Source of the DNA: Alphaproteobacteria bacterium
Lineage (GTDB): Bacteria; Pseudomonadota; Alphaproteobacteria; GCA-2746255
Assembly: GCA_965249135.1 (NCBI GenBank)
Contig: OZ252220.1
Coordinates: forward strand, 352,001 to 416,000
Reading direction: 5' to 3'
Length of the DNA stretch: 64,000 nucleotides
Shown piece after piece: positions 1 to 64,000 of the stretch. The position numbers were made by a program, and so were the translations under genes. A model generated the notes under the pieces. The model was not told where the DNA came from, did not search any database, and saw only the letters and a list, made by a program, of their open reading frames with translations. Within the stretch, counting starts at the first letter, position 1. The number at the start of each line of letters is the position of its first letter.

Positions 1-809
1 GGCACGGTTGTGTGGGTAAGCGTGTGGTGGGTGACGCCGCCAAGCACGAGTTCGCGAAGCCGTGATCCGCCATAAGCCCCCATCACGATCAGGTCGCAAT
101 CGAGGTCGATGGCCGTCTGGCAGATGATTTCGCCCTTGTGTCGGCCGCCGGCCAGGTTCGAACGCGTCTCGACATTGATCCCGTGACGGGCTAGCCGGGT
201 CGCGACCGCCGCCCCGGGGACATCGTCATGGTCCGGTGGATCGATGGTCAGCACCGTCACCTGTTCCGCCTCCTTCAGGAACGGCAGCGCGTAGCCGACG
301 GCACGTCCGCTTTCCGGCAATGTCTTCCAGGCGATCAGGATCCGCATGCCGATGCGATCGACCGCCTGCTCATAGGGCACGACGAGGACCGGGCAACCGG
401 CCATCATCGGCAGATGATTTGGCAGGTGCAGCCGCAATTTGTCCTCGAAGCTTTGCGCGTGCGACTGGCTGATAATGGCGAGATCCGAAAAAGGCGCGTA
501 TTTCATCAGCAGCTTGAGGTGATCCCCTTTTTCGCAAAGGCATTCGGTGGAAATCTGATTCGACTTGCAGAAGTCGAGGAATTCCTGCTCGATATCGACG
601 GCGTGTTCATGGGCAATCGTCGTCTCCTCGGCGAGAAAGCCAAGGGCCGCGCCGCGGCCCGCGATGGCATCGGGCATGTAGGCGGGCTCTTCCGTGTAGA
701 GGCCAAGGAGATGGGCGTCGAACCGCTGGGCGAGCTTCGCGGCCGTTTCGACCCGGGCCTGGTGCTTCGGGTCGTCGGCCAGATGAACAAGGATCGTTTT
801 GATGGTCAT
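1..809 (-). CDS. Universal stress protein (tandem UspA domains), runs off the left edge
   Basis: Manual translation: MTIKTILVHLADD... and ...DLIVMGAYGGSRLRELVLGGVTHHTLTHTTVP, the typical UspA C-terminal motif; GAAGG RBS upstream; no stop inside the window. Confidence 0.85.
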   Translation of the reverse strand, partial: MTIKTILVHLADDPKHQARVETAAKLAQRFDAHLLGLYTEEPAYMPDAIAGRGAALGFLAEETTIAHEHAVDIEQEFLDFCKSNQISTECLCEKGDHLKLLMKYAPFSDLAIISQSHAQSFEDKLRLHLPNHLPMMAGCPVLVVPYEQAVDRIGMRILIAWKTLPESGRAVGYALPFLKEAEQVTVLTIDPPDHDDVPGAAVATRLARHGINVETRSNLAGGRHKGEIICQTAIDLDCDLIVMGAYGGSRLRELVLGGVTHHTLTHTTV

Positions 810-906
810 GGCCATCCTTCGACGGTGGGTCAAAGCTTCGGGGCCGTCTTCCCCGGAAGGCGAGGGCCCGGAAAACGAGAAGAAGGCTAGCCTCCCGGCT
901 CGCGCA

Positions 907-1413
907 TTGCAATTCTGCAAACGCCGGCTTGCTTTTGCGTTAACGCTTCTTCTTCTAGCCGGGTTCGGTTTTGCGCCCGGCCTCGCCAGCCCCGGGCCCC
1001 CGGAAAGCGAGAGGATGGCGGAGCCGGCGCGCGAGCCGCTTTCCCTCATCACGGCCACCGGTACCCACGCCTTCGAGGTCGAGGTGGCGGGCACAAAGGA
1101 GGCGCGGGCCAAGGGCCTCATGCACCGCGAGACGCTGGCGCCCAATCACGGCATGCTCTTCGATTTCGAACGCCCGGTAACGGACGCCGCCATGTGGATG
1201 AAGAACACGCCGCTTTCCCTCGACATGCTCTTCTTGGGGCCGGAGGGGCGCATCCTGATGATCGAGGGTCAGACGACGCCGGGTTCCATGGATCCGATCG
1301 GGACCCGCCGGCCGGTCCGCGCCGTGCTCGAGCTTCCCGGCGGCACGGCGGCACGGCTGGGTGCACGGGTAGGCGATCGCGTCGAACACCCCATCTTTGA
1401 GGCGTCCGACTGA
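907..1413 (+). CDS. DUF192 family exported protein (start uncertain)
   Basis: VEVA...KGLMHR...GMLF, MWMKNTPLSLDMLF and VLELPGG motifs; hydrophobic N-terminal segment. Confidence 0.85.
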   Translation: MQFCKRRLAFALTLLLLAGFGFAPGLASPGPPESERMAEPAREPLSLITATGTHAFEVEVAGTKEARAKGLMHRETLAPNHGMLFDFERPVTDAAMWMKNTPLSLDMLFLGPEGRILMIEGQTTPGSMDPIGTRRPVRAVLELPGGTAARLGARVGDRVEHPIFEASD

Positions 1414-1824
1414 CCTGGCAGAACGGCCGTACCCTTGGCGTCGCCATCCCGGCGGCGGCGTTTCAGTCTGAACTTCCAGGCTCTCGGTAGCCGGAGGCGG
1501 ATTTGCGACGTGAGATCACTCGCAGATTACGATTTGGCAAAGCAAATCTCACAAACACTTTTTCACAGCTCGATTGGATTATGCCTTTCGCCCAATCATT
1601 ATAAACAGCCCGCCCTCGCCACCATAATGCGATAGAAGCATATCTATCTCGGTCTCTAGACGATCAAGAGCAGATCCCGAGGAACTAGCTTCGAAGATTT
1701 TTTCATTAACCGAAAAAGTACCGACTATCTTCGGAATCGATGAAATAAATGCGAAAATCCACTTCGCGAAGCCATTCGAGGGCCTCGGATATGGTGTGCT
1801 TGCTTTCATGTGGATGACATTATT

Positions 1825-3168
1825 TGAGGTGGCCTCGGTTTGTCGGACAGCTTGGCGGCTTGATTAAGGTGTATTCCGGTTGTCGTTCATGCTGCCAGAA
1901 TCCCTTTGCATCGATCTCCTTGCCGTTGTTGTTGCGCCTGTGGGGATGTGGGCAAGGTGCGTAGCGGCTTGTCCATCATATCCACAGGCGGGGCACCGCG
2001 GTAGGCCTCGGCCGGCGTTTCCCCCCCGAGCGCCGAGTGCGGCCTCTCGGTGTTGTAGAAGTCGATCCACTCGCCGATGACGCGCCGGGCCTCGAAGCCG
2101 TCGGCGAGCTCGCGCAGATAGACGGCCTCATATTTGAGGGAGCGCCACAGCTGCTCAATGAAGATGTTATCCAGGCACCGGCCCCTGCCGTCCATCGAGA
2201 TCCGGATGCCGGCCTCCCGCAAGCGCCCGGTGAAGGCGAAGCTGGTGAACTGGCTGCCCTGGTCGGTATTGAAGATCTCCGGCGTGCCATGGCGGGCCAG
2301 CGCCTCGTCGAGCGCGTCTGTGCAGAAGCCCGCATCCAGGGTGTTCGACAGACGCCAAGCCAGCACATGCCGGCTGGCCCAGTCCATGATCGCCACCAGG
2401 TAAAGAAAGCCGCGGCGCACCGGGATGTAGGTGATGTCGGCGCACCAGACATGGCCCGCCCGCTCGATCATCAAGCCTCTGAGCAGATAGGGGTAGACCC
2501 GGTGCTCGGGATGCGGATCGCTGGTGCGCGGCGCCCTATAGATCGCCTGAAGCCCCATCAGGCGCATCTCAGACGACCGGCCCGGCGACGACCGATGCGC
2601 ACGCCCTCGCGGCGCAGATGACGGACCGTCTGACGGGCGCCGTAGAACGGATACTTCAGGAACAACTCATCAATGCGCCACATCAGCGCCAGAGTCTCCG
2701 GGCTCTCGCCCTTGGGCGTGTAATAGAGCGAGGAGCGTCCGATCGACAGCAAACGGCATTGACGGCTCAAGCTCAGCGCCCGGTGATCGCGCATCACCAT
2801 CGTTCACCGCTCGGACCGGCTCATCGACCGGACCCTCGAGACAAAAAATCCCGCCCCACCGTCAACTCGCCGATCTTCGCGTGAAGATCACGGATCTCGC
2901 TCTCATGGTCCCCACGGCGGCGCTCGCCCCCGTTCGAAAACACCTCGCCAAGACCATCAATCGCCTGGCGCTTCCATGTGCTCACCTGGTTCGGATGAAC
3001 CTGGTGCTTCGAGGCAATCTCCTGAAGCGTCCGGTCGCCACAAAACGCCTCAAGCGCGATCTTCGCCTTCAGCTCCCCGGAAAACCTGCGTCTCCTGCTC
3101 ATCGCGTATCCCTCCTCAGTCGGGGGAATACACCTTAAACACCTGTCCGATTTTCCGGGGCCACCTCA
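1825..3168 (-). mobile_element. IS3-family insertion sequence
   Basis: 26-bp imperfect terminal IRs TGAGGTGGCCTCGGTTTGTCGGACAG / TGAGGTGGCCCCGGAAAATCGGACAG (21/26 match); orfA/orfB inside; no target duplication seen. Confidence 0.9.
1887..3102 (-). pseudogene. IS3 transposase orfA (2821-3102) and orfB, with an extra frameshift near 2568
   Basis: HTH OrfA; T6G run at the A/B junction; DDE motifs WCADITY, TDQGSQFTS, DNIFIE; orfB split into ORFs 2558-2800 and 1887-2567. Confidence 0.85.
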
Positions 3169-3262
3169 CAAGCAAGCGGCTTAACATCAACCCACGATGA
3201 GCCGGATCCTCCGTTAAGAAACAGGCTCAGATGTCCCAAATGTTCCGATGACGGACAAACAG

Positions 3263-3421
3263 GGCCAGGCCGAGGGAGACATTTCTGAGGAGGTGTCTCC
3301 GACCCACACCGCCCGCGCGCTTCTCGGCCTGTTCCTCGGTCTGCGTGTGCTGGCCCGCAGCCGCCCCGAGGCGTCCGCGCTCCGGTCTATCAAGAACCAG
3401 GCGGAAGCCTTGTTACGGTAG
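3263..3421 (+). pseudogene. C-terminal remnant of a TetR-family regulator
   Basis: Manual translation GQAEGDISEEVSPTHTARALLGLFLGLRVLARSRPEASALRSIKNQAEALLR*; no HTH upstream, next to the IS3 end. Confidence 0.6.
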
Positions 3422-3813
3422 CGGGCGGCCGCCCGGATCGCGCCTCTCGCTCGCGTGCACACTAGGGGGCGGTCCGCCTCTGTATCTGGATGTGTCCCAG
3501 TCGATCTGTCCGGCACAGCGTCGCATCGAACCTTACCGCCGTCGGCAAGAGCCTTCCCAGGGTCGACGAGGTCCCTGGTCACCCCTGTGTGCAAGGAGCC
3601 CCATTCCATTAGCTCTTGTATTCGGATAGAGAACTTCTGTAGCATTCGGTATTAAAAATCGAGCGTTGCGGATCGTCTCCGAGAGCGACTCTACCGCCGT
3701 GACGATCGAGATTGCGTAACACCGCACCGCCGACCGAGGGGATGGCAGCGGTGTCGACGTGCGGGGAGGGGATGACCGAGGGGTGCTTACTCCGTTAAGC
3801 GACCAGAATAGGA

Positions 3814-6426
3814 GTGATGGATTTGATGACGGGTAACGAAATCGGGCGAGCCATCGATCGGAGTACTAGGCTTTTGTTTGCGACATTTGCCTTCGCTGTC
3901 GTCTTGGCGGCGCCGCAAGTCGGATTTGCCGACGATAAGTTCAGCGGTTTCGTGGCCTACCCGATCGGAACCAACACCGCGGATTGGGTCGTCGATCGAA
4001 GAGCCTCAGCGTCGTTCGGGAACATCGGAACATTTCAAGGGCGCGACAACGTCATCTTGTTGGGGATCGCGCCACCGGCGGCAGACAGTTCTCGCCTAAA
4101 CTGGCAGGGTTACAAACAGAACATGACCGTGCCCGCGGGCAATTCATTCCTGCGCGGCGATATGTGGATCGCCGATGGCTGGCAGACCGGTACCGAGGAC
4201 GATTTCGTCAATACGGGTATGTGGGGTTCGGCCATGCCCGAGCACCTCGTGGCCAAGGGCAATTACGTCAACGCGGCAGCGGTGTTTCCGATCGTTCACT
4301 TCATCAACCAAGGGGGTGCCGGTCGGTTGAGAGTCTGGGACACGTCGACCTCGGGCTGGGTCAACTTACCGGAGACCGCCGATCTGATCACCTACGATGG
4401 GTGGAATACCATCGACCTCAGGCTGTTACCCGACGAGCGGAAGATCGAGTACCTGTTGAACAGGGAAGTCTTCTACACCTGGGACATGCCTGAGCCCCAA
4501 GATTCCGACCTTGGACTCCCCGAGCAGTTTTTCGCGATGTACCTGAACGCTCGGAATAATGGCGTCACGTCATTTGATACGTACTGGTCCCGCCTGATGT
4601 CGGGACTTCTGATCGGGGGGGGCGAGGACATCGGCACTACGCCTGGTGACGTTGTCGTCGATCCCGGTGAAGGGGCATCGCGGAACGTGGTCGTCGGCGA
4701 TGGGGTGACGATTGGCGGCTCCATCGCGGCGGACGGCGGTGCGCGGGGAGTCGAGATCGAGTTTGACGGCAGCGCCGACATTGTCGGAAACGTTATCGCC
4801 AGCGGCACCGCGTTTCAGTTCGGAACCGAGCCCGGCGAAAGCGTCAGGATCGGCGGCGATATCGAGCTCGTGAATAGCTCGAGCACCACGGGAGGAAGCA
4901 CCGCCAACCCGGTTCAAGTCACCGGCAATGTAGCGGTCGACAAGACCTCCGTCTTAGGCGGTAACTGGAACATCTTGGGGAATCTTGGCGTCTTGGGCAC
5001 GCTCGGCCCAGGCAGTTTGATCGGCACGGTGACGGTCGCCGGCAACCACACGTTCGGTCCCGACTCGGTGTACATGGTGGAGATCGACGGCGAAGGAAAT
5101 GCCGACTTGTTGAGCGTGAGTGGAATTGCGCGCTTGGACGGCACAGTACAGGTCAGCCCGAACGACGGCGCCAACGACTTTCTCCTTGGACATGCCTATA
5201 CGATCGTAGAGGCCGGCGGTGGGTTCGACGGAACGCGTTTCGACGGCGCGTCGTGGGACAGCGCGTTCCTCGATCCCCAACTCAGCTATGACAGCACGAA
5301 CGTCTTTCTGACGATCGATCGCAACGGAACCTCCTTTGCATCGGTGGCTTTGACGCCGAACCAGGTGGCCGCGGCCACTGTGCTGGATTCGCTGACCCCG
5401 GGGAATTCAATCCACGACGCGATCACCCTGAATTCGGCGGCAAGTGCCGCGCAAGCTTTCGACCTGCTCTCCGGAGAGGTCTATGCGAGTACGCGAAACG
5501 GTCTGCTTGAGGAGTCCCAACAGGTTCGTTTGATCATCGCCGACCGGCTGCAGCAAGTGTCGTTCGGGCAGAGCGAACATGCAGAAAAGAGAGCGCAGGA
5601 TTCCGGGATATGGATGCAGGCCTTTGGATCGTTCGGCGAGACCGATGCCACAGCAAACACGGGCAAGGTGGACCGCAGTGTCCGCGGCTTCATGATCGGC
5701 GCCGACGGCATGCTATCCGACGATTGGCGGATCGGCCTCGCCGGTGGCCACACACATTCGAAATTCGATCTCGATTCCCGCCTGTCGTCTGCCTCCGCCG
5801 ACAATTTTCACGTCGCGGCGTATGGCGGAACGGCATTGGGAGCCGTCGGATTGCGGTTCGGCGCTGCCCAGAGCTGGCACAACATTGACACCGACCGGTC
5901 AGTCACGTTCACCGGATTCTCGGAGTCGCTGACAAGCGATAACGATGCCCGAACGACCCAGGTATTCGGTGAGATCGGCTACGCCATGTCCATCGGAGCG
6001 ATCGACACCGAACCGTTTGCCGGGCTTGCATACGTCAACCACCATACCGACGACTTTGTCGAGCGAGGTGGTGACGCCGCTCTCCACGTGCGGTCGCCCG
6101 ACGACGGCCTTGGCTTCTCGACCTTGGGTCTGAGAGCTGACAAGTCACTCCTCATCAGCGACGGGACCGTGCTGTCGCTGGAAGCAGTGGCCGGCTGGGA
6201 GCATGCCTTCGGAGATGTCTCACCGACCACGAGCGTGGCGTTCGACGCCGGTTCCCCGTTTACCGTAGAGGGGGCGCCGATCGCGAGAAACAGCGCCGTC
6301 CTGGCTCTCGGTTTCGACCTGATGTCCGATGATGGGAACTTCAGCTTGGGCGCGGCGTATGGCGGCAAGTTTAACGGCGACGCCACCAGCCACGACTTGG
6401 ATGTAACGGTCAGAATCCGATTCTGA
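3814..6426 (+). CDS. Type Va autotransporter, 870 aa
   Basis: Signal peptide, Gly/Val-rich beta-helix, linker helix (AFDLLSGEVYAS), beta-barrel from GIWMQAFG to terminal VRIRF. Confidence 0.92.
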   Translation: MMDLMTGNEIGRAIDRSTRLLFATFAFAVVLAAPQVGFADDKFSGFVAYPIGTNTADWVVDRRASASFGNIGTFQGRDNVILLGIAPPAADSSRLNWQGYKQNMTVPAGNSFLRGDMWIADGWQTGTEDDFVNTGMWGSAMPEHLVAKGNYVNAAAVFPIVHFINQGGAGRLRVWDTSTSGWVNLPETADLITYDGWNTIDLRLLPDERKIEYLLNREVFYTWDMPEPQDSDLGLPEQFFAMYLNARNNGVTSFDTYWSRLMSGLLIGGGEDIGTTPGDVVVDPGEGASRNVVVGDGVTIGGSIAADGGARGVEIEFDGSADIVGNVIASGTAFQFGTEPGESVRIGGDIELVNSSSTTGGSTANPVQVTGNVAVDKTSVLGGNWNILGNLGVLGTLGPGSLIGTVTVAGNHTFGPDSVYMVEIDGEGNADLLSVSGIARLDGTVQVSPNDGANDFLLGHAYTIVEAGGGFDGTRFDGASWDSAFLDPQLSYDSTNVFLTIDRNGTSFASVALTPNQVAAATVLDSLTPGNSIHDAITLNSAASAAQAFDLLSGEVYASTRNGLLEESQQVRLIIADRLQQVSFGQSEHAEKRAQDSGIWMQAFGSFGETDATANTGKVDRSVRGFMIGADGMLSDDWRIGLAGGHTHSKFDLDSRLSSASADNFHVAAYGGTALGAVGLRFGAAQSWHNIDTDRSVTFTGFSESLTSDNDARTTQVFGEIGYAMSIGAIDTEPFAGLAYVNHHTDDFVERGGDAALHVRSPDDGLGFSTLGLRADKSLLISDGTVLSLEAVAGWEHAFGDVSPTTSVAFDAGSPFTVEGAPIARNSAVLALGFDLMSDDGNFSLGAAYGGKFNGDATSHDLDVTVRIRF

Positions 6427-6548
6427 AGCAACGGGTCGTCCGAGCGGCAGCGACAATAGCGGAAGGGGAGATCACCAAGCGGGGGTCAGGATGTCTTCAA
6501 GATCGCGGTCATCCCCCTCCGCTAGATCCTCTGTGGTTGGCGAGACTA

Positions 6549-6644
6549 TCCAAGCACGCGCTATTCGGCGAGGCCACGTCGGCGGGCTTGACGACCGACA
6601 GCCGCACGTACGGCGCGACCGCGGGCCTGCGCCTGAGCTTCTGA
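6549..6644 (+). pseudogene. C-terminal remnant of a second autotransporter/OM beta-barrel gene
   Basis: Translates to SKHALFGEATSAGLTTDSRTYGATAGLRLSF*, an amphipathic last strand ending in Phe. Confidence 0.5.
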
Positions 6645-6676
6645 CCCACATTGGGTTGAATGGGGGGGAGATCGTG

Positions 6677-6805
6677 TTAATTTGAGCCATCGAGTTTGCG
6701 CCATTTCCGGCGGGCGCTCGACAGCAGCTTGAAGACCATGGCGAGCGCCGTTTTGCAGGATAGGCAGCCCTTGGTCCTGGTGGTTCTCAGTCCCACAGTG
6801 GCGAA
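6677..6805 (-). pseudogene. IS256-family transposase C-terminal fragment
   Basis: Translates to FATVGLRTTRTKGCLSCKTALAMVFKLLSSARRKWRKLDGSN*, matching the IS256 C-terminal pattern. Confidence 0.7.
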
Positions 6806-6841
6806 GGAACACAAATGAGATCGGTTAAACGCAACACGCTC

Positions 6842-7845
6842 TAGTGGATTGATCGGATCGAAAGAGTCCGATTTGGGATTCCGTATTGTGCCGTGGCATG
6901 CGAGTCTGGCACATGCGCCGCGGAATCTCCTTCACTGTATCGGCCGGCGACCGTCAGCGATTGCGCGCGATCGTCGCGGACCCCAAGAGCCCGCAGAAGC
7001 ACGTCTGGCGGGCGCGTATTGTCCTTCTGACCGGCGCGGGTCTGGGTACCTCGGCGATCATGGGCGAGACCGACAAGTCCAAGACCTGCGTGTGGCGCTG
7101 GCAGGAGCGCTTCATGCACGAGGGCGTCGGCGGCCTGCTTCGCGACAAGTCCCGCCCGCCGGGCAAGGCGCCGATCGCGCTTGATCGCGTCGCCTGGATC
7201 GTCCGTCAGACGCAGCAACCGCCGCCGCACGAGGCAACCCACTGGACGCTGCGCGCGATGGCCAAGGCGGCCGGCGTCGCCGCGTCGACGGTGCAGGCGA
7301 TCTGGAAAGCCCACGGCCTCAGCCCGCACCGCTGGCGGAACTTCAAGCTCTCGAACGACCCGGCCTTCGCCGAGAAGCTCGCCGATATCGTCGGCTTGTA
7401 TGTCGATCCACCGGCCCATGCGGTGGTGCTGTCGATCGACGAGAAGTCGCAGATCCAAGCACTCGACCGCACCCAGCCCGGCCTGCCGATGAAGAAGGGC
7501 CGCGCCGGCACCATGACCCATGACTACAAACGCCACGGCACGACCACGCTGTTCGCGGCGCTCAACATTCTGGATGGAACGGTCATCGGGCAGAACATGC
7601 AGCGCCACCGCCATCAGGAGTTCATCCGCTTCCTCAACCGCATCGAGCGCGAGGTGCCGGCGGACAAGGCCATCCACGTGATCCTCGACAATTACGCGGC
7701 GCACAAGAAGGACAAGGTCAGCGCTTGGCTCGACCGTCATCCACGCTGGACTTTCCACTTCACGCCAACCTCGTGTTCGTGGCTCAATGCCGTCGAGGGC
7801 TTCTTTGCCAAACTCACGCGGCGCAGGCTCAAGCACGGTATCTTC
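6842..7845 (+). mobile_element. IS630-family element, 3'-truncated
   Basis: Begins at a CTAG site; transposase from 6913 with SIDEKSQIQAL, ILDNYAAHK and SWLNAVEGFF; stops at RRLKHGIF without the usual C-terminal tail or right end. Confidence 0.85.
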
Positions 7846-8182
7846 TGAGGTGGCCCTTTCCGTTCACTCGCGCCGGCACGAGGTGAGACGTGACATCCTC
7901 CCCCCAATCGGGGCGCAGCCCACTTTGCGCGCAGTCAAGTACCAAACGTCGGGTTTCTTCATCTAGATCCGAGACCGCGCGATGCACGACCTCCGCATCG
8001 TGGGCCGGTAGGGGTGACTCACTGCTCGCCATCGCGGCACCTGTAGCCAGAAGGCTGGCGAAGCTACTTGATCGCCACCGTGCCGGCCCGATTCGGGTTC
8101 TTCTCTCGCTCGCTAGTACACATTCCCGCTGATAGGCCCAATGCAGCAACTTCTCGATGTCGATACAGCGCTTTTTGAGCAT
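7846..8182 (-). pseudogene. Truncated hypothetical protein resembling alphaproteobacterial prophage proteins
   Basis: MLKKRCIDIEKLLHWAYQRE...HDAEVVHRAV...RPDW pattern recalled from prophage ORFs; cut at the IS630 junction. Confidence 0.4.
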
Positions 8183-8320
8183 GCTTATGCGCTATTAGCT
8201 ACTTTTTTAGAACGGCGGTGACAAATTAGTCCACGGAAGCGGCGGGATTTACCAGCCGCGGGCGGAATAAAACTCTGCCACCTGTAGCCTTCGATCCATT
8301 TGGGGATGGAAGGTGGGAGG

Positions 8321-9819
8321 ATGCACACCGTGGATCTTTATCTACGCGTACGGCTGGCCTGCCATGTTGATGGGCTGAGCCAGCGAGAGGCGGCAAGTCG
8401 GTTTGGCATTGCGCGCGAGACGGTGAAGAAGATGCTCCGGCATTCGGAACCGCCGGGATATCGGCGACGTCAGCCACCGAAACGCCCGAAGCTGGCCCCC
8501 TTCACGGATATCATCGACCGTATTCTGGAGGAGGACTGAACGGTTCACCGTAAGCAGCACCACACGGCGAAGCGTATCTTCGAACGCCTTCGCGACGAAC
8601 ATGGCTTCACGGGTAAGGAGACCATCGTAAAGGATTATGTTCGTGAACGGCGCCGTCGTCTGCGTGAGATGTATGTGCCGTTGTCACATCCTCCGGGCCA
8701 TGCTCAAGCGGACTTTGGCGAGGCGGATGCGATCATCGCCGGCGTCAAGTATCGGGCGTATTTTTTCGTTATGACCCTTCCCCACAGCGATGCCTGCTTC
8801 GCTGCGGCCTACCCGGCGGCGGCGACGGAGGCCTGGCTGGACGGGCACAACAGAGCCTTTGTCTTTTTCGGTGGCGTTCCCCAATCGATTCTCTACGACA
8901 ACGACAAGTGTCTGGTGTCGCGCATCTTGCCAGATGGCACGCGGCAACGAACGCGGGCGTTCAGCGGGCTGCAGTCCCATTACCTCTTCGAGGACCGCTA
9001 CGGCCGTCCCGGCAAGGGCAACGACAAAGGCAATGTTGAGGGGGTGGTCGGCTACGCCCGGCGGAACTTCATGACGCCGCTTCCCCGGTTTGCGAGCTAG
9101 GACGCCTTCAATGTCCACCTGGAAGAGCAATGCCGCAACCGGCAAGGCGACGTCCTGCGCGGCCGCCGCGAGAGCATCGGCGAACGGTTTGTGCGTGACC
9201 GCGAAGCGTTGATGTCGCCACTGCCGGCGCCGTTCGATGCGTGCGACAAGCAGGGCACGCGGGTCAGCTCGCTGTCCCTGGTGCGCTACCAGACGAATGA
9301 CTATTCCGTGCCCGTCGCCTACGGCCATCAGGACGTCTGGATCCGTGGCTATGTCCACGAGGTGGTTATCGGTTGCGGCGCCGGGATCATTGCCCGGCAC
9401 CCCCGTTCCTACGACCGGGAAGATATGGTCTTCGATCCGATCCACTACCTGCCTTTGCTGGAGCACAAGATCGGCGCCCTGGACCAGGCCGCGCCGCTAG
9501 CCGGATGGGAACTGCCTGATGCCTTCCCAACCCTGCGCCGTCTCCTGGAGGCGCGCATGGGCAAGGCCGGCAAGCGGGAATACGTCCAGGTCCTTCGGCT
9601 TCTGGAGACCTTCGATCTCGAGGTGCTTCACGGCGCGGTCAAGGACGCCCTGCGCCTGGGTGCGATCGGCTACGACGCCGTCAAACACCTTGTGCTGTGC
9701 CGTATCGACGACGCCCGCCTAAACTCGACCTGGATATCTATCCCTATCTGCCTCGGGCCAACGTGGCGACCACGGCCGCCGCCAGTTATATGAGCTTGTT
9801 GGGTGGAGGCGCGTCATGA
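8321..9819 (+). pseudogene. istA: IS21 transposase IstA, inactivated
   Basis: AQADFGEA, LYDNDK and DKGNVEG motifs; in-frame stops at 8537-8539 and 9098-9100; frameshift near 9710. Confidence 0.88.
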
Positions 9820-10586
9820 CCGATACACCGCAAGTGTTGCTGGCGCATCACCTCAAGACCCTGAAGCTGCCGACGTTCCTGCGCGAATACGACAAGCTGG
9901 CCCGGCAATGCGCCGCCGCGGGCGCCGACCATGTGCGCTATCTTGTCCGCCTGGCCGAGCTGGAGCTAATCGACCGTGAGCGCCGCATGGTCGAGCGGCG
10001 GATCAGACAGGCCAGGTTCCCCGCCGTCAAAAGCCTCGACAGCTTCGACTTCAAGGTCATCCCATCGCTCAACAAGATGCTGGTCCTGGAACTGGCGCGA
10101 TGTGAATACGTCGCGCGCCGTGAGAACGTCATCGCGCTCGGCAACTCAGGTACCGGCAAAACCCATATCGCCCTCGGCCTCGGTCTGGCGGCCTGCCAGA
10201 AGGGGCTCTCAGTGGGGTTCACCACGGCCGCCGCCCTGGTGCACGAACTGATGGAGGCACGGGACGAGAAGCGTCTGTTGCGCCTGCAGAACCAACTGGC
10301 AAAATATCGCCTTCTGATCATCGACGAACTCGGCTTCGTGCCGCTCTCGAAGACCGGCGCCGAACTTTTGTTCGAGGTGTTCGGCCAGCGCTACGAGCGT
10401 GGCTCCACCCTGGTGACCAGTAATCTGCCGTTCGATGAGTGGACCGAGATATTCGGCTCCGAACGCCTGACCGGGGCGTCGCTGGATCGTCTCACCCACC
10501 ATGTCCATATCCTGGAAATGAATGGCGAGAGCTATCGTCTCAACCAAAGCCGAAAACAGCGGAAATCCCTAAAAATGCCTGCTTAA
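9816..10586 (+). CDS. istB: IS21 AAA+ helper ATPase IstB
   Basis: GNSGTGKTH Walker A, LIIDELG Walker B, LDRLTHH. Confidence 0.95.
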   Translation: MTDTPQVLLAHHLKTLKLPTFLREYDKLARQCAAAGADHVRYLVRLAELELIDRERRMVERRIRQARFPAVKSLDSFDFKVIPSLNKMLVLELARCEYVARRENVIALGNSGTGKTHIALGLGLAACQKGLSVGFTTAAALVHELMEARDEKRLLRLQNQLAKYRLLIIDELGFVPLSKTGAELLFEVFGQRYERGSTLVTSNLPFDEWTEIFGSERLTGASLDRLTHHVHILEMNGESYRLNQSRKQRKSLKMPA

Positions 10587-11053
10587 CCGCCGGTGCAATG
10601 GTTGGCCTGGTAGTCCACAGGAACCTCCCACGCTGCTTCGCTTCGCCTAACGTAAGCGCTACACGGAAGCAGCGCGGGTCCCTCCTATGGACTACCAGGA
10701 CAACCCCCAACACCGCGTACCGCATCACATCAAGTGGACTAGTTTTGCTCCGCCCGGGTGGGCTAATTTTGCTCCGCCGGCGACACTTTTTGTTGGATCT
10801 GCATGAAAACGCTGCTGATCTCGTCAAAAGGGATATCAAAACTCTGTTGATTATCAGACGGTCGAAATTTAGATCAAGAAGCAAAGTCAGGTCTGTCAAC
10901 ATAGGTGTGAACAAGCTGCGAACGAAATATCGCCTTGTGGCCGATTTGTGACGTGGAAGTTCGCGTTTTTACCCATTTTTAGATGATTCTTGGCATAGTG
11001 TTGTCGCGTATCGCTTGCGTGAGGCCTTAGGAGACCCTAGATTCCCGGGCATC

Positions 11054-11130
11054 TGGGGTGTAGCGCAGCCTGGTAGCGCACCTGCTTTGGGAGCAGGGGG
11101 TCGGGAGTTCGAATCTCCCCACCCCGACCA
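11054..11130 (+). tRNA. tRNA-Pro(TGG)
   Basis: 77-nt cloverleaf, anticodon arm CCTGC-TTTGGGA-GCAGG, TTCGAAT T-loop, CCA end. Confidence 0.97.
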
Positions 11131-11162
11131 GATGAATGGGTTTTGAGAAGGCCAGGAGTTCG

Positions 11163-11444
11163 ATGATGGCAAGGGTTCGCATCTATCAGCCAACCAAGAC
11201 GGCGATGCAGTCGGGCTCCCAAACCCACGCCTGGGTCGTCGAGTTTGAGCCGTCCGCCCCGCGCGAGACGGAGCCTCTGATGGGCTGGACGAGCTCGCGC
11301 GACACCCGTGCCCAGGTGCGCCTTCGTTTCCCCACGAAGGAAGCCGCCATCCACTACGCCGGGCAACACGGCCACACCTACCGGCTCGTCGAGACGAAGA
11401 CGAGAAGATTGCGACCGAAAAACTACGCCGCGAACTTCCGCTAA
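11163..11444 (+). CDS. ETC complex I subunit (NDUFS4-like)
   Basis: RIYQPTKTAMQSG, EPLMGWTSS and YAANF motifs. Confidence 0.9.
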   Translation: MMARVRIYQPTKTAMQSGSQTHAWVVEFEPSAPRETEPLMGWTSSRDTRAQVRLRFPTKEAAIHYAGQHGHTYRLVETKTRRLRPKNYAANFR

Positions 11445-11503
11445 GTCTTAAGCCCCCCCTTTCTCTTGTATTCCCTGCGGCGCTATAGTCGGGGGTCTTT
11501 GAT

Positions 11504-11580
11504 GCGCCCTTAGCTCAGTGGATCAGAGCGACGGCCTTCTAAGCCGTAGGTCCCAGGTTCGAATCCTGGAGGGCGCGCCA
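11504..11580 (+). tRNA. tRNA-Arg(TCT)
   Basis: 77-nt cloverleaf, ACGGC-CTTCTAA-GCCGT anticodon arm, CCA end. Confidence 0.97.
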
Positions 11581-11733
11581 TTTTTCTTATCCCCAGACCA
11601 TGCCGCCGTATGCTGAACTCACCGGCGTTAACCTTAAATTTAGGTAAGGGAACCAGAGTGCAGGCCAAGGATCGCCGCCGCCTTGCCTTCGAACGGCGCG
11701 AATGGTCAAGCACCGAGGATCGAGGCTTTAAGG

Positions 11734-11943
11734 ATGGAATATTTTCTCGAATATCTAAGCGTGAAGCTCAGCATCTACCTCTTCACCGGCGTGCTGATTG
11801 CCGAGGCGCAGGCGATCTTCTTCCTGTTCGCCACCCTGTCGCAAGCCGCTTACAGCAACCCGCGTCTGTGGCTGCTGTTTTTCGGTACGAACAGCGCCAT
11901 CGTCTTCGTGCTGTTGATCGCCCTGGTGGTGGCTCCGGCCTAA
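11734..11943 (+). CDS. Small two-helix membrane protein
   Basis: 69 aa, two hydrophobic segments, GC-biased third positions. Confidence 0.55.
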   Translation: MEYFLEYLSVKLSIYLFTGVLIAEAQAIFFLFATLSQAAYSNPRLWLLFFGTNSAIVFVLLIALVVAPA

Positions 11944-11967
11944 AAACGCTTCACTGAAGGGTGCCCG

Positions 11968-12639
11968 TCACTGAAGGAGGAACGTCACCATCGTGCCCCG
12001 CTTCGAGGGGAAGCGGGCCTTCACGACGACCCCATCCTCGCCGTACCAGATGTTGCCTTGCACCGGCTTTCCCTTTCGCATCTGGGTCACCGCGTAAGCC
12101 CGCGTCGGACGGTCGCGGCCAGCGGCCGAAATCACCGCTTCACCCAGATATTCGGAGCGCACGTCCTTCATGCGCCCCTTCAAGGGGCTGAAGATTTTTG
12201 GGCTTTTGAGCGTTCCTTCGCACCAGATGGCATGGGAGAGAAGCGGCGTCGCGATTTTCGAAACGCCGCCGTTCGTGTTCACCTTGAGGCCTTTGCCGTT
12301 CGGTGTGATGCGAATGTCGGTGGCGCGGGCGTTGTCGACCGTCCGGCCCGTGAACCGGTGAAAGCTGTCCTCTACCCAGATATCTTCCGATTGATGGCGG
12401 TAGTTCAGGATCGGGATCAGGAAAAAAAGTTTCACCTTCACCTTGATGAGCGTCGAGACCTTCGTCATCTCACCGTTGCGTGTAAAGTCGATCCACACGC
12501 CGCCGACCGGGCGGTCGTCGTTGAAGACGTCGTAATGAAGCTTGTTTGCGGGAAGCGGGCAGGCGGCATCTGCCGTCTTCGCGAAGAAGAGAAGAAGGCC
12601 AAAGCCAAGCAAAAAGATCCGGATCAAACGGCCATGCAT
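11968..12639 (-). CDS. Exported beta-rich protein (DUF6134-like)
   Basis: Signal peptide; YRHQSEDIW, TVDN and IWYGEDG pattern. Confidence 0.65.
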   Translation of the reverse strand: MHGRLIRIFLLGFGLLLFFAKTADAACPLPANKLHYDVFNDDRPVGGVWIDFTRNGEMTKVSTLIKVKVKLFFLIPILNYRHQSEDIWVEDSFHRFTGRTVDNARATDIRITPNGKGLKVNTNGGVSKIATPLLSHAIWCEGTLKSPKIFSPLKGRMKDVRSEYLGEAVISAAGRDRPTRAYAVTQMRKGKPVQGNIWYGEDGVVVKARFPSKRGTMVTFLLQ

Positions 12640-12707
12640 CTTAACTTCCCACCTTTGCACGCGGGGTCGGTTTCCAGAAAAGTATAACAGGCCCGCGCGT
12701 TCCCGGC

Positions 12708-13511
12708 CTAGTCGGAGCGGAAGCCGAAACGCTTGAGGATCTCCTGGACTTCCGTCTCCTGCAGGAAACGGGTGAAGTTCGACACCGCCGGTTCCGTCCG
12801 CGTGCCGATGGGAACGACGTGGTAACGGATGGGCGCGTGGGTGGTCTTCGGGATGACGCCGATCACCTTCACCCGGTCGCTGATCACCGCGTCCGTCGCA
12901 TAGACGATGCCGGCGTCCGCCTCACCGCGTTCGACCTTGGTAAGCACGTCCCGGACGTCGCGGGCGAAGAGGAAATAGGGCGTAAGCGCCTCCCAAAGCT
13001 CGATCCGGGTGAGCGCCTCCTGGGCGTAGCTCCCGGCCGGCACGGTGCCCGGCTCGCCGATGGCGATGATCCGCCCGCCCAGGTTTTTCGTGATGTGAAG
13101 GCCAAGCGGAATGCCAAGGGTGAGTGAGCTGTCAACGCGCGCGATGAAGACGAGTCCACTGCCCTGAATTTCCGCCGTCTCGCCGGTGGCCTCGATGCTG
13201 CGGGCGGCGAGCGCTTCTTTCCAATTCGGTTGGTCCGTAATCAGCAGGTCGACGGGCGCCCCTTCCGTGATGCGCTGTTCGAGTTCGGTCACGGAAGCAA
13301 ACGTGATCAACACGGCCCCCAGCCCCTTCGCCGCGAAACGGTCGGAGACGACCTGCAACACGTTCGTAAGGCTGGGCGGCGCGTAAACGGTGACCGGCGT
13401 CGTCACCTTCGCGTGCGCTTGGGCAAAGGCCAGCGTCACCGCGATTCCGGCAAGCAACGCGCCCCGGCCCCTCCGCCACCTAGTCTTTGTAAAGTTCTTC
13501 CGGATCGACAA
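12708..13511 (-). CDS. modA: Molybdate ABC transporter substrate-binding protein (divergent)
   Basis: VPAGSYA, DVRDVL, GEADAGIVYATDA and HAPIRY motifs. Confidence 0.85.
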   Translation of the reverse strand: MSIRKNFTKTRWRRGRGALLAGIAVTLAFAQAHAKVTTPVTVYAPPSLTNVLQVVSDRFAAKGLGAVLITFASVTELEQRITEGAPVDLLITDQPNWKEALAARSIEATGETAEIQGSGLVFIARVDSSLTLGIPLGLHITKNLGGRIIAIGEPGTVPAGSYAQEALTRIELWEALTPYFLFARDVRDVLTKVERGEADAGIVYATDAVISDRVKVIGVIPKTTHAPIRYHVVPIGTRTEPAVSNFTRFLQETEVQEILKRFGFRSD

Positions 13512-13887
13512 GGACGTCTTCCACGGTTTCGAGTTTCCCCCCGCGCACCGCGCGGAAGAAGCAATGGCGCCGGCCGGTGTGGCAGGCGACCCCTTTCTGC
13601 TCGACGGTCACCAGCACCGCATCGCCGTCGCAATCGATGCGAAAATCGACGAGCGCCTGGGTTTGCTTGGAATTTTCTCCCTTTCGCCAGAGACGGCTTC
13701 GGGACCGGGACCAGTAATGGACTTGGCCGGTTTGAAGCGTCTTTTCGATCGCCTCGCGGTTCATCCACGCCGTCATCAGGACCTCGCCCGTGCCGTCCTG
13801 CTGGGCGATCGCCGGCACCAGGCCGTCAGAGTCGAAGGCGATGGCATCAAAGACTTCCGGCAAGGCGTCGGCCGCAGACTTCGGCAT
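13480..13887 (-). CDS. hisI: Phosphoribosyl-AMP cyclohydrolase
   Basis: YWSRSR..LWRKGE, DCDGD and ACHTGRRHCF. Confidence 0.95.
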   Translation of the reverse strand: MPKSAADALPEVFDAIAFDSDGLVPAIAQQDGTGEVLMTAWMNREAIEKTLQTGQVHYWSRSRSRLWRKGENSKQTQALVDFRIDCDGDAVLVTVEQKGVACHTGRRHCFFRAVRGGKLETVEDVLVDPEELYKD

Positions 13888-13963
13888 CGAAGCTCTCCTC
13901 GTTTTAAGCGTTGGATGGGCGGCAGCGAAGCCTTTTCAGGGATGCGCTAAGCAAGGCGGCCTG

Positions 13964-14872
13964 TCAACTGTCCTTGCCCCCTTCGAGGCAGCGGACGAGA
14001 TGGACGGCGTTCCTTCGCATCATGTCTCCGTAAAGGTCCGGTCCCGGCTCGAGATCGCTGCCCAATGGGTCGAGGGTTTCGATGCGAAGTTCGGCGCCTT
14101 CCCCAAGCCGCTCGACGATGGGCGAGGCGAATTGGGGCTCGCGGAAGAGGCAGCGGATCTTTTGTTCGTGGATCCTTTTCCGAAGCAGGACGAGCCGCCT
14201 GGCCCCAGGTTTTCGTTCCGGATCGATGGCGATCGCGTCCATGGGACCTAAGCCGTAGCGCCGCGCGAGATAGGCGTAGGAATCGTGAAAGACGAGGAAG
14301 GGGCGGCCGGCAAGCGGGCGAAGCGCCGCGCCGAGTTCCTCGTCAAGCGCCCGCAGCCGCCGGATCGCCGCCTCCCGGTTTCGCTGGTAGGCGCGCGCGT
14401 TGGCAGGATCCGCCGCGATGAGGGTTTCGGCCACCACCTCCGTGATGCGCACCGCGTTTTCTGGATCCAGCCAGAAATGAGGGTCGGTAGCGGCCGCTTT
14501 CCCATGGGAATCGTGGGTTTCGCGGGGCTTCAACCGGGTCATCCCCGGCGCGTGGAGAAGGGCTACGGCCCTTGCGTCGGACCCCAGATTGGTGAGCGCC
14601 CGCGCGACGAAGAACTCGAGCTCCGGCCCGGTCCAGAAGACGCGGGTCGCCTTGGCGAGTTTGCGGGCGGCCGACGGGCGAAGGGCGGTGCGGTGGGGGG
14701 AGGCGCCCCCTTCGATCAGCAGCTCCGGCCTTCCGACCCCCTCCATCACCGCCGCCGTGAGCGAGTGGAGTGGGGGCAGGCTCACGACGACCCGGGGCGG
14801 CTCGCCGGCCGAGGCCTGGCCGAGAAGAGCGATCGCCCAGGGAAGGGTCTGAAGAATTCGACGCAAATACAT
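13964..14872 (-). CDS. znuA: Zinc ABC transporter substrate-binding protein
   Basis: SPH, DPHFWLDP, FHDSYAY and LDPLG motifs; divergent from zur-znuC-znuB. Confidence 0.92.
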   Translation of the reverse strand: MYLRRILQTLPWAIALLGQASAGEPPRVVVSLPPLHSLTAAVMEGVGRPELLIEGGASPHRTALRPSAARKLAKATRVFWTGPELEFFVARALTNLGSDARAVALLHAPGMTRLKPRETHDSHGKAAATDPHFWLDPENAVRITEVVAETLIAADPANARAYQRNREAAIRRLRALDEELGAALRPLAGRPFLVFHDSYAYLARRYGLGPMDAIAIDPERKPGARRLVLLRKRIHEQKIRCLFREPQFASPIVERLGEGAELRIETLDPLGSDLEPGPDLYGDMMRRNAVHLVRCLEGGKDS

Positions 14873-14942
14873 GAAAAATCTAAGTTTTTAAAAATGTTCC
14901 TGTCGTAGTAAGCATTTGTTTACTTAATGGAACCAATAAGCT

Positions 14943-14959
14943 ATGTTATATTATTATTC
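14943..14959. promoter_or_regulatory. Putative Zur box
   Basis: ATGTTATATTATTATTC resembles the Zur palindrome ATGTTATAnTATAACAT; lies in the AT-rich znuA/zur intergenic region. Confidence 0.6.
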
Positions 14960-15014
14960 ATTCTTTCTTATTATAATACAATGATTTTTATTCTGGATAG
15001 AGGAAAGGAATAGG

Positions 15015-16358
15015 ATGAGCCTGGGAGCCCAAATTGCCGTCCCGCCACCCGGCGAGGGGCACGACCACCGCCGCTGCATGGCCGACGCCCTGAAGGCGGC
15101 GGCCGAGCTTTGCCACCATCGGGGGGTTCGCTTCACGCCCCTACGGCGCCGGGTGCTTGAGCTGATCTGGGGGAGCCACGTACCGTTTGGCGCCTATGCG
15201 ATCCTCGATGCCCTCCAGGAGGGGGGCAAGCGGGTGCGGCCGCCGACCGTCTACCGCGCCCTTAATTTTCTGCAAAAACAGGGGCTTGTTCACCGAATCG
15301 AGTCCCAGAACGCCTATATCGGCTGCGTCGATCCGGCCCGGCCCCATCGCGGCCAGCATCTGATCTGCCGAAACTGCGGCAAGGTCACCGAACTCAACGA
15401 CCGGGCGGTCGAGATGACCCTGCTGTCCGGCGCCAAAGGCAAGGATTTCGCGCTCGATCAGGCAACCGTCGAGGGCGAGGGTCTGTGCCGCGATTGCCGC
15501 CCGGGCGAGGTGCCCCCCCCCTCGGCCCAGACTGCCCGAACGGCCCCGCTTATCAAGGCGCCCGAGCCGGCCGTCCCGGACCGGGGTCAGAACCTCGAAG
15601 GGACCGCGTCGCTGATGGCGGCCAGTGGGCTTTCCCTGGCCAGAGACGGGCTTCTCGTCCTCGATCGGGTGAATCTCACCGTCCATGCGGGCGAGATCGT
15701 CACCATCATCGGTCCGAATGGATCAGGCAAGACGACGCTGGTCCGCACACTCCTTGGCCTGATCGAGCCGGACGCGGGCGAGATCTGGAAGGCGGACGGG
15801 CTTCGCGTCGGCTACGTGCCCCAGGCCTTCGAGGTCGACCCGAACCTGCCGCTCACCGTGGACAGGTTCCTGCGTCTCGGCGGCGGCAAGGCGGCCGAAG
15901 CCCGCGCCGTCCTTGAGTTGGTGGGGGCGGGCCCGCTTCCCGATCACCCGATCCAGCAGCTTTCCGGGGGCGAGATTCGCCGCGTTCTGCTTGCCCGGGC
16001 CCTGCTCAGAAAGCCGAACCTGCTCGTCCTGGACGAGCCCGTCCAAGGCGTCGATATCGTCGGCCAGGCGGAACTCTATAAGCTGATCAATGCGGTACGC
16101 CGTGAGGCGGGCTGTGCGGTGCTGATGATTTCCCACGATCTTCGGCTCGTGATGGCGGCGACGGACGAGGTCGTCTGCCTCAACCACCATGTCTGCTGCG
16201 CCGGCCATCCGGAGGCGGTGAGCCGGCACCCGGAATATCTGGCGCTGTTCGGCGAGGAGGCCGACGAGAAAAGCTTTGCCGTCTACACCCACCGCCACGA
16301 CCACCGTCACGACGAGGCGGGGAACGTCGTGCCCTTCGCTGGGTCCGGGGAGGCTTGA
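15015..16358 (+). CDS. Fusion of Zur (Fur family) and ZnuC ABC ATPase
   Basis: N-terminal PPTVYRALNFL, CRNC and CRDC; Pro-rich linker; GPNGSGKT, LSGGE, LDEP, SHD and His-rich tail YTHRHDHRHD in one frame. Confidence 0.8.
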   Translation: MSLGAQIAVPPPGEGHDHRRCMADALKAAAELCHHRGVRFTPLRRRVLELIWGSHVPFGAYAILDALQEGGKRVRPPTVYRALNFLQKQGLVHRIESQNAYIGCVDPARPHRGQHLICRNCGKVTELNDRAVEMTLLSGAKGKDFALDQATVEGEGLCRDCRPGEVPPPSAQTARTAPLIKAPEPAVPDRGQNLEGTASLMAASGLSLARDGLLVLDRVNLTVHAGEIVTIIGPNGSGKTTLVRTLLGLIEPDAGEIWKADGLRVGYVPQAFEVDPNLPLTVDRFLRLGGGKAAEARAVLELVGAGPLPDHPIQQLSGGEIRRVLLARALLRKPNLLVLDEPVQGVDIVGQAELYKLINAVRREAGCAVLMISHDLRLVMAATDEVVCLNHHVCCAGHPEAVSRHPEYLALFGEEADEKSFAVYTHRHDHRHDEAGNVVPFAGSGEA

Positions 16359-16362
16359 GAAC

Positions 16363-17217
16363 ATGGACGATCTCCTGATTCGCGCGGTTCTGGCCGGCAT
16401 CGGGGTGGCGGTGGTGGCCGGGCCGCTCGGTGCCTTCGTCGTCTGGCGGCGGATGGCCTATTTCGGGGATACGATGGCCCATTCCGCCTTTCTGGGGATC
16501 GCCCTTGGCTTTCTCCTTCATTTCGACGTGTCGATCGGCATCTTCGCCGTCGCCGTCGCCATCGCGCTTTCCTTAGGCCTCGCCCAGCGCCAGAAGACCC
16601 TCGCCACCGACACCCTGCTCGGCCTCTTCGCCCATGGCGCGCTCGCCTTCGGGCTGGTCGGTCTTGCCTTCCTCGAAGGGGTGCGGATCGATCTGATGGG
16701 CTATCTGTTCGGCGACATCCTCGTCGTCGGACGGGGCGACCTCTTCGGAATTTACGGGGGCGGGGCGGTTGCCCTGATCGGTCTGGTTGCCATCTGGCGG
16801 CAGCTTCTTTCGATGACCATTCATGAGGAACTCGCCCAGGTGGAAGGCGTGCCGGTCCAGCGTTTGCGGATTCTTTTCATGGTACTGATCGCGCTGGTCA
16901 TCGTCGTCGCGCTCAAGATCGTCGGCATTCTGCTGATCACCTCGCTTCTCATCATTCCGGCGGCAACCGCGCGGCGTTTCGCCCGCAACCCCGAACCGAT
17001 GGCGATTCTCGCCGCCTTCCTCGGCGCCCTTGCCGTCGTCGGCGGAATTTCAGGTTCGTTCACATGGGATACGCCGTCCGGCCCCTCCATCGCCGCCGCC
17101 GCCTTCCTGATCTTCGTGGCCAGCCTGCTTGTGCCGGCCGGTGCCTTGGGTGTTCTGGTGGGGCGAGAGGAGAAACCGACCCTCCATGCGCCACCCCGTC
17201 TTCCGCAAAACCGATAA
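16363..17217 (+). CDS. znuB: Zinc ABC transporter permease
   Basis: VWRRMAYFGDTMAH, YLFGDIL and DTPSGPSI. Confidence 0.93.
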   Translation: MDDLLIRAVLAGIGVAVVAGPLGAFVVWRRMAYFGDTMAHSAFLGIALGFLLHFDVSIGIFAVAVAIALSLGLAQRQKTLATDTLLGLFAHGALAFGLVGLAFLEGVRIDLMGYLFGDILVVGRGDLFGIYGGGAVALIGLVAIWRQLLSMTIHEELAQVEGVPVQRLRILFMVLIALVIVVALKIVGILLITSLLIIPAATARRFARNPEPMAILAAFLGALAVVGGISGSFTWDTPSGPSIAAAAFLIFVASLLVPAGALGVLVGREEKPTLHAPPRLPQNR

Positions 17218-17275
17218 CGCGCTCGCCCTCAGGACGATCTTTTCCGTCTTCTATGAGTATTAGGAAAAAGCGCGT

Positions 17276-18439
17276 TCAGGCGGCAGCCTTCATCCGCTTG
17301 AAGCCTTCGTCGAGATCCTGGAGAAGATCGTCCGCATCCTCGAGGCCGGCGTGGATGCGGATGCTGGGTCCCCCCGTCCACTTCGTCGCCGTGCGTAAGT
17401 CTTCCGCGTGGAAGGGAAGGATTAGGCTCTCATAGCCGCCCCAACTGTACCCCATGGCGAAAAGCTTCATGTGATCCAGCATGGCGACGACCGCCTGCTT
17501 CGGGGTGGCCTTCAACACGAAAGAGAAAAGCCCTGGTGCGCCGGTGAAGTCGCGTTTCCAGATGGCGTGGCCCGCATCTTCCGGCAGCGCCGGGTAGAGG
17601 ATGCGTTCCACCTCATCTCGCCCCTTCAGCCACGCGCAAAGCTTCATCGCGGTGGCACAGTGCCGCTCCAACCGAACGCTGAGCGTACGCAGGCCCCTTA
17701 ACGCCAGGAAGCATTCCTCCGGGCCTGAGCACGCGCCGATGTTTGCCGTCATCTTTCGGATCGTCACGTAGTGCTGTTTTTGGGTCGTGATCACGCCGAG
17801 CATGGCGTCCGCATGGCCGACGATGTATTTCGTCGCCGCTTGGATCGAAACGTCGACGCCGTGCGCAAACGGCTTGAAGTAAAGCGGCGTCGCCCAGCTG
17901 TTATCCAGGATGACGACGGCCCCTTTTTCATGGGCCGCCTTGGCGATTGCCGGGATGTCCTGCACTTCGAAGGTAAGCGAGCCTGGTGATTCGACGAAGA
18001 CGACCTTCGTGTTTGGTTTCAAAAGCGCCGCGATGCCGTCCCCGATCACTGGGTCGTAATAGGTCGTCTCGACGCCGTAGCGTTTCAGAACCTGATCGCA
18101 GAAGCGCCGCGTCGGCCCATAAACGGAATCCGCGACCAGGACGTGATCGCCGGACTTGAGGAACGCAAATAGCGAAGCGGCGACGGCGGCAAGACCCGAC
18201 GCCATCGCGATTCCCCGATCCCCGCCTTCGAGTTCGGCGACCGCTTCTTCCAGTGCGAAGGTCGTCGGTGTGCCGTGCCGGCCATAGAAGACGCCGTCGA
18301 ACGGGTTCTTGTCGAAGGATTCGAGGACCTCGACCGATGGAAACGTGACGGTGGAGGCGCGATAGACCGGCGGGTTGACGATCCCGAAATTCTTCTCCGG
18401 ATCGCGGCCGGCGTTGACGATGCGGGTATCTTCCTTCAT
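17276..18439 (-). CDS. metC: Cystathionine beta-lyase
   Basis: YGRHGTPT, ESPGSLTFE, AATKYIVGH (PLP Lys) and MGYSWGGYESL. Confidence 0.93.
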   Translation of the reverse strand: MKEDTRIVNAGRDPEKNFGIVNPPVYRASTVTFPSVEVLESFDKNPFDGVFYGRHGTPTTFALEEAVAELEGGDRGIAMASGLAAVAASLFAFLKSGDHVLVADSVYGPTRRFCDQVLKRYGVETTYYDPVIGDGIAALLKPNTKVVFVESPGSLTFEVQDIPAIAKAAHEKGAVVILDNSWATPLYFKPFAHGVDVSIQAATKYIVGHADAMLGVITTQKQHYVTIRKMTANIGACSGPEECFLALRGLRTLSVRLERHCATAMKLCAWLKGRDEVERILYPALPEDAGHAIWKRDFTGAPGLFSFVLKATPKQAVVAMLDHMKLFAMGYSWGGYESLILPFHAEDLRTATKWTGGPSIRIHAGLEDADDLLQDLDEGFKRMKAAA

Positions 18440-18520
18440 CCGACTCGCTTGTAAAGAGTGCGTGATGACCGGTCAAGGCGGCCACTTTCGGCCTTGGAGA
18501 ATGCCGCCCTTTCCCGGATA

Positions 18521-19774
18521 ATGGGGGCCTCGCAAACCGGAGCGAAGCGCCCGCCCGTGCCCCATTCCCACGCCATCGTCCTTCTTTTCTTCATCGTGCT
18601 TGGCGTCATCGCAGGGGTTGCCTCGGGATGGATTTGGGGCGAGGGGATGCTCGCCATCGCCTGGATCGGCGAGCTTTTCCTGAACGCGCTCAAGATGCTG
18701 ATCATCCCGCTGATCATAGCTGCCGTCATCAGTGGCGTCGCCGCGCTCGGCGACATCCGGAAATTGGGCCGACTCGGCGGCATCACCGTGCTTTATTTCG
18801 TCGGCACGACGGGCCTTGCGGTGGCCATCGGTCTTCTGATGGTCAACCTCATCCAGCCGGGCGTGGGGTTGGAGTTCGAAGCCAAGATGGTTCCTGAATC
18901 GATTGCGCTTAAAACGGACATCGGCTTTTCGGACATTCTGCTTTCTCTCGTCTCGCCGAATCTGATTGCGGCGGCAGCCGAAACCCAGCTGCTTCCCCTC
19001 ATCCTCTTCTCGATCCTCCTTTCCGCCGCGTTGACGACCTTAGGCCCGGTCGGCGCGCACGTCATCGGCATGTTTGATGGGCTGAACGAGGCGCTGATGA
19101 AGCTCGTCATCTGGCTCATGTATCTGGCGCCCATCGGCATCTTCGCGCTGGTCGCCGCCCGGCTCGGCAAGGCGGGAGGCGGGGAGGCCTTCCTAAGCGA
19201 AGTGGCCGCGGTGGGACTCCACGTGGCGACCGTGCTAAGCGGCCTTGCCGTTCACTTCGTCGTGCTGGTCCTTCTCCTGGTTCTCATCGGCGGCCGCGGC
19301 TTTGCCTATCTGGTCGGGCTCTTGCGGGCGCTCTTTACCGCGTTCGGCACGGCAAGCTCGTCGGCGACGCTGCCGCTTACCATGGAATGCGCCCGCGAGC
19401 AGGCGCTCGACGAGAAGGCCATTCGCTTCGTGCTGCCCTTGGGCAGCACGGTGAACATGAATGGCACCGCGCTTTATGAAGCGGCCGCCGCCATGTTCAT
19501 CGCCCAGGCCTACGGCATCGAGCTCGGCTTCGGCGCCCAGGTGGTGATCTTCGTCACGGCGACCTTGGCCGCCATCGGGGCGGCCGGCATCCCGGAGGCC
19601 GGCCTGGTGACGCTGGTCATCGTATTGACGGCGGTGGGTTTGCCGATCGAAGGCATCGGGCTCCTCTTGGCCGTCGACTGGTTCCTCGACCGCTTCCGCA
19701 CGGCTGTGAACGTATGGGGGGATGCGGTCGGTGCGGCGATCGTCCACCGTTTTCTACCCGATTCGTCTCCTTAA
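18521..19774 (+). CDS. Dicarboxylate/amino acid:cation symporter (DAACS)
   Basis: TASSSATLP, TVNMNGTALY and DRFRTAVNVWGD. Confidence 0.92.
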   Translation: MGASQTGAKRPPVPHSHAIVLLFFIVLGVIAGVASGWIWGEGMLAIAWIGELFLNALKMLIIPLIIAAVISGVAALGDIRKLGRLGGITVLYFVGTTGLAVAIGLLMVNLIQPGVGLEFEAKMVPESIALKTDIGFSDILLSLVSPNLIAAAAETQLLPLILFSILLSAALTTLGPVGAHVIGMFDGLNEALMKLVIWLMYLAPIGIFALVAARLGKAGGGEAFLSEVAAVGLHVATVLSGLAVHFVVLVLLLVLIGGRGFAYLVGLLRALFTAFGTASSSATLPLTMECAREQALDEKAIRFVLPLGSTVNMNGTALYEAAAAMFIAQAYGIELGFGAQVVIFVTATLAAIGAAGIPEAGLVTLVIVLTAVGLPIEGIGLLLAVDWFLDRFRTAVNVWGDAVGAAIVHRFLPDSSP

Positions 19775-20622
19775 GGGACCATCGGCAAGTCGTCCCGGCT
19801 TCCCCATTCCGACCACGAGCCGTCATAGACCGGCACGTTTTCGACTCCAAGCAAATAGAGACCAAGCGCCACGACGCCAGCCGTCACGCCGGATCCGCAA
19901 CTCGCAACGATCGGTTTTTCAAGGTCGATGCCCACCTCGTCGAATTTGCGCGTGAGCCCGTCCGTCGAAAACATCGTTTTTTCTTCCGGGTCCAGGATGT
20001 CGGGGTAGGGAAGGTTGACGCTTTTTGGAATGTGGCCGGCGCGAAGGCCGGGCCGGGCCTCCGGCAGCTCACCGGAATAGCGCGCCGCACTTCGCGTATC
20101 GATGACCTGTTCACGCCCGCTTTCGATATTGGCGAGGATTTGATCGACGTTGCGGATCAGCGAGTTGTGGATCCTCGGCGTGAAGTGCCGCTTGGATGGC
20201 TCAACCAGCTTGTCGTCGACCGGGTGCCCATCGCTGAGCCATTTCGGAAGGCCCCCGTCCAGGACGGCCACGTCCTTGTGGCCAAAATAGCGGAACATCC
20301 ACCACACGCGGGCAGCACTCACCAAGCCGGCGGCGTCATAAACGACGATGCGACTGCCGTCTCCAAGCCCCAGCCCACCGACGTGGCTTGCGAACTTCTC
20401 AGGCGAGGGCAGCATGTTCGGGTAAGGGCTCGAGGTGTCGGCGATCTCGCCGATGTCGAAGAAGACGGCGTTCGGGATGTGCTGGCGGTCGTATTCTTGC
20501 CTGGGGTCCAGCTCGGTGCCCGGCAGCTGGTTCGTGCCATCCACGACGCGGATGTCGGGCGAAGGAAGGTGTTCGGCCAGCCAGGCCGAGCTGACGAGGC
20601 CGTCCGGGTTCGCGTAATTCAT
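19771..20622 (-). CDS. sseA: 3-mercaptopyruvate sulfurtransferase
   Basis: CGSGVTA active-site loop and YDGSWSEW. Confidence 0.93.
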   Translation of the reverse strand: MNYANPDGLVSSAWLAEHLPSPDIRVVDGTNQLPGTELDPRQEYDRQHIPNAVFFDIGEIADTSSPYPNMLPSPEKFASHVGGLGLGDGSRIVVYDAAGLVSAARVWWMFRYFGHKDVAVLDGGLPKWLSDGHPVDDKLVEPSKRHFTPRIHNSLIRNVDQILANIESGREQVIDTRSAARYSGELPEARPGLRAGHIPKSVNLPYPDILDPEEKTMFSTDGLTRKFDEVGIDLEKPIVASCGSGVTAGVVALGLYLLGVENVPVYDGSWSEWGSRDDLPMVP

Positions 20623-20654
20623 AAAAATCTTCCCCTAAACATCTGATTTATATT

Positions 20655-21653
20655 TTACATCCAATCCGGCACCGGCAGGTTCTTCGGGCGCAGGAAGGCC
20701 GGGTTGAAGAGCTTGCTCTGGTAGCGGTCTCCAGAATCGCAGATCAACGTAATGATGCAATGCCCGGGGCCAAGCTTTTTGGCCAGTTTTATGGCGGCCA
20801 CCACGTTGATGCCGGTGCTGCCGCCGACCAGGAATCCTTCCTTTTTCACGAGTTCGAAGATCAGCGGCAACGCCTCTTCGTCGGTGACGCGCAGCCAATC
20901 GTCGATCGGGGCGCCTTCGAGGTTTTTCGTGATCCGCCCCTGGCCGATCCCTTCCGTGATCGATTCCCCCTCCGCCTTGAGCTCGCCATGGTCGAAATAG
21001 TTGAAAAGGGCGGAACCCATCGGATCGGCCAGCGCGATCCTGACTTTCGGATTCTGCTCTTTTAGGAACCGGCCGACCCCGGCCAGCGTGCCGCCGGTCC
21101 CGGTCGAGCAGGTGAAGGCGTCGATTTGCCCATCCGTTTGCGCCCAGATCTCCGGTCCCGTCGTTCGGTAGTGGCCGTCCCGGTTGGCGACATTGTCGAA
21201 CTGGTTCGCCCAGATCGCGCCTGCCGGCTCCGTCTCGGCTAGCTCCTTCGCCAGGCGCGCGCTTGCCGGCACGTAATTCTTCGGGTTCGCGTAAGGCACG
21301 CCCGGTGCGAGGTGGACCTCCGCCCCGCACATCCGAAGCATCTCGATCTTCTCCTTGCTCTGGGTCTCCGGCATGACGATGACCGTGCGATAACCACGCG
21401 CGTTCCCGACCAGCGCCAGCCCGATGCCAGTGTTGCCCGCCGTGCCCTCGACGATGACGCCGCCGGGCTTCAAAAGGCCCCGTTTTTCCGCGTCCTCGAC
21501 GATGAAAAGCGCCGTTCGGTCCTTGACGGAACCGCCGGGATTGAGGAATTCCGCCTTTCCTAAGATCTCGCACCCGGTCGCCTTCGACGGGCCTTCGAGC
21601 CGGATGAGGGGCGTGTTCCCGATCGTGCCCAGCAGGCCGTCCCGGATGTCCAT
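20655..21653 (-). CDS. cysK: Cysteine synthase A family
   Basis: NPGGSVKDR, TAGNTG and GTGGT. Confidence 0.88.
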   Translation of the reverse strand: MDIRDGLLGTIGNTPLIRLEGPSKATGCEILGKAEFLNPGGSVKDRTALFIVEDAEKRGLLKPGGVIVEGTAGNTGIGLALVGNARGYRTVIVMPETQSKEKIEMLRMCGAEVHLAPGVPYANPKNYVPASARLAKELAETEPAGAIWANQFDNVANRDGHYRTTGPEIWAQTDGQIDAFTCSTGTGGTLAGVGRFLKEQNPKVRIALADPMGSALFNYFDHGELKAEGESITEGIGQGRITKNLEGAPIDDWLRVTDEEALPLIFELVKKEGFLVGGSTGINVVAAIKLAKKLGPGHCIITLICDSGDRYQSKLFNPAFLRPKNLPVPDWM

Positions 21654-21728
21654 GGCGTTTCCTTCCCTTAAAGTGATGCCTAGACTATCGGCGGGGCTTG
21701 TCCGGAATCAAGGTGTCCTGTTTGCTGA

Positions 21729-22337
21729 TCATGCCCAGCGTTTCTGCAACTCCGCATGATTCATTTCAAGCCATTGCAGGGCGATGATGGTCATCGAATT
21801 CTTGATTTGGCGCGCTTTAAGCCGCAGCGTCGCTTCTTCTCTTGGCATGACGAGGACCCGGATGTCTTCCTGCTCTTCGTCGAGCCCATGGATGCCGCCG
21901 GCGTCCTTGAGGTCCACACGTCCGCAGAAAAGCGTCATCGTCTCGGACGTGCCGCCCGGTGACACCAGGTAATCCGCGATCGGGATCAGCTCGCCGACCT
22001 CTAAGCCGGCTTCCTCGACCGCCTCCCGGCGGACGACGTCCTCCGGACTTTCGTCCGCTTCGATGATGCCGGCCACGATCTCGATGACCCAGGAGGGGTA
22101 GCCCGCCACATGGGCCCCGATCCGGAACTGTTCGATCAAGAGAACTTCGTCCCGGCCCGGGTCGTAGCCGAGAAGGCCGGCCGCATGGCCGCGTTCGAAG
22201 ACCTCCCGTTTGATCTCGCCGCTCCAGCCGCCCTCATGCAGCTCATGGCGCAGGAAATAGGTGTCGATGCGGAAATAGCCCTGGAAGACGGTTTTCTTTT
22301 CTCGGATTTTGACCCTGGGGTCCTTTTCCTCGGGCAT
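21729..22337 (-). CDS. nudF: ADP-ribose pyrophosphatase
   Basis: REVFERGHAA, EQFRIG, Nudix box, HGLDEEQEDI. Confidence 0.9.
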   Translation of the reverse strand: MPEEKDPRVKIREKKTVFQGYFRIDTYFLRHELHEGGWSGEIKREVFERGHAAGLLGYDPGRDEVLLIEQFRIGAHVAGYPSWVIEIVAGIIEADESPEDVVRREAVEEAGLEVGELIPIADYLVSPGGTSETMTLFCGRVDLKDAGGIHGLDEEQEDIRVLVMPREEATLRLKARQIKNSMTIIALQWLEMNHAELQKRWA

Positions 22338-22351
22338 GCGCGGCCTCCGCC

Positions 22352-23074
22352 TTACGAGGAACCGACGCGGCGCGCTTCGGGCACCTCCAGGAAAAGCGGC
22401 GTCACCAGGTCCGGCGCTTCCTGCCACGCATCCAAACCGTTGGCCAGGCGGGGCAGTGCCAACACCGGCGAGTGGGGAAGGAATCGTTTTAGCGTGCTGA
22501 CCGTATCCGCCAACGGCATCGGTTGAACGGTCGATTCGCTGACGATGACGGCGGCGATTTCAATGCCCCTGCGCTCGAGCGCCAGCGCCGAGATCAGCGT
22601 GTGGTTAAGGCTGCCTAAATAGCTTCCGACGACGAGGATGGCCGGATAACCAAGTTCCTGGATCCAATCGAGAACCGTCTTCTTCTCCGTCAGTGGAACC
22701 ATGACGCCGCCAATGCCCTCGATGAAATGAAAATCCGGCAATACCTTGCCGGCAAGAGGAGTGGTCGTCGAAAATCGGACGAGTTCGTCGAAATCGATCG
22801 AACGGCCTTCCCGTCGCGCCGCCATGTCCGGTGAGATCGGTTCGCTGAACCGCCAGGGCGAGATAGCGACGATGCGTTCGGCTTCCGTGGAATAGCCCAG
22901 GCTTTCGAGGAGAATGGCGCTGTCGCAGTTCTTGTCGCCGACGGCAAATCCGGTAATGACCGGCTTTTGCAACTCGACTCGGAAGTTCCGTTGCTTCAAT
23001 TGCCGGGCGAGAATCGACGTGACAAGGGTTTTGCCAACGTCGGTGCCGGAAGAGGTGACGAAATAGGATTGCAT
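22352..23074 (-). CDS. bioD: Dethiobiotin synthase
   Basis: GTDVGKT, KPVITG, EGIGG and LGSLNHT. Confidence 0.93.
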   Translation of the reverse strand: MQSYFVTSSGTDVGKTLVTSILARQLKQRNFRVELQKPVITGFAVGDKNCDSAILLESLGYSTEAERIVAISPWRFSEPISPDMAARREGRSIDFDELVRFSTTTPLAGKVLPDFHFIEGIGGVMVPLTEKKTVLDWIQELGYPAILVVGSYLGSLNHTLISALALERRGIEIAAVIVSESTVQPMPLADTVSTLKRFLPHSPVLALPRLANGLDAWQEAPDLVTPLFLEVPEARRVGSS

Positions 23075-23250
23075 GCGAGGCTCTTGCCCGGCCGAGATTG
23101 CCGGATCCGTCGAAGGGCGATCCTTGATGTAGCCAGCGATCCTATGAGGAGTCAACGCGGCATCTGGTTTCGCGAAACGGCGCCATTGCCTTCACTATGG
23201 TATCGTCGGCCAGGCGGATATAGGTTGAAAAAAAACACCGGATTGGTTGG

Positions 23251-24234
23251 ATGGACAAGATCAGGACGGCCGTGATTGGGGTCGGGTGTTTCGGTCGGTT
23301 TCATGCCGAAAAATATGCCCGTCTCGAGCGATCGGCACTCACCGCCGTCGCGGACACCGACCGCGAGCGCGCCCACGCGATTGCGGAAAAGCATCGCGCG
23401 ACGCCCGTCTTTGACTACCGCGAGCTGTTCGGCCAGGTGGATGCCGTTTCCATCGCCGTGCCCACGCCGCTCCACCACGAAATCGCCAAGGCCTTCCTCG
23501 AACATGGCGTGCACGTCCTCATTGAAAAGCCGATCACGGAAAACCTCGCCCAGGCGGACGAGTTGATTGGGCTTGCGGCGGAAAAGGGTCGGGTGCTTCA
23601 GGTGGGACACTTGGAGCGGTTCTCCGCGGCCCGGCTCGGGCTCGAGGGGGTCATCAATCAACCCCTCTTTATCGAGTGCAACCGCATTGCCGCCTTCAAG
23701 TCGCGTGGCTCGGATGTGAGCGTGACGCTCGACTTGATGATTCACGACATCGACATGATCCAGCATCTCGTGAAGGCGCCGGTCTCGGAGGTCGATGCGG
23801 CCGGCGCGCCGGTCTTCTCCTTCGAAGAGGACATCGCGAATGCGCGCCTGCATTTCGCGAATGGCTGCATTGCGAACGTGACGGCCAGCCGTATCAGCAC
23901 GAAGAACGAACGCAAGATGCGCATCTTTCAGCACGACGCCTATATCATGATCGATTTCGTGAATAAGAAAGTGCTGGTGGCTCGCAGGGGGCAAGGCGAG
24001 ATGCTTCCCGGCGTGCCATTGATCGATGTGGAAGAACACAATTACGAAGAAGACGATATCCTCGAACGCGAGATCGAGGCGTTCTTGGAATCGGTGGCCT
24101 CAAACCGGCCGCCGCTGGTCAGCGGCGAAGATGGCCGGCTGGCCCTCGAGACGGCGCTCCTGATCAACGAAAGCCTCCAGCTCCACGCATCCCGCAACGC
24201 GACCATCAGCGCGAAGCTGATGCAGCAACGCTAG
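23251..24234 (+). CDS. Gfo/Idh/MocA oxidoreductase (GnnA-like)
   Basis: GVGCFG Rossmann motif, EKP, GHLERF, DLMIHDID and TASRIS. Confidence 0.88.
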   Translation: MDKIRTAVIGVGCFGRFHAEKYARLERSALTAVADTDRERAHAIAEKHRATPVFDYRELFGQVDAVSIAVPTPLHHEIAKAFLEHGVHVLIEKPITENLAQADELIGLAAEKGRVLQVGHLERFSAARLGLEGVINQPLFIECNRIAAFKSRGSDVSVTLDLMIHDIDMIQHLVKAPVSEVDAAGAPVFSFEEDIANARLHFANGCIANVTASRISTKNERKMRIFQHDAYIMIDFVNKKVLVARRGQGEMLPGVPLIDVEEHNYEEDDILEREIEAFLESVASNRPPLVSGEDGRLALETALLINESLQLHASRNATISAKLMQQR

Positions 24235-24382
24235 GACTTAAGGCCGCAATTCTCCTTGAATGTGCCTTTCGCGGCACTTTTGCCTTGGCGGGCCCGGCTT
24301 TACAGGGAGCGGATACGTCGCCACAATGCGGGCCAATGGGCATGGAAGCATGAGGAAATTGCCCGAGATTAAGGGGGGACAA

Positions 24383-24916
24383 ATGACCCAAAACCTATTC
24401 CTTTCCTTTCGTAAAAGCGTTCCGGTGCTCGTGCTTAGCCTTGTCTTCGTGCTGTCGGCGATGGCGCTCACGGGCTGTGAGCGGGCCGCCGACGCCATCG
24501 CCGTGAAGAAGGCGGAAAAGATCTTCGATACGTGGCAAAAGGGGTGGAACACCCATGATGCCGACCTTTTGATGGAAGTTGCCGGCGAAGCCGACTACTG
24601 GGACGTGACCCTGAACGAGCGGATCAGCGGTGAAGACTTCCGCAAGCACGCGGAAGCCTTTCTCATCGCGATGCCGGACGTGAATTTCAGCCTCGATGAA
24701 GTCACCGTCACCCCGGATGGCAAACGGGTGATCTGGCGGTGGAGTTGGACCGGCACCTTCACGGGCCCCCTTGGCGAGACCGAGCCGACGGGCAACAAGA
24801 TCGAAGGGCTCAGCGGCGCCGACTTCCTCTATATCGAGGGCGACAAGATCAAGAAGATCGACATCTACTGGAATCAGCTCGAGCTCCTGACGAAGATGGG
24901 ATTGATGGGCGGCTAA
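24383..24916 (+). CDS. SnoaL-like/ester cyclase family lipoprotein
   Basis: LTGC lipobox; AMPDVNF, WTGTFTGPLG and PTGNKI NTF2-like motifs; GGGGGA RBS. Confidence 0.75.
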   Translation: MTQNLFLSFRKSVPVLVLSLVFVLSAMALTGCERAADAIAVKKAEKIFDTWQKGWNTHDADLLMEVAGEADYWDVTLNERISGEDFRKHAEAFLIAMPDVNFSLDEVTVTPDGKRVIWRWSWTGTFTGPLGETEPTGNKIEGLSGADFLYIEGDKIKKIDIYWNQLELLTKMGLMGG

Positions 24917-25029
24917 GCGGCCCGCACCGTCCCGATCGGGCCAGATCGGGCCAGATTCAGGGTAAAATCTGGAGGATTTCCCCTGTCCTGCGACAGGGGA
25001 TAAAATCCACGCGTCCTTGAGCAGAAGGG

Positions 25030-26853
25030 ATGAACATGGCCAAAGGCGCACCGGCCTCGACGCGAAGCGGTCCCGCAAAGGCGGCGGGCGAGGTCGCGAT
25101 TCCGGATCTTGCGGCGACCGGCTACCGTCTGGGCGCCGAATGCGTGCCGGAGCCGATGCGGGACGTGAACTACTTTCGTCTCGATCCCGGGATGCGCCGT
25201 CGCCTTCACCTTTACTTGGAGCCGAAGGAAGCCGCCTGGGCCGAAGCGCTGCTCGATGGGTTCGGCGCCCTTTGCGGCGGGCGCATGGCCGCGCTTGCGG
25301 AAGTGGCGAACAAGCACGGACCCGAACTCAAGCAATACGACGCGACCGGCAGGCGGATCGACGACATCGTCTTTCACCCGAGCTATACGGAAATGTGCCG
25401 GCTGGCCTATGGCTTCGGACTTTCGCAGATGAATCACCTGCCGGATTTCCAAGGCTTGGGCACGACGCCAAGCCGCTTGGTTCAGGCGATGGCCGGCACG
25501 CTATTCGCCACCGCCGAACAGGGTCTTTACTGCCCCATCTTCATGACGAACTGCCTGATCGGGGCGTTCCGCCGACACGCGGACGAGACGGTGCAGTCGA
25601 AATTCCTTCCCAAGTTCTTGAGCCTCGATCCGGATCGCGCCTTCCAGGGGGCCATCTTGATGACGGAGAAGTTTGGCGGCTCCGACGTCGGGGCCACGGA
25701 AACGAAGGCCGTTCAGGTGGATGGGGTGTGGCGGCTCTATGGCGATAAGTGGTTCTGCAGCAACGCGAACGCGGACCTCTTCAGCACGCTCGCCCGTTAC
25801 GACGATCGGGTGACCGGCACCAAGGGACTCGGCATGTTCATCGTGCCGAAAGTGCTCGACGATGGCAGCCGCAACGCCTTCCGCATCAACCGCCTCAAGG
25901 ACAAGCTTGGCACGCGCTCGATGGCGACCGCCGAGATCACCTTCGAGGGCACGCTCGCCTACCAGATCGGGCCCTTGGATGAGGGCTTCAAGATTCTCTG
26001 CGGGATGCTGAACGCCTCGCGCTTGGGCACGGCGACGATGGCCACCGGCGCCATGCGGCGCGGCCTGCTCGAGGCGCTGCACTTCGCGAAATCCCGCAAG
26101 ACCTTTGGCCAAGCCCTTCATCGCCACGGGATGGTGAAGCGCGCCATCGTCGAGGCTTACGCAGAGGTCGAAGGGGCGGCCGCACTTCTCGCCTATGCTT
26201 ACGCGCGCTACGATCGCTGCGACCTGGATCCGGATTCCAAGCCTCTCGCAGGCGAGCTTCGTCTGGCCACCACCCTTGCCAAGTTCAACAACTCCGCGAA
26301 GGGGGTCGAGGTGGCGTCGGAATGCGTGCAGATTCTTGGCGGCGTCGGTTATATCGAGGATCGCGAGACGGCGCGGATTTACCGGGATGCGCTCGTCCAC
26401 CCCATTTGGGAGGGGACGACGAACATGCTGGCGCTCGACGTGCTCCGCGCCATTCAAAAAGAGAAGGCGGATGCGGCACTGACCACGAGCATGGAGACGA
26501 TGGAAGGCGCGCTTTCGCGAAACGAAACCCGCTCTCTCTTCACGCCGCTGCGTAGCGAGATGGAAGGGGCGTTGGCAACACTTCGTGAGAGCTTGAGCAC
26601 CGAGCAGGTGTCGCGGGAATATTACGCCTATGATCGCGTATGGGACCTTGCCGCCTGCGTGATCGGATTAATCCTTATCGACGAGGCCGAAGATCGTCTC
26701 GTCAAGGACGACGTCGCAAACGGGCTCGACACGGCAAAGGCCTATCTTTGGAAACATAAAGCTGCCTTCATGACGCGTCTCTATGGCGAAGAGGACCGCT
26801 TCGAATGCGCGAATGCGGTGGCGACGCAGCTATTTTCGCAAGACCAAGGATAA
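25030..26853 (+). CDS. Acyl-CoA dehydrogenase, AidB-like
   Basis: [31 protein letters not shown] and IWEGTTN. Confidence 0.88.
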
Positions 26854-26872
26854 AAACGCTTATATTTCAAAA

Positions 26873-27910
26873 ATGACCTCACCCACGCCCCAGGCCCCCA
26901 TCGAAGCACCCACCCAGGACCGGATCCGTGAGGACGACGTGCTGCGCCATGATTGGGAGCTCAAAGAAATCCTCTCCCTTTTCGGACTGCCCTTTAACGA
27001 CCTTCTCTTCGAGGCGCACCGTCTGCATCGCAGCCACTTCGATCCGAATCGCGTGCAGATCAGCACGCTGCTTAGCATAAAGACGGGCGGCTGCCCGGAG
27101 GATTGCAAGTACTGCGCGCAAAGTGCCCGCTACGAGACGGAACTGGGCGCGGACAAACTGCTGAGCGTAGACGAGGTGGTGACGGCCGCTGAGAAGGCGC
27201 GTGAGGCGGGAGCCACGCGCTTTTGCATGGGGGCGGCCTGGCGCAATCCGAAGGACCGCGACCTTCCCCATGTCCTCGACATGATCCGGGCGGTGAAGGC
27301 GCTCGGCCTTGAGACCTGTGCGACCCTTGGCATGCTGTCGAAGGAACAGGCAACCGCCCTTAAAGAGGGGGGTCTCGACTACTACAATCACAACGTGGAT
27401 ACGTCGGAGGAATTCTACGGCGAGATCATCACGACACGGACCTATCAGGACCGTCTCGACACCCTTGCCCAGGTGCGCGCCGCCGGCATGAAGGTATGCG
27501 CCGGCGGTATTCTCGGCATGGGCGAAGCCCGATCCGACCGCGCCGGCATGCTGAGGACGCTTGCCAACCTGCCGGAACACCCGGAAAGCGTACCGATCAA
27601 CCTCCTGATCCGGATTCCCGGAACCCCGCTGGAAACGGGTGAGGCGCTCGATCCGATCGAATTCGTGCGCACGATTGCCGTTGCCCGGATCCTCATGCCG
27701 AAGTCCGTCGTGCGCCTGTCGGCGGGGCGTGAACACATGACGGACGAGATGCAGGCGCTTTGTTTCTTTGCCGGGGCCAACTCGATCTTCTACGGCGAAA
27801 AGCTGCTGACCGCCGGGAACCCGGAAAAAGGCGCGGACCGCGCCCTTTTCGAACGCCTCGGCCTCAAGGGTGAGGAGCGGACGACCGTCCCTCGCGAATG
27901 CTCCCATTGA
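26873..27910 (+). CDS. bioB: Biotin synthase
   Basis: CPEDCKYC radical-SAM motif, YNHNVDT and RLSAGR. Confidence 0.96.
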
Positions 27911-29199
27911 TGAAAGAGAAGCCCCCGGCGGAAGAGGGGCGGCAAACCGAGCATCTCTGGCTGCCCTATACCCAGATGGCGACCGTTCCGCCGCCCCTGC
28001 AAGCGGTGGGTGCTGAGGGTGCGCGCATCCGTCTCAAGGACGGGCGTGAACTCGTCGACGGCACCTCCTCTTGGTGGACGGCCTGTCACGGCTACAACCA
28101 CCCGCATATCCGAAGCGCCGTCGTCCGCCAGCTCGAGGCCTTTCCTCACCTCATGTTCGGTGGGCTGATCCACGAACCGGCGATTGAGCTCTCGGATCGT
28201 CTCGTAGAGCTTTTGCCCGATGGCCTCAGCCGCGTCTTCTTTTCCGAATCCGGCTCCGTCGCCGTCGAGATCGCGCTCAAGCTAGCCGTCCAGTACTGGG
28301 CGAACCGGGGGGAGGCGGGCCGCACACGCTTCATCGGCTTTCGCCGCGGCTACCATGGTGACACCCTGGGCGCGATGGCCGTCTCGGATCCGAAACTCGG
28401 CTTCCACGATTGCACGCGCTTCGGCGGCTACATTCCGGAGCACTTCTTCGTCGAAATTCCCCGCGACCGGCAAGCGGCCAGGCGTTTCGATGATTTTCTT
28501 GGATCTCACGTGGGCGAGCTCGCCGGCGTCATCATCGAGCCGCTCGTCCAGGCGGCCGGCGGCGCACGCTTTCACTCAGGCGAAAGCGTGCGCTGGGTGG
28601 CCGAGGCCTGCCGCCGCCACGATCTGCTGTTCATCGCCGACGAAGTGGCGACGGGCTTCGGGCGCACCGGCCGGCTGTTTGCCTGTGAGGAGGCCAAGGT
28701 TTCCCCGGATATCCTTTGTCTCTCGAAGGCGCTGACCGGCGGCACGATGGCGCTGGCGGCCACGGTTGCAAATGCGCGAATGTTCGAGGCGTTCCTTGGG
28801 CCGGAGCCGGAAAAGGCCTTCCTTCACGGCCCGACCTTCATGGCCAATCCGCTTGCTTGCGCGGCGGCGAATGCCTCCCTCGACCTGTTCGAGCGCGAGC
28901 CGCGCCTCGAACAGGTGGCGGCGATCGAGGCCCATCTCCGCTCAGCACTTGAGCCGTGCCGGACGCTTGCCGGCGTGCGCGATGTGCGGGCGAAGGGTGC
29001 CATCGGCGTCGTCGAGCTTGAGGGCGAGCTCGATCACGATTGGCTACGCGCCCGATTCGTCGAGGAAGGAACCTGGATCCGGCCCTTCGGCGACATGGTC
29101 TACCTGATGCCGCCCTTCGTGATTGAGCCTCCAGACCTCGAACGCCTGACCGACGCCGTCGCGAAAGTGGTGGGCGAGTGGGCAGAGAGGCGCGCGTAA
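27898..29199 (+). CDS. bioA: Adenosylmethionine-8-amino-7-oxononanoate transaminase
   Basis: [34 protein letters not shown] and HGPTFMANP. Confidence 0.95.
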
Positions 29200-29235
29200 A
29201 AAAAACCCCCGGCCGATCCCGACCGGGGATTTTTC
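29200..29235. terminator. Bidirectional intrinsic terminator
   Basis: A-tract, CCCCGG/CCGGGG stem and T-tract between convergent genes. Confidence 0.75.
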
Positions 29236-29252
29236 GAAAGCCGTTCACGCAC

Positions 29253-30350
29253 CTAGCCTAAGAAAGCCTTCTTCAGCCGGTCGTTCACCAGGTCCGGCTT
29301 CTCCCACATCAGGAAGTGGCCGCCATCCGGCACGTATTCCATCGTGTAGTTGTTGTACCAGAGCGCCACGTCGCTGGACCACACGGACGGAACGATGGGA
29401 TCCCCCATCCCCCAGAGGAAGGTGGTCGGAAGATCCGAGATCGTGCGATCGAGCGGCGTCCACGGGTTGGAAGTGATCGAGAGGTTCGCCCGGTAGAAAT
29501 TGAAGCCCCCATGCACGTTGCCGGGCTTCATGAAGTTGTCCGTCAGGATCTCCATCTCCTCGTCCGTGATCAGATCCTTGTTGTAGGACCAGTGCGAGAA
29601 GAAGTGCTTGAAGTACAGCTTCGTCGCTTCGCGCGAGGAGGTCACGACGTCGACGGCCATGTCGAGCTGATGGAACTGCGAATACCACGATTCCGGGAAG
29701 TGTCCGACGCTTAGGTAGCGCGGGCCGAAGCCGGGAACAATCGCGTCCATGATTAAGGCCTTGATGACCTTGCTGCGGTACTTGCGGAGGAATTTATGGG
29801 CGACGACGGAGGAATAGTCGTGGCCGACGATGTAGCCCTGCTTGATGTCGAGCGCCTCCATCAACTGGGCATAGTCCTCGACGACATGGTTCAGGTGATA
29901 CTGCGGGATGTCCTTGAGGTCCGGTTTCTCGGTGTCGCCGTAACCCCGCATGTCCGGCACGATGACATCGAAATGCTTGGCCAGCTCGCCGATGTTCTTG
30001 TGCCATTCCCACCAGAAACCTGGCCAGCCATGCCACAGGAAGAGCGGCGGGCCCTTGCCCTCGCGCACGTAGTGCATCTTGACGTTCTTGAGCTGGACCG
30101 TGTGATGCTTGAAGTCGTCCGGTTTCCGGATATTGGAAGCGCCATACGCCTTCCGAATGAACCCGGTCGGCGGCTTGGACTGGAGGGGAAGGCTGGTGCC
30201 GAGAAAAGCGCCCATGGTGGCGAGACCGGCGCGCTTGAGGAAGCGGCGTCGACCGCTATCCGGGATGGGATCGGCGAGCGGGACATCGGTAAGCTCTTGG
30301 CTGCGCGTCTCCGCCTCGCGGACCCCGCGCTCCATCTTCTTGGCTGTCAT
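29253..30350 (-). CDS. Alpha/beta hydrolase, epoxide-hydrolase-like, with Tat signal
   Basis: GRRRFLK twin-arginine motif; HGWP, GHDYSS (Asp nucleophile), SWY, FYRAN and GGHFL. Confidence 0.85.
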   Translation of the reverse strand: MTAKKMERGVREAETRSQELTDVPLADPIPDSGRRRFLKRAGLATMGAFLGTSLPLQSKPPTGFIRKAYGASNIRKPDDFKHHTVQLKNVKMHYVREGKGPPLFLWHGWPGFWWEWHKNIGELAKHFDVIVPDMRGYGDTEKPDLKDIPQYHLNHVVEDYAQLMEALDIKQGYIVGHDYSSVVAHKFLRKYRSKVIKALIMDAIVPGFGPRYLSVGHFPESWYSQFHQLDMAVDVVTSSREATKLYFKHFFSHWSYNKDLITDEEMEILTDNFMKPGNVHGGFNFYRANLSITSNPWTPLDRTISDLPTTFLWGMGDPIVPSVWSSDVALWYNNYTMEYVPDGGHFLMWEKPDLVNDRLKKAFLG

Positions 30351-30589
30351 GATTTCCTCCCTGAATTCCCCTTTTTTTGGGCCGCATCTTTGGCGGTCTC
30401 CGGGCCCAAGTATGCCCGTTTTAGCGCTTCGAAGGAACGATTTTACAGGCCCCTTCGGGCCTTTGACACGCCGCTTTCGGGGTTTACCCCTTGTCAACAC
30501 CGAGGCCCCAGGGTTAAGCCCTTCTTCCCATGCGGGCCGGCCATCGGTCCGGGCGGGAAGAAGGCGCAGGCGGCGTTGGGAAGGCGAAA

Positions 30590-31459
30590 ATGGCAATCGA
30601 GCCCGAAAAAGAACACTACATCCTCACGATCAGCTGTCCGGACCGCACCGGGATCGTCGCGGCCGTCGCAGGCTTTCTCGCAGGCCAGGACTGTTTCATC
30701 CGCGAATCCTCCCATTTCGGCGACATGGAAACCGGCCGCTTCTTCATGCGGACGGTCTATCTGCGCGGGCAGAAGAGCCCGCCTCAAGCGGCCCTCGTCG
30801 AGCAATTCTCGAAGATCGCCACCGACTTCCAGATGGACTGGGCCATCTACGACGGCCGCGCCCGGCCGAAGGTGGTCATCTTGGTCTCGCGTTTCGACCA
30901 CTGTTTGAACGATCTGCTTTACCGCTATCGGACCGGCGCGCTTCGCATGGAGATTGCGGCCATCGTATCCAACCATCCGGAACTGACGGAGCTTGCGGAA
31001 TGGCACCGGCTTCCTTTTCATCATCTTCCGGTTAGCCAACAGACGAAATCCGAGCAGGAGGCAAAAATCCTAGGCCTCATCGAGGAGAGTGGGGCCGAAC
31101 TCGTCATCCTTGCCCGCTACATGCAGGTCCTGACTCCGGAATTCTGCGAGAAGATGCCGGGCCGCATCATCAACATTCACCATTCCTTTCTTCCCGGCTT
31201 TAAGGGTGCGAAACCCTATCAACAGGCCCATGAGCGCGGCGTGAAACTGATCGGGGCGACCGCCCACTACGTGACGGCCGGCCTCGACGAAGGGCCGATC
31301 ATCGACCAGGCGGTCGAACGCGTCGATCATTCCGACACCACCGAAGCGTTCGTCCATGTCGGCCGTGACATCGAATGCCGGGTGCTGGCCCGGGCCGTCC
31401 GTTACCACATTGAGCGCCGGGTGCTGCTCCACGGCATCAGGACCGTCGTTTTTCGGTAG
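30590..31459 (+). CDS. purU: Formyltetrahydrofolate deformylase
   Basis: CPDRTGIVA ACT domain, LARYMQ, INIHHSFLP and GATAHYVT. Confidence 0.95.
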   Translation: MAIEPEKEHYILTISCPDRTGIVAAVAGFLAGQDCFIRESSHFGDMETGRFFMRTVYLRGQKSPPQAALVEQFSKIATDFQMDWAIYDGRARPKVVILVSRFDHCLNDLLYRYRTGALRMEIAAIVSNHPELTELAEWHRLPFHHLPVSQQTKSEQEAKILGLIEESGAELVILARYMQVLTPEFCEKMPGRIINIHHSFLPGFKGAKPYQQAHERGVKLIGATAHYVTAGLDEGPIIDQAVERVDHSDTTEAFVHVGRDIECRVLARAVRYHIERRVLLHGIRTVVFR

Positions 31460-31530
31460 GTGGCGCACGGCTTGGCAAAAGCGCGGTGTCTTGACGTCTT
31501 CTTCCCGAAAGGGAGAGAAAGGTTTCCAGC

Positions 31531-31561
31531 TTGACCTTCCAGCGTGGGAATCGGCCATTCT
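31531..31561 (+). promoter_or_regulatory. MerR/CueR-type promoter
   Basis: -35 TTGACC, 19-bp spacer, -10 CATTCT; ACCTTCC-N7-GGAATCG imperfect dyad. Confidence 0.65.
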
Positions 31562-31592
31562 CTGTCGAGTGAACCGAAGGAGGTCTACCATC

Positions 31593-31862
31593 ATGGTTGC
31601 AAAACGACAGATCGAAGTCTTTAGCGCCGGGTGCGCCGTTTGCGAAGATACGATCGCACGCATCCGCGAATTTGCCTGTTCGGGCTGCGAGGTGGTCGTT
31701 CTCGACATGCGCGAGGCGGACGTTGTGGCGCGAGCAAAAACGCTTGGCGTTCGCAGTGTCCCTGCCGTTGCCGTCGACGACCGGCTGGCCGCCTGTTGCG
31801 GCGATCGCGGCATCGACATGGACCGCCTTAGGGAGCTAGGCTTGGGTCAACCACTTCCGTAA
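31593..31862 (+). CDS. Small thioredoxin-fold Cys-rich protein
   Basis: FSAGCAVC, GVRSVPAV cis-Pro motif and a CC pair; AAGGAGG RBS. Confidence 0.8.
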   Translation: MVAKRQIEVFSAGCAVCEDTIARIREFACSGCEVVVLDMREADVVARAKTLGVRSVPAVAVDDRLAACCGDRGIDMDRLRELGLGQPLP

Positions 31863-31887
31863 GGCGGAAACTTAAGGCGGAAAAACC

Positions 31888-32136
31888 ATGAGTCTGCGCG
31901 GCCTATTCACGACAGGGCTGACAGGGGCGGGCGTGAGTGGCGTTTGCTGCTTCACGCCGGCCTTGGTCTATGGCCTCGGTGCGTTTGGATTATCGGCGGC
32001 GCTGACCTGGGTGGATATCGTCCTGCTGCCGGTCTTTGGGCTTTCCCTCGGCCTTCTTGGCGTTGCCGGCTTCCGTTGGTGGCGGGGGCGGGAAGAGGCC
32101 TTTGATATCGGGAGAGGCTTCCTAGAGAGCAGCTGA
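31888..32136 (+). CDS. merF: MerF-like two-helix metal transport protein
   Basis: CCFTPALV and D.VLLP motifs; lacks a distal Cys pair. Confidence 0.7.
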   Translation: MSLRGLFTTGLTGAGVSGVCCFTPALVYGLGAFGLSAALTWVDIVLLPVFGLSLGLLGVAGFRWWRGREEAFDIGRGFLESS

Positions 32137-32207
32137 CTCTTAATCAGCGGGTCGCAATCGATACGAACGACCCCCACAGGAGGCAATCGAACCTGCGAGC
32201 GCCATGC

Positions 32208-32720
32208 CTATTCGTGGTCACGATCTTGTGAATGACCGTTTCCGTGCTCCGGCTCACCTTGGACTTCGACCGCGGGTAGGGCCATCACTCCCGTCCCGTG
32301 ACGAAAGACGAGCTCGCCTCCCTTGAAGCCCGTCACCAGAAGAAGTGCCAGCGCGGGTACCAAAACGACGTAGAAAGGGTAGGGCGGCCGTTTGCTTTTC
32401 TTTGCGATCCAGCCACCCCAGAGCGCCAAACCCCACCAGACCCCGGCCGTCGCCAGCGCCCAGTTCCGATGGTCCGTCATCGCCGCATGGCCTAGCGGAT
32501 CGTGGGCGACCGTATAGAAGGCATGAAATCCGGCTGCCACGGTGGCCAGGGTCAGCCCGGCCCCAATCCACAGATTCCAAAACGCGGTCGTGGTGAGGCC
32601 GGACGCCAAGGCGCGCCGTCGGAGAAGCGCGCCGGCCCAAAACAAGACGGCCGCCACGGTGAAAAGGGCGAGCGTGAAATGAACGAGGATCGGATGCCAA
32701 TTGGGCAGGATCTCGATCAT
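32208..32720 (-). CDS. DUF2231 membrane protein
   Basis: HPILVHF and GGELVFRHGTGV. Confidence 0.85.
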   Translation of the reverse strand: MIEILPNWHPILVHFTLALFTVAAVLFWAGALLRRRALASGLTTTAFWNLWIGAGLTLATVAAGFHAFYTVAHDPLGHAAMTDHRNWALATAGVWWGLALWGGWIAKKSKRPPYPFYVVLVPALALLLVTGFKGGELVFRHGTGVMALPAVEVQGEPEHGNGHSQDRDHE

Positions 32721-32721
32721 T

Positions 32722-33030
32722 TTATTGGTTGCTCTTCATCTTCTCTTTCCGCTCTTTCATCTTTTCCTTGTGCTCCTGCATCTTGCCCATGCGTTCCTGC
32801 ATCTTGCCCATGCGTTCCTGCATCTTGCCCATGCGTTCCTGCATCTTGCCCATGCGTTCCTGCATCTTCTTCATATGCTCCTGCATCATGCCTTTGCCTT
32901 GCATCGTTCCTTCGCCCGATTGCATCATATGACCTTTTCCGTCCGTTTTCATGTGATGCTCGCCGAAGCTAGGCGATGCAATCAAGGCCAGCGACAATGC
33001 GAGAGCTGGAATAAAAAAGAAGTTTTTCAT
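32722..33030 (-). CDS. Small periplasmic Met/His-rich repeat protein
   Basis: Signal peptide followed by MQE[RH]M[GK]K heptads; sits inside the cop operon. Confidence 0.8.
   Translation of the reverse strand: MKNFFFIPALALSLALIASPSFGEHHMKTDGKGHMMQSGEGTMQGKGMMQEHMKKMQERMGKMQERMGKMQERMGKMQERMGKMQEHKEKMKERKEKMKSNQ
32774..32868. repeat. 21-bp tandem repeat, about 4.5 copies
   Basis: Unit TCCTGCATCTTGCCCATGCGT repeated exactly; encodes MQERMGK. Confidence 0.95.
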
Positions 33031-33048
33031 CGTCTTGTCTCCTTTCGG

Positions 33049-33837
33049 TTAAAACCAAAGCCTAAAACCCGTGACGAAGGAAATGCTTTGGACGTCTCCG
33101 CCTTTGTTGCGTGCGAAGTCGGCAGTGTCGCCGACCTTGTGGCTCCAGGCCACGCCCACATAAGGCGCGAACTCGCGCTCGATCTCGTAGCGCAGACGCA
33201 AGCCCGCTTCCGCCGTGCCGAGCCCCGAGCCGACGCCGATTTCCTCGACATCCTGAACCGCAAAGTTAAGCTCGGCGCGCGGTTGCAGGATCAGCCGCTG
33301 GGTGAGCAGCAACGCGTACTCGGCTTCGATGCGGGCAGAAACGTCGCCGTCTTCGCTGGCGAAGAGGGCGGCATCGACCTCGAACCAATAAGGCGCAAGG
33401 CCCTGGATACCAACAACGCCGTAGGTCTTTGACGGGCGGGGTTTGACGTCGTGCCGAACGCCAGCCTGAAAATCGAAATAAGGCGCGATGGCGCGGCTGT
33501 AGAGCACTTGGACCTCCGCCTCCTCGAAGGCGTCGTCGTCAAAGAGGTATTCGCCTTCGGTCTTCATCCAGACCTTATGGATGTCGCCGCCCACCCAGCC
33601 TTGTGCGTCCCAAAGCAGGCGCGGCGCGCCCTCGTTCGACTGGTATTCGAAGCGGTCGGCTTGCAGAAACAGCAACGTTCCGCCGCCGCTTCCCGCCTGA
33701 AGTTTGCGTTTCGCTGCCGCCATTTTTTCCGGGTCGTAATATTCCGCAGCCGCGTTCCACGTCCCGTCCTGCGCCAAAAGAGGGGCGTTAGCGGTTGCTG
33801 CCGCAACGATGCAAGCCGCGATTGCCAGACTTCGCAT
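33049..33837 (-). CDS. copB: Copper resistance outer-membrane protein CopB
   Basis: GIQGLAPYWFE, LRLRYEIEREFAPYVG and terminal RLWF. Confidence 0.93.
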   Translation of the reverse strand: MRSLAIAACIVAAATANAPLLAQDGTWNAAAEYYDPEKMAAAKRKLQAGSGGGTLLFLQADRFEYQSNEGAPRLLWDAQGWVGGDIHKVWMKTEGEYLFDDDAFEEAEVQVLYSRAIAPYFDFQAGVRHDVKPRPSKTYGVVGIQGLAPYWFEVDAALFASEDGDVSARIEAEYALLLTQRLILQPRAELNFAVQDVEEIGVGSGLGTAEAGLRLRYEIEREFAPYVGVAWSHKVGDTADFARNKGGDVQSISFVTGFRLWF

Positions 33838-35615
33838 TACCGAACCTCCGGCATCCGGTGACGCGTATGGTCCTCGCGATGCTCAGTTGGACGTATCGCG
33901 CCCGCCCGGGTCGCGCTCGCCCGGGCTGCATGTGGCCGGACGGAGACCACCTGCATCATGCCGGCGTGCATGTGGTAGAGCAGGTGACAGTGGAAGGCCC
34001 AGTCCCCAGGCGCGTTCGCGGTGATGTCGACGGATAGTTTTTCCCCCGGCTTGACGATCACCGTGTGCTTGCGCGGCTTGTGGCCCTTGCTACCGTTCAC
34101 CAGCTCGAAGAACATGCCGTGAAGGTGGATTGGATGCGGCATCATGGTGTCGTTCACCATGGTGAGCCGCACCCGTTCGCCCTCGTGAAAAAGGATGGGG
34201 TCGACGACCTCGGAAAACTTCACGCCGTCGAACGACCACATATAGCGCTCCATGTTGCCGGTGAGATGGACCTCCACCTCGCGACTCGGCAGGCGGGTGT
34301 CCGGATTTGGATCGAGACTTCTGAGCTTGGCGTAGCTGAGCGTCCGGTGCGGAACGTCTTCGAGCCCGATCCCCGGTTCGTCCAGGCGACTCGCAGGCGC
34401 CATCGCCACATTGGTGACGCCTGGACCCATCGGATGATCGTGTTCCGTCATGGCGTGGTCGCCATGCCCCGCCATGCCCATGCCCCCCGCCATGCCCATG
34501 TCCTTCATGGTGAGCAGCGGGCGGGGCCGGAGCGGCGGCACCTTTGCCGTCATGCCCGGCCGCGGCGCCAGCGTCGCGCGGCCATAGCCCGACCGGTCGA
34601 TCGACTCGGCCATGAAGGTGAAGGCGCGCTCCGCCGTAGGCTGAACGATGATGTCATAGGTCTCCGCCACGCCCATCTGGAATTCGTCGGTTTCAAGGGG
34701 GCGCAGGTTGAGCCCGTCGGCCTGCACCACCGTCATCGGCAGGCCGGGAACGCGGACGTTGAAGATTGTCGTCGCCGAAGCGTTGATGATGCGCAGGCGT
34801 ACACGTTCGCCTGGATTGAAAAGTGCGGTCCAATTGTCCTCGGGCCCGTGGCCGTTGACCAGATAGGTATAAGTAGCCCCGGTCACATCCGCGATGTCGG
34901 TCGGCGACATGCCCATGCGCCCCCACAGGAGCCGGTCGTCCAGAGCGCTCGCCAGCCCATTCGTGCGTGCGTCTGCGAGGAAGTCGGTGAAGGCGCGTTT
35001 CTGGTAATTGAGACTCTCGCCGTTTTTCTTGAGTACGGCGAACAGGCGATGCGGGTCCATGAAGGTCCAGTCGGACAGCACGATGACGTATTCACGGTCG
35101 TACGCCACCGGATCGTTGCCGGCGGGATCGATGATGAGGGGGCCGTAATGGCCGAGCTGTTCCTGCAGCCCGGAGTGGCTGTGATACCAGTAGGTGCCCG
35201 ATTGGCGGACCGGGAAACGGTAGGTGAACGTTTCGCCGGGCCCGATGCCTGGGAAGGTGATGCCCGGCACCCCGTCCATCTGGAATGGCAGCAGGATGCC
35301 GTGCCAGTGGATCGACGTGTCCTCGTCAAGGCCATTCGTGACGCGCAGGGCGATCTCGTCGCCCTCGCGCCAGCGCAAGAGCGGGGCCGGAACCGTACCG
35401 TTGATGGTAACCGCGTTGCCGGGCCGGCCATCGATGGAAACGGGCGTCTGGCCAATTTTGAGATCAAAGGCCGTTCCGGACAGGGCGTTGATGCCGGATA
35501 GGGCGTTCGTCGTTGCACCGCGCGCCCATGCCGGGAGAAGGGCTTGATAAGCGATCAATCCGCCAACCGAGGCCGCCGTCCTCAAAAATTTTCGCCGTGT
35601 AAACATTCTTCCCAC
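33837..35615 (-). CDS. copA: Copper resistance multicopper oxidase CopA (PcoA type)
   Basis: Tat motif TRRKFL; HWH, WYHSH, HPIHLHG and HCHLLYHM copper motifs. Confidence 0.95.
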   Translation of the reverse strand: MGRMFTRRKFLRTAASVGGLIAYQALLPAWARGATTNALSGINALSGTAFDLKIGQTPVSIDGRPGNAVTINGTVPAPLLRWREGDEIALRVTNGLDEDTSIHWHGILLPFQMDGVPGITFPGIGPGETFTYRFPVRQSGTYWYHSHSGLQEQLGHYGPLIIDPAGNDPVAYDREYVIVLSDWTFMDPHRLFAVLKKNGESLNYQKRAFTDFLADARTNGLASALDDRLLWGRMGMSPTDIADVTGATYTYLVNGHGPEDNWTALFNPGERVRLRIINASATTIFNVRVPGLPMTVVQADGLNLRPLETDEFQMGVAETYDIIVQPTAERAFTFMAESIDRSGYGRATLAPRPGMTAKVPPLRPRPLLTMKDMGMAGGMGMAGHGDHAMTEHDHPMGPGVTNVAMAPASRLDEPGIGLEDVPHRTLSYAKLRSLDPNPDTRLPSREVEVHLTGNMERYMWSFDGVKFSEVVDPILFHEGERVRLTMVNDTMMPHPIHLHGMFFELVNGSKGHKPRKHTVIVKPGEKLSVDITANAPGDWAFHCHLLYHMHAGMMQVVSVRPHAARASATRAGAIRPTEHREDHTRHRMPEVR

Positions 35616-35687
35616 TCATGCATGCAGCGGTCTGTGCCGCGGCGATGTGGGCGCAAGCGCAATCAAGCGGACGGTTTGCCCGCGGGA

Positions 35688-36068
35688 TTAGAGGGAGAAG
35701 GTTCGGGGTGGCTTGGGCTGGAGAGAAGGGGAATGGCCGATGAGTTTTTGCGCCTGCACCAATCCGAATGCATTGGCGGTTCCGAAGACAGGCATTCCAT
35801 TATCAAGGGCAAGGGGGGGAGGCATGGGATTCACCGCCACCGTGCAGCAGCAGGCATCCTCGCCTGGCCCCATCGGGCAATGGGCCATGCCACCGGCTGC
35901 GGCGGCCGTTCCATAGGCAGAATCCATGTGAGAAGCGGCGGCGTGGAGATCACAAGGAACGAAACCCGCCATCGCCGGGCGCTCGGCGCCAAGAAGGAGA
36001 AAAAAGCCCAAAAGAACCCCAGCGAAAAGGACCAGATTTCCTTTTGCCTTGGGGTGTGAGGACGCCAT
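35688..36068 (-). CDS. CopL/DUF2946-like Cys/His-rich leader protein
   Basis: N-terminal hydrophobic helix, HCPM...ACCC and C-terminal PKPPR; first gene after the CueR-type promoter. Confidence 0.6.
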   Translation of the reverse strand: MASSHPKAKGNLVLFAGVLLGFFLLLGAERPAMAGFVPCDLHAAASHMDSAYGTAAAAGGMAHCPMGPGEDACCCTVAVNPMPPPLALDNGMPVFGTANAFGLVQAQKLIGHSPSLQPKPPRTFSL

Positions 36069-36108
36069 GGTTGAGGATCCTTTGGTCTCGAAGTTACCGC
36101 CTAAGTGA

Positions 36109-36139
36109 AAGATAGACCTTCCAATAGGTGGAAGGTCAA
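36109..36139 (-). promoter_or_regulatory. CueR-type promoter with perfect operator
   Basis: GACCTTCC-AATAGGT-GGAAGGTC palindrome (36115-36137); on the minus strand -35 TTGACC, 19 bp, -10 TATCTT. Confidence 0.85.
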
Positions 36140-36237
36140 CCGAAGAATACGGCCAGGAAGAAGGATTGACGTACCGTCTCGCTCCCTCTCTCATGGGGCC
36201 GGCATTGCCACCTCATATGGGATGAATACGGGTTTCC

Positions 36238-37437
36238 ATGGTCGATTTCTCCCTTTCTCCGGAAATCCGCGACTTGCAGGTGCGCATCCGCGCCTTCGTC
36301 GCCGAACGCATTCTTCCCTTGGAGGCGGATCCGGCTTCCTTTGATGCCTACGAAAACATCGCCCCCGACCTTCTCGAAAAATTGCGTGGCGAGGCGAAAA
36401 GCCAGGGTCTCTGGGCGCTTCAGATGCCCAAGGAACGTGGCGGCCAGGGCTTGAACATGGCAGGCCTGGCGGTTGCCTATGAGGAGATGGGCCATTCCAT
36501 CTTCGGGCCCGTCGTCTTCAATGCGGCGGCGCCCGATGACGGCAACATGCTGCTGCTGAACCGCATCGGAACCGAGGCGCAGAAGGATCGCTGGCTGCAG
36601 CCGATCATCGATGGCGAGCTGCGCTCTGCCTTCGCGATGACGGAGCCGAACCCCGGCGCCGGCTCCGATCCGGGTGCGATGCGCACCGTCGCTACGAAAG
36701 AAGGCAAGAACTGGATCGTCAAGGGCGAGAAGTGGTTCACGACCGGGGCCGGAGTGGCGAAGCATTTCGTTCTCGTGGTCCGCACGTCGGACGATGAAAG
36801 ACGAGGCTTGAGCGCCTTTCTCTTCCATGGCGACCAGCCGGGCTGGGAGATCACGCGCCGCATTCCGATCATGGGACCGGAGGAGCATGGCGGGCATTGT
36901 GAGCTTCGCTTCGACGGCCTGGAAATCCCCGATGAGGCGCGACTCTTAGGAGTCGGCGACGGGCTCAAGGTCACCCAGATCCGTTTGGGCACGGCACGGC
37001 TCACCCATTGCATGCGCTGGCTCGGCATGGCGAAGCGGGCGCTGGAGATCGCCAGCCACTATGTCCGTTCGCGCGAGAGTTTCGGGATGAGGCTCTCCGA
37101 ACACGAAGGCGTCCAGTGGATGCTGGGGGAGGCGGCAAAGGAAATCGCGGTAGGCCGGCTGCTCACCCTGCACGCGGCCTGGAAACTGGATCAGGGGGAT
37201 TTCGCCCGCAAGGAGGTGGCGATGGCGAAGATCCAGGTCGCCGATACGCTGCACAAGGCGGTGGACACGGCGCTTCAGCTTTGCGGGGCGAAGGGCTACT
37301 CGAAGGACATGCCCCTTGAATGGATGTACCGCTATGCCCGTCAGGCGCGCCTCGTCGACGGTGCGTCCGAGGTCCACAAGATGGTGCTGGCCCGATTCCT
37401 GATTCAGGAAGGGAGGGAGTTCTGGTCGTGGGAGTGA
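36238..37437 (+). CDS. Acyl-CoA dehydrogenase, LvaC/ACAD11-like
   Basis: APDDGNM, FAMTEP, KWFTTGA, RLTHCMRWLG and DGASEVH. Confidence 0.85.
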   Translation: MVDFSLSPEIRDLQVRIRAFVAERILPLEADPASFDAYENIAPDLLEKLRGEAKSQGLWALQMPKERGGQGLNMAGLAVAYEEMGHSIFGPVVFNAAAPDDGNMLLLNRIGTEAQKDRWLQPIIDGELRSAFAMTEPNPGAGSDPGAMRTVATKEGKNWIVKGEKWFTTGAGVAKHFVLVVRTSDDERRGLSAFLFHGDQPGWEITRRIPIMGPEEHGGHCELRFDGLEIPDEARLLGVGDGLKVTQIRLGTARLTHCMRWLGMAKRALEIASHYVRSRESFGMRLSEHEGVQWMLGEAAKEIAVGRLLTLHAAWKLDQGDFARKEVAMAKIQVADTLHKAVDTALQLCGAKGYSKDMPLEWMYRYARQARLVDGASEVHKMVLARFLIQEGREFWSWE

Positions 37438-38459
37438 CGGAGCCCGCCTCCCAAACACGCCTTGAAACCTTCCTTGCCGATGCCTGTCAGGCGAATTCCG
37501 CGACGATTTTGGGGCTTCAACCCCTAACCGGCGGCGCCGTTCAGGAGAACTGGCGTCTCGACGTCACCCTTAAAGGCGGCGCTTATGAAGGCGCGCAGGC
37601 CTGGGTGCTCCGTATCACGGCACCCGCCATGATCCCGGACAGCCATTCGCGCACGCAAGAATTCGCGATCCTGAAGGTGATGGAGGCGGAAAGAATCGCA
37701 GCACCCAAGGCCCATTTCCTCTGTCGCGACGTGCACGTTCTGGGGCGCGAATTCTTCATCATGGAACGCCTGCCCGGGGTCGCCGCCGGCCACCGGCTGG
37801 TCCGGGACGCGAGTTTAGACGGCGAGGCGCTTACCGAGCGATTGGCCCAGGAACTCGGCCGCATCCATGCCATCCGGCCACCGCGCGAGGATCTGGCGTT
37901 CCTGAACCTGCCGGAGCCGACGCCGGCGCTTGAAATAGTCGCGCGCTTTCGTCGCCAAGTTGAGGCGGAAGCGGACCCGCACCCGGTTCTCGACTGGGCC
38001 CTTCGCTGGATGGCGCTGAATGCGCCGCGGCACCAGGCCCTCGTGCTCTGCCACCGGGATTTCCGCACCGGCAATTACCTGGTCGAGGCGGGCGCGTTCA
38101 CCGGTCTTCTGGACTGGGAATTCGCGAATTGGGGGGATCCGATGGAGGACGTGGGCTGGTTCTGCGCCAAGTGCTGGCGTTTCGGGGCAGTAACGCGCGA
38201 GGCGGGCGGCATCGGCCCGCGGGCGCTTTTCTACCGCGCCTATGAGGAAAGCTCCGGCTTATCCATTGATCCCGGCGCCGTCCATTTTTGGGAGGTGACG
38301 GCGCATCTCCGATGGGCGGTCATCGCCCTTCAGCAATGCGCACGCCACTTGAGCGGGACGCTGCCCTCGCTCGAGCTTGCACTCACCGGCCGACTTGCGG
38401 CAGAGATGGAGCTTGAGATTCTTGCGCTGATCGATCGATCCGACAAAGGGAGGCTCTAA
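37434..38459 (+). CDS. APH-family phosphotransferase, LvaA-like
   Basis: GGAVQENW, HRDFRTGNY, LDWEF and GDPMEDVGW; GTGA overlap with the upstream gene. Confidence 0.85.
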   Translation: MTEPASQTRLETFLADACQANSATILGLQPLTGGAVQENWRLDVTLKGGAYEGAQAWVLRITAPAMIPDSHSRTQEFAILKVMEAERIAAPKAHFLCRDVHVLGREFFIMERLPGVAAGHRLVRDASLDGEALTERLAQELGRIHAIRPPREDLAFLNLPEPTPALEIVARFRRQVEAEADPHPVLDWALRWMALNAPRHQALVLCHRDFRTGNYLVEAGAFTGLLDWEFANWGDPMEDVGWFCAKCWRFGAVTREAGGIGPRALFYRAYEESSGLSIDPGAVHFWEVTAHLRWAVIALQQCARHLSGTLPSLELALTGRLAAEMELEILALIDRSDKGRL

Positions 38460-38870
38460 ATGCAGGATCGCCCCACCTCGGCCCAGCTTCTGGAAGCAGC
38501 CTGTGAGGCCTTTACCCGTGGGTTGTTGCCGCAAGCTTCGGGGGAGAAGCGCTATCTGGCGCTGATGGTCGCGAACGCGATGGGGATCGTAAGCCGCGAC
38601 CTTCGGACTTCGACCCAGTCATTGAAGCAAGAACGCGAGCGTCTTCAAGAGCTTTTCTCGCTTTCCTCATCCGAAATTGCAAACTCAGACGCGCTGCAGA
38701 GCGAGGTCGAGGCGCTGAACCGACGCTTGGCCGCCGAGATCGGCGCCGGTGCCTTTGATGCACCTGTCGAGGCCCGTGAACGGGTCAAGGCCCATCTTCT
38801 CGAGACCACCCGCGAGAAGCTCCGCGCCAGCAACCCGAAGCACTTAGAGGCGGAAAGGAAAGGCGAATGA
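38460..38870 (+). CDS. DUF6285 protein, LvaB-like
   Basis: MQDRPTSAQLL, Y.ALMVANAMGI..R and KL..SNPK. Confidence 0.8.
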   Translation: MQDRPTSAQLLEAACEAFTRGLLPQASGEKRYLALMVANAMGIVSRDLRTSTQSLKQERERLQELFSLSSSEIANSDALQSEVEALNRRLAAEIGAGAFDAPVEARERVKAHLLETTREKLRASNPKHLEAERKGE

Positions 38871-39184
38871 CAGTTTACCGCCCTCTGTATGGTGTCGGCG
38901 AGCTCGTCCACCATCGGCTTTTCGATTACCGGGGCGTCATCGTCGACGTCGATCCGGTCTTTCAAAACTCGGACGAATGGTACGAGGCGGTGGCCCGCTC
39001 CCGGCCGCCGAAGGACAAGCCCTGGTACCACGTCCTGGTGGACGGCGCCTTCCATCGGACCTATGTGGCCGAGCGGAATCTCGAGCCCGATGAAATGGGC
39101 GACCCGATCATGCACCCGGAGATCGGCGTTTTCTTCTCAGGCTTCGAGAAGGGGGCCTATGTGACGAACCAGCCGAAGAATTGA
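38867..39184 (+). CDS. hspQ: Heat shock protein HspQ
   Basis: HRLFDYRGVIVDVDP, PWYHVLV and YVAERNL. Confidence 0.9.
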   Translation: MTVYRPLYGVGELVHHRLFDYRGVIVDVDPVFQNSDEWYEAVARSRPPKDKPWYHVLVDGAFHRTYVAERNLEPDEMGDPIMHPEIGVFFSGFEKGAYVTNQPKN

Positions 39185-39187
39185 CGG

Positions 39188-39661
39188 CTATTTGATCTCA
39201 AAGACGTGGTAGGCGACCCCGTTCGGAATGCGCCGTCCAATCGCGATGGCCAGCACGCGGTTCAGCCAGTCGTACTTCTTGGAAGCGGTCTCGAAGCGCA
39301 TGGAACTTCGGAAATAAAGCGTCGAAGGGTCGATCTCCACGTCTTCCCAGAACCGCATGAATTTCTCCATCGTCTCCGGCGTGCCGTGGATGTAGCCATG
39401 GTAGAAGAGGTAGATGAGTTCGCCATCGTCCGTCTTGAGCTGGGTACGGACGTCGATGACCAGCGTCCCATCGTCAAGGATGCGCAGCCAATCCGCGCCT
39501 GGAGCCAGAACCTCCCCCTTCATCTTCGGGCCTTCGAATTCGCCGCCGATGACCTCGACGATCAGGCGGTGGCCGTTTTCCACCGTCTTGCCGACGTCGT
39601 GGACGGCGCCGCCCACGTAAAGCTTGATGTCGAACAGCAGCTCGCCTTGTAGCTCGGGCAA
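39188..39661 (-). CDS. DUF3237 family protein
   Basis: GGEFEGP, GADW, LKTDDG, YFR...FET and YDWLNR; TTG start with AGGAGAGG RBS. Confidence 0.85.
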   Translation of the reverse strand: MPELQGELLFDIKLYVGGAVHDVGKTVENGHRLIVEVIGGEFEGPKMKGEVLAPGADWLRILDDGTLVIDVRTQLKTDDGELIYLFYHGYIHGTPETMEKFMRFWEDVEIDPSTLYFRSSMRFETASKKYDWLNRVLAIAIGRRIPNGVAYHVFEIK

Positions 39662-39676
39662 TTGTGCTTTCCTCTC

Positions 39677-41377
39677 CTAGAAGACCGGCGTTTCGCGATA
39701 GGTCCCCCAAAGCTCCCTTAGGGCCTCGACGATGTCGCCCATGGAGGCGCCTGCCTTCACCAGCTCGACGGTGAGCGGCATCACGTTCTTCGTTTCGTCC
39801 TTCGCCACCTCGACGAGTTCCTTCAACAATTGCTGAACCTTCGCTTCGTCGCGGTCTTTTCGCACCTGGTTCAGCCGCCCGACCTGGCGTTCCGTGATGG
39901 TCTCGTCGTGGGCGTGGAGTTCCACGTCCAGCTTTTCGTCTTCTTCCGTGAACCGGTTGACGCCGATCAGCGGGTATTCGCCGCTCGCCTTCTTCGTCGC
40001 CGTCTCGTAGGCAAAATCGGCGATCTGGCGCTGGAACCAGCCTTCCTCGATCAGCTTCACCGTGCCGCCATGGGCATCGACCTCGTCGAGGATGCGGAAG
40101 GTTTCCTTCTCGAAGTAGGTCGTCAGGTTCTCGACGTAGTAGGACCCGCCCAATGGGTCGGCGACTTGGCTCACGTTCGATTCCTCGGCGATGACCTGCT
40201 GGGTGCGAAGCGCCAGCTTCATCGCCTCTTCCGTCGGAATGGCGAAGGCTTCGTCCATGCCGTTCACGTGCAGGCTTTGGGCGCCGCCCAGAACCGCAGA
40301 CAAGGCCTGTAGGGTCGTCCGCACGGTGTTGACGCGATATTGCGGCTTGGTCAGTGTCGCGGCGGCCGTTCCGCAGTGGAAACGTAGCCGCATCGATTCC
40401 GGGGATCGAGCCCCGAAGCGCTCCTTCATGATCTTCGCGTAGATGCGGCGTGCCGCCCGGAACTTGGCGATCTCCTCGAAGAAGTCCCGTTGGCAGACGA
40501 AGAAGAAGGAGAGGCGGGGCGCGAAGTCGTCGACGTCGATGCCGGCCTTCGTCACCTCGTCCACATAGGTGATCGTGTTCGCCATGGTGAAGGCGAGCTC
40601 CTGCAGCGGCGAGGAGCCGGCCTCCGAGATGTGATAGCCGGAGATGTTGATCGGGTTGAAGCGCTGCATGTGCTCGGCGCAGAACGTGATGCAATCGCGC
40701 ACGATGCGCACGGAGGGCCGGATCGGGTAGATCCATTCCTTTTGCGCCATGTACTCCTTCAGGATGTCGGCCTGGATGGTGCCGGCAAGCCGATGGGGGT
40801 CGAAGCCGCGCTTCTCGCCAAGGGCGTAGTACATGGCGAGCAGGATCCAGGCCGAAGGATTGATCGTCATGGAGACGGAGATGTTTTCCAGATCGATGTC
40901 GGCGTAGAGCGCTTCCATGTCGGCCAAGGTGTCGACGGCGACGCCTTCGCGGCCGACCTCGCCGGTGCTCATCGGGTGGTCCGAGTCGTAGCCCATCAGC
41001 GTCGGCATATCGAAATCCGTCGAGATGCCGGTCTGGCCCTGCGCAATCAGGTATTTGAAACGCCGGTTTGTGTCTTCACCCGTGCCGAAGCCGGCGATCT
41101 GGCGCATCGTCCAGGTGCGGCCGCGATACATGGTCGGGTAGGGGCCGCGGGTGAAAGGATATTGCCCGGGAAGCCCGATGTCCTCGATCGGGGTATCCTG
41201 CAGGTCGAGCGCCGTATAGACCCGCTTCACCGGAATGTCACCGAAGGTGGAAAAATCCTCCTTCTGTTCCGGCTGGCGTTTCAGGAAATGGGCGAGCTCT
41301 TCCTTCTCCCACTTCTCGAGCTGCTGCTCGAGCTGTTCGCGCGCCATGTTGTCCAGGGCCTGCTTCTCGTTGATCAT
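39677..41377 (-). CDS. hcmA: 2-hydroxyisobutyryl-CoA mutase large subunit, variant copy (Gly336)
   Basis: RQIAGFG (Ile94) and STDFDMPT (Asp121) Hcm signature; RFHCGT and SLHVNG in place of canonical RFHCQT and SLHTNG. Confidence 0.85.
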   Translation of the reverse strand: MINEKQALDNMAREQLEQQLEKWEKEELAHFLKRQPEQKEDFSTFGDIPVKRVYTALDLQDTPIEDIGLPGQYPFTRGPYPTMYRGRTWTMRQIAGFGTGEDTNRRFKYLIAQGQTGISTDFDMPTLMGYDSDHPMSTGEVGREGVAVDTLADMEALYADIDLENISVSMTINPSAWILLAMYYALGEKRGFDPHRLAGTIQADILKEYMAQKEWIYPIRPSVRIVRDCITFCAEHMQRFNPINISGYHISEAGSSPLQELAFTMANTITYVDEVTKAGIDVDDFAPRLSFFFVCQRDFFEEIAKFRAARRIYAKIMKERFGARSPESMRLRFHCGTAAATLTKPQYRVNTVRTTLQALSAVLGGAQSLHVNGMDEAFAIPTEEAMKLALRTQQVIAEESNVSQVADPLGGSYYVENLTTYFEKETFRILDEVDAHGGTVKLIEEGWFQRQIADFAYETATKKASGEYPLIGVNRFTEEDEKLDVELHAHDETITERQVGRLNQVRKDRDEAKVQQLLKELVEVAKDETKNVMPLTVELVKAGASMGDIVEALRELWGTYRETPVF

Positions 41378-41396
41378 CGCCTATCCTTTAAGCCGC

Positions 41397-43097
41397 CTAG
41401 AAGACCGGCGTTTCGCGATAGGTCCCCCAAAGCTCCCTTAGGGCCTCGACGATGTCGCCCATGGAGGCGCCTGCCTTCACCAGCTCGACGGTGAGCGGCA
41501 TCACGTTCTTCGTTTCGTCCTTCGCCACCTCGACGAGTTCCTTCAACAATTGCTGAACCTTCGCTTCGTCGCGGTCTTTTCGCACCTGGTTCAGCCGCCC
41601 GACCTGGCGTTCCGTGATGGTCTCGTCGTGGGCGTGGAGTTCCACGTCCAGCTTTTCGTCTTCTTCCGTGAACCGGTTGACGCCGATCAGCGGGTATTCG
41701 CCGCTCGCCTTCTTCGTCGCCGTCTCGTAGGCAAAATCGGCGATCTGGCGCTGGAACCAGCCTTCCTCGATCAGCTTCACCGTGCCGCCATGGGCATCGA
41801 CCTCGTCGAGGATGCGGAAGGTTTCCTTCTCGAAGTAGGTCGTCAGGTTCTCGACGTAGTAGGACCCGCCCAATGGGTCGGCGACTTGGCTCACGTTCGA
41901 TTCCTCGGCGATGACCTGCTGGGTGCGAAGCGCCAGCTTCATCGCCTCTTCCGTCGGAATGGCGAAGGCTTCGTCCATGCCGTTCGTGTGCAGGCTTTGG
42001 GCGCCGCCCAGAACCGCAGACAAGGCCTGCAAGGCCGTCCGGATGATGTTCACTTGATACTGCGGCTTGGTGAGCGTGGCTGCCGCCGTTTGACAGTGGA
42101 AACGTAGCCGCATCGATTCCGGGGATCGAGCCCCGAAGCGCTCCTTCATGATCTTCGCGTAGATGCGGCGTGCCGCCCGGAACTTGGCGATCTCCTCGAA
42201 GAAGTCCCGTTGGCAGACGAAGAAGAAGGAGAGGCGGGGCGCGAAGTCGTCGACGTCGATGCCGGCCTTCGTCACCTCGTCCACATAGGTGATCGTGTTC
42301 GCCATGGTGAAGGCGAGCTCCTGCAGCGGCGAGGAGCCGGCCTCCGAGATGTGATAGCCGGAGATGTTGATCGGGTTGAAGCGCTGCATGTGCTCGGCGC
42401 AGAACGTGATGCAATCGCGCACGATGCGCACGGAGGGCCGGATCGGGTAGATCCATTCCTTTTGCGCCATGTACTCCTTCAGGATGTCGGCCTGGATGGT
42501 GCCGGCAAGCCGATGGGGGTCGAAGCCGCGCTTCTCGCCAAGGGCGTAGTACATGGCGAGCAGGATCCAGGCCGAAGGATTGATCGTCATGGAGACGGAG
42601 ATGTTTTCCAGATCGATGTCGGCGTAGAGCGCTTCCATGTCGGCCAAGGTGTCGACGGCGACGCCTTCGCGGCCGACCTCGCCGGTGCTCATCGGGTGGT
42701 CCGAGTCGTAGCCCATCAGCGTCGGCATATCGAAATCCGTCGAGATGCCGGTCTGGCCCTGCGCAATCAGGTATTTGAAACGCCGGTTTGTGTCTTCACC
42801 CGTGCCGAAGCCGGCGATCTGGCGCATCGTCCAGGTGCGGCCGCGATACATGGTCGGGTAGGGGCCGCGGGTGAAAGGATATTGCCCGGGAAGCCCGATG
42901 TCCTCGATCGGGGTATCCTGCAGGTCGAGCGCCGTATAGACCCGCTTCACCGGAATGTCACCGAAGGTGGAAAAATCCTCCTTCTGTTCCGGCTGGCGTT
43001 TCAGGAAATGGGCGAGCTCTTCCTTCTCCCACTTCTCGAGCTGCTGCTCGAGCTGTTCGCGCGCCATGTTGTCCAGGGCCTGCTTCTCGTTGATCAT
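41397..43097 (-). CDS. hcmA: 2-hydroxyisobutyryl-CoA mutase large subunit, canonical copy
   Basis: Ile94/Asp121 signature; canonical RFHCQT and SLHTNGMDE; no B12-binding domain. Confidence 0.9.
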   Translation of the reverse strand: MINEKQALDNMAREQLEQQLEKWEKEELAHFLKRQPEQKEDFSTFGDIPVKRVYTALDLQDTPIEDIGLPGQYPFTRGPYPTMYRGRTWTMRQIAGFGTGEDTNRRFKYLIAQGQTGISTDFDMPTLMGYDSDHPMSTGEVGREGVAVDTLADMEALYADIDLENISVSMTINPSAWILLAMYYALGEKRGFDPHRLAGTIQADILKEYMAQKEWIYPIRPSVRIVRDCITFCAEHMQRFNPINISGYHISEAGSSPLQELAFTMANTITYVDEVTKAGIDVDDFAPRLSFFFVCQRDFFEEIAKFRAARRIYAKIMKERFGARSPESMRLRFHCQTAAATLTKPQYQVNIIRTALQALSAVLGGAQSLHTNGMDEAFAIPTEEAMKLALRTQQVIAEESNVSQVADPLGGSYYVENLTTYFEKETFRILDEVDAHGGTVKLIEEGWFQRQIADFAYETATKKASGEYPLIGVNRFTEEDEKLDVELHAHDETITERQVGRLNQVRKDRDEAKVQQLLKELVEVAKDETKNVMPLTVELVKAGASMGDIVEALRELWGTYRETPVF

Positions 43098-43100
43098 CGC

Positions 43101-44069
43101 CTATCCTTCCAACCGCATCTCGGCGAGCAGATCCACCGCCGCCGTGTATGGGTTCTTTTCATGGGCCATCATCTGGCCGATCAGTGCCGAGACTTTCCCG
43201 TCCCGGTGTTTCTTGAATTCGTCGCGCAAGATTTCTTCGGCCGTCTTCAACATCCGCCGTTCGGCGATTTGCTTTTTCCGTTCGGCGATTTCGCCGGAGG
43301 ATTCGAGGGCTTGCCGATGACGGTCGACCGCATCGACAAGCCCATCGATCCCCTCGGCCTTGAGCGCGCTCGTCGCGATCACCGGGACCTCCCAGCCGGA
43401 AGCCCCCGCAAGCGTTAATCCCAACGTCATCATAGCCTTTAAGTCGACGATCGTCCGGTTCGCATCCGGCCGGTCGCACTTGCTGACGACATGGATGTCC
43501 GCAATTTCAAGGATGCCCGCCTTGATCGCCTGGATGTCGTCGCCAAGACCGGGGGCGGAGATGACGACCGTCGTGTGCGCCGCCTGCACGATGTCCACCT
43601 CGTCCTGGCCGACGCCCACCGTCTCGATCAGGACCAAATCGAAACCGGCGGCATCCAGCACATCGACCGCATCCAGCGTGGATCGCGCCAGACCACCGAG
43701 CATGCCCCGCGTCGCCATGCTGCGGATGAAGATCCCCTTATCCCCCGAAAGCTCGTTCATCCGGATGCGATCGCCGAGGATGGCGCCGCCGGAGTAGGGG
43801 CTCGAGGGATCGATGGCGACGACGGCGATCTTGCGGTCGGACTTACGGACGGCGGCCATCAATTTTCCCATCAGTGTCGACTTGCCGCTTCCGGGAACGC
43901 CGGTGATGCCGACGATGTGCGCTCTTCCCGTGTGCCGATAGATATCGGCCATGGCCGGCCGGCACTCCTCGAGGCCCGACTCCGCGCGGGTGATCATCCG
44001 CGCGATCGCGCCGATGTCGGCGGCGAGCACCCGCTCGACGAGCTCAATGGAGGGGACGGCGTTGTTCAT
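43101..44069 (-). CDS. meaH: MeaB-family G-protein chaperone of the mutase
   Basis: GVPGSGKST, DPSSPYSGGAILGDRIRM, ETVGVGQ and GDDIQAIKAG. Confidence 0.9.
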   Translation of the reverse strand: MNNAVPSIELVERVLAADIGAIARMITRAESGLEECRPAMADIYRHTGRAHIVGITGVPGSGKSTLMGKLMAAVRKSDRKIAVVAIDPSSPYSGGAILGDRIRMNELSGDKGIFIRSMATRGMLGGLARSTLDAVDVLDAAGFDLVLIETVGVGQDEVDIVQAAHTTVVISAPGLGDDIQAIKAGILEIADIHVVSKCDRPDANRTIVDLKAMMTLGLTLAGASGWEVPVIATSALKAEGIDGLVDAVDRHRQALESSGEIAERKKQIAERRMLKTAEEILRDEFKKHRDGKVSALIGQMMAHEKNPYTAAVDLLAEMRLEG

Positions 44070-44073
44070 GGCG

Positions 44074-45507
44074 TCACGATCCGGTCATCTTATCTTGCAT
44101 CTCCCGGAAGACATCGCGGTCGTCGATGACGCGACGCGCCTTGAAGTCCGTCCGGGGGATCGAGTTAAGGGGCACGATCTCGACCTTCGTGCGCACCCCC
44201 AACACGCGTTGCAGATTGTCGGCGACGGTGATCCGGAAGCCCGTTATTGCTTCTTCGCCACGCTCGTGGAGCTCGGACGTTGCTTCCACGCGGACCAGCA
44301 ATTCATCCATGGTGCCCTCGCGCGAGACGATGATGCGGTGTTCGCCGCCATAGCCGTCGGTCTTGTTGAGGACGGCATCGATTTCGCTCGGATAGATGTT
44401 TTCCCCGCGAATCGTGAACTGATCGTCGATACGGCCGAAGATGCCGTGCGGAAGGTGCGGATAGGTCCGCCCGCATGGGGCGGGCCCGTCGTAGCGCCAC
44501 TCCGTGAGATCGCCAGACAGCAGGCGGATCATCGGCTGCGAGGTGCGCTCCAAATGCGTATAGACGGGCGTGCCCTTCTCGCCATAGGGGACGCGCCGGA
44601 AATTCACCGGATCGCACACTTCGCTATAGACGATGTCCTGCCACATCAGCATGCCTTCCGGCGTCCCTTCCGAGCCGGCGCAGTTCATCCATGGCGACAT
44701 CTCGGCCATCGAGCCGGAGTCGTAGATTTGGGCGCCATAGATAGCCTTGATCTTGTCGCGAATCCCGGGGATCGACGCCCCCGGCTCGCCGGAGAAGAAC
44801 AGGCATTTCAGGCCGAAGCTCTTCGGGTCCAGCCCTTCCTTGCGGGCCACCTCGCCCAGGTGCAGCGCATAGGAGGGCGTTCCATAAAAAGCCGTCGGCT
44901 TCATCTGATCGAGCCACTGGGCGGCGCGCGCGCTCATGCCGGGGGCGCCGGCGCCGAACGGGAAGGCCTTCGCGTGCAGGCGTTCGGCGCCGATCATCGC
45001 GCCCCACGAACCGAGGTAGAGGCTGAAGATCGCGGCGATGAAGATCGTATTGCCGGGGCGCAGGCCCATCCCGTAGATGATTCGCGCGTGCGCATTGGCA
45101 ATCGAGTCCCAATCGCCGCGGCCGATGGCGAACACGGTGGGCGTACCGGTGGTGCCGGACGTGCCGTGGATGTGATGGATCTCCGATTCGGGGATGCAAA
45201 GGTAATCGCCGAATTTCGGTGCCCGGGTTTGGGCCTCGCGCAAATCCTGTTTCGTCACCACCGGCACCTTGTCCTCGAAATCTTCGAGGGACTTCAGGTG
45301 GTCCGGATGAAAGCCCGCGTCGTCCCACTTCCGCTTGTAGAAGGGGGACTTGTCATAGGCGTAACGGGTGATCTCCTTGAGGCGTTCGAGTATCGCCTTT
45401 TCCCGGTCGCCTGGATCCATCGTTTCGCGCTTCGGAAACCAGTAGGGGGAAGCCGGATCCGGCAGGTAATCGGGATTGAATTTCGGTGGAAATGACCAGT
45501 CTTCCAT
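44074..45507 (-). CDS. hcl: 2-hydroxyisobutyrate-CoA ligase (PaaK-like ANL family)
   Basis: HGTSGTTG, SGEPG and GSMAE motifs; N-terminus MEDWSFPP..YWFPKRETM recalls Aquincola Hcl; lies between hcmB and meaH. Confidence 0.82.
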   Translation of the reverse strand: MEDWSFPPKFNPDYLPDPASPYWFPKRETMDPGDREKAILERLKEITRYAYDKSPFYKRKWDDAGFHPDHLKSLEDFEDKVPVVTKQDLREAQTRAPKFGDYLCIPESEIHHIHGTSGTTGTPTVFAIGRGDWDSIANAHARIIYGMGLRPGNTIFIAAIFSLYLGSWGAMIGAERLHAKAFPFGAGAPGMSARAAQWLDQMKPTAFYGTPSYALHLGEVARKEGLDPKSFGLKCLFFSGEPGASIPGIRDKIKAIYGAQIYDSGSMAEMSPWMNCAGSEGTPEGMLMWQDIVYSEVCDPVNFRRVPYGEKGTPVYTHLERTSQPMIRLLSGDLTEWRYDGPAPCGRTYPHLPHGIFGRIDDQFTIRGENIYPSEIDAVLNKTDGYGGEHRIIVSREGTMDELLVRVEATSELHERGEEAITGFRITVADNLQRVLGVRTKVEIVPLNSIPRTDFKARRVIDDRDVFREMQDKMTGS

Positions 45508-45525
45508 CTCGACTTTTCCTCCCGT

Positions 45526-45942
45526 CTAGCGTGGGCCGCGTTCGGCAACCAAACGCTGCATCGTCTCGATGATGGTTTGAGGGGGCGTGTCCTGTAGCAG
45601 GACCTCCTTCACCCCGATCTTTTTTAGCTTGTCGACTTCTTCATCCGGAATCACGCCGCCGCCGGTGACGATGATATCCTCGGCCTTGTTTTCCTTCAGC
45701 AATTCGATGAGGCGCGGGAACACGGTCATGTGGGCACCGGACAGGATGCTGACGCCGATGATGTCGACGTCTTCCTGAATCGCGGCACGGACGACTTCCT
45801 CCGGCGTGCGGTGTAGGCCGGTATAGATGACATCCATTCCGGCATCGCGAAGCGTGCGAGCCACGACTTTCACGCCACGGTCGTGGCCGTCCAGCCCGAC
45901 CTTTGCGATCAGTACGCGGATGATATCTGAACCCTGGCTCAT
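45526..45942 (-). CDS. hcmB: Mutase small cobalamin-binding subunit
   Basis: GLDGHDRG (DxHxxG), SILSGAH and GGVIP. Confidence 0.92.
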
Positions 45943-45975
45943 GGTCGAAACTCCCGGATTTTCTCGATCGGTTTC

Positions 45976-46647
45976 TTAGGCTGCCTGGCCGCTTTGCTTG
46001 TGAAGTACGTGCTGCAGTTTTTCGCTCGCCGCCTCGACGTGTTTTTGCGCCAGCGCTTCCGCTTCTTCGGCGTCGCCTTCGGCGATGGCGTCGAGGATCG
46101 CGTCGTGCTCCATCCACACGCTCTCGCCATAGCCTTCGATGCGCAGCACCGCACTCATCACACGCCGAAGGTGATTCAAGTAAAGGCGCATCGTATCGGC
46201 GACGATCGTGTTGCCGGAAAGTTCGTAAATCAGACGGTGAAACTCCATGTCCGCGGCGATCAGCTTCGCAACGGAACCATTGGCAATCGCCTTCTGGCCT
46301 TGGGCTACGATGCGTTTGCCCCGGGTGACGTCCTGGGCCGTCGCGTGTCTGGCCGCCAAGCGCGCCGCCAAGCGGTCGAGCGCGCTTCGAAACTCATAGA
46401 GCGAACGCACGAAGCCCTCCTCGAGGGGAGAGACCATCAGCCCCCGGCGGCCGGACTTGCAGACGAAGCCCTGGCTCTTCAGCAGCATCAGCGCCTGGCC
46501 GACCGGCTGGCGGGAGACGTTGAGCTGTTCGGCGATGCTCTCTTGGGCGAGGCGCTCGCTTGGGGGGAGGCGGCCGTCGCAGATGGAATCGAGGATGGTC
46601 GTGTAGACCTGTTCCATCATACGGGGTTGGACGAGAAGCTTGCGCAC
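45976..46647 (-). CDS. GntR-family (FCD) transcriptional regulator
   Basis: N-terminal wHTH (LNVSRQPV), D..FH...SGN and EH..ILDAI..GD; GTG start with AGGAGG RBS. Confidence 0.9.
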   Translation of the reverse strand: MRKLLVQPRMMEQVYTTILDSICDGRLPPSERLAQESIAEQLNVSRQPVGQALMLLKSQGFVCKSGRRGLMVSPLEEGFVRSLYEFRSALDRLAARLAARHATAQDVTRGKRIVAQGQKAIANGSVAKLIAADMEFHRLIYELSGNTIVADTMRLYLNHLRRVMSAVLRIEGYGESVWMEHDAILDAIAEGDAEEAEALAQKHVEAASEKLQHVLHKQSGQAA

Positions 46648-46660
46648 GGAATCCCTCCTA

Positions 46661-46685
46661 TTTATTGGATACTGTATACAATAAA
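46661..46685. promoter_or_regulatory. GntR operator 1
   Basis: Near-perfect palindrome TTTATTGGATAC-T-GTATACAATAAA just upstream of the gntR RBS. Confidence 0.75.
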
Positions 46686-46746
46686 CCGGACACGGCGCCG
46701 CCGCAAGAGGCTCGAAAAACAAGCAAATCTTTCAAACCCTTAGTCC

Positions 46747-48486
46747 TCATTCGTCCTCATTTCCGGCCTGCCAGGTGCGCTCGGCGCGGTCCCAGGCTTC
46801 CAGCGGCTGGGTGTCCGGCACCCAGGCTAGGCCCGACTTCCCATCGCCCGAGACCGCCTCGCGGGTCACCAGGACGTCGAGCACGGCCGGCGCGTTTTCG
46901 AAACAGCGTTCGATCGCATCGCCTAAATCCTCGACCCGCTCGACGCGTTCGCCATGGGCGCCAAGGGCGCGGGCCAGTGCGGCGTAATCCGAGTGGCGAA
47001 GTTCCGTGCCGACGAGGTTGCCGTCATAGGTGACGCGCTGGTCGTAGCATTCGATGTTCCAGGCGCCGTTATTGGCGACGACGAAGACCACCTTGGCACC
47101 GTGGCGGACGGCGGTGTCGACCTCGATCGCGTTGAATCCGAAGGAGCCATCCCCGGTTACGACGACGACCTGGCGGTCGGGCAGGGCAAGGGCGGCGGCG
47201 ATTCCAAACGGGACACCGACGCCGAGGCAACCCAAGGAGCCAGAGTCCATATAGGGGCCGGCCGACAGCGCCACGCGGGCGAAACTTAAGATGTCGCCGC
47301 CATCGGCAATGGTCACCGCATCCGGGGCGAGCTTCTCCTGCAAGATGCCGAGCAGGCGGTTCGGGTGCATGTGGCCGTCGCTTCCCGGTGCTGCCGTGGC
47401 GAGGAGGCGCGTGAATTTCTTCCGTTTCTTGCTGTGTTTCTCCCGCACGCCCTTCAGCCAGGCCCGGTCGACGGCGGGCTTTCGGTTGCCGGCCTCTTCC
47501 ACGATGGCGGTCAGCGCCAGCGCCGGTGTGGCCAGGATTTCAGCAAGCCCGCGCCGGTTGTCGCGAAGCTCGGATACGTATTCGGCCAGCCGTACGAAAC
47601 GCGCCTTCTTGAAGATGGCGGGCGATCCGTAGGCCAACTGGAAGTCGAGCCGTCGCCCGACGGTGAGCACGACGTCGGCTTCTGCCATCACCTGGCCGCG
47701 CAGCGAGGAAACCACCGCCGGGTGCGCATCGGGAACCAGACTGCGGCTTTCGGAGGTGTCGAGATAGACGGCATCCAGCGCATCGAGCAGGGCTAGAAGC
47801 TCAGGTCCCGCCTCCCTGGCACCGCGCCCGGAAACGACCAGCGGCCGCTTGGCGTTCCACAGCATCTCGACGGCGCGGCCCACGGCGTCGGCGTCCGGCA
47901 ACCGCTCGGGCTTCGGCTTTGCCTTTCGATGCTCCTCGAAGGCCAAATGGCCGGGCAAGTGTTCGCGCAGGAGATCGGTCGGAAAGTCGAGATAGACCGG
48001 GCCCGGCACGCAGCCGTCGCCGATCGCCCGGGCGAACGCCTCGTCGAGCGCCGGCAGCACGTGGGCCGCCTCCCGCACGGTCCGCGCATAGCGGGTGACG
48101 GAACGCAGCAGGTCCGTGTGCACCAGATCCTGGAGCGCGCCCATCCGTTCCTGGGGGCGGGGCGGCACGCCGGAGATGACGACGATCGGCGCCCGGGCCA
48201 CGTGGGCGTTGACGATGCCGGTCATCGCGTTCGTCACCCCGGGACCGGCCGTCGCCAAAACGACCCCGATGCCGCCGGTAAGTTCGGCATGGGCATGGGC
48301 CATATGGGCGGCGGCGCGCTCGTCACGGACATCCACGATACGGATCCCGCCCCGTGCGGCTTGGTCCCAGATCGGCATGACGTGACCGCCACACAGCCCG
48401 AAGATGCGGTCGATCCCACGCACGGCGAGGAATTCGGCGATCCGGCCGGCCACCGTCTCCGAGGCGGCGACGTCAGAGGCTCCCAT
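46747..48486 (-). CDS. ThDP-dependent 2-hydroxyacyl-CoA lyase-like enzyme
   Basis: GLCGGH, VRDE, GDGSFG...NNGAWNIE and C-terminal GLAWVPDTQPL, recalling actinobacterial 2-hydroxyisobutyryl-CoA lyase. Confidence 0.78.
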   Translation of the reverse strand: MGASDVAASETVAGRIAEFLAVRGIDRIFGLCGGHVMPIWDQAARGGIRIVDVRDERAAAHMAHAHAELTGGIGVVLATAGPGVTNAMTGIVNAHVARAPIVVISGVPPRPQERMGALQDLVHTDLLRSVTRYARTVREAAHVLPALDEAFARAIGDGCVPGPVYLDFPTDLLREHLPGHLAFEEHRKAKPKPERLPDADAVGRAVEMLWNAKRPLVVSGRGAREAGPELLALLDALDAVYLDTSESRSLVPDAHPAVVSSLRGQVMAEADVVLTVGRRLDFQLAYGSPAIFKKARFVRLAEYVSELRDNRRGLAEILATPALALTAIVEEAGNRKPAVDRAWLKGVREKHSKKRKKFTRLLATAAPGSDGHMHPNRLLGILQEKLAPDAVTIADGGDILSFARVALSAGPYMDSGSLGCLGVGVPFGIAAALALPDRQVVVVTGDGSFGFNAIEVDTAVRHGAKVVFVVANNGAWNIECYDQRVTYDGNLVGTELRHSDYAALARALGAHGERVERVEDLGDAIERCFENAPAVLDVLVTREAVSGDGKSGLAWVPDTQPLEAWDRAERTWQAGNEDE

Positions 48487-48551
48487 GCGGCGTTCTCCCA
48501 AGGGCAAATCGCATTAACTATTTGAATTATATATATTATATATTAGTTTAT

Positions 48552-48568
48552 TTGCATACTGTATACGA
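48552..48568. promoter_or_regulatory. GntR operator 2
   Basis: TTGCATACTGTATACGA matches the operator 1 core TTGGATACTGTATACAA at 15/17; upstream of the lyase gene. Confidence 0.7.
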
Positions 48569-48589
48569 TTTACAGGGGCTTCACAATGC

Positions 48590-49369
48590 TTATCCGCCGG
48601 CCCGGGCCGTTTTCGTCCTCGCCGCCTCCGTTAAGGCGATTCGACCCACGCCAGGGAGCAGAATGGCGGGCCTTAACGGGTCGAATCCGATGACAAGACC
48701 CATAAAATTAAGCTCAAACCCCTCTTTTTGGCCATAAAGCGCGCCTAAAAGCCCAAAAAACGAGATTTGATGGCCGGTTCCACTGGGAGCGGGGGCAAAA
48801 AACCCGTAATTCAACAGAAAATCCTTGCCGATGGCCGTCGGTGGCAGCGCCAGGCCAAGCTCCGGAACGGCGCGGGCCACATAGGCCGTGAAGGTGTTGC
48901 TGTTCGGTCCCGGCCACATACGGTAATTCGAATGGGGGTAGGCCGCGATGGCGGCGCGCATTTTTTCGAGCACCGCCTCGGCTGGCTTCCCCCGGATGTC
49001 GAGGATGATTTCCGGCGCGTTTCCATACCAATGGCGATCCGGCAGGTCTTCCTCCACCGACAACGCCGGTTTGCCGAACATCGGGTACCAGCCGACCACC
49101 TGGAAGACGGTGAACCGCGCTGCCTTCGCGGGCTTTACGGCGATCCACGTGTGCACCCCGAAGATCCCCCGCCACGAAAAGGCACGCGCCGCGTAGACCT
49201 GCAGGACGGCTTCGGACGTTTCGGCCGGATCCGGCGCAATGCCTGCGCTTTGCCGATCCGCCGTCCGCCAATCGGCGTCGAACTCGACCTCGTCTGCGGC
49301 CAGGCTGACCAGCGGGCCGGCCGCGAAAAGCAGCACGAAAAGCGCCAAAATCCACTGCCATTTGGCCAT
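48590..49369 (-). CDS. DUF3750 family protein
   Basis: WRGIFGVHTW, WPGPNSNTF and LPPTAIGKD. Confidence 0.85.
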   Translation of the reverse strand: MAKWQWILALFVLLFAAGPLVSLAADEVEFDADWRTADRQSAGIAPDPAETSEAVLQVYAARAFSWRGIFGVHTWIAVKPAKAARFTVFQVVGWYPMFGKPALSVEEDLPDRHWYGNAPEIILDIRGKPAEAVLEKMRAAIAAYPHSNYRMWPGPNSNTFTAYVARAVPELGLALPPTAIGKDFLLNYGFFAPAPSGTGHQISFFGLLGALYGQKEGFELNFMGLVIGFDPLRPAILLPGVGRIALTEAARTKTARAGG

Positions 49370-49482
49370 GAAAGGATGTTAGCATTTGCGATCGGGACGC
49401 ACTACTTTGCCTGAGTTGGCGGTAGCACTGGGGCGTGAAAAGGCTTTTGTTTTTTACCGAAGGCGCTCTTTTCTATAGTTTT

Positions 49483-49983
49483 ATGGTAAGATTTTTATTT
49501 ATTTTATTGATTTCACTGACGTTTTTTGTCGGAACTGCCCATGCCGACTTCGACGAAGGACTCAGCGCCTACAAGCAGAAAGACTTCAAGAAGGCGTTTG
49601 AAGAATGGCAGCCGCTGGCCGAGCAGGGCGACATGCTGGCCCAGTTCTACCTCGGCCTGATCTATGGCTTCGGCCAAGGCGTCGAGAAGGACCTCGCCGA
49701 GGCGATCCGCTGGTGGCGGCGGTCGGCCGAGCAGGGCAACATCGCCGCCCAGTCCAATCTCGGCTTCATGTATAAATACGGCAATGGCGTGCCCCAGGAC
49801 ATCGTGCTGGCCTATATGTGGTCGAAAATCGCGGCCACGGGTGGCGCCAGCTTTGCCAAAGCGAATCTTAAGGTCATGTCGAAGGAAATGACCGAGACGG
49901 ACATCCAAAAGGCGGAACAACTCGCCAGGGAGTGGCGGGCATCCCATCCTGCGGCCGCCGCCTCGCCGGGCGTGGCCCCTTAA
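49483..49983 (+). CDS. Exported Sel1-like repeat protein
   Basis: AEQG..AQ..LG..Y..G.GV repeats and a signal peptide. Confidence 0.88.
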   Translation: MVRFLFILLISLTFFVGTAHADFDEGLSAYKQKDFKKAFEEWQPLAEQGDMLAQFYLGLIYGFGQGVEKDLAEAIRWWRRSAEQGNIAAQSNLGFMYKYGNGVPQDIVLAYMWSKIAATGGASFAKANLKVMSKEMTETDIQKAEQLAREWRASHPAAAASPGVAP

Positions 49984-49990
49984 GAATCCC

Positions 49991-50740
49991 ATGGGGTGGA
50001 ACTACCTCCGGGCGAATAACCTTGCGGCGCTTCTGTTTCTCGTTGCCATCGCGCTGGCGTCGGATGCCACGGACTATTACTTGCAATATCGCAAGGCACT
50101 CGTGCTTCGCATCGACGCGCGGGCCTTTGCCGTCGAAGAGGAAACCGGCGTTGCGATCCTCGATCGCCGGGTGATCGCCGCCATCACCCACGTGCCGCGC
50201 CATCGCTTCGTGCCGATGCGCCTCCAGGCCTTCGCCTATTCCGATGTGCCGCTGCCCGTGGGTCACGGTCAGAACATCTCGACCCCGTTTCTTATCGCGT
50301 TGATGACGGATTTGGCGCGTATCAATAAGGACGACGTCGTCTTCGAGACCGGCACGGGCGCCGGCTACCATGCCGCCGTCCTGGCCGAGCTCGGCAAGCA
50401 GGTGTACAGCGTCGAGGTCGTCGAGCCACTTGCCGGCAAAGCGTCGGACACGCTCAGGAGGCTTGGCTACGGGAACATCGAAACCCGGGTCGGCGACGGC
50501 TATTTCGGCTGGGAGGATCGGGGGCCGTTCGATGCGATCCTCGTGAAGGAGGCGGTCGACCATGTGCCGCCGCCCTTGCTCAAGCAGCTTAGCCTGGGCG
50601 GGCGCATGATCATCCCCGTCGGTCCATTGGAGGGCACCCAGGAGTTGCTCGTCATCGAGAAGGATCTTGAGGGCGTCTTGCGCAAACGAAGCGTGCTGAC
50701 GGTTCGTTTCTCTCCCCTGCAGGGCGGAAGCCGGATCTAA
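49991..50740 (+). CDS. pcm: Protein-L-isoaspartate O-methyltransferase, copy 1
   Basis: VPRHRFV, GQNISTP, GTGAGYHAA, GDGYFGW and GGRMIIPVG. Confidence 0.88.
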   Translation: MGWNYLRANNLAALLFLVAIALASDATDYYLQYRKALVLRIDARAFAVEEETGVAILDRRVIAAITHVPRHRFVPMRLQAFAYSDVPLPVGHGQNISTPFLIALMTDLARINKDDVVFETGTGAGYHAAVLAELGKQVYSVEVVEPLAGKASDTLRRLGYGNIETRVGDGYFGWEDRGPFDAILVKEAVDHVPPPLLKQLSLGGRMIIPVGPLEGTQELLVIEKDLEGVLRKRSVLTVRFSPLQGGSRI

Positions 50741-52755
50741 TTTTCAAGGCGACAGGTTTATGGGCAAGTCGCTGACTCGAAATGTCCGTGAGGTGCAAAG
50801 CTAACATTCGCCGCTTGGCCTCGAAGGTCTGCTTTTAGGCAGGAGGGGATGTTTGATGGGTTACGGAAACCGGAATTATATTGGATCGTTGACCGAGCAG
50901 GCCACTCCTCCGCACCCTAAGACTAGGTACGTCCGGCGGATCGAGGAACGGTGAGTAGTGATGCACATAAGCCATGTAGAAATCAGCAATTTTCGGTCGC
51001 TGCAGTCGGTGTCGGTGCCGTTAAATACGTTCAGTGTTTTGCTTGGTGAGAACGATGTGGGGAAAACTTCATTCCTTCATGCTCTCGACAAGTTCTTCCT
51101 TGGTAAGAAGCTCGTTGATCCCAACGATTGGTTCAAGAAGGACACGGGCAACGAAATCCGCATTGTGCTCACTTTTCAGGAAGCTCCCCACGACAGGCTA
51201 AAAGATTTTTGTCGCAGCGATGGGTCAATCGTAGTGAGCAAAGTGTTTCCGTTCGGCGAAAGCCCCCAAATCAAGGCAATTCTCGACGACAATTCCGCTA
51301 TGAGCATCCCAGGGCCGATACTGAGCAAGTGGTTCTCATCGGAGCGATTTCACTTCATTCCTGTCCGTCGTGACCTTGCAGTCCAGCTCTCAATGACCAA
51401 GACCGCTCTTCTCGGAAAAATGCTACGGGCTCGAATGAAGGAAAAACTTACAGATGGGGGCACCAAGACATCTCTTGAAGAACTGGAACACCTCCTTATG
51501 GATTCAATCTCCGAGCCGAGAACAATGCTTGAGAACTTTCTGCGACAGCAGATGCACGATAATGCTGTCCGACTCGGATTTGACGATCTCGAAATCGATC
51601 CGGTGGAGGGGGTCAAGTTCGTTGTGAACTTGTCTGATGATCGCGTAGATAACGTGAAAATTGAAAATCGGGGTGCGGGAACACAGAATAACTTGATCAT
51701 CGCTCTTTTCCGGTTGGTCGCTGACCTTGCTGCCGAGGGCTACCTAATCTTGGCGATGGAGGAACCCGAAAATAGTCTTCATCCGAAGGCACAACGTCAG
51801 CTCTTGTCGGTAATCCAAGAGATTAGCGTCAAATCGCAGGTTATCGTCACCACCCATTCACCTGTATTCATCGATCGGAGCCGTTTCGAGAACAATGTCC
51901 TAATGACACGTACTGCCAGCGGGAACACCGTTGCTAAGACGTTCGATGTTTCGTTACTCGATGAGGTCCGAACCGATCTCGGAATACGGGCGTCAGACGC
52001 GCTCCTTAAGGGCGGTGGAAACTGCGCGATATTAGTTGAAGGTAGTACAGAGGAGGATGGATTTCCAACCTTCATGGAGATGTGTGGAATGAGTGAATTC
52101 CACTTGGGTATCGCAATCATCAATATGAACGGCAGCGACTCTAAAAGAGCCGAAACAATCGCCCGATTACTCTACGCATATGATATCCCCTGCATCATTG
52201 TTTTTGATCGAAATGCAGAAAACGCGGCTAAGGATTTAGAGCGCGCAGCAGCAGCCTCGCTCCCAAACATTAAAAAAGTGTTCTGCCTGAGGAAGGGCAA
52301 CATCGAAGATTACTTTCCCCTTGAAATTATTGCGGATGTCATCAATCGCGAATTAAGTCCGACAAAGGAAGTTACCGTAACTGATTTCGATTCGAGCAAG
52401 TCGGGACAAGACCGTCTCAATGATTTCAAGAAGGTTATGTACGAACACGGAGCTGGCGGATCCACCAGGTACTTGAAAAGACTCCTCGGTGGTCTCGGGG
52501 CCAGGTTGATAAAGGAACGAGCTATACCCCTCGATCCTGAACTTGTTGAAATATTCAACACTGTTAAGGCAATTGCCGATCCGGATTAGGTTCGGAACAC
52601 CGGCTAGGAAGGGGCGGGCGCATGATCATCCCCGTCGGTCCATTGGAGGGCACCCAGGAGTTGCTCGTCATCGAGAAGGATCTTGAGGGCGTCTTGCGCA
52701 AACGAAGCGTGCTGACGGTTCGTTTCTCTCCCCTGCAGGGCGGAGGCCGGATCTA
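50596..52755. mobile_element. Integrase-less islet bounded by a 144-bp direct repeat (50596-50739 and 52612-52755)
   Basis: 143/144 identical copies of the pcm 3' end flank a visibly AT-richer gene. Confidence 0.8.
50958..52589 (+). CDS. OLD-family ATP-dependent nuclease (ABC ATPase plus TOPRIM)
   Basis: NFRS, GENDVGKTS, GAGTQ, MEEPENSLHP, TTHSP, ILVEGSTE and IEDYF. Confidence 0.88.
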   Translation: MMHISHVEISNFRSLQSVSVPLNTFSVLLGENDVGKTSFLHALDKFFLGKKLVDPNDWFKKDTGNEIRIVLTFQEAPHDRLKDFCRSDGSIVVSKVFPFGESPQIKAILDDNSAMSIPGPILSKWFSSERFHFIPVRRDLAVQLSMTKTALLGKMLRARMKEKLTDGGTKTSLEELEHLLMDSISEPRTMLENFLRQQMHDNAVRLGFDDLEIDPVEGVKFVVNLSDDRVDNVKIENRGAGTQNNLIIALFRLVADLAAEGYLILAMEEPENSLHPKAQRQLLSVIQEISVKSQVIVTTHSPVFIDRSRFENNVLMTRTASGNTVAKTFDVSLLDEVRTDLGIRASDALLKGGGNCAILVEGSTEEDGFPTFMEMCGMSEFHLGIAIINMNGSDSKRAETIARLLYAYDIPCIIVFDRNAENAAKDLERAAAASLPNIKKVFCLRKGNIEDYFPLEIIADVINRELSPTKEVTVTDFDSSKSGQDRLNDFKKVMYEHGAGGSTRYLKRLLGGLGARLIKERAIPLDPELVEIFNTVKAIADPD

Positions 52756-52765
52756 GCCGCCGGAT

Positions 52766-53710
52766 CTAACCAGCGGGTGGCGGGTTGATGGCCTGGTGCT
52801 CGATGAGCCAGTTGCGGCTCACCCGGATGATCGTCTCCATCAGCTCGCGGTCGCCCGGCATCATGTGATCCGATTTTAATGTCACGATCGTCTTCGGCTC
52901 CGGCAGCAACGCGCGCAGCCGTTCGACCGTCTCGAAGGGCACGAGGCGATCGTCGCTGCCGTTCAGCAGCAGGAATTCCCCTTTCAGATGGGGAAGGTGA
53001 TGGACCGGCTCGAGCTCACGCAAGCCAAGCACGGCAAGACCGGTAAGCGTACCCCGAAGCCACGCCGGTTCCTTGCGAAAGGCGAACCGGAAGATCGGTG
53101 CAAGATCGGCCCCGCCATAGGCGATGATCGAGGGGCCGATCCGCATCCCATGCAGGCGCGCCATGTGATGGACGGCGGGCAGGTAGAGCGCGCCGAGGCT
53201 GAAGCCGAGCAGGCTGGTCCGCCCGTCCGACCAGGCTTGCCCGCGTGCCCAGCTGAGGACGGCAAGGATTTGGGCCGGCACCTGGCGGGAGGCCCGCCGG
53301 GCGGCCAGCATCCGTCGCGGCCACCATGCTTCGTACCAGGCCTCCCTCGACAAGGGATAGTCATAGCCGATCACCGCGTTTGCGCCCGCCTTCGGCACCT
53401 CAAAGATGCTGCGCTTGCCGGTGTCGAAACCGCCAAGCAGGATCACGGTGGCAAGGCCGCCTTCCGGCGTCGCCTCGGGCAGGCTTAAGGAGATCTCGAC
53501 CGCATCGAAGCCTTCGAGGCCAAGGGTGATGGCCGTACACACGCGGTGCGGCTCGCACGCCATGGGCTGTTCGCGTAGCAGGCGCGCCGGCGGGATATTG
53601 TCTTGGATGAGCGCCAAGGGGTCTTTCATCTTTTCATGGCCGATCCAGCCACCAAGGAAGAGGATGCCGGCGCCCAAGACGAAAAGAATACCGAGAAGAA
53701 GTGTTTTCAT
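52766..53710 (-). CDS. Membrane-anchored alpha/beta hydrolase
   Basis: N-terminal TM helix; GFSLG nucleophile elbow, D.LVP and SDH. Confidence 0.75.
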   Translation of the reverse strand: MKTLLLGILFVLGAGILFLGGWIGHEKMKDPLALIQDNIPPARLLREQPMACEPHRVCTAITLGLEGFDAVEISLSLPEATPEGGLATVILLGGFDTGKRSIFEVPKAGANAVIGYDYPLSREAWYEAWWPRRMLAARRASRQVPAQILAVLSWARGQAWSDGRTSLLGFSLGALYLPAVHHMARLHGMRIGPSIIAYGGADLAPIFRFAFRKEPAWLRGTLTGLAVLGLRELEPVHHLPHLKGEFLLLNGSDDRLVPFETVERLRALLPEPKTIVTLKSDHMMPGDRELMETIIRVSRNWLIEHQAINPPPAG

Positions 53711-53740
53711 CGAGACTTCCTCCGATCCTTCGGCTTCCTC

Positions 53741-53782
53741 ATTCCCAGGGCGCCAATTCCCAGGGCGCCAATTCCTAGGGCG
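53741..53782. repeat. 15-bp tandem repeat, about 3 copies
   Basis: ATTCCCAGGGCGCCA twice, then ATTCCTAGGGCG. Confidence 0.85.
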
Positions 53783-53891
53783 AAGGGATAAGGATTGTCG
53801 CACGAAGCGGAGGAAAGGGAAGGGCCGGACCTTTTTGGCCAGACCTTTCCTTGTTAGGCCAGGCCCTTCCTTGAAAACTGGCCTTGAAAAC

Positions 53892-53967
53892 TGGCTCCCC
53901 GGGTCGGACTCGAACCAACGACACAGCGGTTAACAGCCGCTTGCTCTACCAACTGAGCTACCGGGGA
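53892..53967 (-). tRNA. tRNA-Asn(GTT)
   Basis: 76-nt cloverleaf, AGCGG-CTGTTAA-CCGCT anticodon arm, CCA end. Confidence 0.97.
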
Positions 53968-54159
53968 TCATCGGACGCGACCGAGCAAAACCGCGCATCG
54001 CACCGTTTCGCTATATAGCAGAGCCCGCAATACCTTGCCAGCATCCGATGCGCCTTCACAAAAGCTTAAACGCCCGGAAATCCTGGGGGAATGGCGGAAT
54101 CTTGCTATGCTTGTGTCGGCGTGAAGGAACGGCAAGGAGAACCGAAACGTGTCGCAACG

Positions 54160-54360
54160 ATGGCGGCGTTTAAAAGCCCGGGCGTGGTGCGCCGGGCGAC
54201 GTTCGTGGCAATCGTCGTCGGGACCCTTTTGAACCTGATTAACAATTATGGCGTTTTCTTGGGCGAGGCGCCGAGCCTTACCTTGGCCATGAAGATGGGC
54301 CTGACTTATATAGTGCCGTATGGGGTCTCAAGCTATAGCCAGGCTTTTTTAACTCCTTAA
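54160..54360 (+). CDS. Small membrane protein, NrtS-like
   Basis: VVGTLLNLIN and LTYIVPY.VS.Y motifs. Confidence 0.7.
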   Translation: MAAFKSPGVVRRATFVAIVVGTLLNLINNYGVFLGEAPSLTLAMKMGLTYIVPYGVSSYSQAFLTP

Positions 54361-54430
54361 CCATTTCAGGCTAGAGAGGAAGGGCCAAGCTGGAGGTGAA
54401 AAGACCGGCGCAGGTTCGGGCATGGAGTGC

Positions 54431-54504
54431 TGGAGGCGCGGGCCGGAATCGAACCGGCGTACACAGATTTGCAGTCTGCTGGATAACCACTCTCCCACCG
54501 CGCC
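54431..54504 (-). tRNA. tRNA-Cys(GCA)
   Basis: 74-nt cloverleaf, GCAGA-CTGCAAA-TCTGT anticodon arm, UCCA end. Confidence 0.96.
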
Positions 54505-54675
54505 GGTTGTTTTTCGTGTTGGGCTTGAATACCCCGGAAGGGCCAGAGATATAGGACCTGACCAAAGGGCGGTCAAGCAACGCGAAGCCCTTGAAAACCC
54601 GGCTTCCGAGCGTCGTTGTGTTCGCAACGTCCGGAAAGTATAAACGGTTCCCCGATTGATCGATCGAGAGATTTC

Positions 54676-55332
54676 ATGACCGATTTTGCTGCCGCCCGAC
54701 GGAACATGGTGGATTGCCAGTTGCGGCCGCATGAGGTGGCCGATCCGGGCATTATTGCCGCCATGCTCGACGTGCCGCGCGAGCGTTTCGTGCCCCCAAA
54801 CTTTCAGGGTGTCGCCTATATCGATGAGGACTTGGCCGTCGGCGAGGGACGCTACGTGATGGAGCCGATGGTGCTCGGGCGGCTCTTGCAGCTTGCCGAG
54901 ATCGGGCCCGACGACGTCGTGCTCGATATCGGCTGTGGCAGCGGCTATTCGGCCGTCGTGATCGGGCGTTTGGCGGGCACGGTCGTTGCCCTTGAGAGCG
55001 ATCCCGCCCTGGCAGCGACGGCAAGCGAACGGTTTACCGAGTTCGATTGCGACAACGTGGCCGTCGTGGAGGGGGCGCTGGCAGAAGGCTGCCCGGCCCA
55101 GGCCCCCTTCGATGTGATTTTCATCGACGGCGCCGTGGCGGAAGTGCCGGCGGCGATCACCGATCAGTTGAAAGAAGGCGGGCGTTTGGTAACGGTCGTG
55201 ACGGCCAAGGCGCGGGTCGGCCAAGGCGTCGTCATGATCCGCTCCGGAGACTGCGTGGGGTGCCGCGCCGTCTTCGACGCGGCAACGCCGCTCCTGCCGG
55301 GTTTCGCGGCCAAGGAAGAGTTTGTCTTCTAG
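54676..55332 (+). CDS. pcm: Protein-L-isoaspartate O-methyltransferase, copy 2
   Basis: RRNMVDCQLRP, VPRERFV and DIGCGSGY; usual pcm-tolC-popZ-valS order. Confidence 0.9.
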   Translation: MTDFAAARRNMVDCQLRPHEVADPGIIAAMLDVPRERFVPPNFQGVAYIDEDLAVGEGRYVMEPMVLGRLLQLAEIGPDDVVLDIGCGSGYSAVVIGRLAGTVVALESDPALAATASERFTEFDCDNVAVVEGALAEGCPAQAPFDVIFIDGAVAEVPAAITDQLKEGGRLVTVVTAKARVGQGVVMIRSGDCVGCRAVFDAATPLLPGFAAKEEFVF

Positions 55333-55392
55333 CGAATCTTATATTAATATTTAGCTGTAAATTTACATCAATTCTCTTCATCGACGGGATTT

Positions 55393-56787
55393 GTGGCAAA
55401 GGGGACTTCGAGATTGGGCAAGGCGGTCCGAGCAGTCCTGAAGGTCTGCGCGTTTCTTGTGGCCGGTGCGGCGCCGCTGACGGCTGCCGCCCAGACCCTT
55501 GAAGCAGCCCTTGCGGCCGCCTACCAGAACAATCCGACGCTCCAGGCCCAACGGGCCCAGCTTCGGGCGACGGACGAAGCGGTCCCGCAGGCGATGGCTG
55601 GCTGGCGGCCGACGATCACGGTGAGTGGCGAGACGGGGCAAAGCAGCGTCGATGGGAATCTCTTTGCCCAAACCACCGGCAGTCAGTCCCGCTCTCCCTC
55701 GAGCGTGAGCCTCGACGTTGCACAGCCGCTCTTCCGGGGCGGCCGGACCTTCTATGAGACCCGCCGCGCCGAGGACCGCATTCAGGCCGAGCGCGCGCGC
55801 CTTCGCGTCGTCGAGGCGCAAGTCCTCCTCGATGGCGCCGTTTCCTTCATCGACGTCGTGCGCGATCAAGCCGTCGTCGAGCTCAACGTCAACAACGAAC
55901 AAGTGCTCCGGCGTCAGCGGGAAGCCGCCGGCGACCGCTTCGAGGTCGGTGAAATCACCCGCACGGATGTCGCCCAGGCCGAAGCGAGGCTGGCCGGCGC
56001 GCGCGCCGGCCGGATTCGGGCGGAAGGAAACCTCGCTTCCTCGCGAGCGGCCTTCAAGAAGGTGATTGGCGTTGTGCCCCAAGAACTTGTCGAGCCCTTC
56101 GCGCCAAGGGACCTGCCCCAGGCTCGGGAAGTGGCCCTTCAGAGTGCCGCCAATTACTTTCCAGGCGTGATCTTGGCGGCGTTCAACGAGAAGGCCGCCA
56201 AGGAAACCATCAATATCGTCGAGGGCGAACTCTTGCCGACGGTTTCTCTGAATAGCGAAATCAGCAGGGCCAAGGAGCAGTTTTCTACCGTCGATGACAC
56301 GGAACGGGTCGCGGTCAGCGCGCAGATGACGGTGCCGCTCTATCAAGCCGGCACCGTCTATTCCCGGTTGCGTGAGGCGCGTCAGGTCGCCGGCCAACGC
56401 AAAGTCGAAGTCGAAGAGGCGCGCCGGCAAGCCATCGAGCAATCGGCCCGCGCCTGGTCGGACCTGGAAGCGGCCCGCGCCAGCATCGCCTCTATCGAGA
56501 CCCAGGTCGAAGCCTCCACCATCGCCCTTGAGGGCGTCCAACAGGAGGCCCTCGTCGGATCGCGCACCGTGCTTGACGTGCTGGATGCCGAGCAGGAACT
56601 TCTCGATGCAAAAGTGGAGCTGGTTCAGGCCCAACGGGACGAATTCGTGGCCAGTTTTCGCCTGAAGTCGGCGACCGGCGTGTTGACGGCGGAAGCCCTG
56701 GGACTCCCAGTTCGGGCCTACGATATGAACAAGCACTACGACGAAGTCCGGGATAAATGGATCGGCTTCGGCAGCGATCCGGAGTAA
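55393..56787 (+). CDS. tolC: TolC-family outer membrane protein
   Basis: AYQNNP, QPLFRGG, GEITRTDV and G.RTVLDVLDAEQEL. Confidence 0.92.
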   Translation: MAKGTSRLGKAVRAVLKVCAFLVAGAAPLTAAAQTLEAALAAAYQNNPTLQAQRAQLRATDEAVPQAMAGWRPTITVSGETGQSSVDGNLFAQTTGSQSRSPSSVSLDVAQPLFRGGRTFYETRRAEDRIQAERARLRVVEAQVLLDGAVSFIDVVRDQAVVELNVNNEQVLRRQREAAGDRFEVGEITRTDVAQAEARLAGARAGRIRAEGNLASSRAAFKKVIGVVPQELVEPFAPRDLPQAREVALQSAANYFPGVILAAFNEKAAKETINIVEGELLPTVSLNSEISRAKEQFSTVDDTERVAVSAQMTVPLYQAGTVYSRLREARQVAGQRKVEVEEARRQAIEQSARAWSDLEAARASIASIETQVEASTIALEGVQQEALVGSRTVLDVLDAEQELLDAKVELVQAQRDEFVASFRLKSATGVLTAEALGLPVRAYDMNKHYDEVRDKWIGFGSDPE

Positions 56788-56907
56788 TCGGACTCCCCGC
56801 TAGGGGCTTCTTATTCTGGCGTTTTTTCCGGGACTGGCTTAGGGTTAACCAATTGTTTTCCGGGACCGGCTAAGGCTTGGCTGGCCACGGTTGATAGGTG
56901 CGGACGA

Positions 56908-57603
56908 ATGATGGAAAGCCCAGAACAAACACCTGCCACAGAGGAGGGGGGCGAGGATCAGGGGGAACCCTCTATGGAGGAGATTCTCGCGTCCATTCGC
57001 CGTATCATTTCCGAAGACGAAGAGGCTGGTGAGGGGGAGCAGCCGGCCGACGCCGATTCGGAAGCGGCGACTGCCGAAGCAGGTGCAGAAGAAGCAGGGG
57101 CGAGCGAAGAAGACGTTCTGGATCTCACCCAGATGGTCACGAAGGACGGGGACGTGGTGGATCTCGCGGAAGGGAAAGAACCGGAGACGGAGATGACGGC
57201 AGAGGCGGACGAACAGGAAGAAGCCCCGGAGGAGACCGAGCCGGAAGCGGCGCCGGCGGACGAAAACGAGCTCGTGCTCGAAGACGCCGAGCCTGACGAG
57301 GCGGAACCGGCCGCCGAGGAAGCGGCAGCCCCGCCGGCCGCCGGCGACGACGATTCGCTTGTTTCCCCGCCGACGGCGGCCGCCGCGACCGAATCCTTCG
57401 AAGAACTTGCGAAGGCCGTCACCAAGGAAGAGGGGACCGGGACCCCGCTTGCTTCCATCCCCGGTAAGACCTTGGAAGACATCGTCAAGGAATTGCTGCG
57501 CCCGATGCTGAAGGAATGGTTCGACCAGAATCTTCCTTCGCTCACCGAAAAACTGGTACGAAAAGAGGTCGAGCGGGCTGCTCGCCGGGCCGAAGAACTC
57601 TAA
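56908..57603 (+). CDS. popZ: Polar organizing protein PopZ
   Basis: EPSMEEILASIRRII, acidic disordered core and LRPMLKEWFDQNLP. Confidence 0.92.
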   Translation: MMESPEQTPATEEGGEDQGEPSMEEILASIRRIISEDEEAGEGEQPADADSEAATAEAGAEEAGASEEDVLDLTQMVTKDGDVVDLAEGKEPETEMTAEADEQEEAPEETEPEAAPADENELVLEDAEPDEAEPAAEEAAAPPAAGDDDSLVSPPTAAAATESFEELAKAVTKEEGTGTPLASIPGKTLEDIVKELLRPMLKEWFDQNLPSLTEKLVRKEVERAARRAEEL

Positions 57604-57693
57604 ACTCCCACGCGATTTGGATGCATCTAGGCTACGGCGGTCCGTGGCCATGGTTCGTTTTGCTTGAAAAGGTGAGGCAACGTTCCCAACGCA

Positions 57694-60327
<2,634 letters not shown>

Positions 60328-60389
60328 ATGCCGTTCCGGCATTAGAATGACGCGCCGATGATTAGGGCTGATGATTAAGGAAGAGACCC

Positions 60390-62114
60390 ATGACCCGCAA
60401 GTTTGACGAAAAGCAAAACCTGCCGAGCCGTTACGTCTCCGTCGGAGCGGAAAGCGCGCCCCATCGCGCCTTCTACTATGCGATGGGGTTGACGGAGGAA
60501 GAGATCCATCAGCCCTTCGTCGGCGTCGTGACAAGCTGGAACGAAGCCGCGCCCTGCAACATCACGCTCGACCGGCAGGCCCAGGCCGTCAAGCTCGGCG
60601 TGAAATCGGCCGGCGGCATGCCGCGCGAGTTTACGACGATCACGGTGACGGACGGCATCGCGATGGGTCATGAAGGAATGAAGTCTTCGCTCGTCAGCCG
60701 CGAGGTGATCGCCGATTCCTGCGAGTTGACGATGCGCGGGCACTGTTACGATGCGCTTGTCGGACTGGCCGGTTGCGACAAGTCGCTGCCCGGCATCATG
60801 ATGGCGATGCTGCGCCTCAACGTTCCTTCCGTCTTCATGTATGGCGGCACGATCCTTCCCGGCCGCTATGAAGGCCGTGAGGTGACCATCCAGGACGTGT
60901 TCGAGGCGGTCGGTTCTTACAGCGCCGGCAAGATGACGGAAGCGGAGCTGCACGCGCTCGAATGCGTCGCATGCCCCTCGGCCGGTTCCTGCGGCGGTCA
61001 GTTCACGGCGAACACGATGGCCTGCGTTTCCGAAGCCATCGGGCTCGCCCTGCCGGGTTCGGCCGGGGCGCCTGCCCCCTATGAATCCCGCGACGCGTTC
61101 GCCGAGAAAAGTGGCGAGGCGGTCATGCACCTACTGCGCGAAAACATCCGGCCGCGCGACATCGTGACGCGATCCGCGCTCGAGAACGCGGCCATGATCG
61201 TCGCCGCCTCGGGCGGCTCGACGAACGCCGCCCTTCATCTGCCGGCGATCGCGAACGAGGCGGGGATCGACTTCGACCTTACCGCCGTCGCCGAGATTTT
61301 CCGAAAGACGCCGTATCTGGCGGATTTGAAACCCGCCGGCCGCTACGTGGCGAAGGATCTCTACGAGGCGGGCGGCGTGCCGATCCTGATGAAGGCGCTT
61401 CTGGACGGCGGCTACCTGCACGGCGAATGCCTGACGGTGACCGGCCGGACGATCGCCGAGAACTTGAAGGAAGTCGTCTTCCCGACGGATCAGGACGTCG
61501 TGCGCCCGGCATCGAACTCGCTTTCGCCGACCGGCGGCGTCGTCGGGCTCAAAGGGAATTTGGCGCCACAAGGAGCGATCGTGAAGATCGCCGGCATGAC
61601 GGATCTCACGTTTCGTGGGCCCGCGCGTTGCTTCGATCGCGAGGAAGACGCCTTCGAGGCCGTCGAAAACCGCGCCTATGGGGAAGGCGACGTCATCGTG
61701 CTTCGCTACGAAGGGCCACGTGGCGGTCCCGGCATGCGCGAGATGCTGGCGACGACGGCGGCCATCTATGGCCAGGGGATGGGAAACAAGATCGCCCTCA
61801 TTACGGATGGCCGCTTCTCGGGCGCCACCCGCGGCTTCTGCATCGGCCATGTCGGACCGGAGGCGGCCGTCGGCGGCCCCATCGCCCTTCTGAAGGACGG
61901 CGACATGATCGCCATCGATGCAGGCAGGGGCACGATCGAGGTCGAACTCGACGATGCGGAACTCGCGCGTCGTGCCAAGGCCTGGAAGCCGAGGGACAGC
62001 GATTTCGGATCCGGCGCGATTTGGCGGTTTGCCCAGACGGTGGGGGATGCGGCCCAGGGCGCCGTCACCCATCCCGGCGCCAAGGCGGAAAAGCGCGTCT
62101 ACGCCGACATCTGA
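60390..62114 (+). CDS. ilvD: Dihydroxy-acid dehydratase
   Basis: PCN, GCDKS, CGGQFTANTM, GGPGMREML and TDGRFSG. Confidence 0.96.
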   Translation: MTRKFDEKQNLPSRYVSVGAESAPHRAFYYAMGLTEEEIHQPFVGVVTSWNEAAPCNITLDRQAQAVKLGVKSAGGMPREFTTITVTDGIAMGHEGMKSSLVSREVIADSCELTMRGHCYDALVGLAGCDKSLPGIMMAMLRLNVPSVFMYGGTILPGRYEGREVTIQDVFEAVGSYSAGKMTEAELHALECVACPSAGSCGGQFTANTMACVSEAIGLALPGSAGAPAPYESRDAFAEKSGEAVMHLLRENIRPRDIVTRSALENAAMIVAASGGSTNAALHLPAIANEAGIDFDLTAVAEIFRKTPYLADLKPAGRYVAKDLYEAGGVPILMKALLDGGYLHGECLTVTGRTIAENLKEVVFPTDQDVVRPASNSLSPTGGVVGLKGNLAPQGAIVKIAGMTDLTFRGPARCFDREEDAFEAVENRAYGEGDVIVLRYEGPRGGPGMREMLATTAAIYGQGMGNKIALITDGRFSGATRGFCIGHVGPEAAVGGPIALLKDGDMIAIDAGRGTIEVELDDAELARRAKAWKPRDSDFGSGAIWRFAQTVGDAAQGAVTHPGAKAEKRVYADI

Positions 62115-62126
62115 TCGCCCGGTTCC

Positions 62127-62894
62127 TTAAGCAAGCTCGCACCAGATCGGCGTGTGATCGGAAGGTTTCTCCTTTTTTCGGGGGCCCGTGTCGATCTCGC
62201 ATGCTTTGAGGCGGTCGGCGGCCTCCGGCGACAGCAGCAGATGGTCGATGCGAAGGCCAAGGTCCCGCCGCCAGGCGCCGCCCTGGTAATCCCAATAGGT
62301 GAACGCGAGCGCGTCCGGGTGACGCGCGCGAAACGCATCCGTGAGACCCAGATAGGTGAGCGCGCGGAACTTCTCCCGCGTGCGCAGGTCGTAAAGTGCG
62401 TCTCCTTCCCATCCCTGAGGCTCGTAAACGTCTTCCCTTGCCGGAATGACGTTGAAGTCACCGGCTAGCACGAAGGGCTCCTCCGTTTTCAATAGCGCTT
62501 CGGCGTGGCGCTTCAGACGGTCCATCCAACGTAGCTTGTAGTCGAATTTCTCCGTGCCCACCGGGTTCCCGTTCGGAAGGTAGACGGAGGCGACGCGCAA
62601 CGTCTCGACCAGCACTTCCACGTAACGCGCTTGGTCGTCCGCCGTCTCGCCGGGAAGGCGCTTCTCAAAGACCTCCAAGGGGAGGGCGGAAAGGATGGCG
62701 ACGCCGTTATAGGCCTTCTGACCGGCAACAGTGGCGGCGTAGCCGGCCGCCTCGATCTCGAAGAAGGGAAAGTTTTCCTCGATGGTCTTGGTCTCCTGGA
62801 GGCAGACGACGTCCGGCTTTGCCGCCTTCAGCCAGGCAAGCAGGTGGGGGAGCCGGGACTTGATGGAGTTGACGTTCCAGGAGGCGATCTTCAC
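62127..62894 (-). CDS. xth: Exodeoxyribonuclease III
   Basis: SWNVNS, LQETK, YNGVA, GDFN and PSDH. Confidence 0.95.
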   Translation of the reverse strand: MKIASWNVNSIKSRLPHLLAWLKAAKPDVVCLQETKTIEENFPFFEIEAAGYAATVAGQKAYNGVAILSALPLEVFEKRLPGETADDQARYVEVLVETLRVASVYLPNGNPVGTEKFDYKLRWMDRLKRHAEALLKTEEPFVLAGDFNVIPAREDVYEPQGWEGDALYDLRTREKFRALTYLGLTDAFRARHPDALAFTYWDYQGGAWRRDLGLRIDHLLLSPEAADRLKACEIDTGPRKKEKPSDHTPIWCELA

Positions 62895-62913
62895 CGAAAG
62901 CGTAAGCGCCTGT

Positions 62914-63255
62914 TTAGCCGACCGAGAAGGAATTGCCGCAGCCGCAAGACGCGGTCGCGTTCGGATTGCGGATCGCAAAGGCGGAGCCGATCAGGTCTTC
63001 GACGAAATCGACCTCGGCGCCGGCCAGGTATTCGCGGCTGATCTCGTCGATCACCACCTTGGCGCCGTTCCGTTCGATGACGGCATCGTCGTCGTTGGTC
63101 ACGTTGTCGAAGGTGAAATTGTACTGGAAACCCGAGCAGCCGCCACCGGTAACGGCGATGCGCAGCATGTAGCCTTCCTCCGCCTCGCTCGCCATAAGCG
63201 CTGCGATGCGTTTGGCCGCACGCTTCGAAACCGTCACTTTCGCTTCGTTTTCCAT
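62914..63255 (-). CDS. erpA: Iron-sulfur cluster insertion protein
   Basis: GGGCSGFQY and NPNATASCGCGNSF. Confidence 0.93.
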   Translation of the reverse strand: MENEAKVTVSKRAAKRIAALMASEAEEGYMLRIAVTGGGCSGFQYNFTFDNVTNDDDAVIERNGAKVVIDEISREYLAGAEVDFVEDLIGSAFAIRNPNATASCGCGNSFSVG

Positions 63256-63430
63256 TGTCCTCATCTTAAGCCATCTCGGAAGCTGCGCAAAACCGCCCAC
63301 GCCGCTTCTTCTTATGTGGGAAGGATTAGGATTTCGTCAATGTTTTTAATTAGTTCCAAGGCGAACCTTCGCGGTTATCCGGGCAAGGGAAGCGTTGCGT
63401 GGCCTCGTGCCTTCGAAGTAGTGTCCGGCC

Positions 63431-64000
63431 ATGGGGCCGCTTGCCAGCTATGCCTGTCATCCGGAAGAAAGCCGCGGCCGTCGCTTTCCGGAAGAGGAAA
63501 GCCGGATGCGGACGGTCTTTCAGCGGGATCGCGATCGGATCATCCACTGCACGGCCTTCCGCCGTCTCAAATACAAGACCCAGGTCTTCGTCTACCACGA
63601 GGGCGACAACTACCGCACCCGGCTCACCCATACCCTCGAAGTGGCGCAGATCGCGCGTTCCATCGCCCGCGCGCTCGATCTGAACGAGGATTTGGTGGAA
63701 GGCTTGGCGCTGGCCCACGACCTTGGCCATCCGCCCTTCGGCCATGCCGGCGAGACGGGGCTGGACGAGGCGATGGCGGAATTCGGCGGTTTCGACCACA
63801 ACGCCCATACGCTGCGCATCCTGACCCGGCTGGAACGGCGCTATGCGGAATTCGACGGCCTGAATCTCACCTGGGAGACCCTGGAAGGGGTCGTCAAGCA
63901 TAACGGGCCGCTTGCCGGGCGTAAGGCGCAGACCAACCGGGAGGTGTCGGTCGGCATCACCGAGTACGTGCGCGAACACGATCTCGAAATCGAAAGCTTC
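63431..64000 (+). CDS. dgt: dGTP triphosphohydrolase, runs off the right edge
   Basis: Manual translation: [28 protein letters not shown] and [10 protein letters not shown]. Confidence 0.92.

Follow-up and report, generated by a model that had tools for sequence, protein, structure and literature searches.

A tandem pair of hcmA-type B12 mutase genes, probably homogenized by gene conversion around two retained residue differences that may alter substrate range

The window analyzed here, a stretch of 64,000 nucleotides from a 2.12-Mb alphaproteobacterial contig, carries on its minus strand a gene cluster that includes two tandem hcmA genes (Table 1). The first gene of the cluster encodes a 2-hydroxyacyl-CoA lyase with the N, M, and C domains of the Pfam TPP_enzyme family. 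It is followed by a GntR/FCD regulator, of a type that is usual in hcm clusters (PMC7176365), and by a single gene for the small B12-binding subunit, HcmB, which is presumably common to both large subunits. The candidate 2-hydroxyisobutyrate-CoA ligase gene occupies the position that hcl has in known clusters (PMC7176365); its product scored 252 bits against the PaaK model, below the cutoff, and is thus a relative of PaaK rather than PaaK itself. A gene for a MeaB/MeaH-type chaperone precedes the two hcmA copies, and a DUF3237 gene, with a TTG start preceded by GGAGAGG and located 15 nt after the copy 2 stop, is probably the last gene of the operon. In one congener (G003), a similar ORF follows hcmA. 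The combination of hcmA with hcmB, meaH, a 2-hydroxyisobutyrate-CoA ligase candidate, and a GntR regulator is the architecture described for hcm operons (PMC7176365). No terminator-like site was found on the minus strand between the two hcmA copies. We propose that the lyase, GntR, hcmB, CoA ligase, meaH, hcmA1, hcmA2, and DUF3237 genes would be cotranscribed as one operon.

Table 1. Genes and other features of the hcm cluster, in order of transcription
Feature	Position	Strand	Details
2-Hydroxyacyl-CoA lyase (ThDP enzyme)	46747..48507	-	NCBIfam NF058623 equivalog, 851.9 bits (cutoff 600)
GntR/FCD family regulator	45976..46722	-	Pfam GntR and FCD domains
HcmB, small B12-binding subunit, single copy	45526..45942	-	138 aa; Pfam B12-binding; TIGR00640 mutase C-terminal domain, 155 bits
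PaaK-like acyl-CoA ligase, candidate 2-hydroxyisobutyrate-CoA ligase	44074..45507	-	Pfam AMP-binding_C_2
MeaB/MeaH-type G-protein chaperone	43101..44069	-	Pfam MeaB, 302 bits; TIGR00750, 325.8 bits (cutoff 240.75)
hcmA copy 1, canonical	41397..43097	-	566 aa; Q336, Q348, I351, I352, A355, T371; PF01642 at residues 44-558
Q-type patch of copy 1 (codons 335-371)	41986..42093	-	Counterpart of 40266-40373, offset 1720 bp
Spacer/duplication junction between the hcmA copies	41378..41396	-	19 nt; AAGGA ribosome-binding motif and 11 nt before ATG kept
hcmA copy 2, variant	39677..41377	-	566 aa; G336, R348, T351, V352, T355, V371; PF01642 at residues 44-558
G-type patch of copy 2, putative island resisting homogenization	40266..40373	-	All 20 differences
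DUF3237 gene, directly downstream of copy 2	39188..39661	-	Pfam PF11578, E 6e-41

The two hcmA ORFs are arranged head to tail with a period of 1720 bp. When positions 39676-41388 were compared with 41396-43108 (1713 bp each, offset 1720 bp), exactly 20 positions differed, all of them within the G-type patch and its counterpart, and a self-BLAST of the genome gave the repeat an identity of 98.83% over 1713 bp. The copies do not differ outside codons 335 to 371. Nine codons in the patch (335, 338-342, 346, 349, and 356) differ silently through 10 changed bases, and the other 10 bases fall in six codons that give the replacements Q336G, Q348R, I351T, I352V, A355T, and T371V. The probability that all 20 differences would lie by chance in some 108-nt window of the 1701 nt is ~2e-21. 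An initial annotation had reported two 566-aa hcmA copies with 20 differences in this patch, six replacements, and ten silent changes, all of which the exact offset comparison and the codon table bear out. The 1713-bp repeat that it described is correct as the length of the repeated segment, with the period being 1720 bp, and its confinement of the differences to the patch holds within the genes but overlooked three mismatches in the 19-nt spacer (41389, 41390, and 41392) relative to the sequence upstream of copy 1.

The best match of copy 1 among solved structures was the HcmA large subunit 4r3u_A (residues 9-566, 987 bits, E 2.3e-296), and copy 2 matched the same chain over the same residues with 980 bits (E 2.6e-294). 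Both have the HcmA architecture, an MM_CoA_mutase barrel without a fused B12 domain and a separate gene for the B12-binding protein, and both carry the RQIAGF (I94) and STDFD (D121) motifs of the 2-hydroxyisobutyryl-CoA mutases (HCM). We take the Ile in place of Tyr89 of methylmalonyl-CoA mutase (MCM), Ile90, to be a signature of HCM. Asp117 in the numbering of Aquincola tertiaricarbonis is stated to bind the substrate hydroxyl (PMC11599936, peer-review file). The other catalytic-site signatures of copy 2 (I94, D121, H334, N372, and E376) are intact, as in copy 1.

Alignment to P. shermanii MCM (5req_A, in which the F of the Y89F mutant is at chain index 88, so that residue number equals index plus 1) paired H334 with H328, Q/G336 with Q330, T/V371 with T365, and N372 with N366, and so upheld the equivalence of Q336 and T371 with Q330 and T365 that had been drawn initially. 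We take Q330 and T365 to lie on neighboring barrel strands beside the adenosyl/substrate cavity. Copy 1 has Gln and Thr at these sites, as does the solved HcmA, whereas copy 2 has G336 and V371 and is filed here as an HcmA-derived variant rather than as a proven HcmA. The MCM and IcmF paralogs of this genome keep Gln and Thr at both sites. Among 140 superfamily representatives with both columns, Gly occupied the 336 site in 14 and Gln in 78, and Val, Leu, Ile, Met, or Ala occupied the 371 site in 8 of the 14 Gly-bearing and 12 of the 78 Gln-bearing representatives (Fisher p 0.0006, overstated since the representatives are related). This covariation spans mutase families with very different active-site signatures. 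A 679-aa fused paralog of the same genome, 34% identical and a separate enzyme, reads RYGVQV where MCM reads RTHCQT; it fits the His-to-Gly change that had been cited initially for ethylmalonyl-CoA mutase (ECM), which we take this paralog to be, but no curated model that matched it carries that name. Gly stands at the H328 site of the paralog in L004, whereas proteins of the L011 type combine Gly at Q330 with Leu at T365; no curated model giving a substrate matched either of these.

The G336/V371 combination recurs in other public assemblies. The 120 best homologs of residues 326-380 comprised 118 proteins with Q/T and two with G/V (P0002 and P0003), and reading of cluster members added two more G/V proteins (P0124 and P0277), so that five are known, including copy 2 of the window, on four backbones. 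Both G336 and V371 are present in all five. For three of the four backbones, a Q336/T371 partner is on record, and in each case partners are identical outside residues 336-371: the G and Q copies of this genome (G000), P0003 and P0002 compared with P0043, and P0124 compared with P0044. The three paired backbones differ from one another by 14 to 15 residues outside the same interval, and outside the island paralogs within a genome are consequently closer than orthologs between genomes (0 versus 14 to 15 residues, three backbones). In P0277, the G patch is complete, and the backbone differs from that of G000 by 35 residues. In P0003 and P0124, Q336G and T371V are the sole differences from the partners, with the middle of the patch homogenized and both ends spared. 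Identity within backbones together with retention of G336 and V371 is consistent with conversion between the genes combined with selection at both sites, which agrees with the conversion and selected island suggested in the initial annotation. The two genes are very probably an old and genuine paralog pair rather than an assembly artifact, and we hold with considerable confidence that the pair is real, that it evolves in concert, and that selection acts on G336 and V371.

At silent sites, the patches differ from each other about as much as do species of the genus. Silent divergence between the G and Q patches (dS 0.48) is of interspecies size when compared with the whole-gene hcmA dS to congeners (0.58 to 1.2), which suggests that the duplication is old; dN/dS is 0.25 between the two patches and 0.02 to 0.06 between the Q patch and congeners. 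With five congeners as the reference, codons 340, 342, and 346 in the Q patch of copy 1 have changed silently from the ancestral state, and derived silent changes are present in both hcmA copies. The three mismatches in the 19-nt spacer are a further sign of age. Outside the island, DNA divergence is 0% between the copies versus 13 to 22% to congeners. Each of the five congeneric genomes has one Q/T copy and lacks the G pattern, so that an old duplication requires either losses or collapse of the pair in short-read bins.

Import of a foreign patch after duplication, the other origin that had been considered at the outset, is less likely, as the G patch is nearest to its own Q patch (20 differences versus 24 to 30 to each of five congeners) and a donor was not found. 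The FHCGTAA pattern occurred in one of six genus genomes, that of the window itself. A degenerate FHCGTAAA pattern matched 82 loci in genome contigs, none in a mutase, although the window's own record was perhaps excluded from this search, and the pattern for RFHCGTAAATLT had 0 matches in JGI metagenome contigs. The LHVNGxDEAFA pattern had one match (L094), in an unrelated high-GC mutase that keeps Q and has V. The other three mutase genes of the genome are only 34 to 45% identical, have Q at the site, and were rejected as donors. A diversity-generating retroelement was also ruled out, the 20 changes being of all base types and not adenine specific.

We propose that the two genes are tandem paralogs that encode the 2-hydroxyisobutyryl-CoA mutase large subunit and that frequent gene conversion would homogenize them except in an island delimited by codon 336 on one side and codon 371 on the other. 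Selection may hold Gly336 and Val371 in copy 2 and Gln336 and Thr371 in copy 1, and the DNA between two selected sites would be open to very short conversion tracts only, so that old silent differences could survive in some strains and be erased in others. Copy 2 would be active as a mutase and would share HcmB and MeaH with copy 1, and its pocket, lacking the side chain of Gln and the hydroxyl of Thr, would be larger and more hydrophobic. This may shift the substrate range, for example toward C5 2-hydroxy-2-methylacyl-CoAs, which the family of the neighboring lyase also handles. A lyase-family enzyme has been reported to cleave 2-hydroxy-2-methylbutyryl-CoA about as fast as 2-hydroxyisobutyryl-CoA (PMC7176365), and in Desulfosarcina cetonica one TDP enzyme and one B12 mutase are described as serving acetone, butanone, and pentanones (PMC7888143). 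The idea, already put forward in the initial annotation, that the Gly336 copy acts on bulkier 2-hydroxy-2-methylacyl-CoAs is plausible and is consistent with acceptance of the C5 homolog by the lyase family and with the two-site covariation. To this explanation as a whole we assign a probability of roughly 0.5; that copy 2 has an altered substrate range seems about an even chance. Somewhat more tentatively, the pair might represent a natural two-residue switch, Gln to Gly plus Thr to Val on adjacent barrel strands, by which a 2-hydroxyisobutyryl-CoA mutase has given rise to another enzyme with a new range of substrates, both being retained in tandem with a common B12 subunit and chaperone while gene conversion holds the rest identical.

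Catalysis by copy 2 may instead be impaired, given that the human MCM variant p.T387I, at the equivalent Thr, is disease causing (mut-) with an altered response to AdoCbl (PMC4441004) and that none of the rationally designed first-shell mutants of an HCM-type enzyme was active (PMC11599936). It is possible, if unlikely, that copy 2 is catalytically dead or weak and has a structural or regulatory role, joining copy 1 and HcmB in mixed alpha/alpha' assemblies. The Gln336/Thr371 pair of 118 of the 120 nearest HCM homologs and of the genome's own MCM and IcmF paralogs would agree with this, an MCM with an inactive subunit is known (PMC10481361), and the copies have all interface residues in common, so that mixed oligomers should form. 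However, every other catalytic signature of copy 2 is intact, Gly is accompanied by a hydrophobic partner in 8 of 14 Gly-bearing mutase representatives, and an inert chain would not need precisely G336 and V371 to be conserved on four backbones. It is rather unlikely that these residues alter the handling of the cofactor instead of the choice of substrate, through positioning of the adenosyl radical, tolerance of inactivation, or loading and repair by MeaH, which would imply an isoenzyme that catalyzes the same reaction but is more robust or is regulated differently. The p.T387I protein has intermediate activity and a near-wild-type apo Tm, but stabilization by ligand is lost and AdoCbl destabilizes it (PMC4441004), which places the site near the cofactor. 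However, the same strand bears the substrate-size His-to-Gly change of the ECM-like paralog, a putative ECM, and the 336/371 covariation extends across families whose active sites differ greatly.

It is quite improbable that the island is a neutral leftover of old divergence, or an imported patch not yet converted, without functional meaning. Half of the differences are silent, and three of the six replacements (348, 352, and 355) fall at positions that are also variable among orthologs, as such a leftover would predict, but two backbones have had the middle of the patch erased while exactly G336 and V371 were spared, both residues are retained on a backbone 35 residues away (P0277) and are absent from the other 118 of the 120 nearest homologs, and no sampled congener is closer to the G patch than its own partner is.

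Several known systems offer comparisons. Specificity in ethylmalonyl- versus methylmalonyl-CoA mutase is set on the barrel strand of H328 and Q330, with His replaced by Gly in ECM. Copy 2 likewise has a polar residue replaced by Gly on that strand, whereas the Gly of ECM lies two residues earlier and Gln330 is retained there. In tufA/tufB of enterobacteria and in the red/green opsin genes, conversion homogenizes paralogs but spares a few sites of distinct function, much as the hcmA copies appear to be homogenized around a few resisting sites. We know of no described case of a B12 enzyme in which two pocket residues are the conversion-resistant sites, and no such report was present among the titles and abstract openings listed for 2-hydroxyisobutyryl-CoA mutase (12 papers) and for hcmA/hcmB (20 of 343). 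The system resembles HcmAB of A. tertiaricarbonis L108 (PDB 4R3U) in its split subunits, its Ile/Asp signature, and its operon with hcmB, meaH, ligase, and GntR but differs in that the large-subunit gene is present twice in tandem alongside one hcmB, in the Gly and Val of copy 2 where 4R3U has Gln and Thr, and in the presence of a 2-hydroxyacyl-CoA lyase in the same cluster. Bacillus massiliosenegalensis JC6 also has two forms of 2-hydroxyisobutyryl-CoA mutase, HcmAB and RcmAB, which are thought to differ in specificity for (S)- versus (R)-3-hydroxybutyryl-CoA (PMC7176365); those forms are distantly related with their own small subunit each, whereas the genes described here are 98.9% identical tandem paralogs that appear to be gene converted and to share one HcmB. 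The inactive subunit of Propionibacterium MCM (PDB 4REQ) is similarly a second mutase-fold chain paired with an active one (PMC10481361), but it has lost substrate and cofactor binding and is highly diverged, whereas copy 2 differs from copy 1 at six residues only.

Synthetic pathways could make use of B12-dependent acyl-CoA mutases, which are sought for rearranging carbon skeletons, and rational first-shell redesign has so far given dead enzymes, with a reviewer noting a “substantial knowledge gap” on these residues (PMC11599936). Here, evolution has isolated the variable, as backbone, partners, and operon are the same and the patch is all that distinguishes the enzymes; in two strains, the difference comes down to two residues, whose retention apparently dates back about as far as the divergence of species within the genus. 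The pair could reveal directly what the Q330 and T365 sites do and how bacteria with a lyase and a mutase handle C5/C6 homologs such as those derived from butanone. If our reading is right, it would provide a ready-made recipe, already tested by evolution, by which B12 acyl-CoA mutases could be retuned, and a clear example from bacteria in which selection prevails over gene conversion at individual residues of an active site.

The physical linkage of the two copies was assessed from the assemblies and from read-level data consisting of Logan contigs (23 runs listed, with no RNA run among them). In the 2.12-Mb contig, five ~1.9-kb repeats at 99.8 to 100% identity are resolved, which implies reads longer than the 3.4-kb hcmA pair, and this pair is the only ~1.7-kb tandem present. 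For each partner pair in the three paired backbones, the longest contig on record is the same for both members (2,118,282, 652,446, and 566,716 bp), and colocation in the other assemblies was inferred from these equal figures rather than from DNA. In X1, the probable source run, no listed contig piece bridged the junction at 41389-41395, pieces ending at 41388 and starting at 41396. Contig depths of 3 for the G patch, 4.9 to 7.1 for the Q patch, and 7.7 to 11.9 for the shared parts are compatible with a tandem pair and also with two coexisting strains, and the same two readings are compatible with ~9 units of unexplained depth in X1 in the bin 41366-41427; no extra depth was seen at the junction bin in X5, X6, or X7. 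It is very improbable that there is no tandem and that G/V and Q/T are alleles of coexisting strains strung together by the assembler: the depths of the two patches sum to that of the shared parts, none of the listed pieces extends across the junction, and two other runs have the Q type only, but the sequence at the junction is distinct from the region upstream of copy 1 at 3 of 19 bases, which a misjoin would not create, both proteins appear on each of three long contigs from separate assemblies (as judged from the equal longest contigs), pairs are identical outside the patch within a backbone and 14 to 15 residues apart between backbones, and longer repeats were resolved by the assembly. The Q-type patch alone was found in X5 and X7, and this fits the earlier suggestion that recombination could collapse the pair to one allele. 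In X6, a run from another study, a 124-letter piece lies on the G patch with 10 letters differing.

The two tandem hcmA genes, each encoding a large subunit of the 2-hydroxyisobutyryl-CoA mutase (HCM) type, form a repeat with a period of 1720 bp in a repeat search. Base-by-base comparison of 39676-41388 with 41396-43108 (1713 bp each) at that offset found exactly 20 mismatches, all inside 40266-40373, as the initial annotation had described; the probability that 20 differences would by chance all land in any one 108-nt stretch of the 1701 nt is ~2e-21. Ten of the changed bases sit in nine silent codons, and the other ten produce six replacement codons (Q336G, Q348R, I351T, I352V, A355T, and T371V). 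Three more mismatches, at 41389, 41390, and 41392, lie in the 19-nt spacer between the copies and had been overlooked. In both copies the PF01642 (MM_CoA_mutase) barrel spans residues 44 to 558, the HCM-type Ile and Asp (I94 and D121) are present, and the closest solved relative is the HCM large subunit 4r3u_A (E values of 2.3e-296 and 2.6e-294).

Genes of the hcm cluster, with positions in the window
Gene	Place in cluster	Position	Strand	Remarks
2-Hydroxyacyl-CoA lyase	1		minus	NF058623, 852 bits (cut-off, 600)
GntR regulator	2		minus	
HcmB (small subunit)	3		minus	
PaaK-like CoA ligase	4		minus	
MeaB-type chaperone	5		minus	
hcmA copy 1 (upstream)	6	41397-43097	minus	566-aa ORF; Q336 and T371 (Q/T)
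hcmA copy 2 (downstream)	7	39677-41377	minus	566-aa ORF; G336 and V371 (G/V)
DUF3237 gene	last	39188-39661	minus	directly 3' of hcmA copy 2

Residues 326 to 380 of copy 2 were searched against 5.8 billion protein clusters. Among the best 120 matches, 118 were Q/T and two (P0002 and P0003) were G/V; reading cluster members gave two further G/V proteins, P0124 and P0277. Q336G and T371V are the sole differences between P0003 and P0043 and likewise between P0124 and P0044, while P0002 has all six replacements and equals P0043 outside the patch, where the two copies in the window also show zero differences. The same longest contig is recorded for both partners of each pair (652,446, 566,716, and 2,118,282 bp), which points to co-location of the partners in each assembly. 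Outside the patch, the three paired backbones are 14 to 15 residues apart from one another; in P0277 the whole G patch, together with A340G, sits on a backbone that differs from that of the window by 35 residues. Concerted evolution by gene conversion leaves paralogs alike within a genome and unlike between genomes, and the identity within and divergence between these genomes therefore argue for it. Since G336 and V371 survive on four backbones with their surroundings erased, selection is indicated as well. We put the odds at about 0.85 to 0.9 that the tandem pair is real, evolves in concert, and is under selection at G336/V371.

Alignment to Propionibacterium methylmalonyl-CoA mutase (MCM), with numbering set by its Y89F mutant chain, equated G336 with Q330, V371 with T365, N372 with N366, and H334 with H328, bearing out the earlier assignment of sites 336 and 371. 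The human equivalent of site 336, Gln352, is described as lying in a barrel strand (PMC11988910). The patient variant p.T387I, at the Thr equivalent to site 371, is reported as a mut- enzyme of intermediate activity that has lost ligand stabilization and is destabilized by AdoCbl (PMC4441004), which suggests that this Thr lies near the cofactor. In a superfamily alignment of 150 representatives, both columns were present in 140, with Gln commonest at site 336 (78) and Gly next (14). Site 371 was Thr in 63/78 and V/L/I/M/A in 12/78 of the Gln-bearing representatives, against 4/14 and 8/14 of those with Gly (Fisher p = 0.0006, indicative only given kinship among representatives). The two sites thus appear to be coupled, with Gly plus a hydrophobic residue as a recurrent natural solution. 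A Gly two residues before site 336, given in the initial annotation for ethylmalonyl-CoA mutase, occurs on the same strand in a 679-aa fused paralog of this genome, for which no naming curated model was found.

The best functional reading, to which we give about even odds, is that copy 2 would be catalytically active as a mutase on a shifted range of substrates. That it is instead an inactive partner is unlikely, because the Gly-plus-hydrophobic state recurs across the superfamily and argues against a dead copy; a cofactor-handling variant, at a site whose human equivalent affects the response to AdoCbl, is slightly less likely again.

Over codons 335 to 371, the Q patch of copy 1 (41986-42093) and the G patch of copy 2 differ at 20/111 bases. 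The Q patch has 16 to 25 differences from five congeneric genomes, similar to this divergence, and the G patch 24 to 30, so that it lies nearer to its own partner. Derived silent changes were found on both copies, patch dS is 0.48 (whole-gene dS against congeners, 0.58 to 1.2), and 3/19 spacer nucleotides are mismatched. Together these distances favor old duplication with divergence in place. The initial annotation had proposed either gene conversion around a selected island, which the four backbones support, or import of a foreign patch, which in its recent form fits poorly with a G patch nearer to its own partner than to the five congeners. Searches for a donor were negative: the genome itself offered none, a G-type pattern occurred in one of six genomes of the genus (the window's own), none of 82 pattern matches in 185,579 species representatives lay in a mutase, and JGI metagenomes gave 0 matches. 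The single Q/T copy in each of the five congeners counts against an old duplication; most of these genomes, however, are bins in many pieces, and assembly of such bins could merge a tandem pair into one copy. Patch dN/dS was 0.25 between Q and G and 0.02 to 0.06 between Q and its orthologues. A neutral relic devoid of functional meaning is very improbable.

The window is part of one 2,118,282-bp contig in which self-BLAST found five ~1.9-kb repeats (99.8 to 100% identity) and one 2.5-kb repeat resolved, and the reads must therefore have exceeded in length the 3.4-kb hcmA pair, the sole ~1.7-kb tandem there. The junction carries its own sequence, which a mis-join would not yield. Contigs of public runs, which fit a tandem pair or two strains alike, tiled the stretch with exact pieces in the probable source run X1 (depth 3 on the G patch, 4.9 to 7.1 on the Q patch, and 7.7 to 11.9 on shared parts), with none crossing 41389-41395 among the pieces listed; run X6, from a separate study, included both a G-like and a Q-type piece. 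An assembly or strain artefact has the least chance of all. Since contigs of runs X5 and X7, from strains a few percent diverged, link the 3' and 5' parts across a Q-type patch (window 40250-42100) with zero G-patch depth (40250-40311), hcmA copy number seems to vary among close relatives. Self-BLAST of the genome also returned a second tandem direct repeat (C1:136242-139166; ~1.4 kb, 91.6% identity, 1535 bp apart) and an exact repeat of 1142 bp with copies 3231 bp apart; the five ~1.9-kb repeats are IS-like.

Copy 2 is probably expressed like copy 1 in both transcription and translation, because its 5' spacer shares with the sequence ahead of copy 1 the AAGGA motif and the 11 bases next to the ATG, and no terminator-like site was found on the minus strand between the copies. 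An enzyme of the family to which the lyase of this cluster belongs is reported to convert 2-hydroxy-2-methylbutyryl-CoA to butanone at approximately the rate of 2-hydroxyisobutyryl-CoA cleavage (PMC7176365), and sulfate reducers are described as serving acetone, butanone, and pentanones with one TDP enzyme and one B12 mutase (PMC7888143); C5 homologues are thus plausible substrates for this operon. A bacterium with two HCM forms has been described before, and its two forms are distantly related (PMC7176365). HCM and gene conversion are each known, and what is new is their combination, in which two residues in the pocket of a B12-dependent mutase would be held fixed, a two-residue difference open to direct bench testing.

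A DUF3237 gene also lies directly 3' of hcmA in one congener (G003), and a hairpin terminator takes its place in three others. Convergent on the operon are four plus-strand genes (36238-39184) for an acyl-CoA dehydrogenase, an APH-family phosphotransferase, a DUF6285 protein, and a YccV-like protein. Genes for CopB and a CopA-type multicopper oxidase (TIGR01480, 820 bits) make up a copper-resistance pair at 33049-35615 (minus). A 543-aa ORF at 50958-52589 (plus) may be a defence gene, with weak sub-cut-off matches to anti-phage AAA ATPases (MADS3, PtuA, and the retron Eco8 effector). Among other mutases, a split large subunit from the same class (L011:1357-3168 in G006; 46% identical), to which no curated family gave a name, keeps the MCM-type Tyr and Arg and has RMIAGGGGFGLT and TMALCC in place of the MCM RTHSQTSGWSLT and SLHTNS, with His, Gln, Thr, and Asn all gone; its motif is common to 2/150 superfamily representatives (P0152 and P0179). 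A high-GC mutase on a JGI metagenome contig (L094:3375-5579) has RFHAQT and SLHVNG, so that Gln is retained and Val stands in place of Thr; it has Leu in the position of Tyr89 and is followed 3' by a small B12-domain frame and branched-chain 2-oxoacid dehydrogenase E1-like genes.

Follow-up and report, generated by a model that had tools for sequence, protein, structure and literature searches.

Tertiary 2-hydroxy acids block ordinary β-oxidation, and to our knowledge only two enzymatic solutions to this problem exist. The systems to which the original prediction referred, namely the Actinomycetospora lyase, the Aquincola mutase and the proposal made for Desulfococcus biacutus, are all described in passages of PMC7176365. 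According to the same passages, the hcm cluster of Aquincola tertiaricarbonis L108 and Methylibium petroleiphilum PM1 comprises hcl, hcmA, hcmB and meaH together with a nearby GntR-family regulator, and D. biacutus, an anaerobe, possesses both a ThDP enzyme (685 residues, 22% identical to AcHACL) and an RcmAB-like 2-hydroxyisobutyryl-CoA mutase, but no HCL. In the lyase of Actinomycetospora chiangmaiensis DSM 45062 (AcHACL, PDB codes: 7PT1-4), the catalytic E493 goes with I492, and L127/Q128 line the acyl pocket (passages of PMC8760513); E493 is positioned by a hydrogen bond with Q41, and L127, I492 and an extended C-terminal lid restrict the enzyme to acyl groups no longer than C5. Finally, a 2026 paper on Mycolicibacterium sp. 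ELW1 already mentions a lyase/mutase pairing: its ibc cluster 2, located on an actinobacterial plasmid and dedicated to isobutylene catabolism, brings together a B12 mutase, 2-hydroxyisobutyrate genes, a FadR/GntR regulator and a ThDP lyase (main-text passages of PMC13188929).

The locus reported here lies in a 64,000-nucleotide stretch of an alphaproteobacterial genome (hereafter the window). The minus strand between positions 39188 and 48507 carries the genes for a lyase, a GntR/FCD regulator, hcmB, hcl, meaH, two hcmA and a DUF3237 protein. The first seven, which had been listed as lying on one strand, are all there according to the open reading frames, Pfam and NCBIfam, with gaps of 3–33 nt between them, and are presumably co-transcribed. 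The features are as follows:

48590–49369, minus strand: DUF3750 protein upstream of the lyase (PF12570), operon membership uncertain
48508–48589, minus strand: AT-rich intergenic region upstream of the lyase, candidate promoter/operator with TCGTATACAG (48559–48568)
46747–48507, minus strand: AcHACL-type 2-hydroxyacyl-CoA lyase, ThDP-dependent (NF058623, PDB 7pt1)
45976–46722, minus strand: GntR/FCD-family transcriptional regulator (PF00392 and PF07729)
45526–45942, minus strand: hcmB, B12-binding small subunit (PF02310, TIGR00640; 195 bits to 4r3u_C)
44074–45507, minus strand: hcl, 2-hydroxyisobutyrate-CoA ligase (782 bits to PDB 6hdw)
43101–44069, minus strand: meaH, MeaB-family G-protein chaperone (PF03308; TIGR00750 326 bits, cut-off 241)
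41397–43097, minus strand: hcmA, canonical large subunit with I94, D121, Q336 and T371 (PF01642, 692 bits)
39677–41377, minus strand: hcmA', tandem copy with G336, R348, T351, V352, T355 and V371 (980 bits to PDB 4r3u_A)
40266–40373, minus strand: 108-nt divergent patch of hcmA' (counterpart in hcmA: 41986–42093)
39188–39661, minus strand: DUF3237 protein, last gene of the array (PF11578, 140 bits)

The four core genes and the GntR regulator are those of the Aquincola/Methylibium cluster (PDB codes: 4R3U and 6HDW), and the HcmA, HcmB and HCL matches to the solved proteins are correspondingly strong (980, 195 and 782 bits). HCL scores 230 bits against PaaK versus 782 bits against the 2-hydroxyisobutyryl-CoA synthetase 6hdw, and falls below the cut-off of the NCBIfam PaaK model; HcmB carries the sequence DGHDRG, which fits the DxHxxG motif. 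Unlike the Aquincola/Methylibium cluster, however, the present one is headed by an AcHACL-type lyase, contains a tandem duplication of hcmA in which one copy bears Q336G and T371V, is followed by the DUF3237 gene and belongs to a 2.1-Mb alphaproteobacterium in which corrin-ring markers were not found. The linkage of the lyase with hcl is shared with A. chiangmaiensis, but here the operon includes mutase genes, and mpdB/mpdC-type dehydrogenase genes were not found in it. A comparable gene combination is found in ELW1 ibc cluster 2, but a twin mutase is not described in the main-text passages of PMC13188929. What is new here is the hcmA tandem pair, with its differences confined to 108 nt and with Q336G and T371V always kept.

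Judging from its sequence, the product of the first gene belongs to the AcHACL-type 2-hydroxyacyl-CoA lyases. It matches the 2-hydroxyacyl-CoA lyase equivalog NF058623 with 851.9 bits (cut-off 600), whereas its scores against ALS (PRK05858, 350.9 bits) and OXC (PRK09259, 239 bits) fall under the respective cut-offs of 587 and 557; it likewise matches PDB 7pt1 with 622 bits, the next PDB match being at 198. Its start is more likely the ATG at 48486, since the resulting 579 residues equal the length of the 98%-identical protein P0001 and 48486 is also the end given in the original prediction. The protein contains the PF02776, PF00205 and PF02775 domains, and its ThDP motif, GDGSFG...VANNG, aligns with that of AcHACL. 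Using a chain offset of 11, derived from the 7pt1 alignment and published primer text, we found that the cofactor-activating E65 of AcHACL corresponds to the Glu of VRDE in the lyase, that the WNIE motif containing I492 and the catalytic E493 is identical in both proteins and that the acyl-pocket residues L127/Q128 are preserved (ALQD aligned with PLQD). Lyase residues E63, L125, Q126 and E486 are invariant in the lyase alignment A1, and the C-terminal lid segment is conserved at the sequence level, the alignment reaching chain residue 594 of 612. The one departure concerns AcHACL Q41, which is replaced by Cys (FGLCGGH versus FGLQGGH). This residue, Cys39, is invariant in the 12 sequences of A1, and on this alignment the replacement is a clade-wide difference rather than a lesion.

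Judged from just two marker families, CobN and CbiC, the host appears incapable of corrin-ring synthesis: CobN was not found in the genome, and CbiC was found neither there (G000, 98.75% complete, single contig) nor in any of the six genomes of the genus. The genome does encode a PduO-type adenosyltransferase, a BtuB-like receptor (317 bits, below its cut-off), five mutase large-subunit homologues and a 3HCDH (216 bits). Taken as a whole, the locus is on balance best explained as an operon for the catabolism of 2-hydroxyisobutyrate, and probably also of close tertiary 2-hydroxy acids, with a mutase exit and a lyase bypass. HCL would form 2-hydroxyisobutyryl-CoA; in the productive exit, HcmA/HcmB, using AdoCbl and assisted by the MeaH chaperone, would convert it to 3-hydroxybutyryl-CoA, to be handled next by a 3-hydroxyacyl-CoA dehydrogenase whose gene lies at another place in the genome. 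In the B12-independent exit, the lyase would instead split 2-hydroxyisobutyryl-CoA into acetone plus formyl-CoA, thereby avoiding CoA trapping when imported B12 runs short; a high yield would not be its role. We read the lyase as such a bypass because corrin-ring markers are missing from the genome, a call that we regard as evenly balanced; the B12-independent backup raised in the original prediction thus gains indirect support from the absence of CobN and CbiC in the genome and of CbiC in all six genomes of the genus. An operon combining lyase and mutase in an apparent B12 importer makes it directly testable when the B12 route and when the thiamine route is taken.

No formyl-CoA transferase (frc) equivalog was found in the genome, the best match reaching 185 bits for a cut-off of 504; the Mo-FDH alpha subunit and FTHFS were not found, NAD-FDH gave nothing above cut-off, and the genome search thus found no recognised sink for the C1 product. 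As to ketone carboxylases, the genome has just one, distantly related to acetone carboxylase (370 bits to 5svb across 724 residues), and its gene sits among alicyclic acyl-CoA genes. Because no C1 sink and only this distant ketone carboxylase were found, the lyase branch may yield little. One could also imagine that the pathway is assimilatory, the lyase condensing acetone or butanone with formyl-CoA and the mutases converting the products to 3-hydroxyacyl-CoAs, as proposed for D. biacutus (passages of PMC7176365 and PMC7888143). Passages of PMC8760513 present the AcHACL reaction as a reversible one, and the presence of a ketone-carboxylase-family enzyme suggests that ketones may be met by the host. 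Nevertheless, we consider this condensation route, put forward in the original prediction, to be very unlikely: the operon contains hcl, a gene missing from D. biacutus, as well as a GntR/FCD regulator of the acid type; its mutase is of the HcmAB rather than the RcmAB-like type; and for acetone, the Km of a related lyase exceeds 1 M (passages of PMC7176365). Moreover, a formyl-CoA source was not found (no frc equivalog, no FTHFS and none in the operon), which, together with the lack of a formate sink, argues against condensation. As a candidate D. biacutus-type acetone formylation pathway, the operon was rejected, since the size and type of the lyase (579–586 residues, AcHACL type), the HcmAB-type mutase and hcl all mismatch.

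The cluster is less singular than first implied. Among 80 lyase loci from other species (L007–L086), 15 have hcmA within 10 kb of the lyase, and L039, where the genes lie at the end of a contig, contributes hcmB and hcl; the order hcmB-hcl-meaH-hcmA-lyase on one strand is found in eight of the 15. The pairing of lyase and hcmA is hence not unique to this genome. Many Proteobacteria and Myxococcota carry both solutions for 2-hydroxyacyl-CoAs together in a single operon. When the hcm-linked label was mapped onto a tree of 84 lyases, it required only five changes, versus a mean of 19.6 for shuffled labels, and none of 500 shuffles went as low as five. Within the genus, the position of the GntR/FCD regulator between the lyase and hcmB is kept. 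The lyase family itself is large (6626 protein clusters at E ≤ 1e-80) and present in at least 590 species genomes, mostly of Pseudomonadota; the host being a proteobacterium, the family is therefore not confined to actinobacteria.

In seven of the eight lyase-only loci checked, the partner beside or near the lyase is a generic AMP-binding acyl-CoA synthetase rather than HCL. Because most lyase loci are paired in this way, the usual substrate of the family may be something other than 2-hydroxyisobutyryl-CoA. These seven loci also suggest a broader ligase–lyase module, which would suit a division of labour by substrate: HCL would activate several 2-hydroxy acids, the mutase would take 2-hydroxyisobutyryl-CoA and the lyase would clear the rest, e.g. 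2-hydroxy-2-methylbutyryl-CoA, so that the two enzymes would not compete. The equal rates of AcHACL on 2-hydroxy-2-methylbutyryl-CoA and 2-hydroxyisobutyryl-CoA (passages of PMC7176365) fit this scheme. Yet the conservation of L127, I492 and the C-terminal lid points to a narrow substrate range (C5 or shorter), and a division of labour gives no reason why both enzymes should be retained by a B12 auxotroph in particular; we therefore view it as improbable.

The two hcmA copies form a tandem repeat of 1713 bp with a period of 1720 bp, and their products are identical at 560 of 566 residues; the idea of two diverged paralogues was rejected on this account. All 20 base differences fall within nucleotides 1005–1112, i.e. 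in a patch of 108 nt that contains nine synonymous and six non-synonymous codon changes, a clustering for which chance is bounded at P ≤ 3.6e-22. The arrangement is borne out by sequencing runs from separate studies: in run X1, a 304-nt contig covers the hcmA' patch with no difference and a contig spans the tandem junction with no mismatch, run X6 (another study) likewise yields a 1198-nt contig across the junction and the GGA codon of Gly336 is present in run X5 (a third study). Neither this near-identity nor the DUF3237 gene had been part of the original prediction.

Three assemblies contain such a pair. The copies differ at six residues in the window genome (P0243/P0241) and at two residues in each of the other two assemblies (P0128/P0123, sharing a longest contig of 652,446, and P0127/P0242, sharing one of 566,716), whereas HcmA sequences differ at 14–21 residues between assemblies. 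G336 and V371 are nonetheless kept in all four variant sequences, recurring in P0122, P0123 and P0242, even though in P0123 and P0242 conversion has reached inside the patch as well. This pattern looks like concerted evolution by gene conversion combined with selection on sites 336 and 371. In five GTDB relatives hcmA is single-copy, which may be an artefact of short-read assembly, with the repeat collapsed, or may equally mean that only one species group has the duplication.

Both copies retain I94 (TMRQIAGF) and D121 (ISTDFD), as mapped onto 4r3u with hcmA', to which hcmA is identical at these two sites. They correspond to I90 and D117 of HcmA, which have a role in specificity. The canonical copy also has the Gln of HCQT and the Thr of LHTNG, like the other HcmA examined: Q336 and T371 occur in all 20 other HcmA sequences from the loci (18 genomes) and in 118 of 120 database matches. 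The copy at 39677–41377 lacks both, and because of G336/V371 we file it, on its sequence, as an HcmA-derived variant and not as a proven HcmA. Across 150 superfamily representatives, sites 336 and 371 vary between mutase clades (site 336: Q 82, G 15; site 371: T 85, V 18), while E376 is kept in 137 of the 141 that cover it.

With Q and T nearly fixed in HcmA, and Q kept in the three other mutase paralogues of the genome as well, replacing both could abolish activity. HcmA' might thus be catalytically dead, acting as a structural partner in the heterotetramer much as bacterial methylmalonyl-CoA mutase contains an inactive subunit, or else be a redundant dosage duplicate with two tolerated changes. 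This seems unlikely to us: the reading frame is intact with I94, D121 and E376 in place, other mutase clades do have G and V at sites 336 and 371 (15 and 18 of 150, respectively), and both changes persist in four sequences and at least three backgrounds despite repeated homogenisation elsewhere, whereas neutral or decaying differences would be expected to be erased or multiplied. We tentatively prefer, without holding it to be probable in all its parts, a mutase large subunit whose substrate or stereo-specificity is new, most likely paired with the same HcmB and MeaH, kept near-identical to HcmA by gene conversion and held distinct by selection on the two residues; that the specificity of HcmA' is altered in some way is in itself probable. 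One possible substrate is a bulkier tertiary 2-hydroxyacyl-CoA, e.g. 2-hydroxy-2-methylbutyryl-CoA. The suggestion that a second mutase extends the range to butanone thus falls if a diverged enzyme is meant, the copies being 99% identical, but may hold in spirit, as two conserved positions differ in every related assembly with the second copy. If HcmA' does have a new specificity, the operon would offer three exits for tertiary 2-hydroxyacyl-CoAs, two B12-dependent and one thiamine-dependent. The twin mutases offer a clean natural experiment and a two-mutation lead for acyl-CoA mutase specificity; acyl-CoA mutases are being engineered for C1 and C3 pathways, and rational changes to first-shell residues inactivated an engineered mutase (passages of PMC11599936).

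The DUF3237 gene, which begins 15 nt past the last hcmA, is absent from the loci of other lineages and occupies the same position in two of the five other genomes of the genus (G003 and G004). At the opposite end, the 10-mer TCGTATACAG, a putative operator, has one exact match, in the region upstream of the lyase, and with one mismatch a sole match in the window, at 46672–46681 in the 5' end of the gntR open reading frame; its count at up to two mismatches in the window is not above chance. The DUF3750 gene farther upstream is a conserved neighbour in three genomes (G001, G002 and G003) and also lies near the lyase in locus L047.

The gene cluster of the original prediction is borne out by the open reading frames, by their Pfam and NCBIfam names and by matches to solved structures, and it represents a genuine variation, itself conserved, on the hcm operon already described. 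From 39188 to 48507 the minus strand carries a head-to-tail row of eight ORFs, spaced 3–33 nt apart:

Genes of the operon (coordinates, strand, identity and source of the assignment)
46747–48507, minus: three-domain ThDP enzyme (lyase); Pfam, NCBIfam
45976–46722, minus: GntR/FCD regulator; Pfam, NCBIfam
45526–45942, minus: hcmB, B12-binding small subunit carrying DGHDRG; Pfam/NCBIfam, PDB 4r3u_C at 195 bits
44074–45507, minus: hcl, PaaK-like ligase; 782 bits to 2-hydroxyisobutyryl-CoA synthetase 6hdw versus 230 bits to PaaK
43101–44069, minus: meaH, MeaB-family GTPase; Pfam, NCBIfam
41397–43097, minus: hcmA, acyl-CoA mutase large subunit; Pfam, NCBIfam
39677–41377, minus: hcmA', acyl-CoA mutase large subunit; Pfam, NCBIfam
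39188–39661, minus: DUF3237 protein; Pfam

Comparison with solved structures identifies the large subunit as HcmA (980 bits to PDB 4r3u_A). The end coordinate of 48486 proposed earlier corresponds to an ATG that we judge the likelier start of the lyase gene; it yields a product of 579 aa, the same length as the 98%-identical database protein P0001. The DUF3237 protein and a DUF3750 protein were considered as core parts of the system and rejected, both being found only in the genus plus one Acetobacteraceae locus. A promoter/terminator scan of 38800–49600 was of little help, with one promoter-like site where 2.2 were expected and no terminator of any value on the minus strand, and Rfam detected no cobalamin riboswitch in the window, four tRNAs being its sole matches. 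The 10-mer TCGTATACAG, upstream of the lyase gene (48559–48568), hints at a GntR operator; it has two matches with at most one mismatch, both inside the operon, and nine with at most two mismatches, below the chance expectation of 18.5.

The lyase scores 851.9 bits against the NCBI 2-hydroxyacyl-CoA lyase equivalog model (NF058623, cut-off 600) and falls far under the cut-offs of the NCBIfam acetolactate synthase and oxalyl-CoA decarboxylase models. The Actinomycetospora enzyme AcHACL (PDB 7pt1) aligns with it across 572 residues at 622 bits, the next structure reaching 198. In AcHACL numbering, set from PMC8760513 with a chain offset of 11, the catalytic E493 is kept, as are E65, L127, Q128 and I492, and the alignment extends through the C-terminal lid. 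AcHACL Q41, which positions E493, is replaced by a cysteine that is invariant across the 12 relatives aligned, so that this substitution appears to be a trait of the clade.

The lyase family is not confined to actinobacteria: a search at E ≤ 1e-80 gathers 6626 protein clusters, relatives are encoded in at least 590 species genomes, and the matches listed come mainly from Burkholderiales, Acetobacteraceae and Hyphomicrobiaceae, with some from Myxococcota. All five other species of the window's genus encode the lyase (79–85% identity); at E ≤ 1e-100 it was found in none of the 35 other alphaproteobacterial families sampled. An hcmA gene lies within 10 kb of the lyase gene at 15 of the 80 loci compared (L007–L086), a lower bound because contig ends clip many loci, and with L066 and L082, which have no full-length lyase match under the filter, counted in the denominator; in addition, at L039 both hcmB and hcl are present where the contig breaks off. 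Eight loci display the single-strand order hcmB–hcl–meaH–hcmA–lyase; the order in the window's genus is lyase–gntR–hcmB–hcl–meaH–hcmA. Mapped onto a tree of 84 lyase rows (two duplicate genomes among them), linkage to hcm genes requires 5 changes versus a mean of 19.6 when labels are shuffled, and none of 500 shuffles gave so low a number. Since a generic AMP-binding acyl-CoA synthetase is encoded beside or near the lyase at seven of the eight annotated lyase-only loci, a ligase–lyase pair seems to be the commoner setting of the family. Four betaproteobacterial hcm–lyase loci also encode a hexapeptide-repeat (LbH) protein of about 350–410 aa 3' of the lyase gene (L009, 12475–13725; L023, 11783–12901; L032, 11918–12976; L063, 11720–12754), which has no counterpart in the window's operon.

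In the Discussion of PMC7176365 the lyase and the mutase figure as alternatives to each other, their combination being named only for Desulfococcus biacutus. The Mycolicibacterium ELW1 mutase cluster contains a ThDP lyase, noted as a possible minor route in PMC13188929, the only mention in print of a lyase adjacent to the mutase that our literature search found. The search retrieved no description of a proteobacterial lyase–hcm operon, and figures and supplements (Fig. 1B of PMC7176365, Table S2 of PMC13188929) may show more. The pairing of the two routes is under-described, yet not unique.

The genome, a single 2.118-Mb contig (98.75% complete), has no match to CobN or to CbiC, the latter missing from all six genomes of the genus, and a CbiB-like match is broken by a TGA. 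It does encode a PduO-type adenosyltransferase, a BtuB-like receptor (with a score below the cut-off) and five mutase large-subunit homologues; with CobN and CbiC missing, the organism therefore seems to need imported corrinoid. The mutase product would be taken onward by a 3-hydroxyacyl-CoA dehydrogenase, which is encoded in the genome. The original prediction had also envisaged condensation of a ketone with formyl-CoA, and a lyase running in this assimilatory direction is a rival reading. Neither a formyl-CoA transferase equivalog nor a formate–tetrahydrofolate ligase was found in the genome, and neither type of formate dehydrogenase reaches its cut-off. Condensation is disfavored and cleavage favored, because the operon contains hcl and an acid-type regulator and no source of formyl-CoA was found. 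Our preferred reading, to which we give roughly an even chance, is that the lyase serves as a bypass which needs no B12, gives little yield and sets CoA free; a rival is that lyase and mutase divide the labor by substrate.

The sole ketone carboxylase of the genome, surrounded by alicyclic acyl-CoA genes, is a distant relative of acetone carboxylase that matches at the level of the family only (370 bits to 5svb) and is not taken here as a true acetone carboxylase. Its three acetone/acetophenone carboxylase-family genes (contig C1, 1339175–1344220; L094, 11176–16221) encode a 744-aa alpha-like subunit, a 188-aa gamma subunit (PF08882, 135 bits) and a 737-aa subunit, and their neighbors include a cyclohexanecarboxyl-CoA dehydrogenase equivalog, two OYE-type reductases, a family III CoA-transferase and an acyl-CoA synthetase.

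The part that merits a bench test is the twin mutase, in which two positions are held apart. The hcmA and hcmA' products are identical at 560 of 566 residues, and their genes lie in a repeat that is 1713 bp long and recurs every 1720 bp. All 20 base differences are confined to nt 1005–1112 (bound for clustering by chance, P ≤ 3.6e-22), affecting 9 codons synonymously and 6 non-synonymously. From hcmA to hcmA', Q336G and T371V are the outermost substitutions, with Q348R, I351T, I352V and A355T between them. Two other origins were considered and rejected. A diversity-generating retroelement does not account for the patch, since, of the 20 sites that differ, no more than 6 have A in hcmA and 4 in hcmA'. 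As for an assembly artefact or collapsed alleles, the tandem junction is crossed without mismatch by a contig from public run X1 and spanned, with a spacer 10 nt shorter, in a related strain in run X6, which belongs to a different study; the GGA codon of Gly336 appears in run X5 of yet a third study; and two other assemblies with the same longest contig for both forms carry the pair. Five GTDB relatives have one hcmA each, which does not imply that the duplication is absent, since a repeat of this kind would be merged into one copy during short-read assembly.

Twin pairs obtained by exact look-up (assembly; canonical and variant protein; residues that differ)
Window genome, longest contig 2,118,282: P0243 and P0241; 6
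Second assembly, longest contig 652,446: P0128 and P0123; 2
Third assembly, longest contig 566,716: P0127 and P0242; 2

Between assemblies, hcmA-type sequences differ at 14–21 residues, versus 2–6 within them, indicating that the twin copies evolve in concert. In the P0128/P0123 and P0127/P0242 pairs the differences are solely at 336 and 371, and P0122 has the full patch on a P0123 background; each of the four variant sequences retains G336 and V371. In some lineages conversion has reached the patch interior as well, and it looks, from these comparisons, as if selection holds positions 336 and 371 apart between the twins. Among the 120 best database matches to the patch segment, 118 have Q and T, G and V occurring only in P0122 and P0123.

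Positions 336 and 371, which are Q332 and T367 in HcmA numbering, presumably match Q330 and T365 in the methylmalonyl-CoA mutase of Propionibacterium, close to the adenosyl/substrate cavity; a literature search on Gln330 of that enzyme found no paper, and one on Tyr89/Arg207 nothing relevant. Q336 and T371 are fixed in the 20 other HcmA rows from the loci (18 genomes), and Q336 also occurs in the three other mutase paralogues of the genome. Across 150 superfamily representatives the states vary by clade (at 336, 82 have Q and 15 have G; at 371, 85 have T, 18 have V and 11 have L), none combining D121 with G336; E376 is kept in 137 of the 141 representatives covered. Both twins keep I94 and D121, presumably the I90 and D117 of HcmA that bind the hydroxyacyl group. 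This pattern is more in keeping with a variant of altered specificity than with a copy in decay, although the hcmA' product may instead be an inactive structural partner.

Elsewhere in the window, a single OLD-family ATPase/TOPRIM gene (50958–52589, plus strand; best PADLOC matches GajA at 138 bits, AriA and Old) lies in a region of GC 0.55–0.58 versus about 0.62, adjoining tRNA genes (53895–53967 and 54434–54504) and a 345-aa ORF (52766–53803) with no Pfam or PADLOC match; this stretch may be a small defence islet. A transposase cluster (1887–10586; rve, DDE_3, Mu-transposase C-terminal domain, IS21 IstB) adjoins an autotransporter gene (3814–6426) and is followed by two tRNA genes at 11054 and 11504. 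Next to a ZnuA gene, a 447-aa ORF (15015–16358, plus strand) combining a FUR-family domain (36–152) with an ABC ATPase domain (216–343) is either a Zur–ZnuC fusion or an ORF-call artefact. Two protein-L-isoaspartate O-methyltransferase paralogues (49991–50740 and 54616–55332, plus strand) lie less than 5 kb apart, and a copper-resistance pair, a CopA-like multicopper oxidase and CopB, occupies 33049–35615 on the minus strand.
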